From: a virus
Lineage: Duplodnaviria > Caudoviricetes
Length of the DNA: 55,791 nucleotides
Direction: 5' to 3' (one strand)
IMG/VR virus record: IMGVR_UViG_3300031841_002239
Coordinates: 1-55,791 of that record
Shown: piece by piece, positions 1-55,791 of the stretch
How the letters are laid out: each line of letters opens with the position of its first letter
Numbering within the stretch: the stretch's first letter is position 1
Notes under the pieces: model-generated
The model's input: only the letters and a program-made list of their open reading frames with translations
What the model was told of the DNA's origin: nothing
Database searches by the model: none
Translations under genes and position numbers: made by a program

Positions 1-410
1 ATTGTTTCCATATCTTTATCAGATAACATTGCCGCCTGTCCCCACATCAAGGCACTTTGAGCACCTATCTGTCCTTTGTTTTTATATGTAGTAAGTTTGC
101 TTACAATGTCACTGGAACTTTGTCCTGCTAACATTGGTCCTATACCACCGCCACCATCTGCTCCGTGACATGCGGCACAACCTGCCCATAAACTTCTGAT
201 ATCACTAAACTCGTCCAAGTTAGCCAATGCTTGTTTACGTTGCTCTATTTCTGCTGGTGTACCATTTAATGCTACATACTCAGCATAACATTCACCTATA
301 CACGTGGTATTACTTTTAGCACCACTGTATTCTAAATTTGGATATACTTTAGCAACAAAGAAAATTCCTATTGCTAAACAACCTAATAAACTCATTCCTA
401 ATTCTTTCAT
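1..410 (-). CDS. Membrane-anchored class I cytochrome c (c4/c553-like), 3' end runs off the window
   Basis: Not in ORF track. Manual translation from ATG at 410: MKELGMSLLGCLAIGIFFVAKVYP...LWAGCAACHGADGGGGIGPMLAGQ...SALMWGQAAMLSDKDMET. CXXCH at 165-179, P-x-LAGQ motif, distal Met, N-terminal hydrophobic helix. Start overlaps the glutaredoxin stop (TAATG). Confidence 0.88.
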   Translation of the reverse strand, partial: MKELGMSLLGCLAIGIFFVAKVYPNLEYSGAKSNTTCIGECYAEYVALNGTPAEIEQRKQALANLDEFSDIRSLWAGCAACHGADGGGGIGPMLAGQSSSDIVSKLTTYKNKGQIGAQSALMWGQAAMLSDKDMET

Positions 411-640
411 TATTTACTTGCTTCTACTAAGGCTTTGTATTCTGTAAAGCCACCAATCTTTTCGCCGTCTACTATAATTTGTGGGAATGTTCTAGCACCA
501 GGAAAAGTTTCCATTAGTGTTTCTCTATCAAAATCCTCATCGAGCATTTTGTATGTAAGTTCGTGTCCTTCTCTTTCTGCTAATGCTTTTGCTTGTACGC
601 AGAATGGACATTGTGGTTTGCTGTATATTTCTACTTTCAT
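410..640 (-). CDS. Glutaredoxin
   Basis: CPFC active site, TFPQI and IGGF motifs, 76 aa. Confidence 0.93.
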   Translation of the reverse strand: MKVEIYSKPQCPFCVQAKALAEREGHELTYKMLDEDFDRETLMETFPGARTFPQIIVDGEKIGGFTEYKALVEASK

Positions 641-855
641 TATTCTACTTTTGTTCTAGGCGTTAAATCGCATGTTGATTGTATTTCCATACCGTTAATT
701 TCTGTATCAAAATCTACTTCCATTCCTGCTGATAATACTGCAGGTGATGTAGGATTAGTGACATGATGTCTTTTAATGTATATGTTTGACTTTCCAACAT
801 TTACTACGCCGTAGTTTTTTCTGCTGTTCCAAAAATTAATTGTACCTTTTTTCAT
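640..855 (-). CDS. Divergent cold-shock-domain (OB-fold) protein
   Basis: KGTINFWNSRKNYGVV resembles the CSD GxVKWFNxxKGFGFI motif; L-x-AGMEVDF; 71 aa. Confidence 0.55.
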   Translation of the reverse strand: MKKGTINFWNSRKNYGVVNVGKSNIYIKRHHVTNPTSPAVLSAGMEVDFDTEINGMEIQSTCDLTPRTKVE

Positions 856-859
856 GCTT

Positions 860-1141
860 TTATTTATGTATATCTATACTGATCTTAACAAAAACAAGGT
901 CTTTTTCGTCTTCAAAAGATAAGACCATTTTTTGTTTTTCAAACCATCTTTCATCATTGTAGTTCATATCTGGATTAGGTTTAAAATGCCAACCCCACCT
1001 TTTTTTACATAGTTTATGTATTACAGGTATAAGTGACATAGATAATCCATATACAGGTGTTATCCAATTATATCTAAAAATCTTATTGTAGCCACAATTT
1101 TCGGGTATTTCAAATTCAGAAGTCTTCAAAATTTCCACCAT
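860..1141 (-). CDS. Hypothetical phage protein
   Basis: ORF in a tightly packed minus-strand gene run. Confidence 0.6.
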   Translation of the reverse strand: MVEILKTSEFEIPENCGYNKIFRYNWITPVYGLSMSLIPVIHKLCKKRWGWHFKPNPDMNYNDERWFEKQKMVLSFEDEKDLVFVKISIDIHK

Positions 1142-1295
1142 CTACTTCAATACTACCTGTAGTATTAGGCTTTTCATTTTGCTCAGGAAGATTAGACAAT
1201 ATATCTAAAAGATAATCTACATTTATAGTAAATTGATTATGTCCTTGTTCTTTAAGATTTTTAAGTTGTAATTTTAGTTTGTCCAATTCTTTCAT
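1116..1295 (-). CDS. Hypothetical protein (start reassigned to MKELDKLK)
   Basis: ATG at 1295 preceded by AGGA; avoids the long overlap of the 1427 start. Confidence 0.5.
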   Translation of the reverse strand: MKELDKLKLQLKNLKEQGHNQFTINVDYLLDILSNLPEQNEKPNTTGSIEVDGGNFEDF

Positions 1296-1809
1296 TAAGT
1301 TTCCTGTCCTTATTAATTTGCTTAAGAACAATCTTGCATTCATCCTCTGTTTTAAAAGGCCCTCTAAATCCATATTTAATAAGTGTGCTATACTTAGGAC
1401 CATGTCCGTGTTTCCAACACTTATCAAAATTTATGCAATACCAACCTGCGGCATAATAAATGTCACTGTCAGGAGTTTTAGTATATAAAGGAACATCAGG
1501 ATCATAGTTAGGCTCACTTGGATCTAATGGATAAGGAGTTTCATAATCAACAAGATGCCCTTTAATATAAAATGCTTCTGGCTCTGTTGGCGAATCTGTT
1601 ATTTGCTGTGAAAAAATTTCTGCATTTCCAAAATACTCTTGTACCTCTTCTTCGTTGTCTAAGGCAATTCCTTTAGAACCATTGATGTAAAAGAAATGGT
1701 TTTGGACATCTTTATTTAAGATACCCATTTTATTTTTACCTTGCCTTACAAGCCATGCTACATCAGATATCTGCTGTAATGATGCTTTAGTTTTATTATT
1801 TTTTACCAT
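1261..1809 (-). CDS. Hypothetical phage protein
   Basis: 182 aa ORF overlapping both neighbours. Confidence 0.7.
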   Translation of the reverse strand: MVKNNKTKASLQQISDVAWLVRQGKNKMGILNKDVQNHFFYINGSKGIALDNEEEVQEYFGNAEIFSQQITDSPTEPEAFYIKGHLVDYETPYPLDPSEPNYDPDVPLYTKTPDSDIYYAAGWYCINFDKCWKHGHGPKYSTLIKYGFRGPFKTEDECKIVLKQINKDRKLNERIGQTKITT

Positions 1810-2045
1810 GCTCTATTCTCCTTATTACCATAGTCTTCGTCTTTACCAACAACTACTCCACCAATGGAATAAAGTTGTTTATTTGGTTCTCCTTTATCAT
1901 TTTTAAATAATTCAGGACAAACATCTCTTCTCATTTGCCTATATACTTTGTCCTGATCGGGACTAGTAAATATCCAATACGGGTTTTTAGGCCAATCCAA
2001 GCAAATTCTTTTCATTGCTTCTTCTACAGGATCAGGCTTTTCCAT
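1803..2045 (-). CDS. Hypothetical protein
   Basis: 80 aa ORF overlapping the rnh stop. Confidence 0.6.
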   Translation of the reverse strand: MEKPDPVEEAMKRICLDWPKNPYWIFTSPDQDKVYRQMRRDVCPELFKNDKGEPNKQLYSIGGVVVGKDEDYGNKENRAW

Positions 2046-3024
2046 TCATGAACTCCGCATAATCTCCTGGATTCTGACTCATACGTTCTAGATTCCATTT
2101 AGCACAAAACTTCATAAAATATATACCAACTTGCTGTTTAGATTCTTTCTCTTTTGCTTCTGCAATTCGTTGTTTACATTCTGCTTTTATCTCATCAGGT
2201 TGTTGTGTTAAATCAATTAGTATTTTATTACGTTCAAAATCGTCTTTCACTCTGTGTTCTTGCTCTTCATGATCTACCCAACGTTGTAGCATAAAGTTAT
2301 TGTAATTGTATCCGCCTGTGTGCCTATCTTCATAGGCTTCTGTAATTCCTGTTTTATTTTTAGTGCCTTTTAATCTAGCACCAGGATAAGCACTAAACAC
2401 ATTATCACTAGAGTCGCCTCTAACACACTTCTCAAACAAGACCCATTCAGGTACTACTGGAGTTTTCTTTTCATTTGTCTTTTTGTCTATTACCCACTCA
2501 CCTGTTTTACAATCTTTAAACCCTTCTAAACTAACAATTTGATCTGTTGTACCGTTATATTGTGTTACATTGTCTGCAATTAACTGATAAAAGTCACTGT
2601 CTGTACTTATAATTACATGATTATCTTCTGGATGTTCTTGTATCCAAGTAGCAATTAAGTCATCTGCTTCAGCATTAGGCTGTTGTATAACACTACAATT
2701 AGTACGTTTATCTAAAAACTCTACCATATCATTATAAGATTCAAAAAACAATTCGTCATCTTCTTGCTCTCTGACACTTCTTTTATCCATTGTGACTTTA
2801 CGGTTTGCTTTATATGGAGTATAAAAGTCTTTACGCCAAGAACGTCCTTCTAAACACATAACAACATGATCGCCATCAAAATCTCGCCATACTTTCTTAA
2901 TACTATTAAACATAATATGCATAGCCATTCCAACTCGCATATCAATATCTCTTCCCCCACCAACATGTTTGGCACGGAAGAACATGTTTAAACTATCTAC
3001 TAATATGTATGTCTTTTTACTCAT
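2032..3024 (-). CDS. rnh: T4 RNase H-like 5'-3' exonuclease / flap endonuclease
   Basis: ILVDSLN, YKANR, EADDLIA, STDSDFYQL and GDSSDNV motifs of the FEN/5'-nuclease family. Confidence 0.9.
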   Translation of the reverse strand: MSKKTYILVDSLNMFFRAKHVGGGRDIDMRVGMAMHIMFNSIKKVWRDFDGDHVVMCLEGRSWRKDFYTPYKANRKVTMDKRSVREQEDDELFFESYNDMVEFLDKRTNCSVIQQPNAEADDLIATWIQEHPEDNHVIISTDSDFYQLIADNVTQYNGTTDQIVSLEGFKDCKTGEWVIDKKTNEKKTPVVPEWVLFEKCVRGDSSDNVFSAYPGARLKGTKNKTGITEAYEDRHTGGYNYNNFMLQRWVDHEEQEHRVKDDFERNKILIDLTQQPDEIKAECKQRIAEAKEKESKQQVGIYFMKFCAKWNLERMSQNPGDYAEFMNGKA

Positions 3025-3265
3025 TATTAAATCCTAAGTCGTCATTTATTATAGCATCAAAAGGCGATTCTTTCAAGTTCTTTTCACGAAGTTTTTCAAA
3101 GTCTCTTGTTAAATCGTATTTTAAATGTTTCCTAAAATTAGCCAATATATACTCTACTTCAGCAGATGTAAAATCCTCTAATTGCTTTTCTACAACTGGC
3201 TCTATAGACTTAACTAGGATCGCTAGTTTTGTCTTGGCCTGTGTTTCCATTTGTTCTGATGACAT
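3017..3265 (-). CDS. Hypothetical protein
   Basis: 82 aa ORF with GGAG upstream. Confidence 0.6.
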   Translation of the reverse strand: MSSEQMETQAKTKLAILVKSIEPVVEKQLEDFTSAEVEYILANFRKHLKYDLTRDFEKLREKNLKESPFDAIINDDLGFNNE

Positions 3266-3734
3266 CAGTTTCTCCTTCTTGCTGTAAGCCGTAATCTTGG
3301 TCTGCTATTTCTTGTACTAATACTGTTCTACATACGTCATTAAACCACTTATTAACAACATCTTCATCATTTTCGCCTCTATACCCGTTCTCATGTAAAA
3401 ACTTAACAAAATGATCGTTCCAGTCTAATTCCATATATCCTGCTTTAGCATTTTCAGGATTTACGTCTAATTTAAGAACATTTACATATGGTGCCTGTGT
3501 AATATCAGCAACTGCTTTTTCATGTTCATATTTTCCAATTTTACCATTTTTAAGTTGTACATCAAGTTTAGCAATTTCCTTATCTTCATCAGTTTCTGCT
3601 TCAATTTCTGCTAATGCTTCTTCTAACTCTTCTCCATCATAATAATATTCTGCTTCTGCTATTGCACGAGTCTTACCTTTAAGACCCCAACTAGCAGGCA
3701 TCATGCTAAATGGTAGTTTAGTTTTCTTTGACAT
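3210..3734 (-). CDS. Hypothetical acidic phage protein
   Basis: 174 aa ORF with an ELDWND-x-FV motif; no function recognised. Confidence 0.7.
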   Translation of the reverse strand: MSKKTKLPFSMMPASWGLKGKTRAIAEAEYYYDGEELEEALAEIEAETDEDKEIAKLDVQLKNGKIGKYEHEKAVADITQAPYVNVLKLDVNPENAKAGYMELDWNDHFVKFLHENGYRGENDEDVVNKWFNDVCRTVLVQEIADQDYGLQQEGETDVIRTNGNTGQDKTSDPS

Positions 3735-4164
3735 CTTCTTTCTCCTTTAATACTGCCGTAACACTTTTTATTGTACAGGTGTGTTTACTTGGCCTGCCAA
3801 AACTAATTGGTATAATTTTATCGCCTCTGCCTATAGTATTAAATCCGCCCCAAGGCTGGAATACTATTCGTTGTGCGAAGGAAAGATCATAACAATAATA
3901 TAACTCTATATCGTATTCTTGTTTTCTAGTAGTTCTAACTCTAATTACATTATTATTTTGTATAGAATAACCTCTAATACTTCTCATATTAATACTTTTA
4001 ACTTGTAAATCTTGTTTAGTTACAGCAATACCGTGTTCTGTATACCCAACAATTTCTTTTTCATCTGCTTTTGTTTCAAATGCCACCATCATTAAAAACA
4101 TTACAAATGCTGTTATCAGCAAAGGAGACATGTTCTTTATAAAATTCCAATCGTGTTTATCCAT
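3718..4164 (-). CDS. Exported/membrane-anchored hypothetical protein (DUF6491-like beta domain)
   Basis: N-terminal hydrophobic segment; paired Cys in YYCYDL...CTIKSV. Confidence 0.5.
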   Translation of the reverse strand: MDKHDWNFIKNMSPLLITAFVMFLMMVAFETKADEKEIVGYTEHGIAVTKQDLQVKSINMRSIRGYSIQNNNVIRVRTTRKQEYDIELYYCYDLSFAQRIVFQPWGGFNTIGRGDKIIPISFGRPSKHTCTIKSVTAVLKEKEDVKEN

Positions 4165-4165
4165 A

Positions 4166-5065
4166 TTATTTTCCTATTGCGTTACCGTATATATGTACGT
4201 GAACTCTGCTCGTATAATTGTAGCCACGTTGTATGGCTTCGTCGGCTATACTTGCCTCTGTTTGTACTAGGCCTTCAAAGGTGCCGCCAACTCCCATGAT
4301 CCATACAGGGAAGTTACAGCCGGCATCTCTAAATAATTTTGTGTGTTCTTCTACTTCTCTCCAACTTTCATCTGTGCCATTTACCACATACTTCAATTGA
4401 CCATGTGGACTTACTTCTGCATATCTGCCTATTACTTCTGGCTTGATTGCTTTTTTGTTCTTCTCACCAGCAGTACTCCATAGTTTAGGACTAAGGCTCC
4501 AATACCATTCTGAACCATTAGCCCATGCTGGATATTCTGAGCTAATATAATTAGCAAACTCATCTGTTATAGGCTTTGTGCCATTTGTTTCCACAGTTAC
4601 GTTCATTGGCTTATTGCCTCTGCGTTTAAATTCTTCTATAACACTAATCATACCAGGCTGTGTGTTTTTAAGCATTGGCTCGCCACCTGTAAACACCATA
4701 TGCACACTTTGTTTTGTAACAGGATGTACAAATTGGGAGTGCGGCAGAAGGGCTGTAAGTTCGTCTACTGCCTCCTCTACCGTCTTATCAGTAATTAAGT
4801 GCTTATACTTTTTGCTCCAAGTATAACTACTATCACAACCTTTTTCAAACACAGGCAAATCAAATACATTTGTTATGTCTGTAATATCTAACTTTTCATA
4901 AGGTAAATCATATGTGCTTGGATCAGTAGGATCACTTTGTCCAAAGCCATTACATTGTAAATTACATAGGAAGAATCTCATCCACAGACTAGGAATACCA
5001 ACATACTGTCCTTCGCCTTGTGCGGAGTAAAATGTTTCGCTATATTTTAATGTAGTGTTATCCAT
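4166..5065 (-). CDS. queE: 7-carboxy-7-deazaguanine synthase QueE (radical SAM)
   Basis: SETFYSAQGEG, R-FFLCNLQC...GCDS, FTGGEPML, ETNGT, SLSPK and RVH motifs. Confidence 0.88.
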   Translation of the reverse strand: MDNTTLKYSETFYSAQGEGQYVGIPSLWMRFFLCNLQCNGFGQSDPTDPSTYDLPYEKLDITDITNVFDLPVFEKGCDSSYTWSKKYKHLITDKTVEEAVDELTALLPHSQFVHPVTKQSVHMVFTGGEPMLKNTQPGMISVIEEFKRRGNKPMNVTVETNGTKPITDEFANYISSEYPAWANGSEWYWSLSPKLWSTAGEKNKKAIKPEVIGRYAEVSPHGQLKYVVNGTDESWREVEEHTKLFRDAGCNFPVWIMGVGGTFEGLVQTEASIADEAIQRGYNYTSRVHVHIYGNAIGK

Positions 5066-5570
5066 CTTGTTCTTTTAAAAAATTTATAAAATCCTGTTTA
5101 TCAAATTCACCGTCAGTAATATCCATTATAGCACTATATACAATATTATGCAAGTCACTAGATTGGAATGTAATACTGCCATTTAATTCATCTTCAAAAG
5201 ATTCAATAGCACACATTCTAAATCCTTTATCATATAAAATGTCAAAATTGTCTTCTTTTTCAAGAAATACTTTACCATATTGTATTGCTTTTAAAAAATA
5301 CACATCAGACATTTGTCTTGCTTCTATAGTAAGTTGACCAACTTCCTCATTTACATTTTCGAGCTGTAAGTGTATACCAGCATCTAACTTGTCTAAATCA
5401 GCAACACAGTCAAGACATTCCATAACCTCAAGTGGTGTTAACGGGTATCTAGTGCAAATCCAATCCATATTGAATCTATCACAAATTGCATCAGTAACCT
5501 CTCTAACAGGCACAGCATGTCTGCCTATAACTAAGTGACCATTACGAGTATTAATCATTAGGTTCCGCAA
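5058..5570 (-). CDS. Protein with N-terminal DUF433-like helix-turn-helix domain
   Basis: GHLVIGRHAVPV...ICTRYPLTPLEVMECL follows the DUF433 pattern G-P-I-GTRIPV...I...YP-LT-EDI-AAL. Confidence 0.5.
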   Translation of the reverse strand: MRNLMINTRNGHLVIGRHAVPVREVTDAICDRFNMDWICTRYPLTPLEVMECLDCVADLDKLDAGIHLQLENVNEEVGQLTIEARQMSDVYFLKAIQYGKVFLEKEDNFDILYDKGFRMCAIESFEDELNGSITFQSSDLHNIVYSAIMDITDGEFDKQDFINFLKEQDG

Positions 5571-6247
5571 GAATGTTGTTGCTGTAGTTTAATGTTATCG
5601 AAAAATTCTTTCTTAGTACTCTGGTCTTCCATAAATCTGCCTTCCAATACAGTTGTTTGTGTTAAACTGCTATGTGCTAATACACCTCTGTTCTCTACGC
5701 AACCGTGTGTTGCTTGTATGTAAACACCTAAGTTTACACTACCAGTTGCCGCCTTAATTTCTCTAGCAATATCATTAGCAAGTTCTTCCTGTAATGTACC
5801 ACGTCTTGCACACCATTGTGCAATTCTAGTGTACTTAGAAAGCCCTATGAGCGTTTCTCCTGCAATAATACCTATGTATGCAATACCTTTAACAGGCTGA
5901 TGATGGTGTGAACACATACTTTGTATTTCACTTCTCACAACCAACATACCTTTATAACCTTCTTCAATGTCATTAGGAAATGCTGTAGCATTAGGCATAT
6001 CGTTATATCTGCCCCACATAAGTTCATTGATATACATTTTAGCAAGACGTTTAGCAGTACCTTGACTGTTAGGGTCATTAAATCTATCAATTAGTAGTGT
6101 GTCTAATACACCTTCAAAATGAGGAATAAGTTCTTCAATAAGTGCTTGATCATCACCTTCGTCCATAAATGCTGAAACATTATCACTTGCCCAATACTTA
6201 GCACCAGCATCTTTAATTCTTTGTGTTATTTTCTCACTAGTCTTCAT
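5558..6247 (-). CDS. folE: GTP cyclohydrolase I
   Basis: SMCSHH, GLSKYTR, LQEEL and HGCVENRG motifs. Confidence 0.95.
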   Translation of the reverse strand: MKTSEKITQRIKDAGAKYWASDNVSAFMDEGDDQALIEELIPHFEGVLDTLLIDRFNDPNSQGTAKRLAKMYINELMWGRYNDMPNATAFPNDIEEGYKGMLVVRSEIQSMCSHHHQPVKGIAYIGIIAGETLIGLSKYTRIAQWCARRGTLQEELANDIAREIKAATGSVNLGVYIQATHGCVENRGVLAHSSLTQTTVLEGRFMEDQSTKKEFFDNIKLQQQHSCGT

Positions 6248-6446
6248 TTTTCATTTCCTTAATTCTTTCTTTTAATTCTTCAATTTCCCTTTTAAGAGCA
6301 AGTTTTTCGAACTTCTCTTGTCTAACTTTGTCATCACTATCATGATGTTCCCAATGCCTTGTAATTTTCTTATCTAGTTCTCGGTGTATGTTTTCCAAAT
6401 GTTTTAAATGATTTGTTAAACTTTTTACCGTACTCACTTCCACCAC
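6237..6446 (-). CDS. DUF465/YdcH-like coiled-coil protein
   Basis: H-x-ELDKKI...K-x-EKLALKREI pattern. Confidence 0.6.
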   Translation of the reverse strand: MVEVSTVKSLTNHLKHLENIHRELDKKITRHWEHHDSDDKVRQEKFEKLALKREIEELKERIKEMKNED

Positions 6447-6925
6447 TCCTCATAAGGAAATACAATCCATTTTTCTTCTTCTGGCGTCACTCTATTACCT
6501 GTAAAACTTACATGCTCAAATGCACTACTCTCTTTATCGAATAGTGTAGCATACTTTAAGCCTTCATGCAATGCCAATAGGTTATTATTTTCTTCTGAAT
6601 CCCATTTATCCACAACACCTTTAATACCGTTTAAAGTATGTCCTGAATCATTAATGTCATCTACAAGTAAAATATCTTCACTACTGTATTTAGATAAAAT
6701 AGTCTCTAACCTAGTGGATTCCTTGATCATGTCATGATCTCTTGTTTGCCATTCAAAGCCATGGAAAGGAACTTCAAAGTAATGACTTAGCATTACGCCC
6801 ATTACATAGGCACCTCTGCCAGGCCCAATTACAACATCAGGTTTAAAACCACTTACATGAATTTGTCTTGTTATTTCGCTAAGATCTTTGTCTAGATCTT
6901 TGTTAGAATAGTATAGTTTTGCCAT
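6434..6925 (-). CDS. Type I purine phosphoribosyltransferase (xanthine/guanine PRT-like)
   Basis: PRPP-binding ILLVDDINDSGHTL, GRG loop, WIVFPYE C-terminus as in Gpt. Confidence 0.85.
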   Translation of the reverse strand: MAKLYYSNKDLDKDLSEITRQIHVSGFKPDVVIGPGRGAYVMGVMLSHYFEVPFHGFEWQTRDHDMIKESTRLETILSKYSSEDILLVDDINDSGHTLNGIKGVVDKWDSEENNNLLALHEGLKYATLFDKESSAFEHVSFTGNRVTPEEEKWIVFPYEEWWK

Positions 6926-6931
6926 AATATT

Positions 6932-6959
6932 ATTATAGCAGAAAAGATTACAATGTCAA
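6932..6959 (-). promoter_or_regulatory. Sigma70-type promoter, ATG 6 nt after the -10 box
   Basis: TTGACA-N16-TATAAT with extended TG; PRT ATG at 6925. Confidence 0.75.
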
Positions 6960-6960
6960 G

Positions 6961-7926
6961 TTATTTTTTCTTGGACGATTGAAATTCTATTTCTGACTTT
7001 ACAATGTCCTCTAAAGAATTTGTTGGTTCCCAACCAAATAAATCTATTGCTTTAGAAATATTTGCATCTGTTTTTGCGGCGTCGCCTTCTCTTTTTGGAC
7101 CATATTCAACATCAATTGTATTGCCTGTTTGTGCTTCTACTTCTGCTATAACTTGCTTAATACTTTTAGGAGAACCAGCACCAATGTTAAATACACCACT
7201 ATCGCCACCATCAAACAGATAGTTTAATGATGCCAAATGAGCTGTTGCTATATCCAATACGTGAGTATAATCTCTAACACAGGTTCCATCTATTGTGTCG
7301 TAGTCATCTCCGTTTACTACAAACTTTCCTCCATTTAGTGCCTTGTCTACTAAAACAGGCATTATATGTTCTTTAGGATCTAACTGATACCCAAATCCTT
7401 CATAACTACCTGCGGCACAAAAATATCTTAAACTATTATAAGTAAAATCGTGTACTGCTGATAGATCTTCTAAAATAGTTTCCACCATTGCCTTTGTTCT
7501 ACCATAAGGTGTTTTAGGATTGATATCATCTATTTCTGAGTTCAGTAAGTTGTCTGAGTCTCCGTAAACAGAACTTGAACTACTGAATACAAAATGTTTT
7601 ACACCACCGTCTATAGCATGATCTAATAGTTTAATAGAATTTTCTACATTGTTTACATAGTATTCTTTTGCTTCTGCAATACTTTTAGGTACACTATGAT
7701 GAGCCGCCAAATGAATAATTGCATCTGGTTTTGTCATTTCAATAACACCTTTAATTTGAGAGTTGTTAATATCAAATGGATATTGTGTTACGCCCTCTAT
7801 GGGTCTTTTTACTCTGTCTACATTAATAACATTGTAACCAGAATCAGCAAGTAACTTACAGGTTACACTACCTATAAAGCCACTACCACCTGTTACTAAA
7901 ATTGTTTTTTCTTCATTACTGCTCAT
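6961..7926 (-). CDS. galE: UDP-glucose 4-epimerase
   Basis: GGSGFIG, FSSSSSVYG, YGRTK and DGTCVRDYTHV motifs. Confidence 0.9.
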   Translation of the reverse strand: MSSNEEKTILVTGGSGFIGSVTCKLLADSGYNVINVDRVKRPIEGVTQYPFDINNSQIKGVIEMTKPDAIIHLAAHHSVPKSIAEAKEYYVNNVENSIKLLDHAIDGGVKHFVFSSSSSVYGDSDNLLNSEIDDINPKTPYGRTKAMVETILEDLSAVHDFTYNSLRYFCAAGSYEGFGYQLDPKEHIMPVLVDKALNGGKFVVNGDDYDTIDGTCVRDYTHVLDIATAHLASLNYLFDGGDSGVFNIGAGSPKSIKQVIAEVEAQTGNTIDVEYGPKREGDAAKTDANISKAIDLFGWEPTNSLEDIVKSEIEFQSSKKK

Positions 7927-8924
7927 ATTTTGTCGCCTGTGTTATCTCCAACACCAAACCAGGTTTGCATTACCTGATCTGTGTTTAAGACTATTTGTTG
8001 CTCTTGATAATCATTAAGTGCATTAATTACCATATCCACACTTTCATCAAATCTATCAAATAGTTTTGTATCTGGATATAGTTCAGGATACACTAGTCTA
8101 TTAGGCAATACAGGTGTACAACCTAAATATACGGCTTCAGCAACTCCAAAGCCAAAGTTTTCTTGCAAGGCATAACTTACTACTGCTTTACTTTTTCCTA
8201 GTAAACTGTAATATTCTTCCTTGCTAAGATCCATTTCCTGCGTTTTAAGAAATTGTATATCCCTATCAAGTCTTTTAGATACTTGCTCTCGCAGTTCATT
8301 AAACAACCAAGGTTGTTTCTCATCACAAAGTCTACCATTAAAAATAACAATATCTTTTTTAGTTTGCCCTTTGTGTTTTTCTAATCCTGAATAGTCTACA
8401 GGTAAACCTGAAACAACTAATTTATTAGGATTAACCATTCTTTTCTTTATAATATCATTTTTAATGAAATTACTTGCACAATAAATTGTATCACTAATAT
8501 CAAAAATAATATCTTCAAAGTTCTTTGCCCAACGTTCCATATCCCTAACAAAGTCTGTATCAGTAAAACTACCTGCATGTATGATGCCTGTAATTTTAAG
8601 GTTATCCATCTTGTTAAAATATTTCATGTAAGCAATACTTTCTATTCCTGGGAACCATATATCACTAAAGAATAAGGTATCACCATCTGTTATGACACCT
8701 CGTTCTATTAAGTCTGATATCTCTGCTATTTGCAATGCTTTAAATTTACTTGTAAAAGCAGAATTTAAAAATTGTCCTTCAGGAAGTGGAGGAGTTTCAT
8801 ATGTAGGCATAACTTTAATATAGTCAATATTTTCTCTGTTAAGATATTCCTCAATAGCAATATCCATATGAACAGTATATCTACCATCTATGTGTTCTAA
8901 AGGAACATATATTAATTTACTCAT
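7923..8924 (-). CDS. GT-B fold (GT4-like) glycosyltransferase
   Basis: FNGRLCDEKQP and ENFGFGVAEA (E-x7-E) motifs. Confidence 0.82.
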   Translation of the reverse strand: MSKLIYVPLEHIDGRYTVHMDIAIEEYLNRENIDYIKVMPTYETPPLPEGQFLNSAFTSKFKALQIAEISDLIERGVITDGDTLFFSDIWFPGIESIAYMKYFNKMDNLKITGIIHAGSFTDTDFVRDMERWAKNFEDIIFDISDTIYCASNFIKNDIIKKRMVNPNKLVVSGLPVDYSGLEKHKGQTKKDIVIFNGRLCDEKQPWLFNELREQVSKRLDRDIQFLKTQEMDLSKEEYYSLLGKSKAVVSYALQENFGFGVAEAVYLGCTPVLPNRLVYPELYPDTKLFDRFDESVDMVINALNDYQEQQIVLNTDQVMQTWFGVGDNTGDKI

Positions 8925-9060
8925 CGCCTAAATCTCCATAATCAACAACATCAGTAATTTTGTCATCTAAACTTTGTGCAAAATCGTTTTTCTTATCTGC
9001 CTCATTTTTAGAAATAAAGTTAGGCTTAGATTCTGTATTACTTTTGTCGTCTTTTTCCAT
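8917..9060 (-). CDS. Small acidic hypothetical protein (start reassigned to MEKDDK)
   Basis: ATG at 9060 directly follows the stop of the Hc1-like gene. Confidence 0.45.
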   Translation of the reverse strand: MEKDDKSNTESKPNFISKNEADKKNDFAQSLDDKITDVVDYGDLGDE

Positions 9061-9061
9061 A

Positions 9062-9238
9062 TTACATTGAATTCCTTTTTTCTTGGATTTCAGTTCTTCT
9101 TGTTTTAGCAAGTTTAGTAAGTTCCATAAGTGCCTTTCTAGCTCTTGTTGAACTAGCCTTTACACCATTTACTTCAAACTTTTCATGTTCTGCTAAGTAT
9201 GTTTCCATTGCTACTTTTAATTGTAGATGCGTTTCCAT
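9062..9238 (-). CDS. Histone H1-like (Hc1 family) nucleoid protein, 58 aa
   Basis: Not in track. METHLQLKVAMETYLAEHEKFEVNGVKASSTRARKALMELTKLAKTRRTEIQEKRNSM; G-x-KA-x-x-TRARK motif; AAGGAG RBS. Confidence 0.75.
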   Translation of the reverse strand: METHLQLKVAMETYLAEHEKFEVNGVKASSTRARKALMELTKLAKTRRTEIQEKRNSM

Positions 9239-9250
9239 ATTTTTCTCCTT

Positions 9251-9625
9251 TTATGGTAATTTTACATATTCCATTTCAGCACCATTTTCATTATCTTCTG
9301 CTACTGAAATTTTTACCCAACGGCCAGGATACTTATTCTGTATCTGTTCCGCCAAATTATCTGCGATCATCTCGCATGACTTGTTATTAAGTTGTATAAC
9401 TTCTTCGTTATACAAACTTTCAAGCCATCTTTTAAACTGTATAAACTCGATGTCTCTATCATCATGAAACACTTCAATCCACACTTTAAAGTGGAAAATA
9501 TGTCTGTGTTTATACCCTAAAAAACTTACGTCGTCCCAATCGCCTGTTGCTAAATTAGGATCTGTGTCTGCTCCAGGATAGAAATGTATCCCTTCTTTAC
9601 TAAATGTTACCCAAATACTTCTCAT
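9251..9625 (-). CDS. QueD-like T-fold protein (possible DpdL-type paralogue)
   Basis: LGYKHRHIF, SCEMIA and VAEDNENGA motifs; lacks the canonical QueD CxxxHGH. Confidence 0.72.
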   Translation of the reverse strand: MRSIWVTFSKEGIHFYPGADTDPNLATGDWDDVSFLGYKHRHIFHFKVWIEVFHDDRDIEFIQFKRWLESLYNEEVIQLNNKSCEMIADNLAEQIQNKYPGRWVKISVAEDNENGAEMEYVKLP

Positions 9626-9651
9626 AATAATCTGCCTTCTATAGTGTTTAT

Positions 9652-9828
9652 TTACAGTTTATCCAGTTCTTCAATCAGTTCTTCTGGTATTTCTGCACCG
9701 TTTTTTATTAAGAATTTAAACAATAAAACTACCAATGCCTGTATATCTTCCTCATATTGGAAGTCTCCGTCATAAGATGCGTATGTTTGTATTCCGTCAT
9801 CGTCTGTTGCTGTTATATCTATTTTCAT
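9652..9828 (-). CDS. Hypothetical acidic protein, 58 aa
   Basis: Not in track. MKIDITATDDDGIQTYASYDGDFQYEEDIQALVVLLFKFLIKNGAEIPEELIEELDKL; start overlaps the upstream stop (ATGA). Confidence 0.6.
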   Translation of the reverse strand: MKIDITATDDDGIQTYASYDGDFQYEEDIQALVVLLFKFLIKNGAEIPEELIEELDKL

Positions 9829-10331
9829 TCTACTGGCTTATCGCCTCCATCAGTGTATTTAGACCAAGGAATAAAATGTTCCTTATCTAATACATCTTGT
9901 AATTGCATTGACCAAGTACCTTCATTGGTCTTGTCAAACCCTTTATCAGCAATTTTAAATGCTGTATTAAAGTTGTATTTAGATGAACTAGGCAATACTG
10001 CGGTTATAACAGGTATAAAATTGCTATAATCATGTAACCCCATTTTAAATATATCTTCTGCATACTTAACTTCAAATTCTAATGTAACCTTAACACCATT
10101 ATCGCATAAATGCAAAAGTAGTTCTTCCCAAAGTTTCCATTGATCAAATCTCTCTGCATCAAAATAGCATAAGTGTATATGAGTACATTTTTCATTTAAT
10201 GCTCTACTTAAAATTTCTTCTACTGGTTGCCAACCTGCTACAAACAAAGTAGTTTCACCTTGTGCAACGGTATGCTCAACTTCTTTACCAACAAAGAATT
10301 TTACGTCATTAAAATTAGGCTTATCTTTCAT
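9825..10331 (-). CDS. Hypothetical protein coupled to the TGT/DpdA-like gene
   Basis: 168 aa ORF 3 nt downstream of the transglycosylase stop. Confidence 0.7.
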   Translation of the reverse strand: MKDKPNFNDVKFFVGKEVEHTVAQGETTLFVAGWQPVEEILSRALNEKCTHIHLCYFDAERFDQWKLWEELLLHLCDNGVKVTLEFEVKYAEDIFKMGLHDYSNFIPVITAVLPSSSKYNFNTAFKIADKGFDKTNEGTWSMQLQDVLDKEHFIPWSKYTDGGDKPVE

Positions 10332-10334
10332 TTA

Positions 10335-11870
10335 CTATGCCTCAAAGTCTCCAGACATAATATCATGTGTTTTAGCACCAATATCATCATCCATATCAAA
10401 CTCTTCCTCTTCAAAGAAAGCACCAAATCCTGCATTAGTTTTAGCACCAAAGCTCAACTCATCTAATAATTTAATATTTTTTTCAATTAAGTCATATGCT
10501 TCATCAATAGATAATTTAGGGTCTAATACTTCCTGACAAAAACTATCGAAGTATAATGCTTTTGCAGGTACATAAGGACTAAACTCATTACTCTTACCAC
10601 TTGATTTGTCTTTTATAAAGTCACTGTAATGTATATTAGTTCTGTACTTTTCTACATCTGCTAACCTGTTTGCTTCTTGTACCGCAGTAATATGGTTGTA
10701 CACACTATGACCCATGTAATATAAGTAACTTTGTGTGTCCCAACTTGTACTGTCTGGTCCTTTTGCTTTACCGTTCTTGTCTTCGTCTCCTTCTGCCATT
10801 GCACAAATATCTCCAGCAGTTAGCCTGCTCATTATAGGAGAGTGTGCAAAAGGCATAGGCATATCAGACCCTTTAAGTGCCTGATTGTCTATTGCTCTGT
10901 CCATTAAGTAACTGAACTTCTTAGGATGGAAACTGTTATGTGTATATGTACTACCATATGCACTATTAACAAACGGACTTGCGGCATCCATACTCAAACA
11001 TATTTCTGGACTATCATGTTTTCTTAACATTCTTTGTATGCTAGTTAAGTAACATGCCCAGTCTAGTTTACCTGTACCTAGGAAATGTATCCAACCTTTG
11101 TCTTTAAGTAAGCCATCTTCTCTAAGTTTTAATATACGTCTTAGTGCCATTCTCATATTACGTTTTTGTAAATCAGCAAATGCATATCCTTCTAATGCAA
11201 GTTCACTATTGCCATATGCTTCTTGGCAAAACTTAGGATCACTAAAGTTTTTAACATTTTCATACCACTCATCACAAGTAGGTTGGTCAACACCACTCAT
11301 TACATTTAAGAACTTACACTTACCTGGTGTTCTGTTCTTCATGTAGTAATCTAAGTTGTACAAACTAATTGTCATAGTTTGCTCAAATGTTTCTAAACCT
11401 GTTTTCTTATTAAAAGGAGGGAAGGCGGCAAAAGGAGGTACATCAAGTGTCATTGCCCAATCACATTGTTCTTCTTCCCATTTAAGTATTTTATCTACTA
11501 GCTCTATCCTGGCAGGATCATCTGGGTTAATAGCATTAGCCCAATCCATTTTAATAACACCTGTGGCAATCTGGAAACCACCGGAGTCTCCTAGTATCAT
11601 TGTTTTACTTCTATCTCTGTCAGTAATCATAGGCTCGCCATCTAACTTTGTTAAGTCTAACTGAGCATGACCGGCTGAATACAATCCCCAAGGATAATGA
11701 TAGTAAGTGTCTTTGTCTTTTAGGAAATCCATACCTTCATGGCCTAATTCAAAGCCTTCAGGTATCCTGCCACCATCTTTAGCAATTTTTTCTAATTGCT
11801 TTACATAGAAACTACTAATAGCAGGTAAGTATAAGGCGTAGTCTCTTTGTGTCTTTCCTAAATCGTACAT
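10335..11870 (-). CDS. dpdA: tRNA-guanine transglycosylase-fold enzyme, probable DNA 7-deazaguanine transglycosylase (DpdA family)
   Basis: GDSGGFQ, MTLDVPP, WIHFLGTG and SMDAASPF motifs; clustered with folE, queE, queD-like and replication genes. Confidence 0.72.
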   Translation of the reverse strand: MYDLGKTQRDYALYLPAISSFYVKQLEKIAKDGGRIPEGFELGHEGMDFLKDKDTYYHYPWGLYSAGHAQLDLTKLDGEPMITDRDRSKTMILGDSGGFQIATGVIKMDWANAINPDDPARIELVDKILKWEEEQCDWAMTLDVPPFAAFPPFNKKTGLETFEQTMTISLYNLDYYMKNRTPGKCKFLNVMSGVDQPTCDEWYENVKNFSDPKFCQEAYGNSELALEGYAFADLQKRNMRMALRRILKLREDGLLKDKGWIHFLGTGKLDWACYLTSIQRMLRKHDSPEICLSMDAASPFVNSAYGSTYTHNSFHPKKFSYLMDRAIDNQALKGSDMPMPFAHSPIMSRLTAGDICAMAEGDEDKNGKAKGPDSTSWDTQSYLYYMGHSVYNHITAVQEANRLADVEKYRTNIHYSDFIKDKSSGKSNEFSPYVPAKALYFDSFCQEVLDPKLSIDEAYDLIEKNIKLLDELSFGAKTNAGFGAFFEEEEFDMDDDIGAKTHDIMSGDFEA

Positions 11871-12616
11871 TAACTTCTCGCAGGTAATAAGTATGTGTAT
11901 TTTGCCATTCCGCTGTCTACAATAATTTGTAGTAGGCCTTGATCATTAATACTCATTACACAATTACCAGTATCACTTAGCCTTAATATTTTTAATACAA
12001 TATCTAAAGGCCATTTCCAGTCACCTGTAATGCTACCATCAATATCACTATTAATTAAAATTTTTGTTCTGTCACTTACACCATCACCAATATGGAACCA
12101 TAAACTAGTACCATCAGTTTTAGGACTAAAGTTCGCCTCAAATCCACCTAACACACTATTAAAGTATGCCATGTCTTTTAAATTTTTATCAGTAGGCACA
12201 ATGTTTAAATCAAACTCAGCACCTTTAAACTTAATTGCTTTAAGTTGCTGGTTAATAACATCTGCTAACATAAATCTGTAATGTGCATCATTTCCATCTG
12301 CACTTGTAAATTCTACTTCAACAGGAACAGTTTCGCCATTACGGTCTTGTGTGTTTATTTTAACGTCTGAACCTTCGCCATCAAATCCAGGATATTGTAA
12401 GTAGCCCTGTAATACCTGCATTCTGCTTAACCCAACAGTTGAGTCCACAAACTCAGGATAAGGGTTATGTGTCTCACCTTTAAAGATTACAGTTTTGTCT
12501 GCATCTACTGTTTCAACAGTAGTTTTTTCAACATCACCGGAAATCTTAACCATTTCAAATATACCTAAACCATGTGTATGTTTAAGTACGTCTTTCATTA
12601 TGTCTTTAATTGCCAT
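11870..12616 (-). CDS. Sliding clamp (T4 gp45-like)
   Basis: 248 aa, next to PolB, clamp-like size and C-terminal strand pattern (YTYLLPA). Confidence 0.65.
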   Translation of the reverse strand: MAIKDIMKDVLKHTHGLGIFEMVKISGDVEKTTVETVDADKTVIFKGETHNPYPEFVDSTVGLSRMQVLQGYLQYPGFDGEGSDVKINTQDRNGETVPVEVEFTSADGNDAHYRFMLADVINQQLKAIKFKGAEFDLNIVPTDKNLKDMAYFNSVLGGFEANFSPKTDGTSLWFHIGDGVSDRTKILINSDIDGSITGDWKWPLDIVLKILRLSDTGNCVMSINDQGLLQIIVDSGMAKYTYLLPARS

Positions 12617-12640
12617 TCATTTCTCCAAGATTAATATATC

Positions 12641-12668
12641 ATTATACATTGTTATTTAGATAAGTCAA
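12641..12668 (-). promoter_or_regulatory. Sigma70-type promoter with embedded TAAATA
   Basis: TTGACT-N16-TATAAT upstream of the clamp-dpdA run. Confidence 0.7.
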
Positions 12669-12687
12669 GTTGTTTTTAACCATTTTT

Positions 12688-15363
12688 TTAGAATTCAAAA
12701 AACGTTGATAACGTTTCACTTTGTGTAGTCCTGCTTAAATCAAAGCCCATAGGACCAATAACATTAGCAACTTTTTTATCTAATACTGTTTCTTCCATTG
12801 CCTCTTCATCAAATGGTAAATCCTTAAACCATTGTGGCAAATTAAGTTCATCTGTAGGATATGCTACACTAGTATATCCCATTGGATTATTTTTAAGTTT
12901 ACATACAATTACTTTAGCACCGTCTGTTACTGATAAACTATACGCATCACTGTTTGCTTTTTTAAGATTGTTCCAATTAATACTAGCTCTAACATGCCCA
13001 GGTATCATATTGCTTTTGCCTTCATTTTTAAGAGCATGTAATTTATGTAACGTATTTGTATTAGGTGCTCTGGCTTGCTCCATCATTTTAGATGTATACA
13101 TAGTAACATTATTAGCACGTTTAGGCATACCCTTGCCCCATGGCTCTAACTCTTTAAAATACTTTTTAAACTCTTTAATTTTTTCTATTACATGTTCTTC
13201 GCCTAAACCATTTAAACAATCTACTAATAATTCTTCTAAAAAGTCTTGTATAAACTCAGGAGTGTCAGAACGTTTAATTTCTAAACCCATTGCCTTTAGT
13301 TTGCCACCTTCAGGCTGATAACCTTCAATATCTAAACACAATATACCATATCTCTTTTTAGTTAAAAACAATCCTGCTCTGCCAACAACTTCTCTACCAG
13401 CAATCATTACAGCACCACGTTCCAAAGGAACATTAAATGTGTCTTTTAAAAACTTAGGAAATGTACCACTCACTGTGTCTGATACATGATCATATAACTT
13501 AATAGCACTATCCATATCTAATGCTTGTTCACCCATAATAGGTGCCGCACTAAAATACACAGAATCAGTATCACCATAAATTATTGTTTCGCCTTCATAA
13601 TCATATTCGCCTGTAAATATTCTGTTTGTCTCAGCCGCCATATGCTTCGTAATAGCTCTGCCTGTTAGTGTTGTGCTTTGTCCTATACGTTTGTCATAAA
13701 ACCTACAATGAGGATTAAGTATTGCACCATACAAACTGTTTAACTGAATCTTTTTAACTAACTGCCTTTTATCCCAATATACCTGCTCTGCGCCTTCTGA
13801 TTCTTTTTTCTTCTTCTGCATACGTTGTCTATCAGTATACCAAAGTTCCAATAAGCCAGGCACAATACCTTGTACGTCAGTTGTAAATATTGTGCCGTTA
13901 GCACTAATATTCCAGGGTTGGCCACTATTAAAAACTAAGTTATAAACGTCAGCACCTGTTACTTCATGTACTCCACCATCTTCCATTTCTAACTTCATCA
14001 TATGGTCAACGTCTTTGCTTTTAACAAACTCAAACTCGTTTGTACCAAACTTGCCATGCCAAGCATCAGCAAAACTTTTCTTCTCTAATTTTTGTGCATT
14101 TGTAATTTCTTCTAATGTATAACTAGGATCTAATTGTCCCACAATAGTCTCAGGCGCCATATTAAGAGCCCTAAACACACTAGGATATAGACTGTTTAAA
14201 TCCATACTGCCTACCCAGTCATGATATCCTTTCTTAGGCGTAGCCACAAAGGCACCTGCCGCACTATCACGTTCAGATGATTTAGGCTTATCAGGAACTA
14301 CCATGCCACGTCTATGTGCTTCATTTATAATTGCTTGTTCAGTTGTTGCTACAGCACCCATAGTTGTTGGAATTAATACTGTATTTTCATGTGCAATAAT
14401 GTTTGCTAGATCAACAAACTGTAGTTTCTTATCCAGTTTATCCAACAGCATAACGTCTTGTATGTTATATTCACAAAACTTTAAGAAGTCATGATTGTAA
14501 AGTCTATCTAAACTACCTTCATATGGAACTTTCTTTTCACCAACTTCCATTTCACCAATATAGTCTAATCTATAACTATGGCGTTCTTCATAGTTATATT
14601 TTCTATAAAGCTCTAAGTAATCTAAATGTATTCTACCTACTAAATCATATGTAACAACTTCACTGCCAAACTTTTCATACTCTCTTCTCTTAGGCAGTTT
14701 TTTCATCAAACACATACGTCTTGTTTCTGCTTTACCTAATGTTTTAGTAATCCTATTAACTGTATAAGGTATATCATATCCTTCACTGTTCCAGCCACTA
14801 AGTACGTCAGCATCTTCTATAATATCTAAAAATGTATCTAACATCTCCTTTTCTGTTTTAAACAGCATTACTTCAGGTAGAGGCTTAACAACTTCTTGTG
14901 CCTGTTCCCAACTTAAAGTTTTAGGAGGTACTGCTAAACATATCATTGCATCCATCCACTGTAAGTAAACACCTATTGCTGTTATGGGAGTAAATGGGTC
15001 AGAAGGACTACTGTATCCACGTTGTGGATCGAAGTCTACCTCAATATCAAAAAATGCTACATTTAGATCTGGTGCATCAGCACCGTTGTAGTCTTGTGCT
15101 AATACTTTATTAATAGGCCTTATATCGCTCTCGAATGTTTTATTACTGCTATGTATACCTAAATTTTTCTTAAAGTCTTTTATATTAGCACATCTTAGTT
15201 CAGTTACAGGGTCACCGTAAATGCTTTTATGTTTACCATGTGGGTCAGCATAATAAAAATTATGTGTGGGACTTATTTCTTTTATAATACGTTTGCCATC
15301 AATACGCTCAACGACAGTAACAATGTCCTTGCCTTGATCGTAAAATGCGTCAACGTAACTCAT
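12688..15363 (-). CDS. Family B DNA polymerase (T4 gp43-like)
   Basis: Exo motifs FDIE, GWNSEGYD, YNIQD; Pol motifs DLNSLYPS, KIQLNSLYG, YGDTDS, KKRY; C-terminal clamp-binding-like LSTFFEF. Confidence 0.96.
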   Translation of the reverse strand: MSYVDAFYDQGKDIVTVVERIDGKRIIKEISPTHNFYYADPHGKHKSIYGDPVTELRCANIKDFKKNLGIHSSNKTFESDIRPINKVLAQDYNGADAPDLNVAFFDIEVDFDPQRGYSSPSDPFTPITAIGVYLQWMDAMICLAVPPKTLSWEQAQEVVKPLPEVMLFKTEKEMLDTFLDIIEDADVLSGWNSEGYDIPYTVNRITKTLGKAETRRMCLMKKLPKRREYEKFGSEVVTYDLVGRIHLDYLELYRKYNYEERHSYRLDYIGEMEVGEKKVPYEGSLDRLYNHDFLKFCEYNIQDVMLLDKLDKKLQFVDLANIIAHENTVLIPTTMGAVATTEQAIINEAHRRGMVVPDKPKSSERDSAAGAFVATPKKGYHDWVGSMDLNSLYPSVFRALNMAPETIVGQLDPSYTLEEITNAQKLEKKSFADAWHGKFGTNEFEFVKSKDVDHMMKLEMEDGGVHEVTGADVYNLVFNSGQPWNISANGTIFTTDVQGIVPGLLELWYTDRQRMQKKKKESEGAEQVYWDKRQLVKKIQLNSLYGAILNPHCRFYDKRIGQSTTLTGRAITKHMAAETNRIFTGEYDYEGETIIYGDTDSVYFSAAPIMGEQALDMDSAIKLYDHVSDTVSGTFPKFLKDTFNVPLERGAVMIAGREVVGRAGLFLTKKRYGILCLDIEGYQPEGGKLKAMGLEIKRSDTPEFIQDFLEELLVDCLNGLGEEHVIEKIKEFKKYFKELEPWGKGMPKRANNVTMYTSKMMEQARAPNTNTLHKLHALKNEGKSNMIPGHVRASINWNNLKKANSDAYSLSVTDGAKVIVCKLKNNPMGYTSVAYPTDELNLPQWFKDLPFDEEAMEETVLDKKVANVIGPMGFDLSRTTQSETLSTFFEF

Positions 15364-15386
15364 AGATGTGCTATCCTCATACTGTT

Positions 15387-15415
15387 ATTATACAGTAATA
15401 GTAGTATAAAGTCAA
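15387..15415 (-). promoter_or_regulatory. Sigma70-type promoter of polB
   Basis: TTGACT-N17-TATAAT, GAGG RBS downstream. Confidence 0.75.
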
Positions 15416-15419
15416 TTAA

Positions 15420-15683
15420 TTATAGTGTTTTACCAACAGATTCCAAAATAGTTTCTAGTTCGTCAAACTTATCGAACTCATCTTGGAACTTGGCTTTGTG
15501 AGCAATCTTTACTGCTTTCATTAAAACACCAGGCTTAAGATCCATTTCCTCTGCTATTGCTTTAACAGTTTCACGGAGGCCTGTGCTTAGAGCATCAACT
15601 TCATGTAGAACTTGATCTCCTTCCTGAATTAATTTTTTAAGCCTTGCTACTTCTTCTTGATTGAATGTTTTATTAAATGCCAT
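15420..15683 (-). CDS. T4 DsbA/GapR-like dsDNA-binding protein
   Basis: LKKLIQEG...LRETVKAIAEEMDLKPGVLMKAVKIAHK pattern; start set at MAFNK. Confidence 0.55.
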   Translation of the reverse strand: MAFNKTFNQEEVARLKKLIQEGDQVLHEVDALSTGLRETVKAIAEEMDLKPGVLMKAVKIAHKAKFQDEFDKFDELETILESVGKTL

Positions 15684-15894
15684 TGTTTGTATCCTGTATG
15701 CCAATATTTATTTGTAATGGTTCTATTATAACAGGATTTACGGTAGAGTCAACAGATATTTCAAAAACACCTTTAACTCCTGGAAATTGTTGGAAAGATA
15801 GGTTTTCTAGAATAGACCTATCTGTTATTTTTTGATTAGTTTTTTTATCGTAAGCGATAAATTCGTTGCCATTATAATGGACTTCTAAAATCAT
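15673..15894 (-). CDS. Hypothetical protein
   Basis: 73 aa, translationally coupled. Confidence 0.55.
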   Translation of the reverse strand: MILEVHYNGNEFIAYDKKTNQKITDRSILENLSFQQFPGVKGVFEISVDSTVNPVIIEPLQINIGIQDTNNGI

Positions 15895-16202
15895 TACACC
15901 TCTACAGAGGCTTCAAATGTAAATTTAATATCAGGAAACTCTTCAAAAAGTTGATCTGATATCTCATCTCCCTCTACTGAATCTATTTCATCTTCAAGTA
16001 TGATTTCGTATATAAACATATCACCTTCGTCATCTTCGCTAGTGTATGCCATTACTTCTATACCTACTTTAGATTTTTCGTCATCATATGCTGTTAAAAG
16101 TTTAGTTGGTACAACACTTTGTACAATATCGAAATACACAATAACGTCCTCATCACTGAGTTCTTCTCGTGTCAACATTCTTACAAAGTGTTTAATGAAC
16201 AT
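15894..16202 (-). CDS. Hypothetical acidic protein (start reassigned to MFIKH)
   Basis: ATG at 16202, 4 nt after the upstream stop. Confidence 0.6.
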   Translation of the reverse strand: MFIKHFVRMLTREELSDEDVIVYFDIVQSVVPTKLLTAYDDEKSKVGIEVMAYTSEDDEGDMFIYEIILEDEIDSVEGDEISDQLFEEFPDIKFTFEASVEV

Positions 16203-16206
16203 ACTA

Positions 16207-16533
16207 TTACTTACCTTTACTAAATGCTTGAGCACCAAAGAAAGCGGCAACAATACCAGCAACTGCTACAAAGTATGTAGCCGCCATATCGCCTAATATT
16301 TCACTTGCTTGGTTAAGTCCAGCCAATACTGCAATTACTACAGCAAATGGATATAGTAACATACCACTTAAGGCAAACCATGCCATGCTTCTTTGAGCAT
16401 CACGCATAGCATCCATATCTTCTAATTCTTTACGTTTAAATTCTAAAAACATTGCCTCTTCGGCCTTGCTTACTTTTCCATCACCGTTTGTGTCAGCAGG
16501 ATGAAATTCTTTCTTAACTGTGTCTTCTGCCAT
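16207..16533 (-). CDS. EF-hand plus two-TM membrane protein, holin candidate
   Basis: DTNGDGKVSKAE canonical EF-hand loop, two hydrophobic helices, basic C-terminus; TAAATA element at 16562-16567 upstream. Confidence 0.6.
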   Translation of the reverse strand: MAEDTVKKEFHPADTNGDGKVSKAEEAMFLEFKRKELEDMDAMRDAQRSMAWFALSGMLLYPFAVVIAVLAGLNQASEILGDMAATYFVAVAGIVAAFFGAQAFSKGK

Positions 16534-16736
16534 TGTATAACTCCCTAATTTGTTATACTAGTATTTATCAATATTTGGCCTCAGGCTATCAAGGGAAAAC
16601 CCCTCTATTCGATCGCTATCTAATAAGAGAGGTTCTTTCTAATCTGATCGAGTTATAGACCTTGATCAGTTGTCTGGCAAATTATGGTTTTTTAGTTTTA
16701 AGAGTGTTCTAACCACCGGGCACCCGGAAAATCGCT

Positions 16737-17405
16737 CTATTTGGTTTCGTCTTCGATGAACTTGATACGGTTAACAACTGTTTCCTGTCCACTATGGTAT
16801 TTACCTTTACTCTGAGATTTTACAAATCCTTCAAGTGTAACCTTTTTACCTTTTTCAATTTTTTTGTCTGTAAAAAATTTAAGTATATGCTGATTTTTTA
16901 CACTACAAGTAACAATGTAGCTCATTGTTCTAGGTATATATCTAGTAAATTCTACAACTGCATCTATTCTTTCTCTTTGATGCAAAGTACCAATATTTTG
17001 ACTGGTTCTAGAAAGTTCCATTTCTCTGTCAGTCCAATTATCTTGATCTACTTTATTTAAGTAAACTTTAGGCAAACTTGCCGCAATACCTAATTTGTCT
17101 TTAGCAATATCTTTAGAACTGACTAACTTTAATACATTGGTTTCAAACTCTGTAAGATCACGTTCCATTGCTTTAAAACTTAGACCTGAAAGATATTCTT
17201 TTACTTCTGTAGCAGTAGTTTTATCTGCATCAGTTATTTTAAACTTTTTATCAGTAAAGAAATAATCGTATAATAAATCACTATTACAAGTTGACTTCTC
17301 ATACTTTCTATCAAACCTTACTTGTTCTTTTTTTATGAATCCGTCATTAATTCTGTGCGCCGCACAACTTACTGCTAATACTTCTTCGATTGGAAATGTT
17401 TGCAT
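16737..17405 (-). CDS. Hypothetical protein, possible C-terminal OB fold
   Basis: 222 aa, AAGGAG RBS, own promoter. Confidence 0.7.
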   Translation of the reverse strand: MQTFPIEEVLAVSCAAHRINDGFIKKEQVRFDRKYEKSTCNSDLLYDYFFTDKKFKITDADKTTATEVKEYLSGLSFKAMERDLTEFETNVLKLVSSKDIAKDKLGIAASLPKVYLNKVDQDNWTDREMELSRTSQNIGTLHQRERIDAVVEFTRYIPRTMSYIVTCSVKNQHILKFFTDKKIEKGKKVTLEGFVKSQSKGKYHSGQETVVNRIKFIEDETK

Positions 17406-17435
17406 TTTTCTACTCCTTTACCTAATATATTATAT

Positions 17436-17463
17436 ATTATAGCAAAATTTAAGAACTTGTCAA
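17436..17463 (-). promoter_or_regulatory. Sigma70-type promoter
   Basis: TTGACA-N16-TATAAT with extended TG. Confidence 0.75.
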
Positions 17464-18053
17464 GTATTATCTACAATTAAATTATAAATTTCTTCCCAAT
17501 TCTTAACAACATTAGCATCACCAGTAAAGTCTAAATTATGCCCATGTTCTATAAGAATACCATTAAGCCCTTCTTTTATTCCAGCATTTAAATTTTCTGG
17601 CTTGTCCTCTATCCAATAATTTCCTGGATACTTAGGCCCATACTCAGCAAGTATTTCATCTTTATCAGCACCTGTATCTAAACATACAACTTCTATAAAT
17701 GCATCTCCAAATAACTTTTTAAGATTTCTTTCTCTTAATTCTTTTGCATAAGGATCTAAACTTAAACTAGTAATTGCTATAAACTTGTACTGGTGTTGTT
17801 CGTGTAATTTCTTAACAAAGTATTGTGCATCACGAAGTGGAGGAAGGAATCCTATTGCCGCACTTTCATTAAATACTTTAACCATTTGTGAGCCTTGCTC
17901 TTTAGAAATACCGTATCTATCACCAATATTGTACATATACTGAGCGCCTTCAACTTTACTATGTCCATGATGTTCCATCCAAACTGAAAACCCTTCTTCC
18001 CAATCCAGTACAACACCATCGCAATCTGTTAAAATAATTTTATCTTTCTTCAT
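17460..18053 (-). CDS. HAD-family 5'(3')-nucleotidase-like phosphatase
   Basis: ILTDCDGVV motif I, ITS motif II, WIEDK motif IV. Confidence 0.8.
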   Translation of the reverse strand: MKKDKIILTDCDGVVLDWEEGFSVWMEHHGHSKVEGAQYMYNIGDRYGISKEQGSQMVKVFNESAAIGFLPPLRDAQYFVKKLHEQHQYKFIAITSLSLDPYAKELRERNLKKLFGDAFIEVVCLDTGADKDEILAEYGPKYPGNYWIEDKPENLNAGIKEGLNGILIEHGHNLDFTGDANVVKNWEEIYNLIVDNT

Positions 18054-18076
18054 ATTATTTCCTATGTTACAGCACT

Positions 18077-18104
18077 ATTATACTAAGAAACTGTATTTTG
18101 TCAA
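18077..18104 (-). promoter_or_regulatory. Sigma70-type promoter
   Basis: TTGACA-N16-TATAAT. Confidence 0.72.
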
Positions 18105-18126
18105 GTGTTTTTTGTTAAATAGTATT

Positions 18127-18699
18127 ATGGCATACAAAAAGAAAATACTATTTCCAGACTATTTATTTGAGGGACAACTAGAGGTACCTAGTGATTTAAA
18201 TAAAAACATTCAGGAAAGTTTAAAAAAGAATAAAGAATCTGGTATTACTACAGAAACTGTTTATGGCTGGTTTACAAACAAGCAGTTTCCTTGTGAAGGT
18301 ATTATACCACAACTTGCAAACTTATTAGCAAAAAACTTTGTAGGCAATGTAGTTAATAATTTTGACTTGGGAGTTGCAAGAGATATTAATTTGCTTAACC
18401 CTTGGCTCATATCTACTAACCCTAACCATTCTTTCCCTACAACTTTAGAGCCACAAAGATGGTACAATGCAGGTGTATATTTACAAACAACTAATAAAGG
18501 TAGTCATTTAAAATTAGATAACTATACATCTAAAGTTTATGCAGGACAAAATACACAGGAAAATAGTGTTTATATAAAACCTAAACAGTATAAAGTAATA
18601 TACTGGCCTAGTCATATACCCTGGAGTTTAACTCCTAATATGAGTATGGTAGAAACAACAATGCTTATTTGTACTTTTAGAGCTGATGCTAAAAAATAG
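18127..18699 (+). CDS. Degenerate 2OG-Fe(II) oxygenase-like protein (TIGR02466-type fold)
   Basis: GVYL...IKPK...IYWPSHIPWSLTPNMS pattern; start reassigned to MAYKKK, 5 nt after TAAATA (18116-18121). Confidence 0.55.
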   Translation: MAYKKKILFPDYLFEGQLEVPSDLNKNIQESLKKNKESGITTETVYGWFTNKQFPCEGIIPQLANLLAKNFVGNVVNNFDLGVARDINLLNPWLISTNPNHSFPTTLEPQRWYNAGVYLQTTNKGSHLKLDNYTSKVYAGQNTQENSVYIKPKQYKVIYWPSHIPWSLTPNMSMVETTMLICTFRADAKK

Positions 18700-18700
18700 T

Positions 18701-18718
18701 GTGGCCCCGAAGGGCCAC
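18701..18718. terminator. Intrinsic terminator hairpin between convergent genes
   Basis: GTGGCCC-CGAA-GGGCCAC; UUCG loop and a following U-tract on the minus strand. Confidence 0.8.
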
Positions 18719-18725
18719 GTATGCC

Positions 18726-18890
18726 TTAAGGATAGAAAGGATTATCTGTTATATAATCAGGTAACTCAGATTTTCTTTTAGAGTTAGTGACCATACGAGG
18801 AAAGAATTTTTCCTGCAAATCAGATTTTCTTTTTTCTCTTCTAAGGGCTAATTTGACTGCACGTTTAATTTGTGCGTTTTGATTAGTCAT
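18726..18890 (-). CDS. 54-aa basic peptide downstream of the tandem glutamine riboswitch
   Basis: Not in track. MTNQNAQIKRAVKLALRREKRKSDLQEKFFPRMVTNSKRKSELPDYITDNPFYP; AAGGAG RBS 5 nt upstream; terminator immediately downstream. Confidence 0.8.
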   Translation of the reverse strand: MTNQNAQIKRAVKLALRREKRKSDLQEKFFPRMVTNSKRKSELPDYITDNPFYP

Positions 18891-18912
18891 GTCATCTCCT
18901 TTTACAAAGATG

Positions 18913-18973
18913 CGTTCCTTCGGTCTAATTACCTACTTCCGTCGTCGCTCTACATTTAGAGTGGCGATGAACG
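18913..18973 (-). ncRNA. Glutamine riboswitch aptamer (glnA motif), downstream copy
   Basis: CGUUCAUC-[stem-loop]-GACGGAAGUAGGU-aauu-AGACCGAAGGAACG: P1 CGUUC/GAACG with GGAAGUA and GAA E-loop elements. Confidence 0.85.
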
Positions 18974-18982
18974 AGTTCAGTA

Positions 18983-19040
18983 CGTTCCTTCGTCCCAATT
19001 GACTACTTCCGTTCACTGCTACATTTAGAGTGAATGAACG
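18983..19040 (-). ncRNA. Glutamine riboswitch aptamer (glnA motif), upstream copy
   Basis: CGUUCAUUCACU-[loop]-AGUGAACGGAAGUAGUC-aauugg-GACGAAGGAACG; same conserved core with compensatory changes in P2 and P3. Confidence 0.85.
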
Positions 19041-19063
19041 AGTGTAACTTGCGTTACATTAAA

Positions 19064-19069
19064 TATTTA
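19064..19069 (-). promoter_or_regulatory. Late-type promoter (GATAAATA) for the riboswitch unit
   Basis: TAAATA core, followed 5 nt later by a UGUAAC-GCAA-GUUACA hairpin (19043-19058). Confidence 0.65.
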
Positions 19070-19082
19070 TCTTTACTCAAAA

Positions 19083-19108
19083 AAAGGGCGGTTAAAAAAC
19101 CGCCCTTT
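19083..19108 (-). terminator. Intrinsic terminator of the structural gene run
   Basis: AAAGGGCGGTT-AAAA-AACCGCCCTTT with a T7 tract on the minus strand. Confidence 0.85.
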
Positions 19109-19135
19109 AAAGTTACTCCCTACCCTAGGATATTA

Positions 19136-22100
19136 TTATACCCAGTTGTAGTGAACTGAGGCCACTGCCGCACCACTTGTTGGTGCAACTGCGTTATCAC
19201 TTGCATCAAAGAATGCTAACGTTACCGCCGCATTTTTTGTTAAAGTAATGTCGCCATCTAGTTCTATAATATAGTTACCTACTGTAGCCGCATCTGCGTC
19301 TGCTTTAGCAACAAGTGTACTACCTGAACCACCGTTCTCTTTAATAGTAATGTAATTAACACTATTACCTGCAAAGGCTGTACTTACTTTTAATACTATT
19401 TTCTCAGCATAATAAGTTCTGCTGGAAACGTTAGGTACCGTACCAATAGAAGCCGTTGTGGCTCCACTTGTTACAGCCGCTCTTAATAAAAGTCCGTCAC
19501 CGCCGTTGTTAGCAACATAGTCAACAACTGCCGCTGAAGTTGGAAGAGTAGTATCGTTATCGTTATTACTAATTCCATCTGCTTCATCAACAAATTTTGT
19601 TACAGTAATGCTTTCGCCACTGTCTGTTAATGAACCAAAACTTACAGCACCACTAATAGTAGCACTTGTACCGATGAGTCCAGCCGCTTCAAAATCAGTT
19701 GCCGCTAGTGTTAAATCACCAGCAGTTGATCCGTCTGCAGTTGTAGTCGCCGCTACAAATCTATCTGTACTTTGATCCCATCCTAAGAAACCGTTGTTTC
19801 CATCGGAGCCTCTTTCATAAATGTGACCAATGTCATTAGGGTTAGCACCAGTTAATCCACTTTGTAGTGTAATTAAGGTGTCAGTTATTGTTGTGTTAGT
19901 TGAATTAACACTAGTTTGTGTACCACTTACAGTTAAGTTACCACCAACTGTTACATCACCTGATGTAGCAATAGTTGTAACACCTGAAATAGCACCACTG
20001 TTAATACTTGCTACGCCATCAGTTAATGTACCTGCTGATACTTGTCCTGAGAAAGTACCTGCTGTCATATTAGTTAGTGTTGCATCAAGGTTTACAGTTA
20101 ATGTATTATCAGCACCTGCTGTAGTAATATTAGTACCACCTGCGATGTCTAAAGTTTCGCTGTCTAAGTCTATGCTTAATGCTCCACCTGAGTCACCTTG
20201 GAAGTCTAAATCAGCCGCTGTTGCAACTGAATCTACGTATGCTTTAACTGATTGTTGTGTAGGAACAAGAGTAGCACTATCACTAGCCATGTTATCTTCA
20301 TCAACAAATCCAGCAATAGTAATACTACCATCACTTAATGATCCATACTGTACAGTACCACTTGCTGTAACATTTACAGCACCTGTTACGTTACCTGCTG
20401 TTACAGTTAATGCACCATCTGTTAAAGTTGTTGCACTAACACTTGTTAATCCAGATACTGAACTTGCTAGTCCAACAGTAATAGTATTGTTACTAACTGT
20501 TGTTGTAGTTTCGTTTGATGTACCTGCAAAGTTAATTGTGTCAGTTCCTACTCTTACAACGTCATCTGAACCACTGTCAGCACCGATTGTTAAATCTGAG
20601 CTAATAGCCGCTGTTCCGGCCGCTGTTAAACGTCCTTGATCGTCAACTGTAAAAGTTGGAATTGCTGTTGCACTACCATATGAACCTGCTGTAACGGCAG
20701 TATCGTCAAGAGTTACAGTTAAAGTATCAGTAGCCGTAGCCGCTGTTGTTATACCTGTTCCACCTGCGATGTCAACTGTGTCTCCACCGTCAACTGTTTG
20801 CGTACCACTGTCACCTGTTAATGTCCAAGATGTTGAAATACTTGCAGTTGAAGCCGCTGTAATTCTACCTTGTGCATCTACAGTAATAACTGGAATAGCA
20901 GTTGAACTACCATAGTTACCAGCCGATACTGCTGTATTGTCTAGGCTCACAGTTAAAGTTTGTCCTGAACCGACTGTTGAAAGTCCTGTTCCACCAGCAA
21001 TGTCTAGCACTTGTGAATCAAGGTCTACACTCAATGCACCACCTGAATCTCCTTGGAAATCTAGGTCTTGTGCGGTAATTTGTGTATCAACGTATGCTTT
21101 AACTGATTGCTGTGTAGGTACTTTAGTTGCAGAGTCTGAAGCCATATTGTCTTCATCTACAAATGTAATACCTGAGATTGTACCATCACTAAATGATGTA
21201 CCTTCTACAGCACCAAATTTTACAGCACCTGCTGAACCTGACATAACTGAACCTGAGTCAGTTGCATCTGGAATAAATGTAAATACACCAGTACTATCGT
21301 CGAATCCAAAGAATCCTAATTTAGCACCACTGCTGTTATATTTAAAGTTTATACCTCTATCTAAGTTATCATCACTTGCATCATCACCAACTGTAAAAAT
21401 TGGATCTGAAACTTCTACTGTTGTAGAGTTTGTTATAGTTCTTGTTCCAGTAACTGTTAAGTTACCATTAATTGTAACAGTATCTGCTGTTATGTCGTCT
21501 GATAAGAAACTACCTGTAACACTTAGGTTATTACCTACTGTTACATCGTTAGGTAAACCTATTTGAATTTGGTTATTACTAACTGTTGTTTCTATTTCGT
21601 TACTTGTTCCAACAAAGTTCAAAGTGTCAGTTCCAACTGTAACAGTATCATCAGAACCACTATCGGCTCCAATTGTTAATACACTTGAGGTAGCCGCAGT
21701 ACTTACTGCTGTGACTCTACCTTTTGCGTCAACTGTTATTACTGGAATTGCAGAACTTGATCCGTATGAACCGGCACTAACTCCACTGTCTGCTAAGGTT
21801 GTTGCGATAGTGGCAGTATTACCTGCACCTGTAAATGTCGCACTTCCTGTTGCATCACCTGACAAAGCAACTGTTACTGCTGAAGTAAATTCTGTTGCTT
21901 GACTGGCTGTACCAGTTAAGTTACCAACAAACCCTGTACTAGCAGTAATTGTGGTACCTGTAATAGCCGCCGCCGAGTTGGCTCCGATTATTGTACCATC
22001 AATAGCACCGCCATCAATGTTTACTGAGTTTGCCGCCTGAACGGATAAGTTTCCAAGTCCCAAGTTGGTTCTTGCATCACTGGCTCCAGTTGCACCTGTA

Positions 22101-22423
22101 CCACCATTTGCTACTGGTAAAGCACCAGTTACATCTGCAGTAAGATCAATTGATCCAGCGGACATAGTACCGCTTGAAACTTTTATAACACCAGAACTAC
22201 TACTGAAATTTTGTCCTGTACCACCGTACTGTGTTCCGATTGCCGTGCCATTCCAAGCACCCGCCGTAACTGTTCCTAATCTAATATCTTCTAGAGTAGT
22301 ACCGTTACTTTGCGTTAGGTCAAATCTTCCGTTACCAGCATCGTATATTAAACGACCCCCGGATTTTCCCATTTGCACATCGGCCGCAATACCTTTGATA
22401 CCAAAGTTTTTTATGTCAGCCAT
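19136..22423 (-). CDS. Large repetitive virion fibre/structural protein, 1095 aa
   Basis: Gly/Ser/Thr/Ala-rich; three V-x-AG-x-YGS-x-x-AIP-x-x-TVD-x-x-GR repeats and two FVDEDNMASDSAT-x-VPTQQSVKAYVD / DLDFQGDSGGALS repeats. Confidence 0.8.
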   Translation of the reverse strand: MADIKNFGIKGIAADVQMGKSGGRLIYDAGNGRFDLTQSNGTTLEDIRLGTVTAGAWNGTAIGTQYGGTGQNFSSSSGVIKVSSGTMSAGSIDLTADVTGALPVANGGTGATGASDARTNLGLGNLSVQAANSVNIDGGAIDGTIIGANSAAAITGTTITASTGFVGNLTGTASQATEFTSAVTVALSGDATGSATFTGAGNTATIATTLADSGVSAGSYGSSSAIPVITVDAKGRVTAVSTAATSSVLTIGADSGSDDTVTVGTDTLNFVGTSNEIETTVSNNQIQIGLPNDVTVGNNLSVTGSFLSDDITADTVTINGNLTVTGTRTITNSTTVEVSDPIFTVGDDASDDNLDRGINFKYNSSGAKLGFFGFDDSTGVFTFIPDATDSGSVMSGSAGAVKFGAVEGTSFSDGTISGITFVDEDNMASDSATKVPTQQSVKAYVDTQITAQDLDFQGDSGGALSVDLDSQVLDIAGGTGLSTVGSGQTLTVSLDNTAVSAGNYGSSTAIPVITVDAQGRITAASTASISTSWTLTGDSGTQTVDGGDTVDIAGGTGITTAATATDTLTVTLDDTAVTAGSYGSATAIPTFTVDDQGRLTAAGTAAISSDLTIGADSGSDDVVRVGTDTINFAGTSNETTTTVSNNTITVGLASSVSGLTSVSATTLTDGALTVTAGNVTGAVNVTASGTVQYGSLSDGSITIAGFVDEDNMASDSATLVPTQQSVKAYVDSVATAADLDFQGDSGGALSIDLDSETLDIAGGTNITTAGADNTLTVNLDATLTNMTAGTFSGQVSAGTLTDGVASINSGAISGVTTIATSGDVTVGGNLTVSGTQTSVNSTNTTITDTLITLQSGLTGANPNDIGHIYERGSDGNNGFLGWDQSTDRFVAATTTADGSTAGDLTLAATDFEAAGLIGTSATISGAVSFGSLTDSGESITVTKFVDEADGISNNDNDTTLPTSAAVVDYVANNGGDGLLLRAAVTSGATTASIGTVPNVSSRTYYAEKIVLKVSTAFAGNSVNYITIKENGGSGSTLVAKADADAATVGNYIIELDGDITLTKNAAVTLAFFDASDNAVAPTSGAAVASVHYNWV

Positions 22424-22494
22424 TTTGTATCTCCTAATACTTATGTGTTCTAATTCGTTATCGATAACGTTTCGCTTTCGCTGAACGTTACTAG

Positions 22495-22500
22495 TATTTA
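22495..22500 (-). promoter_or_regulatory. Late-type promoter (GATAAATA)
   Basis: Upstream of the 1095-aa structural gene, followed by a hairpin leader and AGGAG RBS. Confidence 0.65.
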
Positions 22501-22519
22501 TCGTTTTAAGGGTTTTTTA

Positions 22520-24529
22520 TTATACGTAGGTTAGTTTTACTGTTACATTTCCAGCACTGGCATTGTAATGATTACAACGTGCTCTTACAGTAATGTCTTG
22601 CGTTTCAGATGCAGGGTACACATACTCTGGATTACAAAGATAAGACCCTAATCCAGTTAAGTCATTGCTAGGGCTATCACAAAATACATCTGGGTCTGCT
22701 ATAGTTCCAACTTCAATATTTGGAGAACCACCTGAGTGTCCTGTAAAGGCTGTATGAACTTCAACACTGACACTTTGTATTTTTCTGCCTGGAGATATAT
22801 TACCCATATTGGTTGTTGTGCTTGTTCCAAAGCCGCCAACTGGCATTTCAAAGTTTACTGTTAAAGTTTTAGCATCTACTGTAGCACTATCCTGATTACT
22901 AACCTCTACCCAAGCACTTCCTGTATAAAGGTATAGACCCCATTCGCCGTCACCTTTGTTAGTAACGTATGCTTGGTCACCTGCTTGTGAGCTTAAACTG
23001 TCTCTTGCACTTATGTCAGCAACAAGTGTTGTTCCACCCGTTCTAATACCTTGTTCAATGTTCATTGCTAGTGGATACATTCCTGTATGTCCACTTGCTA
23101 TACCTGTACCTACCCTAAAATTTTCTGTTCCTTCATATATGTCAATAGGGCCGCCATCTGATCTTGTAAGTTTTAGTTTGCTTGTACCTGGACTAGCATT
23201 AGTTAAAGGATATCCTGTTAAACTACTACCACCTGCAAAGGGATTGCTATTTGTATCTGCATTTCCATTAGCAAATGTAATAGCATTACCATTTTCTTCC
23301 GTAAGTGTTAATACTGTTGCAGTTGAACTAATGGTTAAATTGGCTATATTTGCCGCAGTAATATCTGTAGCCATATCTTGTGGTGTTGATACACCTGCAT
23401 ATTGTGAACCGTTTGTAGTAAAGTTTACAAGAGTATTACCACTACCACTATCAATGTATGCACTAAATGGAGTATAACCACCTACCAATCCATATATAGC
23501 AGTACTTGAATCACTGTTAATAGCATTAGGTGTAGGTATTGTTGTGGCAACCACATTAGTGTTTGCAACATTGTTTATTTGGCTTACTATTTGTGAAAGT
23601 GTTGCATTAGCATTATTAGTACCACTAAAGGTTACTGTTTTTGTATTTAATAAAATGCTATGAGTATCTGGTACAGAAGGATCATTTACTGTTCCTGTTA
23701 ATACTGTGGGGATAGAATCTTGTACTTTTAAAAATGCTATCTTACCAGTATCACTAGTTGTAAATTCTCCTGCACTACTAACATAAATGTAATCACCTTG
23801 ATTACCAGGTATGCTAGGTTCAAAATCTATAATTTGGTTGTTAGGCATAATCATGAACTGGTTAGGTCCCGGTCCTGCCTGAGTTACAACACCTATCATT
23901 TTAGCCATTGTGGATGTGTTTGCTTTACTAAACCCTGAACTACTTACAGCAACTATATCACCCTTATCTAATCCATGAGCTGTTTGCTCTAATACATAGT
24001 TTTGTTGTGGGTTTAAGTATTCAAATCTACTTGCTATTGTGGGATAATAACTTGAACTAACGGTTGTTGGTAAAGGATCCAACATTGGGATACCTTTTTC
24101 ATTTAAACTAAAGACAACACCTGCTCCATTACTAGGTGCTCCATTACCATTACTTGCTCTAAATGTGTTATACCTTAACCAGTCTTCAACAATACAGGTT
24201 ACTGAATTTGCTGTTTTAGATGATACTGAAATAATTTTCCAGCAGTCACCACTTGTTGCTTCAGATAACCAATCCCCCACAACAATGTCTAAACCGTTAT
24301 ATTTAAAATCGTCTCTTGTTAAGTGGGAGCCATGTTGTTGTTCAGTAACACTAAATGTTACTTCCCATTGATAATATTTCTTTGTGCCTGAACCTGAATA
24401 CCATAAATCACCACTACCATTTTGGTGTGGCCAGTATGCATATCCATTTACAGATGATATACTAGTTGCTAATACCTTATTAGGTACGTTAAGTTCTATC
24501 TGTGTGGATTTGTAGTTACTAATTGCCAT
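22520..24529 (-). CDS. Virion structural protein, 669 aa
   Basis: Ser/Thr/Asn/Gly-rich beta protein between fibre genes; GDQAYV...YLYTGSAWVE motif typical of phage fibres. Confidence 0.7.
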   Translation of the reverse strand: MAISNYKSTQIELNVPNKVLATSISSVNGYAYWPHQNGSGDLWYSGSGTKKYYQWEVTFSVTEQQHGSHLTRDDFKYNGLDIVVGDWLSEATSGDCWKIISVSSKTANSVTCIVEDWLRYNTFRASNGNGAPSNGAGVVFSLNEKGIPMLDPLPTTVSSSYYPTIASRFEYLNPQQNYVLEQTAHGLDKGDIVAVSSSGFSKANTSTMAKMIGVVTQAGPGPNQFMIMPNNQIIDFEPSIPGNQGDYIYVSSAGEFTTSDTGKIAFLKVQDSIPTVLTGTVNDPSVPDTHSILLNTKTVTFSGTNNANATLSQIVSQINNVANTNVVATTIPTPNAINSDSSTAIYGLVGGYTPFSAYIDSGSGNTLVNFTTNGSQYAGVSTPQDMATDITAANIANLTISSTATVLTLTEENGNAITFANGNADTNSNPFAGGSSLTGYPLTNASPGTSKLKLTRSDGGPIDIYEGTENFRVGTGIASGHTGMYPLAMNIEQGIRTGGTTLVADISARDSLSSQAGDQAYVTNKGDGEWGLYLYTGSAWVEVSNQDSATVDAKTLTVNFEMPVGGFGTSTTTNMGNISPGRKIQSVSVEVHTAFTGHSGGSPNIEVGTIADPDVFCDSPSNDLTGLGSYLCNPEYVYPASETQDITVRARCNHYNASAGNVTVKLTYV

Positions 24530-24539
24530 AACTTAATCC

Positions 24540-27500
24540 TTAATCGTACACTACAAATTCTACCCAGGCATGAGTAACAGTTCCAAAACTCCTACTTGCA
24601 CCAGTTTCTGTTTCTCTTAGTCTCAGTTTAAGTGCAATACTTGATGATCCATTAAACAATGTAGGTGAGCCTGAGCTTCCGCCACCTGCTATTTCTCTAA
24701 GTGCCATAGTTGTTTCTAAAGGAACAACTGAATATTTGTTGTTAGTATAATCGTAACCATATATTATTACTGATGCTGGTGGATAATTTATTGAGCTGTC
24801 AAAGTTTACTGTAACGTCTCCTCCACTAGCACTATCAATACTAACACTATCAATTAAACTTGTAGAGTCTGTTATGCTACCTAAATTACCACTTGAAAGG
24901 TAATTAAGTTTAAATCTTTGTACTGTGGCTCCACCGCCACCGCCACCGGAGTTTAAATCTGCCGCTGGTGCCCATGCACTACCATTCCATTTAAGGACTT
25001 GGCCACTGCTTGGACTTGATGCCGAAACATCTGTTAGACCATCTAATGTACTGGCGCCACCTGATTGTGCAACCCAGTCATAATCTGAACCGTTCCAACT
25101 TAATACTTCGTTAGTACTTGCTGAACTGGTATTTAAATGTGTATCTACTGCGGCATCGTTATATGAGCCTGATACACTTCCTAATAAACTTGTTAAGTCA
25201 ACATTACCACTTTGTCCTGTTAAACTAATTACGTTGCCACTTAGTGTTAAATCTTGGCTATCTGTTTCTGCTTTTAAGTATGGTGATAACATAGTAGTTA
25301 AATCTACTGTGTCGTTGTTACCACTAATTGTAATTACATTACCACTTACACTTAGAGTTTGGTCTACGGCTCCATCGGCTCCATCGGCTCCATCATTACC
25401 TGCTGGACCTTGTGGACCAGTTGCTCCTGTAGGACCTGTAGGACCTGTGGCACCTACGGCTCCTTGTACATTTCCACTAACTGTAATAGTAGAGGCATCG
25501 TTCATTGTTAGTGTTATTGTACCACTGCTTACTGCGGCACTACTAATTGTTTGGCCGTCAGCACCTGCTGGACCTGTAGCACCTGTTGAACCTGTTGCAC
25601 CAGTATCACCTTGTGGGCCTTGTACACTTCCAACATTTTGTGTTGATGTATTACTATATGTTAATAATAAATTCCCACCACTTACTGTTGCGGCTGTTAC
25701 GCCATTACCTGTTGCACCTGTGGGTCCTGTTGCACCTGTGGGTCCAGTTGGACCTGTTGCTCCAACACCACTAAAGTCTATTGTGGTGCCGTCATATGTA
25801 AAGTTACTACCACTTAATGTTGGTGTAGGTCTTGATTGTACATCACTAAAGTTTCCAGTGAATGCAACCGTACTTAATTCTGTATTGCTGTTTGCTAATG
25901 CATTGGCTACTTCTGCCAAACTGTCTAAGTTTACATTGGCTCCGCCTATTAATGTGTTGACTTCTGCATCAACATAAGCCTGCATATTTGTATTTGCTGT
26001 TGTAATATCACTTGTGGTTGGTATTTTATTCCATGAACCACCGTGTGCAAAGTACATGGCTCCGTCTGAATGTGAGTGTGCAATAGCACCATGGTATGTT
26101 GTAGCATTAGGGAAGTCTGTTTGATTAGCATAGTAGAATCTTGTCTTACCTAAATCTACAGTACTTGAGCTTCCGCTAATTGTTAATATATTTGCACTTA
26201 AACTTAAAGTTTGTTCTAATGCTGATAAGTCAACACTATTACCGCTACTCACTGATAATGTTGATGTTCCTGCATTCCAACTTAGTGTTTGTGCATCATT
26301 GTCTGTTACCCAAGCATAATCACTTCCGTTCCAACTTAGTACCTGACTAGCACTTGCGCCACTTACGTTTAAATGACTATCTACTGAATCATTATTAAAT
26401 GTTCCTGCAACTGCACCTAGAGCCGATGTTAAATCAACATTACCTGATTGGCCTGTAAGGCTTATTACGTTACCACTAATAGTTAGGTCTTGTGAGTCAG
26501 TGCCTCCGCCGGCACTTGCTAATGCTGATGTAAGATCTACAGTACCACCATTAGTTAAACTGATTACGTTACCACTAATACTTAAATCTTGTGTATCAGT
26601 ATCAGTGTCTGTTGTTTTGTTTGTCCAGGCATAATCTGAACCGTTCCAGGTTAATACTTGACCTGAAAGTGCACCACTTCTATTTAAATGAGTGTCAACT
26701 GCCGCATCGTTATAACTTCCACCACTACTTACGTTTGCTGGTGTAAATGTAAATACACCTGCATTATTATATGTTAAACTTCCATTGCCACTTGGTGTTG
26801 CTGTGGTTACACTAAATGATGTTAATTGTACATTACTGCCGCCACCTGAGCCTGTTTGGTCACCTGCTTCAAATTTACTTGTACTACTATTCCAAATTAG
26901 TACTTGGCCGTTTGTTATACCACTTGCGTCTACATCATTAAAGTTTGCAATATCCATTGCGGCCGCGGCCGTTGATGGGTTTATACCAAATGTTATAGTA
27001 TCTGAATTAGCAAGTGTGGTAATTGTTGTGCCTGTACCTGCGGCTAAAGTTAAATCGTCTTCTAGTCTTTCTGCACTAACAGTTGTTTGTCCTGAAACAA
27101 TTATGTTAGCAAATCCTAAACTTGCATTGCCGCCACTTCCACCACTACCGCTTACTGCTACTGTATCTACTGAACTTATTCTACCATAAGTGTCTACTGT
27201 TATACGTGGAGCATGAGTAGTGTTACCATATACACCTGCTGTTACACCTGTTGCTACTAAATTAAGAACAGCATTTGCTTTGTTGCCGGTGCCACCAGTA
27301 ACAGTAATCTGTCCTGATGTTCCTGTAATACTATTAGTATAGTCTGCTGTTAGACTTGATGCCGAAGTAGTTGTAATCTCAACTGGAGTTACACCTGTTA
27401 TTTGTCCTTTACTGTTTACTGTAATAACTGGCGTATGAGTTGCGTTACCATGTGTTGCCGCCACATTGGCCGCATCAGTAACGTCAGCAATATATACACC

Positions 27501-27815
27501 TGAAGCATTACTAAGTAATCCTCCTCCTGACCCTGCTGTAACATTAAGTGTTAAGCCTGACTTATTAATACCATTACCTGCCGCATATACATCAAGTGTA
27601 CTAGGCTTCCAGGTATTATCTGCTTGGAATACTAAAGTTTGTCCTACACTAGGAGCATAAGCACCAGAAGTAACAACATCAGTTAAAGTATCAGTTGTGA
27701 TATCGTATTGTGAAATCTCTAAGTTACCAGATGGTCTTACTCGTAAGAATTTACCAGCCTGTAATGTTGTAATATCAACGTCGCTTAATGTTATAAATGT
27801 GTTTGCAAATGACAT
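24540..27815 (-). CDS. Tail/capsid fibre protein with collagen-like segment, 1091 aa
   Basis: G-X-Y repeats (GPTGPTGATG), GQVL-x-WNGS-x-W repeats, DSQDLT-x-SGNVISL repeats. Confidence 0.82.
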   Translation of the reverse strand: MSFANTFITLSDVDITTLQAGKFLRVRPSGNLEISQYDITTDTLTDVVTSGAYAPSVGQTLVFQADNTWKPSTLDVYAAGNGINKSGLTLNVTAGSGGGLLSNASGVYIADVTDAANVAATHGNATHTPVITVNSKGQITGVTPVEITTTSASSLTADYTNSITGTSGQITVTGGTGNKANAVLNLVATGVTAGVYGNTTHAPRITVDTYGRISSVDTVAVSGSGGSGGNASLGFANIIVSGQTTVSAERLEDDLTLAAGTGTTITTLANSDTITFGINPSTAAAAMDIANFNDVDASGITNGQVLIWNSSTSKFEAGDQTGSGGGSNVQLTSFSVTTATPSGNGSLTYNNAGVFTFTPANVSSGGSYNDAAVDTHLNRSGALSGQVLTWNGSDYAWTNKTTDTDTDTQDLSISGNVISLTNGGTVDLTSALASAGGGTDSQDLTISGNVISLTGQSGNVDLTSALGAVAGTFNNDSVDSHLNVSGASASQVLSWNGSDYAWVTDNDAQTLSWNAGTSTLSVSSGNSVDLSALEQTLSLSANILTISGSSSTVDLGKTRFYYANQTDFPNATTYHGAIAHSHSDGAMYFAHGGSWNKIPTTSDITTANTNMQAYVDAEVNTLIGGANVNLDSLAEVANALANSNTELSTVAFTGNFSDVQSRPTPTLSGSNFTYDGTTIDFSGVGATGPTGPTGATGPTGATGNGVTAATVSGGNLLLTYSNTSTQNVGSVQGPQGDTGATGSTGATGPAGADGQTISSAAVSSGTITLTMNDASTITVSGNVQGAVGATGPTGPTGATGPQGPAGNDGADGADGAVDQTLSVSGNVITISGNNDTVDLTTMLSPYLKAETDSQDLTLSGNVISLTGQSGNVDLTSLLGSVSGSYNDAAVDTHLNTSSASTNEVLSWNGSDYDWVAQSGGASTLDGLTDVSASSPSSGQVLKWNGSAWAPAADLNSGGGGGGATVQRFKLNYLSSGNLGSITDSTSLIDSVSIDSASGGDVTVNFDSSINYPPASVIIYGYDYTNNKYSVVPLETTMALREIAGGGSSGSPTLFNGSSSIALKLRLRETETGASRSFGTVTHAWVEFVVYD
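25370..25765 (-). repeat. Collagen-like Gly-X-Y coding repeats (approximate bounds)
   Basis: 9-bp periodic units such as GGCTCCATC x3 and GGACCTGT/GCACCTGT arrays in three blocks. Confidence 0.75.
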
Positions 27816-27848
27816 TCAATTTTATCCTAATAGTGTATTATATTACAC

Positions 27849-27854
27849 TATTTA
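27849..27854 (-). promoter_or_regulatory. Late-type promoter (GATAAATA)
   Basis: 33 nt upstream of the fibre gene ATG. Confidence 0.6.
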
Positions 27855-27859
27855 TCACT

Positions 27860-28276
27860 TTATGCTGATAAAATTACTTTGCTTATAGATCCGTATGAAG
27901 GGTCATAGGTAGTGCCGTCTCCGACATGGGCTCTGTCCATTCTTACACGTAGATATGTAAAGTTTCCTCTAAACGTATATGCTTCTGAACCATTGCCTGG
28001 ATTATTACTGTTAAACTGAACGTAACTAAGGCCTGCTGAAAACTCAGTACCATTAGTAACTTCTGGTTTGATAGGAAACCAATCTGAATCTGTAGGTGTA
28101 GTGGCTAAACTAGCCTCTACATGTAATCTGCCTATATATTGGTTATAAACTACTTGAATTGTGTGCCAGCCATCAGAATATCCGTAAAAAGAATCTCCTT
28201 TTACGGAATTGCTTGTTTCATTCATAGTGGTTCCTGTGGAACCAATAATATTAATACTTCTTCTGTTAGTGGGCAT
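27860..28276 (-). CDS. Hypothetical, probably structural protein
   Basis: 138 aa; GATAAATA element (core 28303-28308) upstream; F-x-GNFTYLRV motif. Confidence 0.65.
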   Translation of the reverse strand: MPTNRRSINIIGSTGTTMNETSNSVKGDSFYGYSDGWHTIQVVYNQYIGRLHVEASLATTPTDSDWFPIKPEVTNGTEFSAGLSYVQFNSNNPGNGSEAYTFRGNFTYLRVRMDRAHVGDGTTYDPSYGSISKVILSA

Positions 28277-28312
28277 TAAAAAAATCCTCTAAATAATAAT
28301 ACTATTTATCAC

Positions 28313-28777
28313 CTAGACGTTTTCTAATCTCTCCATTAGTCTTTCAGCACGATTAGTAACTTGTCTATACCACTTACTATCTCTGCCTTCAACACCTGCT
28401 TTTTTCCAATCCTGAGATTCAAGAGCCTTCTTAAAGTTTTTAAATCCTGATAATCTAGTTCTACCCATATTAAACATCATGTTTACTAATATTTGTTGAA
28501 CTTCATCTGGCCAATCACCAAAGTCTTCGTATAATACTTCACACTCTGATATTGCTGTATCTAAATCTTTTTCAAAACATTCTTTGACTCTATCCTCGTC
28601 TACAGGAGTTCCTACTGGCTTTCCATATTCTGGGTCTGATTCTAAAACCAAATGTCCAACACCAAATGTTGGGAGTCCCAAATGATCATGATATACTTCA
28701 TATACCACTCCTTCATCTATTTTAAGTTGTTCAAAGACCGCTTCACGATCTAAATTTGTATCTTTTCCAAAAAACAT
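28313..28777 (-). CDS. T4-type lysozyme (GH24) endolysin
   Basis: Catalytic E-x8-D-x5-T (DEGVVYEVYHDHLGLPTFGVGHL), NMMFNMG, SKWYRQVTNRA. Confidence 0.93.
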   Translation of the reverse strand: MFFGKDTNLDREAVFEQLKIDEGVVYEVYHDHLGLPTFGVGHLVLESDPEYGKPVGTPVDEDRVKECFEKDLDTAISECEVLYEDFGDWPDEVQQILVNMMFNMGRTRLSGFKNFKKALESQDWKKAGVEGRDSKWYRQVTNRAERLMERLENV

Positions 28778-29409
28778 TATTTCTCCAATAATTTTACTTT
28801 TTGTATTTTGTCTATATAGTCACCATAACTTAATTTAAGAAATGGATAACCCTTTTTAAATTCTTCATGTGTTAACCACAAGTAATTAACATACCATCTA
28901 TCTGAATAACTGTCATGAAGTCTATACTCATCAAAACTACCTTTAATAAAATCTGAAATCTCTTTAGCACCTACTTCGTCCTGAAATCGTCTAAATAAAG
29001 ATATTTTGATAGGATAGTTTCCGTACCAGTATTTATTCCTATATACATACTCTGTGTCTGAATCTAGAAGACTGTCCAAATGGTCTTGATCTAGTGGAGC
29101 ATGTAAAGACTTTAAATAATCTGTATGTTGAAACCGTTTAATTACACTATCTACAACATTCTTTTCATGTAGATATATGTTAATACTTTTAGATGTCATT
29201 TGCATTCTGTAATGCCAAGTATCATGGTGTATTGTATTAACTAAATCTGCTAAAAATAAAATATCATAATGAAATTGATTACCGTCGAAACAAAGTTTGT
29301 ATTGATAATCACCATAGTAAATTTTTTCACTAGGAGTTACTTTTATTCCTTTATATGTATCGCCCAAAGGTATACATGAGTTTTTAGTGCTTTGAGTGTA
29401 GAATGCCAT
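28777..29409 (-). CDS. Hypothetical protein
   Basis: 210 aa, coupled to clpA and lysozyme. Confidence 0.65.
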   Translation of the reverse strand: MAFYTQSTKNSCIPLGDTYKGIKVTPSEKIYYGDYQYKLCFDGNQFHYDILFLADLVNTIHHDTWHYRMQMTSKSINIYLHEKNVVDSVIKRFQHTDYLKSLHAPLDQDHLDSLLDSDTEYVYRNKYWYGNYPIKISLFRRFQDEVGAKEISDFIKGSFDEYRLHDSYSDRWYVNYLWLTHEEFKKGYPFLKLSYGDYIDKIQKVKLLEK

Positions 29410-29410
29410 A

Positions 29411-31600
29411 TTATGTTAAAAAGGTATATTCCTCATTTACATAATCAACTGATATATTAATATCTGACAAGTCTTCAAATAAAACTTTCTTACTTAGTGG
29501 TTTTTTAACTTTATCTTCAAAAACTCTTTTTAAAGGTCTTGCACCCATACTTGGTTCATATCCATCATCAGCAAGTTGTTGCCTAGCATTAGCAGTTAGG
29601 CTAATAGTAACTGTGCTTTCATTTTCAGCAAGTAACTCATTTGTTTCTTTAACAAGCCTATCAACTATTAACAACATTAACTCTTTAGCAAGTTTATTAA
29701 ATGTAATAACTGCATCTAATCTGTTTCTAAATTCAGGAGAGAAGAATTTCTCAACTGCTTTATCGACTGCTTTAGTTTTTGTTTGATCTCCAAAACCAAT
29801 TTTTAGTCCCTCAGCATCTGTGGCTCCTAAATTACTGGTCATAAGTAATATAACATTACTAAAATCTACTTTTTTACCTGTACTGCCTGTTAAATGTCCA
29901 TCATCCATTACCTGTAATAATACTTGTAATACTTCTGGTGCCGCTTTTTCTACTTCATCAAGTAGTAAGACACAGTTAGGATTTTCTTCAACTTCTGCTA
30001 AAAGCAATCCTTGTCCTAATTTTCCTTCGGCGTGTCCTACATATCCTGGAGGTGCACCAATTAGTTTGGAAACTGAATGTCTTTCCATATACTCTGACAT
30101 ATCAAACTTAACCAGTTTACATTCTAATTCAGTTGCAAGTGTTTTAGCAGTTTCAGTTTTACCTGTACCTGTAGGACCAACTAACAAGAAACTACCAATT
30201 GGTTTGTTTTTCTCTCTGAGTCCTGACTTACTAACTACAATGTTCTCTACAATTTTATCTACTGCTTCATTTTGTCCAAACACAACCTTTTTAATTCTGG
30301 TATCTAAGTTTTTATATGTGTCCACACTCTCTACGTCTATAACATCAACACCTACATGGGATATCTTACTAATAACATGGATAACATCTTTTAGTGTAAC
30401 ATCTTGTTCGCCACGTAATTTTACTCTGGCACCTGCGGCGTCTATAACGTCTAACGCCTTATCTGGAAATGCTTTGTTTTTAATATATCTGTGACATAAG
30501 TCAACTGACTTTTCTAAAATGTCTTGACTGTATTTTACTTTGTGAAAGTCCTCATAATAGTTATTGAGACCTTTTACAATTTCTTTTGTATCTTCAATAT
30601 TAGTTTCCATTATATCTAGTTTCGCAAACCTACGCATTAATGCTCTGTCCTTCTCAAAACTGTCAGCAAATTCATCTGGTGTTGTAGCACCTATAGTAAG
30701 CAGTCTGCCTTTGCCTAACACAGGCTTAATCATGTTTGCAATGTCAACACTACTGCTACCAGCACTACCGGCACCCATAATCATATGTATTTCATCTATA
30801 AACAATATGGCATTAGGACTAGCCTCTAATGTTTCAAGTACTGTCTTGAACCTCTCCTCAAAGTCTCCTCTGTATCTGGTACCAGCAAGTAAATCGCCTA
30901 CTGCTAAACTGTAGATAATTTTATTTTGTATAACGTCAGGAACATCACCATCAACAATACGTTTAGCAAGACCCTCTGCTACCGCTGTTTTACCTGTACC
31001 AGGTTCACCAACTAACACTACGTTATTCTTTTTACGTCTAGCAAGTATATGTACAAGCTCATCTACTTCCTCATGTCTGCCTATAAGGTTGTCTATTCTG
31101 TTCTTTTGTGCTTCTTCATTTAAGTTAGTTGTGTATTCTTTTACAAGCTCTGTACTTTTATCGCTATTGTATTTGTGTTCTAAAAAGTCAACAATAATAT
31201 TTTTATCTAGGCCATTTAATTGGCAAAAGTAAGCCGCATGTGAATTTTGTTCGCTTAAGATACTTAAAAACATATCTAAAGGCTTCACTTCTTCTCTACC
31301 ACTAAAAATAACCTGTGCTAAAGCACGTTGTATAATTCGTTCTGTGGAGGCAGTTTTTTTAGGTTCCCCTTTAACTCCATGCTCATTGGTTAATCCATTA
31401 AGTACAGGATCGTCTAAATACTGATTTATGTCTTCAACAATATTATTTAAATCCACACTAAGCTCTTTTACTAGCTCTGCAATGTCTTCATTTTCCAAAA
31501 GACAAAACATAATATGTTCTAAGGTGACATATTCATGACCTTTGTCCTTGGCAAAATTTACTGCGTTTTGAATGATACTATCTATATATTTGCTTTCCAT
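29411..31600 (-). CDS. clpA: ATP-dependent Clp protease ATPase subunit ClpA
   Basis: Clp N-domain, two AAA+ modules ([16 protein letters not shown]), GAPPGYVG pore loop, IGF ClpP-docking loop, no ClpB middle domain. Confidence 0.93.
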
Positions 31601-32393
31601 AAGTGCTTCTTTGTTTTATATTATTTAAAGTTTCTTTATCTTCGTCATTGGTTATAATGGGTATGTCTAACTCTATGAGTATGTATAGATCACCAACAAC
31701 ACCATATTCAGGCATTCTCATACCTAATCCGCTCATTTTTAATCTACTACCATGCTCTATTCCTGCTGGAACTTTTAGTTCGTATCTTTTATTGTCCACA
31801 TGAACAATAGTAATAACACAACCTGTCATGGCATCTATGGCATTAATATTATGCCTTAAAAATAAATGCTCTCTATCTCTACCCCAATTATTAGGAAACT
31901 CTATATGTAACCTAACAATTAAATCACCTGCTGGTAATCGTTCATCTCTAACAGGACCTTTACCTGCAAGTCTCAACCGAGTACCATCATTAACACCTTG
32001 AGGTATATTTAATTCGTAACTGCCGTAACCTGTATTTACTACTACTGTACTACCAGTATATGTTTGTAATAATGTTACGCCTAAATCAACTATACCGTCA
32101 GGATTTTTAACTTGTCTTTGATTGTGTCTCCTTTGTCCAAATATATCGCCAAATATATCTGCAAAGGGACTGTTACCAAAACCTTGTCCGAAACCTTCAA
32201 AAGGGTTAGGGTTATCATACTGAGCACGTTGTTCTGGATCACTTAGTGTATCGTATGCGGCCTGCACCCTTTTGAATTGTTCTTGGTCACCACCTTTATC
32301 AGGATGATGCTTACTCGCAAGTTTGCGGTATGCCTTCTTAATATCCTGCTGACTGGCGTCTTTGCTTACGCCAAGTGTTTCGTAGTGATCCAT
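31578..32393 (-). CDS. dnaJ: DnaJ class B (CbpA-like) co-chaperone
   Basis: J domain with HPD, G/F region, C-terminal domains, no zinc finger. Confidence 0.9.
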
Positions 32394-32399
32394 AGTCTT

Positions 32400-32428
32400 A
32401 TTATACTACCTTATGGTTTAGAAGTCAA
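32400..32428 (-). promoter_or_regulatory. Sigma70-type promoter, ATG 6 nt after the -10 box
   Basis: TTGACT-N17-TATAAT-AAGACT-ATG. Confidence 0.75.
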
Positions 32429-32431
32429 GAA

Positions 32432-32454
32432 AAAGGGTGCCAAAAACACCCTTT
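32432..32454 (-). terminator. Intrinsic terminator of the TonB receptor gene
   Basis: AAAGGGTG-N7-CACCCTTT with a U-tract on the minus strand. Confidence 0.75.
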
Positions 32455-32473
32455 ATTCTGTTCTTGGTATCGT

Positions 32474-35400
32474 TTAGAAAACGTATTTAAGTCCAAGTTG
32501 TAAACGGTAAGTACTTCTATAGTAATTGGTAACTTGGTTATCAATTCTATCTATGTTCATACCATAAGCAGGTCTGTATTCATAAGACCAACTACCATCA
32601 CCATTGTTGATAGGAGTTGCTTCTGCAATACTTCTTGCTGTTCCGTTTGCTTTGGTTTGTTTACCCCAATCGCTGTCAAGCAAGTTGAGTAAGTTTTCAA
32701 CATCAAGTGTAATTACAAATTTATCCTTGTCTGTTAAACCTAACCCAGGAAGTTCCTGTGTAAATTTAAAGTCAAGTCTGTAATTCCAATCTGTTTCAAA
32801 CTCATTAATTGGTGCAAAACCACCTGCATACTTACCTAACCCTGAGGCGGCAATGTAGGCATTAAAGTCGTCTGCAAACCAACTTGGTATAATTACGTCA
32901 GTTCCAGATCCGTCTGGGACATAGAATGCCGCAGTTTCGTCTCTTGTTGACTCTCTATCAAGACCCCATAAAGCACCATCTTTGTATTGGCCTAATGTGT
33001 ATGAGAAAGGCTCACCACTTACAGCACTAACAATAAATGTAAATCTACTTGGAGAGTTAGCAATTAAGTTTGCAGTATAGTTACCAACAAAACTTAATGT
33101 GTGTTCTCTTTCGTAAACTGATCTATGCATTACGTCTTCATTAAAGTCATCATACTTAGTAGTATACTTAAAGTTAGAAATGTTTCTACTTGAAGTTAAG
33201 TTACCAACAGTATCAACATCTTGCCATGTGTAGTTTGCATAAAAGTCAAACCCATTTTCAAATGCTTTACTTACACTAACTGCAAACAATTCGCTTTCGC
33301 CTTTGTCTGTGTTAGTGAGTAACATGTCATAACCTCTGTAGTCATAAAAACGTTCCATTGCTTTACTACATAAACTATAATCAGCATAGATATCTCTGCC
33401 ATCTGGTCCAACACCAATTGGTAAGTTGGTAACAGGAATATCACAATTGGCTACACCGGCAAATGCTGGGTTACCAAGTCTTAGTTGTTTATAGTGTAAG
33501 TCTTTGTCAGTTCTAGTCATTAAGAAGTCTGCACTCATGTAGTAGCCATCGCCCATTACCCAATCAGCACCTACAGAAAGTTTTAACTCTCTTGGTAACT
33601 CAAAGTTTGGATCTAGGATATCTGCAAATGCAGGTCTAAAACCTTCCTGACCAGGTTGATAAATGTAACTGTCAAATGTTGTTGTATCAAAACCATCGAA
33701 CCCTGCGGCCGCTGATAATGGTACGTTAGCATTTTGGATACCAATACCGTCATTACTGAAAGTACCGCCCATCCATACATTTGGTCTACCACCTGTAAAG
33801 TATCCAGCACCACCTCTGAACGTTAGTTCTTGGAAAGCACCGAAGTCGTCTGCGTCATAAACAAAACTTACTCTAGGTAAAAATACATCCTTTCCGTCTA
33901 GGCTGACATCATTTCTGATACCATAGTAGCCGTTAAGTGTATCGTTATACTTAGGTGCATCGTCCATTGAGATTTTCTCATAACGTGCTCCATAGTTAAG
34001 TGTAAGTCTGTCACTGTAATCCCAAGTATCTTGAACATAGTAACTAGTTGTTTCTATTTCAAAGAAAGCGGCACCATCGGCTGGATTACCACTTGGGGAG
34101 TTTCTATAGTCAATGCTATAAGGATTCTTGTTCTCAAAGTCTTCAATACTTGCGTATTCAAGAACACCGTCTGAGTATGCAACGAACCCGTTTGCTACAT
34201 CAACACCATTTTTAGAAATACCCGCAACCAATTCATGTGAACCAATTAAGTAAGATAATTCAAACTCTAATTCACTTGATTGTGTTTCTAAAAAGTTGTA
34301 ATGTCTAAATGGATCAGGTCCTACTAGGACTTGTGGTCCTCTATCGCCTTCTCCTAACTCTACGATTGCTCTCATAAAGTCATCGCCACCAACACTTGCC
34401 TGTGAAGTTTCAACAAGTCTATCACCATATCTAAATGTAGTAGATAGTCTGTCATTCCAATCACTAAACACTTGGAAACTGTCTGCTGTCAAGTCTGTAG
34501 TTTTAATATAGTTACCACTTGTAAGTGCTAATACTGTATTTGAACCACCATACTCTCTAACGTCATTGTTTTCTGATGTCTGGTTTGTGTAAGTTGCTCT
34601 GTGTGAGTCATTAATGTTCCAGTCTAGTTTAATTAGCATATCTTCATCAAGTAATGAATTAACACCACCTGAGGCCGAACCTGCGTCATACCCATACACA
34701 TCATTAGCAATGCCAATAATTCTGTCTGCGTCTGCTACAGTTACACCATCAACTTCTCTAAGGGCACCACTACCAGCGGCTCCCCAGATACCTGGTTCAC
34801 TTTTCTCAAATTTGTCATAGTTTACAAAAAAGAATAACTTATCCTCGAGGATAGGTCCGCCTAATGTAAAACCTTTTGTGTCTTCCTCAAACTCACCAAC
34901 AGTAAGTTCTTGGCCGTCAATCTCATCTCCAACCCAACTATCGCTAGTTGTAAAGCCGTAAACAGATCCTGACAGTTCGTTGGTACCTGACTTAGTAACA
35001 ACGTTAATAACACCTGCTGTTGACCCTGAGTCTCTGACATCATAGTCTACAACACTAACAGATACCTGCTCTACTGAGTCAAGTGATAGAGGAGATTTAA
35101 CTCCTGGATAACCACCATACTCTAGACCAAAGTCATCTGATTGCCCAATACCGTCAACTTGAAATTGACTGTATCTAGCATTAGTACCTGCAATCGAAAT
35201 ACTTTCAGTATCATCGCCATTAAAAGAAATACTGTAAACATTCACAAAAGGTTGTGTTGCTACTGCATCTTTAATGTCTCTGTTGACACTGGCAATATCC
35301 ATAATTTGATCACCGGTTAATGTACTTCTAGGACCAGTTATAAGTCCTGAAGAGTTTAATGCTTGTCCAACAACAACTAATTCTTCAACTGCATCTGAAC

Positions 35401-35728
35401 TCGTAAGAGCAATTTTAACTCTAGAAGTTTCAGATAGTTCAAGATAGATGTCGCTCAACTCAGCATACCCACCTGCACCACTAACAACGATCTTATAAGG
35501 ACCACCAACACGTAGATTCCTTGCAAGGAATACTCCGTCTTCGTTTGTTGTTTGAGTTGATGCTGAACCTGATGGTTCATGGATAATGGAGACTGATGCT
35601 CCTGATACTTCTGCACCTGAGGATGTTAGTACTGATCCTCTGATTGCTGAAGTAGTTTCTTGGGCGAATACCGGAACACTTATTAAAAGTGTGGCGGCTA
35701 ACCCAAGGAATAGTTTGCGAATATTCAT
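32474..35728 (-). CDS. TonB-dependent outer membrane receptor (Oar-like, N-terminal carboxypeptidase-regulatory-like domain)
   Basis: Signal peptide ending VFA-Q, EELVVVG TonB box, GVINVVTKSG plug motif, C-terminal QLGLKYVF barrel signal; start MNIRK after AGGAG. Confidence 0.92.
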   Translation of the reverse strand: MNIRKLFLGLAATLLISVPVFAQETTSAIRGSVLTSSGAEVSGASVSIIHEPSGSASTQTTNEDGVFLARNLRVGGPYKIVVSGAGGYAELSDIYLELSETSRVKIALTSSDAVEELVVVGQALNSSGLITGPRSTLTGDQIMDIASVNRDIKDAVATQPFVNVYSISFNGDDTESISIAGTNARYSQFQVDGIGQSDDFGLEYGGYPGVKSPLSLDSVEQVSVSVVDYDVRDSGSTAGVINVVTKSGTNELSGSVYGFTTSDSWVGDEIDGQELTVGEFEEDTKGFTLGGPILEDKLFFFVNYDKFEKSEPGIWGAAGSGALREVDGVTVADADRIIGIANDVYGYDAGSASGGVNSLLDEDMLIKLDWNINDSHRATYTNQTSENNDVREYGGSNTVLALTSGNYIKTTDLTADSFQVFSDWNDRLSTTFRYGDRLVETSQASVGGDDFMRAIVELGEGDRGPQVLVGPDPFRHYNFLETQSSELEFELSYLIGSHELVAGISKNGVDVANGFVAYSDGVLEYASIEDFENKNPYSIDYRNSPSGNPADGAAFFEIETTSYYVQDTWDYSDRLTLNYGARYEKISMDDAPKYNDTLNGYYGIRNDVSLDGKDVFLPRVSFVYDADDFGAFQELTFRGGAGYFTGGRPNVWMGGTFSNDGIGIQNANVPLSAAAGFDGFDTTTFDSYIYQPGQEGFRPAFADILDPNFELPRELKLSVGADWVMGDGYYMSADFLMTRTDKDLHYKQLRLGNPAFAGVANCDIPVTNLPIGVGPDGRDIYADYSLCSKAMERFYDYRGYDMLLTNTDKGESELFAVSVSKAFENGFDFYANYTWQDVDTVGNLTSSRNISNFKYTTKYDDFNEDVMHRSVYEREHTLSFVGNYTANLIANSPSRFTFIVSAVSGEPFSYTLGQYKDGALWGLDRESTRDETAAFYVPDGSGTDVIIPSWFADDFNAYIAASGLGKYAGGFAPINEFETDWNYRLDFKFTQELPGLGLTDKDKFVITLDVENLLNLLDSDWGKQTKANGTARSIAEATPINNGDGSWSYEYRPAYGMNIDRIDNQVTNYYRSTYRLQLGLKYVF

Positions 35729-35827
35729 AACCACTCCTGTGTTTCGCTGTAATATAAAATATTACACTTGTGTGAACAAAAATTAGGCTTACGCCTAATT
35801 CAATTTTGCAGGATAATCCTACACCCA

Positions 35828-35835
35828 TATTTATA
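35828..35835 (-). promoter_or_regulatory. T4 late promoter consensus TATAAATA upstream of the TonB receptor gene
   Basis: Exact TATAAATA about 100 nt upstream of the ATG. Confidence 0.6.
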
Positions 35836-35907
35836 GATACATGTATTCATTAATGTATAAATTGGTGTAAAATGAGTGGTTTTGGAAATTAAATTATATG
35901 TTAATTT

Positions 35908-36498
35908 TTAGTCGTCTTTTCCAAATATTTTAGGTGTAAGTCTAGTTATTGCTTTATTATCTTTAACTTCAAATTCTGCTCCAACGCCTTTTTGGCCGTT
36001 GGGTAAAGTTACTTCTCTATAATAAACAATTACTTCGCCCATTTGTTTAATGTAACGTTTGATCTCTTGCATGTCCTCAGCCATAACCTCATAGTCACCA
36101 ATTGATGTAGCAACAAATACAACTTCACCGTTGTTTTGTTTTTTCATTGTGTCAATGAATCTATCAAAGTAAGTGTAGCCTACTGGCCAATCTGGATTTT
36201 CTCTTTCGCTAAGTTCACATGTTTTGGGTCTAGTTAATTGATGTGTACCATCTTCTTTAACAATGTGATTACCATTCTCATCAAGTTTCATAACTTTCTG
36301 ACATGGGTTAGTAATTTTTGCTTCAGACACAACATACCATGTTGGTGCTGTGAGTTCTACTGGACGTGGTAATGCAGGTTGCATTATATCTATCTGTATA
36401 GGTTTAGAAACTATCTGGACAGGCTTAGTGCCCATCATTGAACATCCACTAGTCAGGAATAACAGGAGTGTCAAGCTCAAAAATTTGCTGTGTGTCAT
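35908..36498 (-). CDS. Outer-membrane lipoprotein, o-spanin (Rz1-like) candidate
   Basis: Lipobox LTSGC, Pro-rich linker, overlaps the 3' end of the i-spanin candidate. Confidence 0.7.
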   Translation of the reverse strand: MTHSKFLSLTLLLFLTSGCSMMGTKPVQIVSKPIQIDIMQPALPRPVELTAPTWYVVSEAKITNPCQKVMKLDENGNHIVKEDGTHQLTRPKTCELSERENPDWPVGYTYFDRFIDTMKKQNNGEVVFVATSIGDYEVMAEDMQEIKRYIKQMGEVIVYYREVTLPNGQKGVGAEFEVKDNKAITRLTPKIFGKDD

Positions 36499-36832
36499 CT
36501 TCTAATCCCTCAAATACGGCTTCGGAAGCCTTGTTAAATCTTAATTCTATTAGTCCTGGTTTTGCTACTGCTAAACTATTTAAATTATGTTTGGCAAAGA
36601 TTGCCAAATACTGAGCCTTCTCTTGCTCAATCTCTGCATTCTTTCTGCTCATGTTTTGTAATGCCTTGCCTTGTTTTTCAAACGATTCTTTCATCGCCTC
36701 CATGGCAAGTTTTTGTTCTTGGACGGCACCTTCAAGTGCCATGTTGTTTGCTTTTAGTGTTACGTTTTCTTGGTATAAAAAATATCCACCAATACCTAAC
36801 AATAAAATAATGCCTATAAAAAATTGGTTCAT
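36449..36832 (-). CDS. i-spanin (Rz-like) candidate
   Basis: Single N-terminal TM helix followed by a long coiled coil and AKPGLIE motif. Confidence 0.7.
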   Translation of the reverse strand: MNQFFIGIILLLGIGGYFLYQENVTLKANNMALEGAVQEQKLAMEAMKESFEKQGKALQNMSRKNAEIEQEKAQYLAIFAKHNLNSLAVAKPGLIELRFNKASEAVFEGLEDDTQQIFELDTPVIPD

Positions 36833-36838
36833 CTGTGT

Positions 36839-37630
36839 CTAACTCACTTTAGTTACTAATATATCTGTGTTTGCTGGATTATAAATTACAATATACTCGT
36901 CTATTGGCATTGCTCTCATTTCTCCCAGCATAGCATTTAATTTTGACATAGCAACTTTATCAAAATCTAGTTTAAGGGCACTTTCAGTTATACCTACTTC
37001 TTCCATTACACTAGTGCTGTTTCCAAAATTTACTATTTCTAAACTAGCAATATCTCTAGAGCCTCTTAGGTGTAAAACGTTATCAGTTATACCTGCTTCT
37101 AATAAACTACTTGCTTTTAAAAACTCTAAAATTTTACTACTATTGTCTTTTGCTTCTTCTTCAAGTCTTAATTCTTCTGCTTGTTGTTCTGCTTCTAATT
37201 TTTGTGCCATAAATTCGTCCTTGGAAAGATAATTTTCTGGATCTTGTTGAATGTATTGCTCTAATACATCATCATTTAATTTAATAATATCATCGCTTAA
37301 TGTTGTTGACACTTCCCAATTTAGTTTGCCGGATAACCGTTCTACTTCTTGTACAATATTTTTAATTTTACTAAGTGCATCTTCGTTTCTATCTAACTCC
37401 ATAAAAACCATATAATAGTTTTCTGGATTAGGGTTAGGAGAAACTTCTACATCTCTAATTTCTATAATACTATTATTAATAAAATGATAAAGATCTTTTG
37501 CTGGTGCTGTTTCGTTTAAATACAAACCAATTACCATTACATCTTCTGTTGCACCTGTTTTAGGCACAAATTCATCTATACTAATTTTTTTAAGTATAGT
37601 ATTTTTAAGATCTCCTTCTTTTAATGCCAC
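36839..37630 (-). CDS. Hypothetical phage protein
   Basis: 263 aa ORF. Confidence 0.7.
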   Translation of the reverse strand: MALKEGDLKNTILKKISIDEFVPKTGATEDVMVIGLYLNETAPAKDLYHFINNSIIEIRDVEVSPNPNPENYYMVFMELDRNEDALSKIKNIVQEVERLSGKLNWEVSTTLSDDIIKLNDDVLEQYIQQDPENYLSKDEFMAQKLEAEQQAEELRLEEEAKDNSSKILEFLKASSLLEAGITDNVLHLRGSRDIASLEIVNFGNSTSVMEEVGITESALKLDFDKVAMSKLNAMLGEMRAMPIDEYIVIYNPANTDILVTKVS

Positions 37631-37631
37631 G

Positions 37632-38159
37632 TTAGATCCCTGCCTGATTTATTTGTTCTTGACCTACCTGAGCATTACTATCTGTATCTTCGTTGTCAAT
37701 GTACTCATCTTCTTTTGCTTCAACATGTTGAGCACTGAACTCATCTACATAACGTCTAGGCATGTCAATACTTACAACCCAAACTGGATTGCTGTCTGCT
37801 TTTGGTGTAAAACGTTGACCACCATCTGGTCTAACACTTATTTCAACGTCATTAAAATTCTCTACTTTTCTAGGAGTTTCTAATGAATCTTTTGAATATT
37901 TTACTAAACAATCTCTAGCAATAAGTCTTTTTGCACCTTCAGGATCTGGCATTTCCTTTAAAGGATATAGCAATTTAACATTTACATAATGTCTACCTAT
38001 GCTAGGTCCTTCTAGTATTTCGCCCTTGTCCCAATTCTTAAATGCATACAGATCTAGTTCATCTAGTGTTTTTTCAAACTCCATAAGCATATCTAACAAA
38101 GTATTAGACTTAGACACTTCTGTTATTTTGTCGTTTAATAGTTTTACTGAAATTGTCAT
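37632..38159 (-). CDS. Hypothetical phage protein (start reassigned to MTISVK)
   Basis: ATG 5 nt after TAAATA (38165-38170). Confidence 0.7.
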   Translation of the reverse strand: MTISVKLLNDKITEVSKSNTLLDMLMEFEKTLDELDLYAFKNWDKGEILEGPSIGRHYVNVKLLYPLKEMPDPEGAKRLIARDCLVKYSKDSLETPRKVENFNDVEISVRPDGGQRFTPKADSNPVWVVSIDMPRRYVDEFSAQHVEAKEDEYIDNEDTDSNAQVGQEQINQAGI

Positions 38160-38302
38160 ACAACTATTTATCATTTAGTGATATATTAACTATGTTGTTT
38201 TTGTCTTATATTCTACTACTAAGTAATATTGTAATGAAATTTTACAAAAACAATTTATGATAAACAACCATATAAAAAGTTGGCACACAGAGAAAGCAAA
38301 CT

Positions 38303-38337
38303 ACCGTGATGGGATACCGCCCATGCACGGTTTTTTT
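38303..38337 (+). promoter_or_regulatory. Terminator-like hairpin in the phoH leader (possible attenuator)
   Basis: ACCGTG-ATGGG-N6-CCCAT-G-CACGGT running into T7, ending 11 nt before the AAGGAG RBS. Confidence 0.55.
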
Positions 38338-38360
38338 ATGGCTTATACAAGGAGAAATTC

Positions 38361-39104
38361 ATGTCCAGAAAGGCTAGAAAGAAGAATTGTAACAAATATA
38401 GAAAACAAAAAGGAGGAGATTATTTGAGAGTAATACAGGGTGGAGCCCTACAAAGAAACAGACAAAAGGAAGTTAAGATTGTACCTCGCAACTTCCACCA
38501 AGATGACTTACTTGGATTATTAGAGGACAAAAACATCAACATAGTGTTTGCCATTGGGCCAGCAGGTACAGGTAAAACACTCATTTCAACATTAGTGGGT
38601 ATTAAGGAACTCAAAAACGACAATATAAACAAACTAGTAGTAACGAGACCAGCAGTAAGTGTAGATGAGCAACATGGGTTTTTACCAGGCACACTACAGG
38701 AAAAAATGGCGCCATGGACTAGACCAATTTTTGATGTGTTTGAGGAATATTACTCACCAGATCAAATAGAGTTTATGCTAGGCGATAACAAAATAGAAAT
38801 AGCACCTTTGGCTTATATGCGAGGTAGGACATTTAAGGATTCATATATTATTGCGGATGAAATGCAAAATGCTACTGATAACCAAATGAAAATGCTACTA
38901 ACCAGAATAGGTGAAAACAGCAAACTGGTGGTAACAGGAGATTTAAATCAGCATGAACGAGGCTTTGAAAGTAATGGCTTAAAATGTATCATGGAAAGAC
39001 TACATACGGCAAATTCAGATAGAATTAAAATGGTAAACTTTACAAATAAAGATATTGAAAGACATCCTGTTGTAACAGAAGTATTAGACTTATATAACAG
39101 TTAA
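38361..39104 (+). CDS. phoH: PhoH family ATPase
   Basis: GPAGTGKT, GFLPG, AYMRGRTF, DEMQN and RHP motifs. Confidence 0.95.
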   Translation: MSRKARKKNCNKYRKQKGGDYLRVIQGGALQRNRQKEVKIVPRNFHQDDLLGLLEDKNINIVFAIGPAGTGKTLISTLVGIKELKNDNINKLVVTRPAVSVDEQHGFLPGTLQEKMAPWTRPIFDVFEEYYSPDQIEFMLGDNKIEIAPLAYMRGRTFKDSYIIADEMQNATDNQMKMLLTRIGENSKLVVTGDLNQHERGFESNGLKCIMERLHTANSDRIKMVNFTNKDIERHPVVTEVLDLYNS

Positions 39105-40660
39105 AGATTTTTATAGTAATCGATCTTACGACCAACGTAATTAAAGATGTGGTCTATTTGTGCTTGGGTATAGTTTAGCCTGGCTTTATAAAACTTTTCT
39201 GGATCGGTTTCCTTATTGACAGAGTCTAAATCAAAATTTAAGGCTTTAGCAACAATATGATCCCATCCAGAAAATGTATGTATGCCCCTTTTTGAATTGT
39301 ATGTATGCAATAATTTACACATTTGCTTTGCAGTCTTTACGTTAGCATGTTCATGACTCCAAAATAAACTAGTATCCTGAGTATGATGATAGTATCCTGG
39401 TTGATTACCTAAAAATTTTATTCCAAATTTTTCTGGTTGTCTAGAGAATTCACTGGCATGTTCTGAATTTACATGGGACGAACTCCTCCCTATCATCAAA
39501 GGATAAAAATCTACACCATCTAATAAATTCTCTTGGGTTACTATCTTCATAGTTTCTTTTATATGACTTAAAGGTTCTTTAGGCAACCCCACAATGACAG
39601 ATGCGTTGTATCTCCAATGTGGGTACTTTTTTCTTATATGTCTAAAAAAATTAAAAATGTCTTCTCTTTTAATTCTTTTTCTTACAACTTTATTTGCTTC
39701 CTCATGAAAAGATTCTAATCCAAACCAAGCATTTTGAAATCCACATTTATCTAATAATGGCAATACATGTTTTTTTCTCATAAGCAGATCAAATCGAATA
39801 AATCCGCCAATGTTTGGTTTATAGTCTAATAACTCGGTAGCATCTTTGAGAACCATTAGTTTTTCTTCATCTTCATTTACAGTATCATCTTGTATAGAAA
39901 AATTTGTTATTCCAAATTTGTCTTTGGCAGTTTGCATATACTCATATATTTGATGAGCTTTAGATGTAGTAACTTTTTTAGCACCTCTATATTCAAAACT
40001 ACAAAACGTACAATTAAATTTACAACCTATTCTTAATTCCATTTGAATAACATCATGTTTAGTTAAACAATAATCATCATACAATTTAGGTATAATTGGC
40101 TCCTCTTGTACATCTGAGGTTTTAGGAGATAGTCTTTTAAATTTGCCTATAGGCATCATATGGTCATCTATATCTATTTCATTGTCTAACCATTGTTCTA
40201 AAATATGTAATGCCCTGCCAGAAAAAATATAATTTGGATATATAGAGTTTTTATCATTACTTTCTTTGTACATTGGTGTTGGTCCACCTACTATAAACAT
40301 AAATTCTATATCTTTATCTAAAAGTATTTTTAAAACTTTTTGTATAACATGATTTGGATTAAGTATATCTATAGGACTTAAAGCACTTAAACAAATAATA
40401 GGTTTACTAAAATTATTTTTTTCTAGCCATGTGGTAATGCAATATTCTAATTGGTCTACTGTAAACCAATCTGTATAATTAATTACTGTGCTGGGTATAT
40501 TTCTTTCTTTGAAAACATCATTCAATCCAAATGGAGCAAGTGGTCTCATTATAAATGGATACCAATCGTCGTGTATAGTATTTTCTTTCTGATATGGCGT
40601 AGAGTAATTTGTAAACTCTAATATAATTGCATTATCTATATCTTGGATGTCAGAAATCAT
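39101..40660 (-). CDS. Radical SAM protein with degenerate B12-binding-like N-terminus
   Basis: GCKFNCTFC, QDDT, FGLES and IVGLP motifs; ATG 5 nt after TAAATA (40666-40671). Confidence 0.85.
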   Translation of the reverse strand: MISDIQDIDNAIILEFTNYSTPYQKENTIHDDWYPFIMRPLAPFGLNDVFKERNIPSTVINYTDWFTVDQLEYCITTWLEKNNFSKPIICLSALSPIDILNPNHVIQKVLKILLDKDIEFMFIVGGPTPMYKESNDKNSIYPNYIFSGRALHILEQWLDNEIDIDDHMMPIGKFKRLSPKTSDVQEEPIIPKLYDDYCLTKHDVIQMELRIGCKFNCTFCSFEYRGAKKVTTSKAHQIYEYMQTAKDKFGITNFSIQDDTVNEDEEKLMVLKDATELLDYKPNIGGFIRFDLLMRKKHVLPLLDKCGFQNAWFGLESFHEEANKVVRKRIKREDIFNFFRHIRKKYPHWRYNASVIVGLPKEPLSHIKETMKIVTQENLLDGVDFYPLMIGRSSSHVNSEHASEFSRQPEKFGIKFLGNQPGYYHHTQDTSLFWSHEHANVKTAKQMCKLLHTYNSKRGIHTFSGWDHIVAKALNFDLDSVNKETDPEKFYKARLNYTQAQIDHIFNYVGRKIDYYKNL

Positions 40661-40671
40661 GCAACTATTTA

Positions 40672-41595
40672 TTACATACTATTCATTTGTAATTCAATCA
40701 ACGTTGCTGAAAGATTAATTTCTGGGTCAGCACATAAACTGCTCTTGGCCATGCCATTTCTGATAATAACGACTGCTTGATCTTGTTGCTGTTCTGTGTT
40801 GCCCCATAGCTCTAAGTTTCTATACATAAACTTGTATATGTCATCATACTCTTCTGGTCTTGCTTGGTTGCAAATTAATGTTCTGGCATCTTTGTACTTG
40901 CCTGCCTTAAACATTTCAATAGCACTCAGCATCCAATCACTAGATGCTTTATCTCCGTCTTGGGGACGTTGTAGAGTGCCTTCTATTACATTTTGCTGTA
41001 CCAAGTTAATACTTTTACGCAAGTCAGGATAACTTGCTTGTACATAAGTGTCTAGTGTTTCTAAATCTACTTCCACATTTTCATCAATACAAATTTGTGC
41101 CAGCCTGGCTGTAAACTCTGTTATGTCTAACTTTTCAATATGGAAGCCTTGACATCTACTATGTAGTGCAGGAATAATCCTCTGCGGATAATTACAAGTT
41201 AAAATAAATCTACAACTAGTGTGATACATTTCCATTACACCACGAAGTGCCGCCTGACCATTAGGAGTAATATAATCTGCTTCGTCTAGGAGGACGTATT
41301 TTATATCGCCAAACGGCATAGTGGATGAAAAATTTGTAATCTTTGTTCTTATGGTTTCAACATTGTTCTCATTACTGGCATTTATTTCCAGTATGTCCAT
41401 ACTGTCTATGTCAAGTTCTGCAAGTAAAACTTTTGCTAGTGTTGTCTTACCTGTTCCGGGGGCACCACTGAATAGCAAGTGTGGTAGTGCCCCTTCTTCG
41501 ACCCAGCCACTTACCTGCTGGCGTTGACCCTCATCTCGAAACACATAGGTACCTATGCTTGAGGGTCTGTATTTCTCTGTCCAAAGTTCTTTCAA
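40672..41595 (-). CDS. Clamp loader AAA+ subunit (RFC small / T4 gp44-like)
   Basis: WTEKYRP, GAPGTGKTT, INASN, DEAD, SRC and DLRK motifs. Confidence 0.93.
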   Translation of the reverse strand: MKELWTEKYRPSSIGTYVFRDEGQRQQVSGWVEEGALPHLLFSGAPGTGKTTLAKVLLAELDIDSMDILEINASNENNVETIRTKITNFSSTMPFGDIKYVLLDEADYITPNGQAALRGVMEMYHTSCRFILTCNYPQRIIPALHSRCQGFHIEKLDITEFTARLAQICIDENVEVDLETLDTYVQASYPDLRKSINLVQQNVIEGTLQRPQDGDKASSDWMLSAIEMFKAGKYKDARTLICNQARPEEYDDIYKFMYRNLELWGNTEQQQDQAVVIIRNGMAKSSLCADPEINLSATLIELQMNSM

Positions 41596-41870
41596 TGTAT
41601 CACCTTTTTTGTTTCTTCGTTTAAATCGTCTACCAACACACTAACGTCTTCATCTGATAGTCCTTCCCATTCTAGGAATTTGTTTGATGTAATGTCTTCC
41701 ATTATAGCACTAAACTCTTCAGGGTCAAGTCTTCTTTTTAATTGTTTTATGGATACTGCTAACATAACACTTGCAACACTTATAGGATCGATACCTTCTG
41801 CCATTTGATCTTCAAATACAAAAGTTAATGTATCTATAAGATCTTGCAGTTCTTGATCAGTTACTATCAT
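41592..41870 (-). CDS. Hypothetical protein
   Basis: 92 aa acidic ORF. Confidence 0.6.
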   Translation of the reverse strand: MIVTDQELQDLIDTLTFVFEDQMAEGIDPISVASVMLAVSIKQLKRRLDPEEFSAIMEDITSNKFLEWEGLSDEDVSVLVDDLNEETKKVIH

Positions 41871-42027
41871 TTGTTTGATCCTTTTTTGCGTCTAGTTTTT
41901 CAAAAGTTTTAGTATACCATGCATTACTACAATAAGCATCACAAAATACATTCAGTTTATCAGGAGTATAATATTTTACATCGTTAAGTGCTACGGTCTT
42001 TTTACACTCACTGCACTTAGCAAACAT
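41857..42027 (-). CDS. Small zinc-finger-like protein, 56 aa
   Basis: Not in track. MFAKCSECKKTVALNDVKYYTPDKLNVFCDAYCSNAWYTKTFEKLDAKKDQTNDSN; CxxC...FCxxxC. Confidence 0.65.
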   Translation of the reverse strand: MFAKCSECKKTVALNDVKYYTPDKLNVFCDAYCSNAWYTKTFEKLDAKKDQTNDSN

Positions 42028-42267
42028 TTAACTTCCAATAAAACCTGTAGATTCTATATCGTGGTAATCACCGTCTCTTGTAAACTTTCTTACAATAGTA
42101 GTTACCTTAACACCATGCTGAGTGTACTCATAACTTTTAAATTCTTGCTGTAATAAATTGTCTCTTGGTTGCTCAAATATAAGATCGTTTCTGTAATCTG
42201 AAATTACTCTTGTGCCAGTTTTTTCTCTGTTGTATTCTGCGACAGGGTTTACTGCTGTTTTGGTCAT
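42028..42267 (-). CDS. Hypothetical protein
   Basis: 79 aa; AGGAG RBS and own promoter. Confidence 0.65.
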   Translation of the reverse strand: MTKTAVNPVAEYNREKTGTRVISDYRNDLIFEQPRDNLLQQEFKSYEYTQHGVKVTTIVRKFTRDGDYHDIESTGFIGS

Positions 42268-42290
42268 TACATTCTCCTATTTAAGTGTAT

Positions 42291-42318
42291 ATTATACACT
42301 ATTAAGAATGATTGTCAA
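42291..42318 (-). promoter_or_regulatory. Sigma70-type promoter
   Basis: TTGACA-N16-TATAAT. Confidence 0.7.
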
Positions 42319-43651
42319 GTAATATTTCCATTAAATTTGATTGGCTGTTCCACCAAAACTCTTTACTTCGTACAAGTTTATTATTTTTTTCTACCCTTGC
42401 AATCATGTCGTGATCTGGTTTAGGGAAGTTCCTAGCACAGTCTAGCATTTTATCTATCCTAACAATATCATCTTGCTCACTGTCATAATCGTATGTGTAG
42501 TAATCAGTTAGCATATCGAATCCTAACTCTTCTAATATCTTTACAGTTCCTGCTCTGCCATTTATAAATATAGGTTTACAATACAAAAATCCTTTTAAAA
42601 TCTTTTCGTCCCAATCTCCTACATAATAAGGTTTAAGTGGATTAATAGGTTCTTCAGTAGTTTTGCCTGTAACTGTTTGTTGTGGTATATAAATGTATAC
42701 TTTATCCATAAGATCGTGTGGGAAAGCATCATACCAAGATTTATGCTTCATGCTATGATCTCCACGATCTTGATTTATTCTGTCTAAATTAAACGACCTG
42801 TTCCAGGGATAACTCATTTGCCTAGGTGTTTTGCCAAACAAGTCAAAATATTCTTCTACATAAGAAAAGAAATCTGTATCAGTAATTTGTATAAATCTAT
42901 CCATCTCATGCCATTGGCTGAACTTATTCATACTCCACTCAGTATCATCTAACATTCCTTTGTGATGCATTTTTACAATACCCATTGCTCTGTTTGGTCT
43001 AAACACATTATTAGGACAAAAATATCGTATAGGATACTCTTTGCCTGGAACTAAATTTCTAAATCCACTTTTGAGACTAGGATCTTCGTCCATAGCATCG
43101 AACAATGCAAGTCCGCCTAGACATGAATAATTACTTATAATCTGTCTAAAGCCAATTTTATCTAATACATTAGTTCTATTCCAAGACAATGTGCTACAGT
43201 AAAACTGCCCAACATCTAAGCCTTGTAAAATATCAATTTGTGTTTCAGTATCCAGAAAGTTTCCAGGGAATATAGTTTCATTATTATAATCCCATACTAC
43301 TGCTATCTTGTGAGGATTGTTTGGGTCTGCCAGAATTTCTAAATCATGTAAAATTTCTTTATAAAAATTATTAAACCATCTCCATGTAGGGAAATGCATA
43401 GGCACCCATACTACGTTAAGCCAACCCTCTTCCTCAAATACTTCTTCTAATTTAGGATAGCAATAACTTATTTGCGGTGTTACAGAAACTTTAAACTCTA
43501 TAGGTGTTTCAAATTCAGGATCTATAGGACATTCATATTTTTCAAAATGCTTGTAAAACTCATATGTATGAGAAGATTCTGTTGTAGGCATTCCGGGCTC
43601 TTGTATGTCATTAGTCATAAAATGCCGTAGGAAAATATGATTTACTTTCAT
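42302..43651 (-). CDS. Hypothetical protein, putative glycosyltransferase-like
   Basis: C-terminal EK-x-x-K...KPIFING...LEELGF...YDYD pattern; coupled to ugd. Confidence 0.5.
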   Translation of the reverse strand: MKVNHIFLRHFMTNDIQEPGMPTTESSHTYEFYKHFEKYECPIDPEFETPIEFKVSVTPQISYCYPKLEEVFEEEGWLNVVWVPMHFPTWRWFNNFYKEILHDLEILADPNNPHKIAVVWDYNNETIFPGNFLDTETQIDILQGLDVGQFYCSTLSWNRTNVLDKIGFRQIISNYSCLGGLALFDAMDEDPSLKSGFRNLVPGKEYPIRYFCPNNVFRPNRAMGIVKMHHKGMLDDTEWSMNKFSQWHEMDRFIQITDTDFFSYVEEYFDLFGKTPRQMSYPWNRSFNLDRINQDRGDHSMKHKSWYDAFPHDLMDKVYIYIPQQTVTGKTTEEPINPLKPYYVGDWDEKILKGFLYCKPIFINGRAGTVKILEELGFDMLTDYYTYDYDSEQDDIVRIDKMLDCARNFPKPDHDMIARVEKNNKLVRSKEFWWNSQSNLMEILLDNHS

Positions 43652-44457
43652 TATTTGCTTCTTTGAGTTTTATTTTTATCTATTGCTTTCTTTAATATAG
43701 ATAAATCTGTTTTTTTAAGTTTACTGTAATAAACTAATGCCTCTGTGTCTTTAGGAAAACAATGACCACCAAAGCCAAACTTACCGTCTGTGCCAGGTAC
43801 TGACATATGAGTATCTCCTATACGGCCATCTTGTGATAACATTTCGGTAAAGTTCTCCCAAGGTACTTTGGTGCCACTAGCCATATGCAATTCATACAGC
43901 TCATTAAAAAATGTAACTTTGGTTGCTAACCAACTATTAATAGTATATTTAATTAAACTTGCTGTGATAAGATCAACTTTAAATGTTGGCACAATTTTTA
44001 CTGAACTATGTCTAACGTATGCTTTCTCTACAGTATCACAATCCTTCCACTTACCACCTAATACTTGCATATTTGGATTTATAAAATCTTCAAAACTATT
44101 TGCTTCTGTTAAAAATTCAGGATTGTAAACTATTTTTAAAACAAAGTCCTTTTTCATTTTTATTAAATGATCTGGAGTAATTGTACTTTTTATAACTACA
44201 ATTCCTTTGTATTGCAAGTCAGATAATTCGCCTAACACTTGTCTAACTGAACTTACGTCTACGTCCATGTGACTGTCTTGCTTAGGTGTAGGAACACATA
44301 CAAACACAATTGATGTATTAAAGTTAACTAATTGAGATATAGTGTTGTTGTTTAGTTTTGTATCAACTATAAATTGGTCTACATTTTTATCAAAGCCATT
44401 AGAAACTGCGGAACCTACAAAACCTTTTCCTATTATTCCTAACTTTAATGTATTCAT
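43651..44457 (-). CDS. ugd: UDP-glucose/GDP-mannose 6-dehydrogenase (short form)
   Basis: GKGFVG, CVPTP, IKST, NPEFL and GFGGHCFPKD motifs; lacks the C-terminal domain. Confidence 0.88.
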   Translation of the reverse strand: MNTLKLGIIGKGFVGSAVSNGFDKNVDQFIVDTKLNNNTISQLVNFNTSIVFVCVPTPKQDSHMDVDVSSVRQVLGELSDLQYKGIVVIKSTITPDHLIKMKKDFVLKIVYNPEFLTEANSFEDFINPNMQVLGGKWKDCDTVEKAYVRHSSVKIVPTFKVDLITASLIKYTINSWLATKVTFFNELYELHMASGTKVPWENFTEMLSQDGRIGDTHMSVPGTDGKFGFGGHCFPKDTEALVYYSKLKKTDLSILKKAIDKNKTQRSK

Positions 44458-44727
44458 TTAATCCACATAAGGTATGCTGTCGTGTTTTCCTGATATTCGG
44501 TCTACTGCTTTATTAACCTTTTGCTCCGCAATCCATTCTTCCTCACCTGCATAGGTAGGACACTTTTCGCTTTCTAATATACGCTCACATTCCCATTTAA
44601 CTTCATATATTTTTTGCTTACATGCAAAGCCGTTAAATCCGTCTATACGTGGATCAGTCATAACACCAAACCATTGGTATAATTGTTCCTTAATTGTTTT
44701 TTTGCCTGTGCGTTCTATGTATGGCAT
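44458..44727 (-). CDS. Hypothetical protein (start reassigned to MPYIERT)
   Basis: TAATG coupling with the upstream small membrane ORF. Confidence 0.6.
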   Translation of the reverse strand: MPYIERTGKKTIKEQLYQWFGVMTDPRIDGFNGFACKQKIYEVKWECERILESEKCPTYAGEEEWIAEQKVNKAVDRISGKHDSIPYVD

Positions 44728-44894
44728 TATTTTTTTACTAACCCGTGTTCGTGCCCTACTGCTGATACAACAAGGAATGTTGATAGTATAAGCCACCATG
44801 GACTTAAATCTGCAAAAATTACTCCGGCAAGTATTGTTATACCTGTTGCACCTATTGTTGTAATGCCTGTCTTTTCTCCGCTACTTAACTTCAT
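44727..44894 (-). CDS. Small two-TM membrane protein, 55 aa
   Basis: Not in track. MKLSSGEKTGITTIGATGITILAGVIFADLSPWWLILSTFLVVSAVGHEHGLVKK; overlaps both neighbours by start/stop coupling. Confidence 0.65.
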   Translation of the reverse strand: MKLSSGEKTGITTIGATGITILAGVIFADLSPWWLILSTFLVVSAVGHEHGLVKK

Positions 44895-45253
44895 AATGTT
44901 TTCTTATGTTCAAATTCGTAACTTGCCGATTTTATATTAATCTGGTCGCTTGGTTTTTCGTCTGCAACTGCTAAACACCCTGCAGGGTCTACTTTCCAAA
45001 TCTCTTGGCCATTTTCCAACCTGTCATCTTTTACCTTAAATCCTTCTGTCCAACGGCCATATTCCACATATACCCATTGTCCTGGTTGTAAAAAATCTAC
45101 ATCAGGTCCTACATCAAAGACTTCCATCCATCTGGGAGTTACTCCAGATTCTTTACCTAATGTTTTTTTGATTATAATACCTGAGTTTGTTACAGTATCA
45201 CCAAAGTCGGCGTTAATGCAAAAGATATTATCAGTCCTTGGTCTTATCCTCAT
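44891..45253 (-). CDS. groES: GroES/Cpn10-like co-chaperonin
   Basis: IRPRTDNI, TNSGIII mobile loop, VFDVGPDV-x-x-LQPGQWV. Confidence 0.72.
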   Translation of the reverse strand: MRIRPRTDNIFCINADFGDTVTNSGIIIKKTLGKESGVTPRWMEVFDVGPDVDFLQPGQWVYVEYGRWTEGFKVKDDRLENGQEIWKVDPAGCLAVADEKPSDQINIKSASYEFEHKKTL

Positions 45254-45710
45254 CTGCTTCTTCCTCTGTGTAATAAGGAACCATTTCTATATCACCATTA
45301 GGAAGTTCAACTTCTTTAAAGCCTAGTGGCTCTTGACTGTCGAACGATTCTTCTTCAGGTGCTGTTGGTTCTGGTTCTTTTTTAGTTTGTGTGTCTGGTT
45401 GTACTTTACTAGTTCGTACATTTTCTTTAGCAGTTTTAGATGTTTTAACTTCTTGTAAGTTATCTTCCTGTGTAAATTCTACCTGTGGCGTATTGCCTTT
45501 AATACTTTGTTGTGCTGTGCTGGCCATAGGATTATCTTCATAATATGCTCTTACTCTTTCTTCAGCAGGAGTTAACACAACCCCGTCTGGTCCTAAAACA
45601 TTACCATGAGCATCAGTACCTGCATTTCCCACCGCAGGTCTATCTCCCTGTGAGGCAATTAAGGCATCCATATCTATAACTTGACCTTTGTTTGTTTTGC
45701 GTTGTACCAT
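45231..45710 (-). CDS. Hypothetical phage protein
   Basis: 159 aa; G-x-x-IDM...AVGN...A-x-G-x-x-LG-x-x-G motif and acidic tail. Confidence 0.65.
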   Translation of the reverse strand: MVQRKTNKGQVIDMDALIASQGDRPAVGNAGTDAHGNVLGPDGVVLTPAEERVRAYYEDNPMASTAQQSIKGNTPQVEFTQEDNLQEVKTSKTAKENVRTSKVQPDTQTKKEPEPTAPEEESFDSQEPLGFKEVELPNGDIEMVPYYTEEEADEDKTKD

Positions 45711-45711
45711 A

Positions 45712-46170
45712 TTATTTTAAAAATTCCTTTATGTCTAATCTATATTTATGACTATTGACCTTGTGGACCCCCAAAATATAGAGTAAATAACTGGAAACAC
45801 TACTACCTCTGCCTACACCCCATACTAAATTATGTTTACGCATTGTATCAACAATCCATATTAATAACTGTAGTACAGGGAATAAACCTCGTTCTTTATA
45901 CATTTCTAACTCCATCTCTACTCTCCCTATCTCGTCGGGATCACGTTGTATAAGTTTGTCATGTATATACTTCTCAACATCTAGTTCTTTGTAATGCTGT
46001 GGTATATTAAATTCTTTACTGATTCTGGAAACATCACTTATATCGTTGAGTTCCAGTTCTTTAGCAACTTTATTGAATTGTTTAATATCCACAAATGCAA
46101 TATCAGATATATCCTCACCTCTATAGAGTAATTCAATACCAGTTTGCTCGTCGGCTAGATAGTTTTCCAT
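45712..46170 (-). CDS. Truncated DNA polymerase III alpha (DnaE) palm-like protein
   Basis: RVEMEL...WGVGRGSSVSSYLLYILGVHKVN matches DnaE GxGRGS; ends before the PDID catalytic motif. Confidence 0.75.
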   Translation of the reverse strand: MENYLADEQTGIELLYRGEDISDIAFVDIKQFNKVAKELELNDISDVSRISKEFNIPQHYKELDVEKYIHDKLIQRDPDEIGRVEMELEMYKERGLFPVLQLLIWIVDTMRKHNLVWGVGRGSSVSSYLLYILGVHKVNSHKYRLDIKEFLK

Positions 46171-46176
46171 AAGTAT

Positions 46177-46205
46177 ATTATATATGAAAAATATGTAAAA
46201 GTCAA
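46177..46205 (-). promoter_or_regulatory. Sigma70-type promoter, ATG 6 nt after the -10 box
   Basis: TTGACT-N17-TATAAT-ATACTT-ATG. Confidence 0.72.
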
Positions 46206-46206
46206 T

Positions 46207-46977
46207 CTATTTGTCTTTGGGTACCAGTTTAGGTTTAAACTTTTTATTCTTAAAGTCTACTTCTAGTAATTCACCACTTGAAGTGTCTGCGCCACTTTCT
46301 TCAATAACGTCTTTTATTTCTTTTCCGTAAATGTCTGCGATCACTTGTCCTTCTATCTGTGCAAGTGGCTCTTCCATTCTTTTTAATATGTCTTGATTTA
46401 TATCTTTATTAAAGAACTCCTCTTTTTCTTCTTTGCTACTTGCTATATTATCAAATGTGCTGAAGTCTCTTCTACGCCACCAGGGAGTTTCCCAAAAGCT
46501 CAGTTCGCCTATCCATTCTGAAATAGTAGGCAACTGATCGTATTCGTCATCGTCTGCAAACATACTATATGCTATGCCATCAATTTTGTCTTTTATGCTG
46601 ATACTTTCTACAAAACTATTTTCGTGACAAATATAATTTAACTTACAATGTAGTGCCATAGCCAAACAGGCGTCACTTAAATCCGGCAGTATTAAAAAGT
46701 TGTTATCATGACTTGCAAATGCTCTTTCGACGACAGCCTTACTGTCCATATCATATACAATACTCTGATGTAATTGATCATATAAAAAGGAATTAATTGT
46801 ACTAAAACTAATATTTTGTTGTAGGAATGCCTGCTTACGAGTTTCTGTTTCCTCTACATTAGTCCTTAAACTGTATTCTATTTCATATGTACAAGACTTT
46901 ACTTGTCGTCTATCTTCGTTATCATAAACCCATACCATGTGTACTGGTATGTTTTTAGTTATTTGCATTATGTTCAT
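46207..46977 (-). CDS. Hypothetical phage protein
   Basis: 256 aa ORF with PWW-x-R-x-D motif. Confidence 0.7.
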   Translation of the reverse strand: MNIMQITKNIPVHMVWVYDNEDRRQVKSCTYEIEYSLRTNVEETETRKQAFLQQNISFSTINSFLYDQLHQSIVYDMDSKAVVERAFASHDNNFLILPDLSDACLAMALHCKLNYICHENSFVESISIKDKIDGIAYSMFADDDEYDQLPTISEWIGELSFWETPWWRRRDFSTFDNIASSKEEKEEFFNKDINQDILKRMEEPLAQIEGQVIADIYGKEIKDVIEESGADTSSGELLEVDFKNKKFKPKLVPKDK

Positions 46978-47402
46978 TTTGTTGCTCCAAATTTAGGTAC
47001 TTCTATTGTAAACTCTGAACTTGGTTGTGGTTGCTGTTCTACTTTAGGTTGTGATACCGTCTCTGCTCTTTGTTCTGGTGTTACTGTTAAAGGTTTCTTT
47101 TCCTTCTTTTGTGTGTAAAAGTTACTAAGTGTAGTTAAAAGTTCTTGTTCTGAATACTCTGGTGTATATACAACAGATTCTATCTCTCCTATCTCCAATA
47201 CGTCTGGAGTCTTGTCATTATTTTCTATAATTACTGCCATAAGATCAGATTGCCTTTCACTACACATGTCCAACATTCCTCTTACCTGTTGAAACATGGG
47301 AGAGTTTTGATCCATTTTATATAATTTGTCGTTAAGTTTTTTAATCTCTTCAAACAGTTTATCTGAATCCATTTCCTGGATCTTTTCCCAATAATCACTC
47401 AT
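46974..47402 (-). CDS. Hypothetical protein
   Basis: 142 aa ORF, coupled. Confidence 0.65.
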   Translation of the reverse strand: MSDYWEKIQEMDSDKLFEEIKKLNDKLYKMDQNSPMFQQVRGMLDMCSERQSDLMAVIIENNDKTPDVLEIGEIESVVYTPEYSEQELLTTLSNFYTQKKEKKPLTVTPEQRAETVSQPKVEQQPQPSSEFTIEVPKFGATK

Positions 47403-47643
47403 CGTCGTTAAAGTTCATTTTAAACATTGCTAAGAATGTTTTTGTTCTAAATCTTACCTCATACATAGTTACTTGAAAATCTTCCATAGGCCTTAACCCC
47501 ATACTGAGACATACACCACTAACACTTTGATTTAATTGCTTAGGTGTTCTTTTGGATAACTTAGCCTTAATAGTAAGTTGATGTGCGTTTTCCTTCCACG
47601 ACATCCAATTATCAAATCTTTCTAAATTAGTGCTCTTCTGCAT
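47395..47643 (-). CDS. Hypothetical protein
   Basis: 82 aa ORF, coupled. Confidence 0.55.
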   Translation of the reverse strand: MQKSTNLERFDNWMSWKENAHQLTIKAKLSKRTPKQLNQSVSGVCLSMGLRPMEDFQVTMYEVRFRTKTFLAMFKMNFNDDE

Positions 47644-48478
47644 AATAACTATCTAGTGTTGTTTCGTGTATATGTAAATATTGATTTCTTTGTCTAAAAA
47701 TAATATCTATTTCAGGTGTTACCCTAATAAAGTTTTCTATAGTATAACTTTGTTCGTTGCCCCAGGCTCTGCAATTATATGCTCTTATTTTGTAGTTTAA
47801 TTTTGTACCAAAATTTTGATGTATATTATGATTAAACACTTCTGGGTCTATGCCTACACTTAAAAAATATGCAGTTGAATCAAATACGTCATGCGTATCA
47901 CAAATAAGTGTAGGCACATTGTTTTGTGCTGTACGTTTATCCAGCATAATTGTAAATCTATTATTTTCGCAGGTTAATTTGCCGTAGTTGTCTGATACAT
48001 CTTTATACTTAAACCCTATCTGTAAATAATGATCTATAATATTTTCATTGTGGCAATTCATTTTAACTCCACTTATGTAATTAAGATGTTTAAGTGTCTT
48101 AGAGTCAGAGTCTATAATATCATAGTTCTCTTCTAAATTTGAATTGTAATGATTTATTTGTTTTTCTGTAAGCAGGTAAGTTTTAATTCCTATACCATTG
48201 TCTACAAAATAAAAATCAGTAGTAGTGTCGAGTGTTGCTTTTAAATTGAAAATATCATTATCGTTAGCATTGAAACCTATACCAGTTATGCATGGAGATC
48301 GTTTGGAATTATCTTTACGCAGAAGTAGTATGCAACTTTGTAGATTCCAAAATCCTGTACTGCCAGTATTATGTTGCGTTCTGTGTATAAAACCTAAACG
48401 TGTTAATTCAGTTTCTATTTTCTCTGTCTCTACAACTGAGGTGTCATAACTGATTTCTATAAAACTAAATTCTGCCAT
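47627..48478 (-). CDS. Degenerate VOC-fold protein resembling 4-hydroxyphenylpyruvate dioxygenase
   Basis: FSFIE, LGF-x5-H, PCITGIGF, GIG-x-x-x-YLL and QR motifs align by eye with HppD. Confidence 0.45.
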   Translation of the reverse strand: MAEFSFIEISYDTSVVETEKIETELTRLGFIHRTQHNTGSTGFWNLQSCILLLRKDNSKRSPCITGIGFNANDNDIFNLKATLDTTTDFYFVDNGIGIKTYLLTEKQINHYNSNLEENYDIIDSDSKTLKHLNYISGVKMNCHNENIIDHYLQIGFKYKDVSDNYGKLTCENNRFTIMLDKRTAQNNVPTLICDTHDVFDSTAYFLSVGIDPEVFNHNIHQNFGTKLNYKIRAYNCRAWGNEQSYTIENFIRVTPEIDIIFRQRNQYLHIHETTLDSYYAEEH

Positions 48479-48620
48479 CTTGTTTTTCTTCTTGTGTGTC
48501 TGATGTATCGCAACTGTTACAACAATCGTCAGTACCGCACTTATCGTGAAGTACTCCTTCCTCGTCGTATCCTTGCTCGTCTACCTTTTTGGGTATGTAA
48601 ACTTTTGGTTTTATCTCCAT
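48465..48620 (-). CDS. Small Cys-rich peptide, 51 aa
   Basis: Not in track. MEIKPKVYIPKKVDEQGYDEEGVLHDKCGTDDCCNSCDTSDTQEEKQDGRI; ATG 5 nt after TAAATA (48626-48631). Confidence 0.65.
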   Translation of the reverse strand: MEIKPKVYIPKKVDEQGYDEEGVLHDKCGTDDCCNSCDTSDTQEEKQDGRI

Positions 48621-48658
48621 ACTAATATTTAGCAGGAGAATTCCGTAGTTATAGCAGT

Positions 48659-49249
48659 TTAGGTTCTATTAGATATAATTTCGTCCACTAATCCAAAGTC
48701 TAATGCTTCTTGAGATGTCATAAAGTTATCTCTATCCATAGCCGCCTCAAACTCTTCATAAGTTTTACCTTTGGTATTATGTAAAACGTATGCCTCTGTG
48801 AGTTCCTTTTTAATACGGATTATCTCATTAGCACGAATTTGAATATCACTTGCTTGTCCACTTGCACCACCTAATGGTTGGTGTATCATATGTCTGGCAC
48901 CAGGTAATATAAAACGTTTACCAGGAGCACCACTATTAGCAAGGAAACTTCCCATACTAGCCGCCTGTCCCATTACAATAGTAGACACATCTGGTTTTAT
49001 ATATTGCATTGTGTCGTACATTGCCATACCACTTGTTACAGTTCCGCCAGGACTATTAATGTAAAAATTAATATCAGCATCACTATCCTCTGCTTCAAGG
49101 AAAAGTAACTGAGCACAAATACTATTTGATACTGCGTCGTTTACTTCTCCATTAAGGAATATGATTCTTTCTTTTAGTAGTCTACTATAAATGTCGTAAC
49201 TACGTTCGCCTTGAGCGGTCTTTTCTATTACATATGGTACAAAGTTCAT
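48659..49249 (-). CDS. clpP: ATP-dependent Clp protease proteolytic subunit
   Basis: [26 protein letters not shown] (Ser), MIHQP (His), DRD (Asp). Confidence 0.96.
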
Positions 49250-49253
49250 GTTA

Positions 49254-49625
49254 TTATTTACCTTCAGTTAGTTGTATAATTTTGTTAATAATGGCCTGCA
49301 TACCCTTTTGCCTTTGTACTGTTAAGTTTTTTGTGATACTGTGAAAGTCTCCAAAACGAATTGTACTAGGATCTGGTGTTGCTACCTCGGCCACTAGCCT
49401 TGCAATACCTTTTACCATAAAGGCATCACTGTCAGTTTGTATATCCCAAACTCCGTCTACTTTTTCAGCAGTAATCCACACAGCACTCTGACAACCACTC
49501 ACATAGTTTTCATTTGTTCTGATATTACTTACGTCATCCATGTCGCCACCAATCTCCAGAAGAATGTCATAGAACATCTCCTGGTCATGAGACACAGATT
49601 TTAGTTGTTCAAGAAGATCTGACAT
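49254..49625 (-). CDS. sufE: SufE-family sulfur acceptor
   Basis: [19 protein letters not shown] and LT-x-QR-x-x-G motifs. Confidence 0.85.
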
Positions 49626-49631
49626 ACTATA

Positions 49632-49659
49632 AGTATATAGTATTTTTTTAGATTGTCAA
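49632..49659 (-). promoter_or_regulatory. Sigma70-type promoter, ATG 6 nt after the -10 box
   Basis: TTGACA-N16-TATACT-TATAGT-ATG. Confidence 0.7.
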
Positions 49660-49663
49660 GTAA

Positions 49664-50002
49664 TTATCCGCAGTATGAGTAATAGGTATCGTATTCAGCA
49701 CCACTTGTAAGTTGTGCCAATGTACTGATGTCACCGTTAGTTGCTTTGTAAAGCTCTTTTGGATCTGCATCATCTTTGCTGAAGTAAACTACATAGTCAG
49801 CCGCATCATTAATACCATCTGTGGGATTATCGATTCTTTCTACAGGAGTATATCCATCAAAAGCACTTAATGGTGATACACCGCCAGGCGCCGCTTGACC
49901 AATATGCTCTCCTACAACTACGTCTGTTTTTGAACTAACTTCACTGCTTTTACTTGCATACCATTCGGCCGCATCTGCTGGATAGGTTCTGTCTGTTGGC
50001 AT
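49664..50002 (-). CDS. Hypothetical protein
   Basis: 112 aa, GGAG RBS. Confidence 0.65.
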   Translation of the reverse strand: MPTDRTYPADAAEWYASKSSEVSSKTDVVVGEHIGQAAPGGVSPLSAFDGYTPVERIDNPTDGINDAADYVVYFSKDDADPKELYKATNGDISTLAQLTSGAEYDTYYSYCG

Positions 50003-50023
50003 TTTTAAAACTCCAATAAAAAT

Positions 50024-50731
50024 TTATATACAAGTATTTATCTTCCAAACATAATCTGTGTAAGTCATAAACGGTTTATTGTTGGCAGTTATGCTTGTTA
50101 ATAAATCATTTGTATATTTTAATTCAAACTTCACAGACTCCTGTAAAGCAGGCCAATGCCATTGTTCATTTTTATTTGGTTGCACCAATAAATGATTGAT
50201 TGGCATTTGTTCTAAATGCCAGTTGTCTGTTAATCTGTATTCTGTGTGTTTAAAATTTCTGCAATCCTGGTCTTTAAGTGTAGTAAGTTTAAATATTCCT
50301 CCCTCTGTAACTGTATTACTATAGTCTAAAAATAAAACATTTACTCTATCAAAATACGAATTATGGAAGTACAGTCTTGTTCTGCCAGGATGTACATCAA
50401 AATAAGGCTTGCCTTTTATAATAGTAAAATTAATAACAATAAAGTCATCAAACAAATTACCTGAAAGTAAATCCTGTTGTAACAACCATATGTTTACCAA
50501 TTTGTCCATTGTTTGACTTACTGGACTATCAGGTGTTTGTACTTTCCATATAAAGTTATTAAAGTCTTGTCTAACACGTTCTATAAGTGTAGGTAAGTGA
50601 CCGTAGTCTCCCACAGCATTAACTATTTCAGATAGTTTGCTGATTCCAGTGTATGCTGTTGCGCCATGCTTTTTAGCACTATGCAGTAAGCCAAGTAAGT
50701 CTGTGTTGTAAGCACCATCAATATCTGTCAT
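50024..50731 (-). CDS. Hypothetical protein
   Basis: 235 aa; HPG-x-x-R motif. Confidence 0.65.
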   Translation of the reverse strand: MTDIDGAYNTDLLGLLHSAKKHGATAYTGISKLSEIVNAVGDYGHLPTLIERVRQDFNNFIWKVQTPDSPVSQTMDKLVNIWLLQQDLLSGNLFDDFIVINFTIIKGKPYFDVHPGRTRLYFHNSYFDRVNVLFLDYSNTVTEGGIFKLTTLKDQDCRNFKHTEYRLTDNWHLEQMPINHLLVQPNKNEQWHWPALQESVKFELKYTNDLLTSITANNKPFMTYTDYVWKINTCI

Positions 50732-50948
50732 ACTCTTGGCCGTCCCAGGTTAATCTAAATGTATTATATATGTCTTCGTTTTTAAATGTTGCCACTAAGC
50801 CTTTGCCTTTTACTCTATCAAGCTCTATGTCCTGAAACAAATAGAAGTATCTGGCACACCAAAGTAATACTTCACCTTTGATGTGATTACATTTCATACT
50901 TGCAGGTATTCCACTTCCTCCTGCCGGCAATTTAAATCGAACTTGCAT
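50718..50948 (-). CDS. Hypothetical protein (start reassigned to MQVRFK)
   Basis: ATG 5 nt after the minus-strand TAAATA (50954-50959). Confidence 0.55.
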   Translation of the reverse strand: MQVRFKLPAGGSGIPASMKCNHIKGEVLLWCARYFYLFQDIELDRVKGKGLVATFKNEDIYNTFRLTWDGQEYDRY

Positions 50949-50953
50949 GTCGA

Positions 50954-50968
50954 TATTTATGATAAATA
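50954..50968. promoter_or_regulatory. Back-to-back late promoters
   Basis: TATTTA-TGA-TAAATA, each core 5 nt from a divergent ATG. Confidence 0.7.
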
Positions 50969-50973
50969 GTTGC

Positions 50974-51330
50974 ATGAGGATAACAGAAATAGATAATTAT
51001 AAAAATTACGACAATCCCACCAATACTGAACTTGATAAAGAAATGAAACAAGCAGACGATATGTATTGGAAAAAGAAAGCAAAAGAGTTGGAGTTTGGTG
51101 GCTTACCACATCCTTACAGTAAACCATATCATTTTGTGAGTACCTTTAGAGGTAAAGTATCTGGACAAGGACCTCTGAGTGGTAAAACATTAAACAAGAT
51201 ACCAGGATCACACAGTGACTGGATTAAACATGGATTTCAAAAATCTAAAAGGCCAGACTTTGAAGGCTCTACAACTTATTATATAAATGCTACTGTTCTG
51301 AAGCATCTGGTTGACACAAATAAACTTTAA
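50974..51330 (+). CDS. Hypothetical protein (start reassigned to MRITEI)
   Basis: ATG 5 nt after TAAATA. Confidence 0.6.
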   Translation: MRITEIDNYKNYDNPTNTELDKEMKQADDMYWKKKAKELEFGGLPHPYSKPYHFVSTFRGKVSGQGPLSGKTLNKIPGSHSDWIKHGFQKSKRPDFEGSTTYYINATVLKHLVDTNKL

Positions 51331-51344
51331 CCATTTATAAAGAC

Positions 51345-51372
51345 TTGACTTTTAAAAAATTCGTGCTACACT
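51345..51372 (+). promoter_or_regulatory. Sigma70-type promoter facing a non-coding structured region
   Basis: TTGACT-N16-TACACT with extended TG. Confidence 0.6.
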
Positions 51373-51375
51373 CAC

Positions 51376-51462
51376 GATTACTTGTTCGTATAGACAGGGC
51401 TATACGAGACTCGGCAGGTTTGCGGAGTAAATCCACTACCCGCCGTCGAGCGGTAAGGAATC
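51376..51462 (+). ncRNA. Candidate structured non-coding RNA, family not recognised
   Basis: Closing stem GATTACTTG/TAAGGAATC, hairpin TCGTATAG/CTATACGA, arm CTCGGC/GTCGAG with inner GGA-GTAAA-TCC; GC-rich relative to flanks. Confidence 0.55.
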
Positions 51463-51474
51463 AAGGGCATACTT

Positions 51475-51711
51475 CTAGTTGAAGAATCGGCGATATGTTT
51501 TTAGCACCCACAAGTTAAACTTAGGCTTCTCCCATTGGCGTTCGTGTACATAGTATAAAAACATTTTAGTGAGCACTTCTAGACTGGCAATACTGGCACC
51601 CATAGTAACATTTCCAGTTATTAACCAAGACAGAAGAAAGGTATCAGCACTTGCTAGAACTCTCCAGGTGCATGTTTTTACCAAACTAATTATATGGGCT
51701 CGTTTCTTCAT
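51475..51711 (-). CDS. DUF2061 family membrane protein
   Basis: SLVKTCTWRV...ITG...LYYVHERQW signature. Confidence 0.8.
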   Translation of the reverse strand: MKKRAHIISLVKTCTWRVLASADTFLLSWLITGNVTMGASIASLEVLTKMFLYYVHERQWEKPKFNLWVLKTYRRFFN

Positions 51712-51719
51712 ATAATTAT

Positions 51720-52412
51720 TTAACTGATCCTGGTGTTAAAGTAATCAGCCCACATAATGTTTTGCTGTATAGATAAGTGATTAAATGTTTTACTGTTATA
51801 TATCTGTGTGGGTATTGTACCATTAAGAGTCATTATGTCTATATAAGTATCCATAAACTCTGCAAATAGTTCTACACAATCGTTGTTTACACTAAACCAT
51901 ACATGTGGAATTGCTAAATCCTGTAGCATACATAATGCTTTAATAGTATACTGATGCTGAGTTTTATCTGGTAGCTCTCCACTTATAACCTTTCGCTGAC
52001 ACTCTAACAGAAATTGTTTGCTGTAATTACTTAATCCAGTATCGTCATCTAACCAATTTAAATCTCTTACTCCCCATCTGCCAGGATTGGTATCAGGTTT
52101 AACATCACACTCTGGTGGTTGTCCAGTACGAGTTTCACACCAGTTCCAGAAGTTTGTCATGTTTTGACTGTTTATACCCAATGAGGTAGGCATATGAATT
52201 CTGCTACAGGGAGGATAGTCATATATAACATAGTCTGGTAATTCTGAATGTTCCACAGCATATTTCAGCATCAGATACTGACTGCGTGGCGATTGTGGTG
52301 TGGTAGCATAAACTATGGGCTCACAATTTAATTGAGATATCCAGTCACGTTTGCCTCCACCACGATAGTAGCCACTACAAAAACTGCCACCAAATATCCA
52401 TACTGTATTCAT
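51720..52412 (-). CDS. SGNH-hydrolase-like hypothetical protein
   Basis: WIFGGSF N-terminal block and C-terminal NHLS. Confidence 0.5.
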   Translation of the reverse strand: MNTVWIFGGSFCSGYYRGGGKRDWISQLNCEPIVYATTPQSPRSQYLMLKYAVEHSELPDYVIYDYPPCSRIHMPTSLGINSQNMTNFWNWCETRTGQPPECDVKPDTNPGRWGVRDLNWLDDDTGLSNYSKQFLLECQRKVISGELPDKTQHQYTIKALCMLQDLAIPHVWFSVNNDCVELFAEFMDTYIDIMTLNGTIPTQIYNSKTFNHLSIQQNIMWADYFNTRIS

Positions 52413-52453
52413 ATATCTTTATTTATAAACTACTGACTTAATAAATACTGATC

Positions 52454-53008
52454 ATGAACGTGGAAATGATTAATCCAAAATACCCTGTGTGGAGTATTAC
52501 TGATATGGAACTCACACAATTAGATTACAGGCGTGGTGAATCCAAAGGGTACCCTGGCAGATATCATTTAGATATCGTTAGCCCGGCAGACGATATCAAT
52601 CAGTTTGTGTCAGAATGGTGTAAACAATATGCTGATATAATTCGAATTGCTAAATCTGATAACATAGAACTCTGGGGTCAGATCTGGAAACACTATGCTG
52701 ACAATATCAGTATATCAGAAAATGTAGAGTTTACAGCAGATGAGCCTGGCTTCGCAATGGGACCACACACTGATAACAGATGGATAGTGGCAGTACTGAT
52801 AATTAATTTAGTGGACAATCCTGGAGGCAGTACCAATTTCCCACACCTGGACTGGCAGGCTTCAGATGCAGAGGGCGATGGTGTGTTCTTTTTGAACCAC
52901 ATTAATACTGCTCACAGTATCGATTGGCAAGGCACAACAGACAGATGGATAGCATACCACACTATCACAATAGAGGACATATATGAAAATATTAATACTG
53001 GGAGATAG
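52454..53008 (+). CDS. 2OG-Fe(II) oxygenase-like protein
   Basis: HTD...H...R facial-triad pattern (GPHTDN, TAHSI, DRWI). Confidence 0.6.
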   Translation: MNVEMINPKYPVWSITDMELTQLDYRRGESKGYPGRYHLDIVSPADDINQFVSEWCKQYADIIRIAKSDNIELWGQIWKHYADNISISENVEFTADEPGFAMGPHTDNRWIVAVLIINLVDNPGGSTNFPHLDWQASDAEGDGVFFLNHINTAHSIDWQGTTDRWIAYHTITIEDIYENINTGR

Positions 53009-53573
53009 TTGGGCGGCTGACTGGAGCGGTCAGTATGATCAGTATCAGGGCTGGCCTAACATACTGGCAGAACATCATAATGTCACTAACCGAGCACAGG
53101 CAGGTGTAAGCCAGTATAGTATCAACCAGCAACTACATCAGTCAGACATTGCTGACTATGACACCATAATAGTCAGTATCACATCGCCCTACAGACTGTA
53201 TACTCCGCAACACCCTGTACATCAGACTGGCTTACATGCCAATAGTGATTTAATATATACAGATTTAGAATATCATTTAACCCAACAACCAGATAACCCA
53301 CAAATACAGAGTGCTATAGGTTTTTATCGACATCACTTTGATACTGCTCAGGCAGAGTATATACATCGACTGCTGGTGCGTGACCTGTTAAGCGATCTGG
53401 AGCCCAATAACACCATAGTGACCAGTAACATAGCACATAACGAAATTGTGGTGGATCACATGTTCACTTATGTGGACGGCCACAGCATACATCAGAGTTA
53501 CCCAGGCAAAATTAATCACATGAATGAAGAAGGCAATCAGTTGTTTGCCCACAGCATACAGAGTTTGTTATGA
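52983..53573 (+). CDS. SGNH/GDSL-like protein
   Basis: ILGDSW, AQAGVS and NHMNEEGN motifs. Confidence 0.65.
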   Translation: MKILILGDSWAADWSGQYDQYQGWPNILAEHHNVTNRAQAGVSQYSINQQLHQSDIADYDTIIVSITSPYRLYTPQHPVHQTGLHANSDLIYTDLEYHLTQQPDNPQIQSAIGFYRHHFDTAQAEYIHRLLVRDLLSDLEPNNTIVTSNIAHNEIVVDHMFTYVDGHSIHQSYPGKINHMNEEGNQLFAHSIQSLL

Positions 53574-54268
53574 AAATTAGTCGGCATGTGGTAGACGGAT
53601 ATCCAGTATGGATAATAAAAAATGCACTCAGTAAACAGGTGTGCAGAAAATGGTTTGAATTCTATCAGAAGGAGGTGGTGTTCTGTGCCGGCAGTACTGA
53701 GTCAGATGATAACAAACAGGTCACATGGTGTAGTGGCAATACTGCTGAACAGATGTATCAGGTGTTTGGAGACAATCCCTATCTGCCAGACTGGAATACT
53801 GAACATGGGACCGAATTCACACACCAGCATGTACATCGTTGCCATGTTAATCTGTTTACTGACCAGCACACCTTTGTGGGACATCGTGATGTGGATAAAT
53901 CAGAACCCAAATCCGGATTAGTTACACTATGGTTTGGTAACCCTGGCTGGCAAACTGACTGGCAGGGCGGCTTCTATCTGGGAGAATCAGATGAACTGTA
54001 TGTGCCCAATGAGTTCAACACACAGGTTATATTTCCACATCAGTTATGGCATCGCATAGAAAGTGTATCGGAACCTCATCAGTTCAGACTCACAGTATAT
54101 GTGGGTTATTGTGATACCAAACTCCGTGCGTTTACTCCCACAGATATGCATAATCACTGGAGCAGAGATCCAGTCAGTAACAGACGCATAAACAGACATG
54201 TGGTGCTTCAGTATGGTGGCTCATCCAGTCAGCGAGTTCGCTGGCATCCAGTATTACCTGATAAATGA
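53570..54268 (+). CDS. 2OG-Fe(II) oxygenase (prolyl-hydroxylase-like)
   Basis: GHRD, W-x-x-DWQGG, IFP-x-x-x-WH and R-LT motifs. Confidence 0.72.
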   Translation: MKISRHVVDGYPVWIIKNALSKQVCRKWFEFYQKEVVFCAGSTESDDNKQVTWCSGNTAEQMYQVFGDNPYLPDWNTEHGTEFTHQHVHRCHVNLFTDQHTFVGHRDVDKSEPKSGLVTLWFGNPGWQTDWQGGFYLGESDELYVPNEFNTQVIFPHQLWHRIESVSEPHQFRLTVYVGYCDTKLRAFTPTDMHNHWSRDPVSNRRINRHVVLQYGGSSSQRVRWHPVLPDK

Positions 54269-54888
54269 AGACCGTGTCAGGTTTCTGGGACGTGCCTGAC
54301 AATCCCAAACCCAGTTATCAGCAGGGTCACATACAGAGTGTGAAATGGGATCAGACAGATTTATTCCTGACAGAACACAATTTCCCATATGAACACCTAC
54401 CAGCACACCAGATACTGACTGATAAAACACCCCGAAACCCTGAGTATTTAAAGTTTGGCAGACAGATATCAGCCACCGCACTAAAACGTTTAACTCCCAT
54501 ACTGACCAGTAAAATACTGTTACTGAAACATCTGGCAGAACTTTACCCAGCAGAAGACTACTATATGTGGATAGACTGTGTGAATACTGAAAACCTGGCG
54601 GAAATCAGTAATACTGAATCAGATAAAATCCTGTGCAGTCAGTATACTGGAGACAGATGGGAACGACAGAACATCACACTATATGGAGATATACCGAATC
54701 CATACCAGACCTGGTTATTAGCACAGGTGATCAAAGTACCAGCACACAGACTGGATAAACTGTGTGATGCCTATGTGGAAGCCGTAAAATATGTTGACAG
54801 CAGATATCCAGTTACTGATGCAGAGTTTCCGTTAGCCAGGGTATATGATCAACATCCTGATTGGTTTGAAATCATAAACAGGCCTTAA
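54265..54888 (+). CDS. Hypothetical protein, possibly glycosyltransferase/HtrL-like
   Basis: TVSGFWDV N-terminus, SK-x-x-LL and YMWID motifs. Confidence 0.45.
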   Translation: MKTVSGFWDVPDNPKPSYQQGHIQSVKWDQTDLFLTEHNFPYEHLPAHQILTDKTPRNPEYLKFGRQISATALKRLTPILTSKILLLKHLAELYPAEDYYMWIDCVNTENLAEISNTESDKILCSQYTGDRWERQNITLYGDIPNPYQTWLLAQVIKVPAHRLDKLCDAYVEAVKYVDSRYPVTDAEFPLARVYDQHPDWFEIINRP

Positions 54889-54910
54889 CGGGTATCTGAT
54901 AAATAGTATT

Positions 54911-55534
54911 ATGAACGACAACATGCAGGACATCTTAAAGAACTATTACGCCAGTGGTGGGAAGACTCTGTTCGAATCCGCAGAACAGTCTGACAGCACA
55001 ATACCAGACCGAGCCCGTAAAATAATAGCCACTTACAGCAGACAATCTGGATTTAAATCACCTGTGAAACCAGACATAGCCGCTATATCAGGTACTCCTG
55101 AAGAGGATTTACTTGCAGAAATAGAAAGCCAGTTGGTTAAAAGTTATACCAGTGACTCTAAAGTTGATTATAGTTATGTGAATAAAGCATGGCGACTGCA
55201 TGTAATGAATTTAAAGATGTCTATTCCTTCAAGGCATATGCTCAAAAGAATCCCAATGCCAAAAATGAATCAGAATTTTATCAACAATCTTGCTAAACAG
55301 GATGCCACAAGATATTTAACAATGTATCTGCAAGACACCGATCTGGATCATCCAGTTCTGGGTGATCATCCAGTTCTGGATCATCCAGTAAAAGCAAAAA
55401 CAGGCTTTGACGGTCGCCAGAGAAGCTCTGTAAAAGCAAAAAAGTTATCAGATTTAGTTCTAAATCAGCCTTTAAAAGCAAAAGCAAAAAAGTTATCAAA
55501 GTTATCAGATTTAGTTCTAAAAAAGCCTTTTTGA
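54911..55534 (+). CDS. Hypothetical protein with repeat-expanded C-terminus
   Basis: ATG 5 nt after TAAATA (54900-54905); DHPV x3 and KLSDLVL x2. Confidence 0.55.
   Translation: MNDNMQDILKNYYASGGKTLFESAEQSDSTIPDRARKIIATYSRQSGFKSPVKPDIAAISGTPEEDLLAEIESQLVKSYTSDSKVDYSYVNKAWRLHVMNLKMSIPSRHMLKRIPMPKMNQNFINNLAKQDATRYLTMYLQDTDLDHPVLGDHPVLDHPVKAKTGFDGRQRSSVKAKKLSDLVLNQPLKAKAKKLSKLSDLVLKKPF
55343..55530 (+). repeat. Short direct-repeat cluster
   Basis: GATCATCCAGT x3 (55343-55389); AAAGTTATCAGATTTAGTTCTAAA-NN-AGCCTTT at 55441 and 55498; several AAAGCAAAA copies. Confidence 0.8.
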
Positions 55535-55791
55535 ACCCTTAATTTTATACAATCCCAATAGTTGACGGAAGGGTCTTAAACAGACAGTAGACTTTTTCTG
55601 ACGAAAAAAAATTTTTCTGCCCAGACTGGGCTTCTATAGTGGTCAAACAAAAATGGGCTCGTATATAGCCCTGCTGTCATGAAATATCACTTTCTGTCGA
55701 CATACTGGTCGGGGTGGGGATTTTATATATTTTCTGACTTTTCCAGGAATTCCAGAATGTCTGCCTGGTCGTGACCGTCTGCCATCATGAG

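Follow-up and report, generated by a model that had tools for sequence, protein, structure and literature searches.

What do the eight genes adjoining the DNA polymerase gene of an uncultured, giant marine phage make together, and does the glycosyltransferase (GT) encoded amongst them add a sugar to the phage DNA? The window we analysed, a stretch of 55,791 nucleotides, is the entire record and is estimated by CheckV to be 15% complete, so absence from the window does not mean absence from the phage. The module, which follows polB and a clamp-like gene on the minus strand, encodes a 511-aa protein with a TGT fold, a 168-aa protein (p168), a DpdL-type protein, a GT4-like GT, GalE, a purine PRTase, FolE and QueE. 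Our preferred reading, to which we tentatively give slightly less than an even chance, is a replication-linked exchange of guanine for a 7-deazaguanine-type base in the phage DNA, with the dedicated GT as a tailoring step. An assembly chimera is excluded, as contigs from four runs in four studies span all 30 bins of positions 3000–16000, and near-identical contig pieces join the PRTase, GalE, GT and DpdL genes (e.g. 6744–9562 with three differences). All of the genes named in a first-pass annotation are present on the minus strand where it had placed them. The ORF encoding LGYKHRHIF (9251–9625) does not directly follow the TGT-fold gene, after which another ORF comes first.

The upstream anchor of the module is a family B DNA polymerase (12688–15363, minus strand; PF00136 118 bits and PF03104 70 bits) whose gene adjoins that of the transglycosylase in 77 of 80 related loci. 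The 248-aa clamp-like protein (11870–12616, minus strand) was found in 79 of the 80; it has no match in a Pfam search and is named solely after the annotated sliding clamp of phage Phosso, with which it shares 29% identity (43% with a PA5oct protein). An NT5C-like nucleotidase is also encoded in the window (17460–18053).

The 511-aa protein (10335–11870, minus strand) had no match in sequence searches of Pfam, NCBIfam, PHROG and PDB. However, the AlphaFold model (mean pLDDT 92) gave tRNA-guanine transglycosylases as all of the best 50 Foldseek matches listed (E 8e-7 to 9e-6), and the invariant residues D95, S96, G98 and D295, together with D143, which is nearly so, occupy the positions of the TGT DSGGFQ, FD and nucleophile Asp; the catalytic residues are kept across 51 diverse family members. 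Both the fold and the catalytic Asp motifs of the TGT-fold enzyme proposed earlier are thus present, and we refer to the protein as a long DpdA-like guanine transglycosylase; the PA5oct enzyme is of the same long type (47% identity). By profile comparison the family is nearly as close to Escherichia coli tRNA TGT (hhalign 92.2%, E 6e-7, the catalytic motifs being aligned) as to the 424-aa protein of Acidovorax phage ACP17 (hhalign 96.8%, E 2.4e-10), and this counts against a role in DNA modification. Eukaryotic tRNAs carry mannosyl- and galactosyl-queuosines, and the target here could similarly be tRNA, with an inserted deazaguanine then glycosylated by the GT, but we regard this as very improbable. 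Pfam TGT PF01702 matched none of five sequences searched (the window and four related genomes), and the family has no invariant cysteines at the positions for the zinc site which belongs to tRNA TGTs. Pfam DUF3524, presumably the domain at the N-terminus of the mannosyltransferase for eukaryotic queuosine, had no match amongst 42 GT family members. The placement of polymerase, clamp and transglycosylase is that seen with DpdA in Enterobacteria phage 9g, and PA5oct DNA shows G-dependent resistance to restriction enzymes, the pattern suggesting a modified G, and is attacked by nucleases which sense modified G (PMC12191111).

Phage 9g, which has a DpdA1 system, encodes a polymerase, clamp, DpdA, FolE, QueD, Gat-QueC and QueE, and shares with the window a gene order in which polymerase and clamp are followed immediately by the transglycosylase and then by deazaguanine synthesis genes. 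Unlike the window, it has a QueC-type enzyme and neither DpdL nor GT, and profile comparison detected no similarity between its DpdA and the window transglycosylase (hhalign 0.4%). The neighbouring p168 (9825–10331, minus strand), which was absent from the earlier gene list, matches nothing in Pfam, NCBIfam, PHROGs, PDB or Atlas; it is nevertheless conserved in 35 of the 38 related viral loci having at least 5 kb downstream, and a homologue lies directly upstream of the ACP17 transglycosylase (hhalign 98.9%, E 3.7e-17).

The DpdL-type protein (9251–9625, minus strand; 124 aa) belongs to a family of QueD paralogues, on the evidence of its LGYKHRHIF motif and a match to phrog_17812 (E 6.7e-31). 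It is homologous to the founding member, CGPG_00067 of Cellulophaga phage phiST (hhalign 99.1%, E 5.5e-19; 35% identity), and H40, R41, H42, F44, C84, E85 and E110 are invariant in the family. The DpdL signature given in the first-pass annotation was correct, as the QueD CxxxHGH is replaced by LxxxHRHxF in DpdL (Cui et al. 2023, PMC10516641). The T-fold that the protein had also been assigned was not confirmed: comparison with a QueD gave hhalign 3.3% only and there was no PTPS match in PDB, although Atlas provides a lead in this direction (PTPS on 20% of the neighbouring cluster, score 0.94). Decarboxylation of 7-carboxy-7-deazaguanine (CDG) to 7-deazaguanine by DpdL is a proposal of the same authors, who report that phiST, with FolE, QueD, QueE, DpdL and DpdA3, has dG fully replaced by dDG (PMC10516641). 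The window resembles phiST in having FolE, QueE, a DpdL-type LxxxHRHxF protein and a TGT-superfamily enzyme in the cluster with no QueC; it differs in a transglycosylase twice as long (511 versus 259 aa; weakly related, hhalign 65%) and in the additional GT4 enzyme, p168, GalE and PRTase.

The GT (7923–8924, minus strand) is predicted to be a retaining GT4-like enzyme with a GT-B fold. Its match to Glycos_transf_1 is sub-threshold (18.3 bits, cut-off 26.4), but the model (pLDDT 82) has GlgM, MshA, BshA and glycogen synthase as top Foldseek matches (E 5e-10 to 1e-8), and family invariants include R198, E202, K203, E263 and E281. It is an integral part of the deazaguanine module: DpdL and GT occur together in 37 of the 38 viral loci, the sole exception having neither, and the median gap between their genes is 237 bp across loci. 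A search from the GT side gave 80 loci, every one with at least one deazaguanine gene; DpdL was found in 75 (in four of the remaining five the contig extends less than 320 bp upstream of the GT, and in the fifth about 1.2 kb) and the transglycosylase in 69 (nine of the other eleven have at most about 1.2 kb upstream). The GT also adjoins DpdL in PA5oct, Phosso, ACP17, X1, BUDD, BCSR5 and BUCT-ZZ01. On profile evidence, the presence of the GT goes with the type of transglycosylase, as neither the GT nor the long-transglycosylase profile matched any of five DpdL phages without an adjacent GT (phiST, RHph_I1_18, Ahp1, D479 and Bakedbeans; positive controls 5/5 and 4/5, respectively).

The association extends to bacteria, with the transglycosylase adjoining the GT in 30 of 38 GT loci from prokaryotic assemblies. 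Alphaproteobacterial chromosomes carry a compact GT/DpdL/transglycosylase unit, and loci with GT and transglycosylase but without polB were found in isolate chromosomes of Methylobacterium, Devosia, Pelagibacterium, Ochrobactrum, Aurantimonas and Magnetospirillum. The Magnetospirillum unit has a CoiA-type nuclease-like gene and QueD next to it, and the GT and transglycosylase genes of Devosia are separated by a YhhQ-like gene (Vut_1, 26.3 bits, marginally below the cut-off). Cultured phages with the GT module include ACP17, Xanthomonas phage X1 and Pseudomonas phage PA5oct, which have the core transglycosylase, GT, DpdL and QueE as in the window, and ACP17 the p168 homologue as well. The main text of Cui et al. 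2023 makes no reference to the GT or p168, and 'glycosyl' does not occur in it (PMC10516641).

It is possible, though we think unlikely, that the deazaguanine in the DNA is plain (dDG or dCDG), as it is in phiST, and that the GT acts in the pathway and leaves no sugar in the DNA; it might take over from QueC by activating the CDG carboxylate as a transient glycosyl ester, or modify some other acceptor needed for insertion. dDG has been measured in phiST (PMC10516641) and vibriophage VP1 (bioRxiv 10.1101/2025.10.29.685425) and is the sole product measured for DpdL phages in the literature we consulted, no QueC above the cut-off was found in five cultured DpdL genomes, and the structural neighbours MshA, BshA and GlgM take small-molecule acceptors. 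However, phiST reaches dDG with no GT family member by the GT profile, so the GT is unnecessary for dDG as such, and sugar-nucleotide genes which vary by lineage fit a lasting, selected sugar better than a transient carrier. These include GalE in some lineages and GFO/IDH/MocA plus an ADH-like enzyme, a cytidylyltransferase or an SDR in others. Several observations count against DNA tailoring by the GT: its nearest structural neighbours use small molecules or glycans as acceptors, no DNA glucosyltransferase, including the T4 enzymes, is amongst the best 50 Foldseek matches listed, the median pI of the family is 5.9 and so not basic (weak evidence, as almost every protein encoded by this phage is acidic), and plain 7-deazaguanine, the proposed product of phiST DpdL, offers neither a hydroxyl nor an amine on its 7-side to which a sugar could be attached.

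GalE (6961–7926, minus strand; TIGR01179 290.9 bits, cut-off 262.3) had been read as part of the cluster together with the GT. While the GT proved tightly syntenic with the module, GalE is an accessory outside the module core, as it is found in only 14 of the 38 loci (including all five closest relatives listed, L006, L007, L008, L011 and L018). A UGDH-like sugar-nucleotide gene lies far from the module (43651–44457). The type I purine PRTase (6434–6925, minus strand; PF00156 49.6 bits, phrog_8995; best solved relative the purine PRTase 1vdm in PDB, E 8e-6) occurs in 21 of the 38 loci; it was not detected in the retrieved regions of PA5oct, ACP17, Phosso and X1, nor was GalE in those of PA5oct, ACP17 and X1.

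The PRTase allows for a route at the nucleotide level before replication, in which it would put ribose phosphate on CDG and the DpdL-type protein would decarboxylate the product, with reduction, phosphorylation and incorporation by the neighbouring polymerase to follow, and with some other role for the TGT-fold protein. Tubercidin clusters of actinomycetes have no QueC, use CDG as starting point and include both a PRTase (PF00156) and a PF00478 GMP reductase (bioRxiv 10.64898/2026.04.15.718813), and locus L020 has a GMP reductase/IMPDH-family gene (PF00478, 237.6 bits) between GT and GalE and a HIT-domain gene further downstream; the NT5C-like nucleotidase and the position of the module next to polB and the clamp-like gene would also agree. 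We nevertheless consider such a route improbable, given that the transglycosylase retains all catalytic residues and accompanies the GT more constantly than any other partner, and that a PRTase is lacking in 17 of the 38 loci and in the bacterial islands and was not detected in the four cultured-phage regions. The same preprint describes huimycin synthesis, where a GT (PF13439), HuiG, glycosylates a free 7-deazapurine on nitrogen (bioRxiv 10.64898/2026.04.15.718813). Both are secondary-metabolite clusters and lack an enzyme for insertion into nucleic acid.

FolE (5558–6247, minus strand; PF01227 126 bits, phrog_2197 E 2.6e-43) and the QueE-like radical SAM enzyme of the CDG synthase family (4166–5065, minus strand; phrog_2076 E 2.1e-51; five NCBIfam QueE models match weakly, far below their cut-offs) complete the module, and QueE is present in 30 of the 38 loci. 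Instead, a pterin glycoside might be the joint product of FolE, the PTPS-like protein and the GT, or the GT and GalE might have virion proteins or the cell surface as their targets, and the sugar genes would then simply be parked here. A UDP-glucose:tetrahydrobiopterin glucosyltransferase (5zer) does appear amongst the structural matches of the GT, but at rank 35 it does not stand out from generic GT4 matches; the UGDH-like gene is a second point in favour. Both ideas seem highly unlikely when all 80 GT-side loci have a deazaguanine gene and bacterial GT and transglycosylase units occur without FolE, and pterin glycosides leave no role for QueE or the transglycosylase.

Profile searches agree with the earlier statement that QueC, QueD and QueF are absent from the window: QueC (PF06508) and QueD (PF01242) have no match anywhere in it, and QueF (PF14489) has just 13.6 bits, within the QueE frame. 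Lack of QueD is not borne out as a trait of these phages, as all five cultured DpdL phages and three of five large related contigs do encode a canonical QueD, outside the cluster and mostly at a great distance from it; the missing QueD is thus most likely an effect of the fragment. Overall, the DpdL, TGT-fold and GT-synteny parts of the first reading hold up, whereas the lack of QueD and GalE as a core component do not.

FolE, QueD and QueE form the established pathway to CDG. In our preferred reading, FolE would convert GTP to dihydroneopterin triphosphate, a QueD encoded outside the fragment would make CPH4, and QueE would then produce CDG, which the DpdL-type protein would turn into the base for insertion. 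The long DpdA-like transglycosylase, perhaps assisted by p168, would exchange guanine in DNA for this base, so that the DNA may contain dCDG or dDG. The GT4 enzyme would attach a hexose, here probably galactose from the UDP-Gal supplied by GalE, as suggested by gene linkage, either to the inserted base in DNA or, at an earlier stage, to the free base on its 7-side, giving a putative glycosylated deazaguanine. The PRTase would most simply recycle the excised guanine to GMP and on to FolE substrate, and the purpose would be escape from restriction. This parallels the T-even phages, in which a base is modified and a GT-B enzyme then adds a lineage-specific sugar to give glucosyl-hydroxymethylcytosine, which escapes restriction; it differs in that the T-even base is a pyrimidine incorporated as a nucleotide before replication. 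We found no description of a sugar-bearing deazaguanine in DNA in the literature, and such a base, if real, would be a purine DNA modification so far undescribed. In E. coli, DpdL and DpdA of ACP17 by themselves yielded no dDG, for which further enzymes may be required according to the authors (PMC10516641).

Besides p168, five ORFs were absent from the earlier list, including those of 64 aa (8917–9111) and 69 aa (6237–6446). A 170-aa protein (5058–5570, minus strand) has no family match in Pfam, NCBIfam or PHROGs and is found in the closest relatives only (3/80 loci), and a poorly conserved 58-aa ORF (9652–9828, minus strand; tblastn match in 1/80 loci) may not be a gene. Another ORF of 58 aa (9062–9238, minus strand), located between DpdL and the GT, encodes a basic protein (pI 9.8) with 60–70% identity across the five closest loci to which it is restricted.

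The window is a fragment of a jumbo phage (the 55.8 kb record is rated 15% complete), and all genes between 15363 and 4166 lie on the minus strand. In the direction of transcription they are a family B polymerase (12688–15363), a clamp-like gene (11870–12616), a 511-aa protein with the fold of a tRNA-guanine transglycosylase (TGT; 10335–11870), a 168-aa protein which we refer to as p168 (9825–10331), a 58-aa ORF, a 124-aa DpdL-type protein with the motif LGYKHRHIF (9251–9625), two small ORFs, a 333-aa glycosyltransferase (GT; 7923–8924), GalE (6961–7926), a type I PRTase (6434–6925), a 69-aa ORF, FolE (5558–6247), a 170-aa protein, and QueE (4166–5065). The first-pass annotation had named its genes correctly but skipped p168 and the small ORFs, and it had placed the LGYKHRHIF protein directly beside the TGT-fold gene when the two are not immediate neighbours. 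The full stretch is covered by contigs from four runs in four studies, and the PRTase–GalE–GT–DpdL segment is bridged by near-identical contig pieces, which indicates that the arrangement is not an assembly artefact (contig joints and loose ends were left out of this comparison because of short sides and mixed strains). At 11869, where the clamp-like gene meets the transglycosylase gene, a contig from run X9 carries an extra TAGT (four bases), a strain variant at low depth. The window phage was found near-identical in seawater, marine and river samples from five studies, RNA runs contained at most 0.10 of the sampled words, and a DNA megablast of 4000–16000 against phage records returned no match.

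The 511-aa protein had no match to any curated family or solved sequence, and the curated TGT model PF01702 was among those left unmatched. Its structural model (pLDDT 92) has a TGT-type TIM-barrel fold, and the Foldseek matches listed (ranks 1–50) are all tRNA-guanine transglycosylases with a probability of 1.00. In an alignment of 51 diverse members of this family D95, S96, G98, H262, G265 and D295 are invariant and D143 is nearly so, and profile alignment places the DSGGFQ motif, the base-binding Asp and the nucleophile Asp in register with the Z. mobilis and E. coli TGTs. The family is large, with 4,788 matches among 8,000 scored metagenome candidates and 766 clusters at 50% identity. When we compared it by hhalign with individual proteins, the closest was the 424-aa protein of the cultured phage ACP17 (96.8%, E 2.4e-10), followed by the enzyme of phage X1 (94.9%) and the E. 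coli tRNA TGT (92.2%, E 6e-7), with a weak match to the DpdA3 of Cellulophaga phage phiST (65%) and no kinship at this sensitivity with 9g DpdA1 (0.4%). Given these mixed scores we call the 511-aa protein DpdA-like without assigning it to a named subfamily (bDpdA or DpdA1–4), and it would presumably exchange guanine for a 7-deazaguanine in DNA. The fold and the E. coli match would also suit an enzyme that modifies tRNA, but no cysteines are conserved in the 51-member alignment, PF01702 found nothing at E up to 10 in any of five genomes (the window, PA5oct, Phosso, ACP17 and a complete 365-kb relative), and the gene follows the polymerase and clamp genes just as DpdA does in phage 9g, all of which argue against a role in tRNA.

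The ORF at 9251–9625 carries the LxxxHRHxF signature in place of CxxxHGH. The first-pass annotation had taken this signature as the mark of DpdL, and it is so printed in Cui et al. 2023 (PMC10516641), where DpdL is defined by it and decarboxylation of CDG is proposed without proof, heterologous expression having failed. The protein is homologous to the founding DpdL, CGPG_00067 of phiST (tblastn E 8e-7; hhalign 99.1%, E 5.5e-19). The same text gives the phiST protein an HHpred probability of 99.89% against PF01242; for the window protein, the link to QueD and PTPS was not recovered by hhalign against ACP17 QueD (3.3%), PTPS was not among the PDB profile matches, and an Atlas lead is the one result that points to T-fold/PTPS kinship. 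In the Vibrio phage Bakedbeans, a protein annotated at 383 aa (4215–5366 of the locus) has the DpdL-like region as its C-terminal third, and may be a fusion or have a mis-called start.

In the window the DpdL-type gene is accompanied by genes for the DpdA-like protein, FolE and QueE. None of the curated QueE equivalog models scored over cut-off (the best, TIGR04508, gave 41.6 bits vs 240) and the gene matches the PHROG QueE-like family (E 2.1e-51), so we regard it as a divergent phage QueE. Neither QueC nor QueD is present in the window. The absence of QueC, noted in the first-pass annotation, was borne out by profile search, and that of QueD also held for this 15% fragment; the fragment itself is the best explanation for the latter, since QueD is found elsewhere in relatives. 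It scored over cut-off in all five cultured DpdL phages (in PA5oct, Phosso and X1 the gene is separated from the cluster by at least tens of kilobases) and in three of five large related contigs, one of them complete. QueC did not reach cut-off in any of the five cultured genomes, and a short QueC-like gene (~31 bits, with a PP-loop and Cys motif) occurs in two of five metagenomic relatives, which makes a QueC-type step outside the window possible. One of these, in the complete 365-kb relative (1090–1698), encodes a 202-aa protein with an SGGFDS PP-loop and a C-terminal Cys motif at ~31 bits, far from the cluster, and suggests that some relatives may go beyond CDG.

The GT was found to be tightly linked to this module. 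Starting from the transglycosylase side, we found relatives in 594 of 599 candidate stretches of viral contigs, and among the best 80 of these loci we counted p168 in 71, DpdL in 67, the GT in 54, FolE and QueE in 28 each, PRTase in 21 and GalE in 14, which are lower bounds as many contigs are cut. Where at least 5 kb of downstream sequence was available (38 loci), DpdL and the GT were each present in 37, p168 in 35, QueE in 30, PRTase in 21, FolE in 20 and GalE in 14, the single exception lacking both DpdL and the GT. The synteny of the GT and galE with dpdA which the first-pass annotation had proposed to examine thus holds for the GT (37/38) but for GalE in 14/38 only. The usual order in related loci is polB, clamp, transglycosylase, p168, DpdL, a small ORF and the GT, followed by GalE or FolE, PRTase, QueE, a 174-aa homologue and a 5'–3' exonuclease. 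The reciprocal search from the GT side (545 of 599 stretches encoding relatives, the best 80 kept, and at least six contigs shared with the first set) recovered DpdL in 75/80 loci, the transglycosylase in 69/80 and at least one deazaguanine gene in 80/80. In four of the five loci without DpdL the contig extends <320 bp beyond the GT on its upstream side, and in the fifth ~1.2 kb; 9 of the 11 without the transglycosylase have at most ~1.2 kb upstream. The remaining two lack the gene over 5–8 kb of upstream sequence, a situation also seen in Phosso, whose transglycosylase gene is located elsewhere in the genome.

The GT is not a companion of every DpdL. An adjacent GT is missing in five DpdL phages (phiST, RHph_I1_18, Ahp1, D479 and Bakedbeans), and in these the GT profile found nothing (0/5; positive controls 5/5) and neither did the long transglycosylase profile (0/5; controls 4/5, with X1 missed). 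The GT thus tracks the long type of transglycosylase and not DpdL as such.

The GT model (pLDDT 82) has a GT-B fold of two Rossmann domains and is nearest to retaining GT4 enzymes, with Foldseek matches to GlgM, MshA, BshA and PimB' (E down to 4.7e-10). The window protein does not reach the cut-off of the Pfam family Glycos_transf_1 (18.3 bits vs 26.4), which 17/42 members of the GT family match at E of 1 or lower, the best at 1.2e-4; no curated Pfam model scored over its cut-off. These nearest GT4 enzymes act on small-molecule or glycan acceptors, no DNA glucosyltransferase appears among the structural matches listed, and a pterin glucosyltransferase is found at rank 35. Such matches leave room for two other explanations, namely that the DNA contains plain dDG, as in phiST, and the GT has a non-DNA role, or that pterin glycosides are made instead; it is from the gene linkage that we infer a DNA base as the acceptor. 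A predicted complex of the GT with the transglycosylase (residues 1–476) scored 0.00 and is uninformative either way, and pI was dropped as a sign of DNA binding as almost all proteins here are acidic. GalE passes the NCBIfam equivalog TIGR01179 (290.9 bits vs 262.3), and a second sugar-nucleotide gene lies 36 kb from the cluster, encoding a 268-aa UDP-glucose/GDP-mannose dehydrogenase-like protein with the N-terminal and central domains (43651–44457, minus strand). Related loci have other sugar-nucleotide or redox genes in place of GalE, namely those for GFO/IDH/MocA together with an ADH-like enzyme, for an SDR, for a cytidylyltransferase and for another radical SAM enzyme. In one related phage locus (L020, 10194–13375) a GMP reductase/IMPDH-family gene lies between the GT and GalE and a HIT-domain gene further downstream, before QueE. 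These genes recall the tubercidin gene set, and a tubercidin-like nucleotide route is a rival to base exchange in DNA; huimycin and tubercidin biosynthesis are precedents for a glycosylated deazapurine or nucleotide route. The module of many relatives also includes a recurrent ORF of ~153–158 aa with a conserved DPDDVHDH stretch (12531–12992 in L020, and in loci L062 and L079). The L020 copy gave no match in a Pfam scan, and the window showed no such ORF.

The most economical reading of these gene identities, folds, catalytic residues and linkage would begin with the known CDG pathway, on whose product the DpdL-type protein would act; the long transglycosylase would then exchange the base in DNA and the GT would transfer a sugar, with GalE as a putative source of UDP-galactose and the PRTase perhaps recycling the excised guanine. 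It is unlikely that a free base glycosylated on N2 would fit a pocket which keeps both aspartates, which we take from TGT structures to bind the base, so the sugar transfer would follow insertion or take place on the 7-side. The main weakness is that plain 7-deazaguanine has no obvious handle for a sugar, which means that either the DpdL-type enzyme makes another product or the linkage is unusual.

Pyrimidines in DNA are known to bear sugars, as in the T-even phages and base J, and we know of no sugar on a purine in DNA. We tentatively suggest, while leaning somewhat towards doubt, that a glycosylated 7-deazaguanine, probably a galactoside in this case, is present in the DNA of the window phage and many relatives, where it would be the first known example of a purine with a sugar, and that it is made by a portable core of long transglycosylase, DpdL-type protein and GT4 which restriction-like islands in Alphaproteobacteria also use as their modification arm. 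We found no report of a glycosylated deazaguanine in DNA in the literature, and the supplements of Cui et al. may list the GT. If the GT is indeed locked to the module, this would be a common and unrecognised DNA chemistry shaping restriction escape, as well as the targets of modification-sensing defences and sequencing behaviour. A GT-bearing module may also explain why ACP17 DpdL and DpdA gave no product in E. coli (as stated in the available text of PMC10516641), and the modified G which the authors inferred for PA5oct, with no structure given in the available text (PMC12191111). The cultured phages make a sugar-bearing base directly testable.

Related units are also found in bacterial chromosomes. 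Among species-representative prokaryotic assemblies 38 loci encode the GT, with the transglycosylase in 30/38 and DpdL in 28/38. Nine of these are phage-like contigs with polB, and the others include isolate chromosomes of Methylobacterium, Devosia, Pelagibacterium, Ochrobactrum, Azospirillum, Aurantimonas and Magnetospirillum, in which the genes form a compact two- or three-gene unit. In six non-phage-like loci the transglycosylase is next or next-but-one to the GT and no DpdL was detected. We scanned the gene neighbours at two bacterial loci. In a Magnetospirillum aberrantis contig (8210–14709) the order is a CoiA-type nuclease-like gene, GT, DpdL, transglycosylase, a 114-aa ORF and QueD; a HEPN_LA2681 gene is found a few kb upstream, and the unit looks like a restriction-modification-like island. 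In a Devosia naphthalenivorans scaffold (8066–11029), where the unit has no detectable DpdL, a YhhQ-like Vut_1 membrane protein gene (26.3 bits, just under cut-off) lies between the transglycosylase and the GT, and this layout suggests that an imported or host-made base is used.

For p168, no usable match came from the Atlas or from searching the PDB by sequence and by profile; a weak match to APOBEC (E 0.056) was lost in profile search and the relationship was rejected, and no homologue was recognised in the Phosso 'glycosylase', PA5oct gp0320 or phiST CGPG_00066 when each was compared. Elsewhere on the minus strand, the window encodes a 519-aa radical SAM protein (39101–40660) adjoining the clamp loader and PhoH, an NT5C-like 5'-nucleotidase (17460–18053) that falls just short of its cut-off, and a chaperone and protease set consisting of a 729-aa ClpA/ClpB-like AAA+ protein (29411–31600), a full DnaJ (31578–32393) and ClpP (48659–49249). 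On this strand the phage contig also encodes a 1086-aa TonB-dependent-receptor-like outer-membrane barrel (32474–35734; OMP_b-brl_4 at 107 bits, CarboxypepD_reg and Plug), which together with the 34% G+C we take as a hint of a Bacteroidota host. Three very large ORFs (1095, 669 and 1091 aa) occupy 19136–27815 on the same strand at a G+C of 0.39–0.40 vs ~0.34; the third contains a collagen repeat, and all three are probably fibre or structural genes.

Follow-up and report, generated by a model that had tools for sequence, protein, structure and literature searches.

We found that a 55,791-nt stretch of virus DNA (55.8 kb, hereafter the window, a fragment covering ~15% of the phage genome) carries on its minus strand a compact unit in which two tandem type 1 glutamine riboswitch aptamers, a helix covering the Shine-Dalgarno (SD) sequence and the gene of a 54-aa peptide follow one another between two intrinsic terminators. 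The same riboswitch and peptide unit is present in SAR86 genomes, including that of one cultured strain. The sequences compared show directly the aptamers, the architecture of the unit, covariation in the SD helix, a family of related peptides and its occurrence in SAR86. From these we predict that glutamine switches on the translation of a small effector of nitrogen assimilation, for which the type II glutamine synthetase (GSII) of the host is the candidate target.

When the window was scanned against Rfam with cmscan, only two matches were obtained, both to RF01739 (type 1 glutamine riboswitch, glnA RNA; gathering score 35 bits) and both over the full model (1-53 of 53): aptamer 1 at 18979-19042 (minus strand, 50.0 bits, E 4.9e-08) and the SD-proximal aptamer 2 at 18909-18975 (minus strand, 52.2 bits, E 1.2e-08). 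A repeat scan agreed, and the identity as a type 1 glutamine riboswitch is, on these alignments, almost certain. A sequence-only reading of the same DNA had placed the two aptamers at 18983-19040 and 18913-18973, which fall within the RF01739 matches, and had expected two covariance-model hits. The core CGUUC...ACGGAAGUAG...CGAAGGAACG is present in both aptamers, and P1 and P3 pair in both cmscan alignments. That reading had also described P2 and P3 stems that differ between the copies and keep their pairing; this held for P3, where compensatory changes give GUC/GAC in one copy (aptamer 1) and GGU/ACC in the other (aptamer 2), and only in part for P2, which differs between the copies and pairs in aptamer 1, with one pair of aptamer 2 non-standard according to cmscan. 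P2 of aptamer 1 is extended, with the loop CUCUAAAUGUAG, and the 3' tail of aptamer 2, GCAUC, starts the anti-SD strand. The leader is ~180 nt long; its minimum-free-energy fold, taken as a whole, was no more stable than those of shuffled sequences (z = -1.31) and was set aside as evidence.

Downstream of aptamer 2, an AAGGAG Shine-Dalgarno sequence is followed by the ATG at 18890, and in the minimum-free-energy fold CAUCUUU (18912-18906) pairs with GGAGAUG (18899-18893) to form an SD-sequestering hairpin (18893-18912, minus strand). All 12 distinct platform variants formed this hairpin, at -5.8 to -9.7 kcal/mol. In the alignment of the SD helix 92.9% of cells were paired, versus 32-67% when the helix was slid, and 3/7 pairs had changed on both sides, with compensatory changes in two lineages (CAUU/AAUG in L024, CAAUC/GAUUG in L028/L029). 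Masking of the ribosome-binding site by these two strands, which had been proposed from the letters alone, thus belongs to the predicted fold and is kept with compensatory changes. In PMC6212724, an RBS-masking mechanism is postulated for the gifB leader, glutamine raised reporter output, and the ligand-dependent 'linchpin' pair of the solved aptamer involves the position that corresponds to the first C of the anti-SD strand of the phage hairpin. The mechanism suggested for the phage SD helix matches that postulated for gifB. We infer both the response to glutamine and its ON polarity: a T4-late-type promoter motif would drive an mRNA with two type 1 glutamine aptamers in its leader; without glutamine, the tail CAUCUUU of aptamer 2 would pair with GGAGAUG and hide the ribosome-binding site; and with glutamine bound, the first C of the tail would be taken into the long-range pair of the aptamer, the masking helix would open and the 54-aa peptide would be translated. 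Two aptamers would be expected to give a steeper response than one. We regard translational control of this ON type as probable.

The leader is preceded by the promoter-like motif GATAAATA (19064-19071, minus strand, found by motif search), which resembles the T4 late promoter TATAAATA. A [GT]ATAAATA motif lies 12-30 nt 5' of aptamer 1 in 30/30 evaluable viral loci versus 0/6 SAR86 loci. The total number of KATAAATA copies in the window was not above chance (12 found versus 14.3 expected); eight of the 12 lie within the 11.8% of non-coding DNA, and six of these eight are 5-93 nt ahead of a gene on the same strand, fibre genes included. T4-type late units are marked by a TATAAATA-like -10 box, with no -35 box, ahead of structural genes, and the cassette fits this pattern. 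The motif and this placement suggest late expression of the cassette; a PHROGs scan of 24 proteins from the window, which is ~15% of the genome, showed no gp55-type late sigma factor. Between the motif and aptamer 1, the predicted fold contains the hairpin UGUAAC-GCAA-GUUACA (19043-19058, minus strand), probably the 5' end structure of the transcript; a hairpin is present here in 20/30 viral loci, with a compensatory C-G to U-A change (GTAACGCAAGTTAC versus GTAATGCAAATTAC).

Further upstream, an intrinsic terminator (19083-19108, minus strand; 11-bp stem, 6 GC pairs, T-run) ends a 1095-aa fibre-like structural gene (19136-22423) and insulates the cassette from it, and a terminator stands at the matching upstream position in most related loci. 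The unit itself ends in the intrinsic terminator GUGGCCC-UUCG-GGGCCAC with a U-run (18691-18718, stem-loop 18718-18701, minus strand; -15.4 kcal/mol, z = -2.95). The terminator search returned three sites versus 0.5 expected in shuffles, and a GC-rich stem-loop followed by a U-run was found on both sides of the unit. Because there are terminators on both sides and the next gene (18064-18699) lies on the plus strand, convergent with the cassette, we consider the cassette monocistronic. The insulating terminator, the late-promoter motif, the GCAA-tetraloop hairpin, the AAGGAG site, the 54-aa ORF and the UUCG terminator had all been listed in the sequence-only reading, and each was recovered at its place.

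The promoter, aptamer and ORF layout, which that reading had suggested looking for in related phage contigs, does recur: the peptide gene was found in 31 viral contigs, of which 26 have a pair of aptamers, four have a single one and one is interrupted by the contig end. Their genomic contexts vary, the upstream fibre gene being common to only 9/31 viral loci and the downstream NT5C gene to 8/31. Such varied contexts, the self-contained form of the cassette between terminators and its patchy occurrence in SAR86 (7/121 sampled genomes of the order) would fit a passenger (moron) taken from a SAR86-like host without adaptive role, or a functional RNA leader whose ORF is incidental or cis-acting. 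We hold both to be improbable, since the bacterial upstream region has been replaced by [GT]ATAAATA in the viral copies, the helix and the C-terminal motif of the peptide are kept in 27 representatives even where identity falls to about 35-45%, and the unit lacks any further gene that a leader peptide could regulate. A role in cis, as an arrest or leader peptide, was dropped because the unit is monocistronic and some members of the family end in NPWY without the final proline.

Contigs from RNA libraries (4 runs, 3 studies) match 18724-19062 at 90-99% identity and then diverge into other flanks; they indicate that relatives of the cassette are present and prove neither transcription nor transcript ends, and nothing can be read from the flanks left uncovered, since the relatives occupy other contexts. 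Among GenBank phage records, none was found to encode the peptide or the aptamer pair by nucleotide and translated searches: with the 1-kb region or the pair of aptamers as query, blastn gave no match in 50,697 records, and tblastn with two family peptides gave chance matches only (E >= 0.4).

The peptide gene (P0001, 18726-18890, minus strand) encodes an MTKYQ start, an N-terminal basic helix, a variable linker and a conserved C-terminal LPxYITDNPFYP. The family comprises 27 true representatives at 50% identity, with peptides of 46-54 aa, and the AF2 model of the peptide has a helix at residues 4-29 (mean pLDDT 73.9). Searches of Pfam, PHROGs and NCBIfam with the peptide returned no family, and NCBIfam matches to RecX and REP-transposase (E 0.06-0.1) were rejected as far under the cut-offs. 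The best score in the ESM Atlas feature search was 0.78, to unnamed clusters and under the level of a usable lead, and a search of PDB chains with the peptide found none similar (best E 6.3). The strings of the C-terminal motif were not found in the literature, where the supplementary lists of genes behind environmental glnA RNAs in PMC6212724 and PMC2864571 may include the ORF. Two hits of the profile search, P0039 (1246 aa) and P0051 (480 aa), were discarded because they are translated tandem repeats in which 'ITDNPF' arises by chance.

A YRGV stretch in some members raised the question of homology to DUF4278/IF17 (PF14105). Membership was rejected, since 0/24 aligned members matched PF14105 even at E <= 10 (cut-off 25.3 bits). 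True but diverged homology to the DUF4278/IF17-like peptides, with the same mode of action, would accord with the weak match of a relative, P0008 (YRGVAY; E 0.032, 15 bits, under that cut-off), with the Y-x-Y-R-G-V-R-Y in the linker of several members and with a riboswitch class in common with gifB. However, most members, the window peptide among them, have no YRG stretch, which where present belongs to the variable linker, and the parts that are conserved, the MTKYQ helix and LPxYITDNPFYP, have no Pfam match; we consider such homology very improbable.

As to the phage itself, its polymerase is 42-47% identical to those of jumbo myoviruses, and a cyanophage identity was rejected on this ground. 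Judged by its genes, the phage is an uncultured marine relative of the jumbo phages with T4-like replication genes. A tRNA scan of the 55.8-kb window found none. The GC contents of phage and SAR86 are similar (35.8% versus 35-38%), and phage aptamer 1 is nearly identical in alignment to aptamer 1 of the SAR86 chromosomes; as clues to a SAR86 host, these likenesses are only circumstantial.

Sequence comparison places the cellular counterpart of the cassette in SAR86 Gammaproteobacteria, not in cyanobacteria. Tandem aptamers are present in 7/8 bacterial loci, the eighth being interrupted by a contig end, and in a complete SAR86 chromosome the pair ahead of the peptide gene accounts for the only RF01739 matches. 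Since the unit stands with a bacterial promoter region in SAR86 chromosomes, we take horizontal transfer to be the reason why both the phage and SAR86-type hosts have it. Its presence in so few of the genomes sampled makes the peptide accessory and not a core regulator of glutamine synthetase (GS). The GS that adjoins an NtrB-like kinase in SAR86 is of type II (E 1e-88 to 4e-82 versus solved GSII structures), and SAR86 also encodes two PII proteins, GlnD and a second GS-family protein (464-aa, GS-like). GlnE gave 0 matches in the complete SAR86 chromosome in a search that did find it in three control genomes.

The target of the peptide was approached through a complex model of two SAR86 GSII chains and the native SAR86 peptide, with GSII as the one target modelled. 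The ipSAE of GSII with the peptide was 0.67, 0.62 and 0.64 (median 0.64), versus 0.01 for the best of three controls; the score is the model's own confidence, obtained with own alignments in a job of 2+1 chains unlike the calibration, where the ipSAE mark was reached by 58/80 solved complexes and 2/110 mismatched pairs. The pLDDT of the peptide in the complex was 52-57, and at least 57% of contacts were common to the runs. On the peptide side, the contacts of high confidence fell on residues 33, 35-36 and 38-46, in other words on the conserved motif, and they were made with W96, E100, E169, H218, N220, S222, R227 and Y298 of GSII and D48 of the neighbouring subunit. The model lends support, not proof, to a placement of the conserved C-terminus in the GSII active site.

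On the most likely reading, the peptide would be a trans-acting small regulator of nitrogen assimilation whose LPxY(I/V)TDNPFYP plugs the inter-subunit active site of the host GSII and inhibits the enzyme; its likeness to cyanobacterial IF7/IF17 would then be one of function and not of descent. We name GS as the target tentatively, on the basis of this model, at somewhat less than an even chance. The same switch might instead govern a peptide that acts on a PII protein, AmtB, GOGAT, NtrB or the 464-aa GS-like enzyme, in the manner of PirA and PipX, small cyanobacterial proteins that bind PII. The two PII genes, GlnD, the NtrB-like kinase and the second GS-family protein of SAR86 offer such targets, small PII-binding proteins are known in cyanobacteria (PMC8092223), and GSII was the sole target that the modelling covered. 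We nevertheless think another target unlikely: the GSII model scores far above its controls through exactly the conserved motif, and the cyanobacterial glutamine riboswitches are linked to a GS inhibitor rather than to proteins that bind PII. The full chain, with a phage cassette, a glutamine ON switch, a peptide that inhibits host GSII, and transfer with SAR86-type hosts, would in our estimate fall just short of an even chance.

Previous work described glutamine riboswitches as confined to cyanobacteria, with gifB as the associated gene (PMC6212724), and the statements of the sequence-only reading on gifB and on tandem occurrence agree with PMC6212724 and PMC2864571. The closest known system is the gifB (IF17) leader of Synechocystis sp. 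PCC 6803 (Klahn et al. 2018, PMC6212724), which has the same RF01739 element with a small basic protein gene downstream, an anti-SD strand beginning at the conserved C after P1, a postulated ON effect of glutamine on translation and a feedback link between glutamine and glutamine synthetase. Unlike gifB, the unit described here has two tandem aptamers and lies outside cyanobacteria, in a jumbo phage and SAR86; no NtcA promoter was seen, and the viral copies have the T4-late-type motif. Its product is not a DUF4278 protein by the Pfam profile (0/24), and the candidate target would be a type II GS, with the peptide modelled in the active site. The type 2 glutamine riboswitch (Downstream-peptide motif, RF01704) of marine picocyanobacteria also has a short conserved peptide (IF17-like) behind a glutamine-sensing leader; however, RF01704 is another Rfam family with no match in the window, and the peptide family differs.

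RF01739 has also been reported in cyanophages, pelagimyophages and the OM43 phage Melnitz (PMC9964418, PMC9004378), which are likewise marine myoviruses and include phages of heterotrophs. There the element was tied to ssrA or thyX, or to no target, whereas in the present unit the controlled gene is defined together with its platform and promoter. The C-terminal tails of GlnR and TnrA bind the feedback-inhibited type I GS of Firmicutes (PMC9249791) and belong to DNA-binding regulators; in contrast, the peptide of this study is a free one of 46-54 aa, its partner would be a type II GS known from the model only, and there is no sequence similarity. Tandem riboswitches, as cited for glnA RNAs in Weinberg et al. 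(2010, PMC2864571), double like aptamers, an arrangement linked to more digital control; unlike such systems, 4/30 evaluable viral loci carry a single aptamer.

In SAR86 and uncultured jumbo phages, a known sensor class governs an unrelated family of peptides that had not been described before. SAR86 ranks with the most abundant lineages of heterotrophs in surface waters of the ocean. It is possible, if on balance doubtful, that SAR86 and the giant phages that share its genes evolved a riboswitch-gated GS inhibitor independently of cyanobacteria, in which the peptide would plug the entrance of ATP and ammonium in GSII and the phage, having rewired the unit to a late promoter, would stop ATP-consuming nitrogen assimilation at high host glutamine during virion production. 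If true, type II GS would have its first peptide inhibitor, and phages of marine heterotrophs their first riboswitch-controlled metabolic effector with an assigned target. If the link to GSII is true, it would also mean convergent evolution of circuits made of a riboswitch plus a small GS inhibitor, would explain post-translational tuning of GS in a streamlined gammaproteobacterium without GlnE and would offer a testable case of a phage that reads a host metabolite to dose a metabolic effector. Tests are feasible because the leader (~180 nt) and the peptide (46-54 aa) are short and the genome of a cultured SAR86 strain has the unit.

All the parts listed in the sequence-only reading, namely a terminator, promoter motif, hairpin, repeats, ribosome-binding site (RBS), ORF and UUCG terminator, were found on the minus strand, and the tandem glutamine riboswitch that it had proposed was recovered, as expected, as two matches to RF01739, the Rfam glutamine riboswitch (gathering score 35 bits). 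Aptamer 1 (19042-18979, minus strand) scored 50.0 bits (E 4.9e-08) and aptamer 2 (18975-18909, minus strand) 52.2 bits (E 1.2e-08), both over model positions 1-53, and Rfam matched nothing else in the 55.8-kb window; the assignment of both as glutamine riboswitches is secure. On the same strand, a terminator search placed the upstream terminator at 19108-19083, a motif search the promoter-like motif GATAAATA at 19071-19064, and the predicted fold a 5' hairpin (UGUAAC-GCAA-GUUACA) at 19058-19043, while the 54-codon ORF of peptide P0001 runs from its ATG at 18890, preceded by AAGGAG, to 18726 and has 3' of it the terminator GUGGCCC-UUCG-GGGCCAC with a U-run (-15.4 kcal/mol, z = -2.95). In the ORF map the neighbouring gene (18064-18699, plus strand; weak match to 2OG-Fe(II) oxygenases, phrog_81, E 1.8e-05) is convergent, therefore the cassette is monocistronic; the next gene encodes an NT5C-like 5'-nucleotidase (17460-18053, minus strand; phrog_420, E 5e-42). 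The P2 stems have a kept extension, tipped by CUCUAAAUGUAG (CUA/UAG stem, AAUG loop; 19015-19030 and 18945-18960, minus strand), which lies outside the Rfam consensus, is found in both phage aptamers and in aptamer 1 of the SAR86 loci (L034-L041), and might make a tertiary or inter-aptamer contact.

Peptide relatives were encoded at 31 viral loci in the IMG/VR scan, of which 26 carry a pair of RF01739 aptamers immediately before the peptide gene and four (L021, L027, L030, L031) a single one; the contig of the last, L025, ends 45 nt before the ATG, so that the 3' part of an aptamer remains and Rfam matched none. In 30/30 evaluable viral loci [GT]ATAAATA preceded the first aptamer by 12-30 nt, and the promoter-aptamer-ORF layout that the sequence-only reading had proposed to look for in related contigs thus recurs. 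The 5' hairpin was present in 20/30 viral loci, and a compensatory change in it turned a C-G pair into U-A. The fibre gene upstream of the cassette in the window was common to only 9/31 loci and the NT5C neighbour to 8/31, therefore the cassette occupies several genomic contexts. L003, an 88-kb IMG/VR contig, encodes a peptide 100% identical to that of the window with another platform variant (AGGAGG Shine-Dalgarno sequence, SD), other neighbours and three tRNA genes upstream, which suggests that the cassette moves between phage genomes. In RNA-seq libraries of three studies, short contigs of 173-338 nt covered 18724-19062 at 90-99% identity and continued into divergent flanks, among them the terminator and GATAAATA as in viral loci L003, L004 and L012, which shows that relatives were present in those libraries and is no proof of transcription.

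The window (GC 35.8%), an IMG/VR viral record about 15% complete by CheckV, encodes a family-B DNA polymerase (12688-15363) that shares only 42-47% identity with its counterparts in jumbo myoviruses, among them Sinorhizobium phage Phosso, Agrobacterium phage Atu_ph07 and the 121Q/Rak2-like phages (genomes of 337-490 kb). It also encodes a clamp loader, a head maturation protease, fibre-like proteins and a Lon-like ATP-dependent protease of 729 aa (29411-31600, minus strand; phrog_4871, E 6e-240), and from polymerase relatives and gene content it is therefore a jumbo-phage relative that has T4-like replication genes, and not a T4-like cyanophage. The cassette motif resembles the T4 late promoter, TATAAATA. 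KATAAATA was not over-represented in the whole window (12 found, 14.3 expected); what matters is its placement, with 8/12 copies in non-coding DNA, which makes up 11.8% of the window. Six of these eight, the cassette's own aside, preceded a gene on the same strand by 5-93 nt, and one additional copy, inside an ORF, lay 32 nt upstream of such a gene; the genes behind the copies include fibre-like or structural genes of 1095, 1091 and 1086 aa. A gp55-type late sigma factor was not found among the 24 proteins of this genome fragment scanned against PHROGs. From the motif we infer that the cassette would be transcribed late.

The 3' tail of aptamer 2, CAUCUUU (18912-18906), is predicted to pair with the SD-containing GGAGAUG (18899-18893), the RBS masking proposed from the sequence, and this SD hairpin formed in the predicted folds of 12/12 distinct platform sequences across the loci (-5.8 to -9.7 kcal/mol). 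Aligned over 16 distinct rows, the hairpin had 92.9% of its cells paired, against 32-67% when the partner was slid, two-sided changes occurred in 3/7 pairs, and the covariation score was matched by 0/500 shuffles. The two-sided changes stem from two lineages only, L024 (CAUU/AAUG) and L028/L029, the latter with an extra A in one arm matched by an extra U in the other, and the covariation support drawn from these sequences is real but modest. Klahn et al. showed for the gifB leader that glutamine raises its expression, and postulated that bound ligand engages the conserved C following P1 in a long-range G-C pair, so that the RBS-blocking helix melts (PMC6212724). In the phage this C opens the SD hairpin, from which we infer an ON switch; translational ON control through the hairpin is likely. 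The 3' arm GGAGAUG holds an AUG (18888-18896, minus strand) that opens a 2-codon mini-ORF, AUG-NNN-UGA, overlapping the real start codon and kept in most platform variants (GAUGACAUGA, GAUGUUAUGA, GAUGAUAUGA). In SAR86 (L034-L041) and some viral loci (L012) the tail of aptamer 1 is GCAUCUU, the same anti-SD as after aptamer 2, and either tail could mask the SD, giving AND logic; this anti-SD was not found in the inter-aptamer linker of the window (GUACUGAACU).

P0001 had seven other clusters at E <= 0.01 in a set of 5.8 billion proteins, its own 90% cluster being on 145 contigs. Invariance of YITDNPF among the IMG/VR loci is partly by construction, because the scan used the patterns YITDNPF and MTNQ...; a pattern-free profile search (1.84 billion representatives), which corrects for this bias, gave 29 matches at E <= 0.001, and the sequences of 26 were retrieved. 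The long matches P0039 and P0051 were rejected as repeat artefacts, which left 27 true members. The wider motif of the family is LPxY[IV]x[DNK]NP[FWY]Y(P), and its start, MTKYQ plus a basic helix, is conserved. In the AF2 prediction for P0001 (mean pLDDT 73.9) residues 4-29 form a helix, and the C-terminal motif contains a short turn. The peptide matched no Pfam, PHROG or NCBIfam family; membership of DUF4278, the domain of the cyanobacterial glutamine synthetase (GS) inactivating factor IF17, was rejected, with 0/24 members matching and one relative sub-threshold.

Prokaryotes, scanned with one genome for each species, gave eight loci. Five belong to records titled SAR86 cluster bacterium, including the HIMB1674 strain's complete chromosome, and two to MAGs of uncultured Gammaproteobacteria; the last is on an 823-bp contig from an Acidimicrobiales bin, and the score of its tRNA match, 70.8 bits, was the same as at four other loci. 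Tandem RF01739 aptamers precede the peptide in 7/8, the eighth being cut by the contig end, and [GT]ATAAATA was present in 0/6 evaluable bacterial copies. Aptamer 1 of the window is near-identical to that of SAR86, extended P2 loop included, in contrast to the peptides, which are only about 48% identical. On these records, the cellular home of the cassette is SAR86. The peptide, present in 7/121 sampled genomes of SAR86's order, is accessory there, with which the RF01739 entry inside deletions in SAR86 populations, listed in a 2025 paper (PMC12379486), agrees. The occurrence also qualifies a 2018 statement that glutamine riboswitches are exclusive to cyanobacteria (PMC6212724).

In the HIMB1674 chromosome (1.6 Mb) the sole RF01739 matches are the two aptamers before the peptide, which is therefore its whole glutamine-riboswitch regulon. 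This genome encodes two PII genes and GlnD, GlnE had no match in a search positive in control genomes, and a type II GS of 323 aa (GSII) adjoins an NtrB-like kinase; a 464-aa GS-like protein, beside a deacetylase-like gene, was below all NCBIfam cut-offs. On this inventory we modelled two copies of SAR86 GSII with the native 46-aa SAR86 peptide. Scores were 0.67, 0.62 and 0.64 (median 0.64; best of three controls 0.01), a mark reached by 58/80 solved complexes and 2/110 mismatched pairs, counts that hold only roughly for our own alignments and 2+1 chain design. The runs had at least 57% of contacts in common, and the pLDDT of the partner was 52-57. In the model the confident contacts of the peptide, Y33, L35, P36 and Y38-P46, are its conserved motif, and they meet W96, E100, E155, E169, Q171, H218, N220, S222, R227, P287-T290, G297 and Y298 of one subunit and T25-S33, D48, I50 and L51 of its neighbour, residues that the conserved GS motifs (FGFEQEY, NAEV..GQWEYQ, GSGMHTNFS and the neighbouring N-domain Asp) assign to the metal, ATP and ammonium sites. 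The peptide resembled no PDB chain (best E 6.3), so that a score owed to a similar complex already seen by the model is less likely. A functional precedent is offered by the C-terminal tails of GlnR and TnrA, which in Firmicutes bind feedback-inhibited GS (PMC9249791). SAR86 GSII (L043:1198-2166, minus strand) starts MTKYEY and the peptide family MTKY(E/Q) in an alignment with GSII starts (A6), so candidate inhibitor and candidate target share identical first five residues; this may be chance, the GSII consensus start being variable. Our best single hypothesis, held tentatively and at somewhat less than an even chance, is that the peptide would be a GS-directed inhibitor.

The sensor class, its tandem arrangement and its occurrence in marine phages are already described in earlier papers (PMC2864571, PMC9964418, PMC9004378). 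The peptide family, SAR86 home, promoter swap and GSII docking model were not found in the text of the papers searched. Taken together, the whole chain from riboswitch through ON control to a GS-directed peptide falls just short of an even chance.
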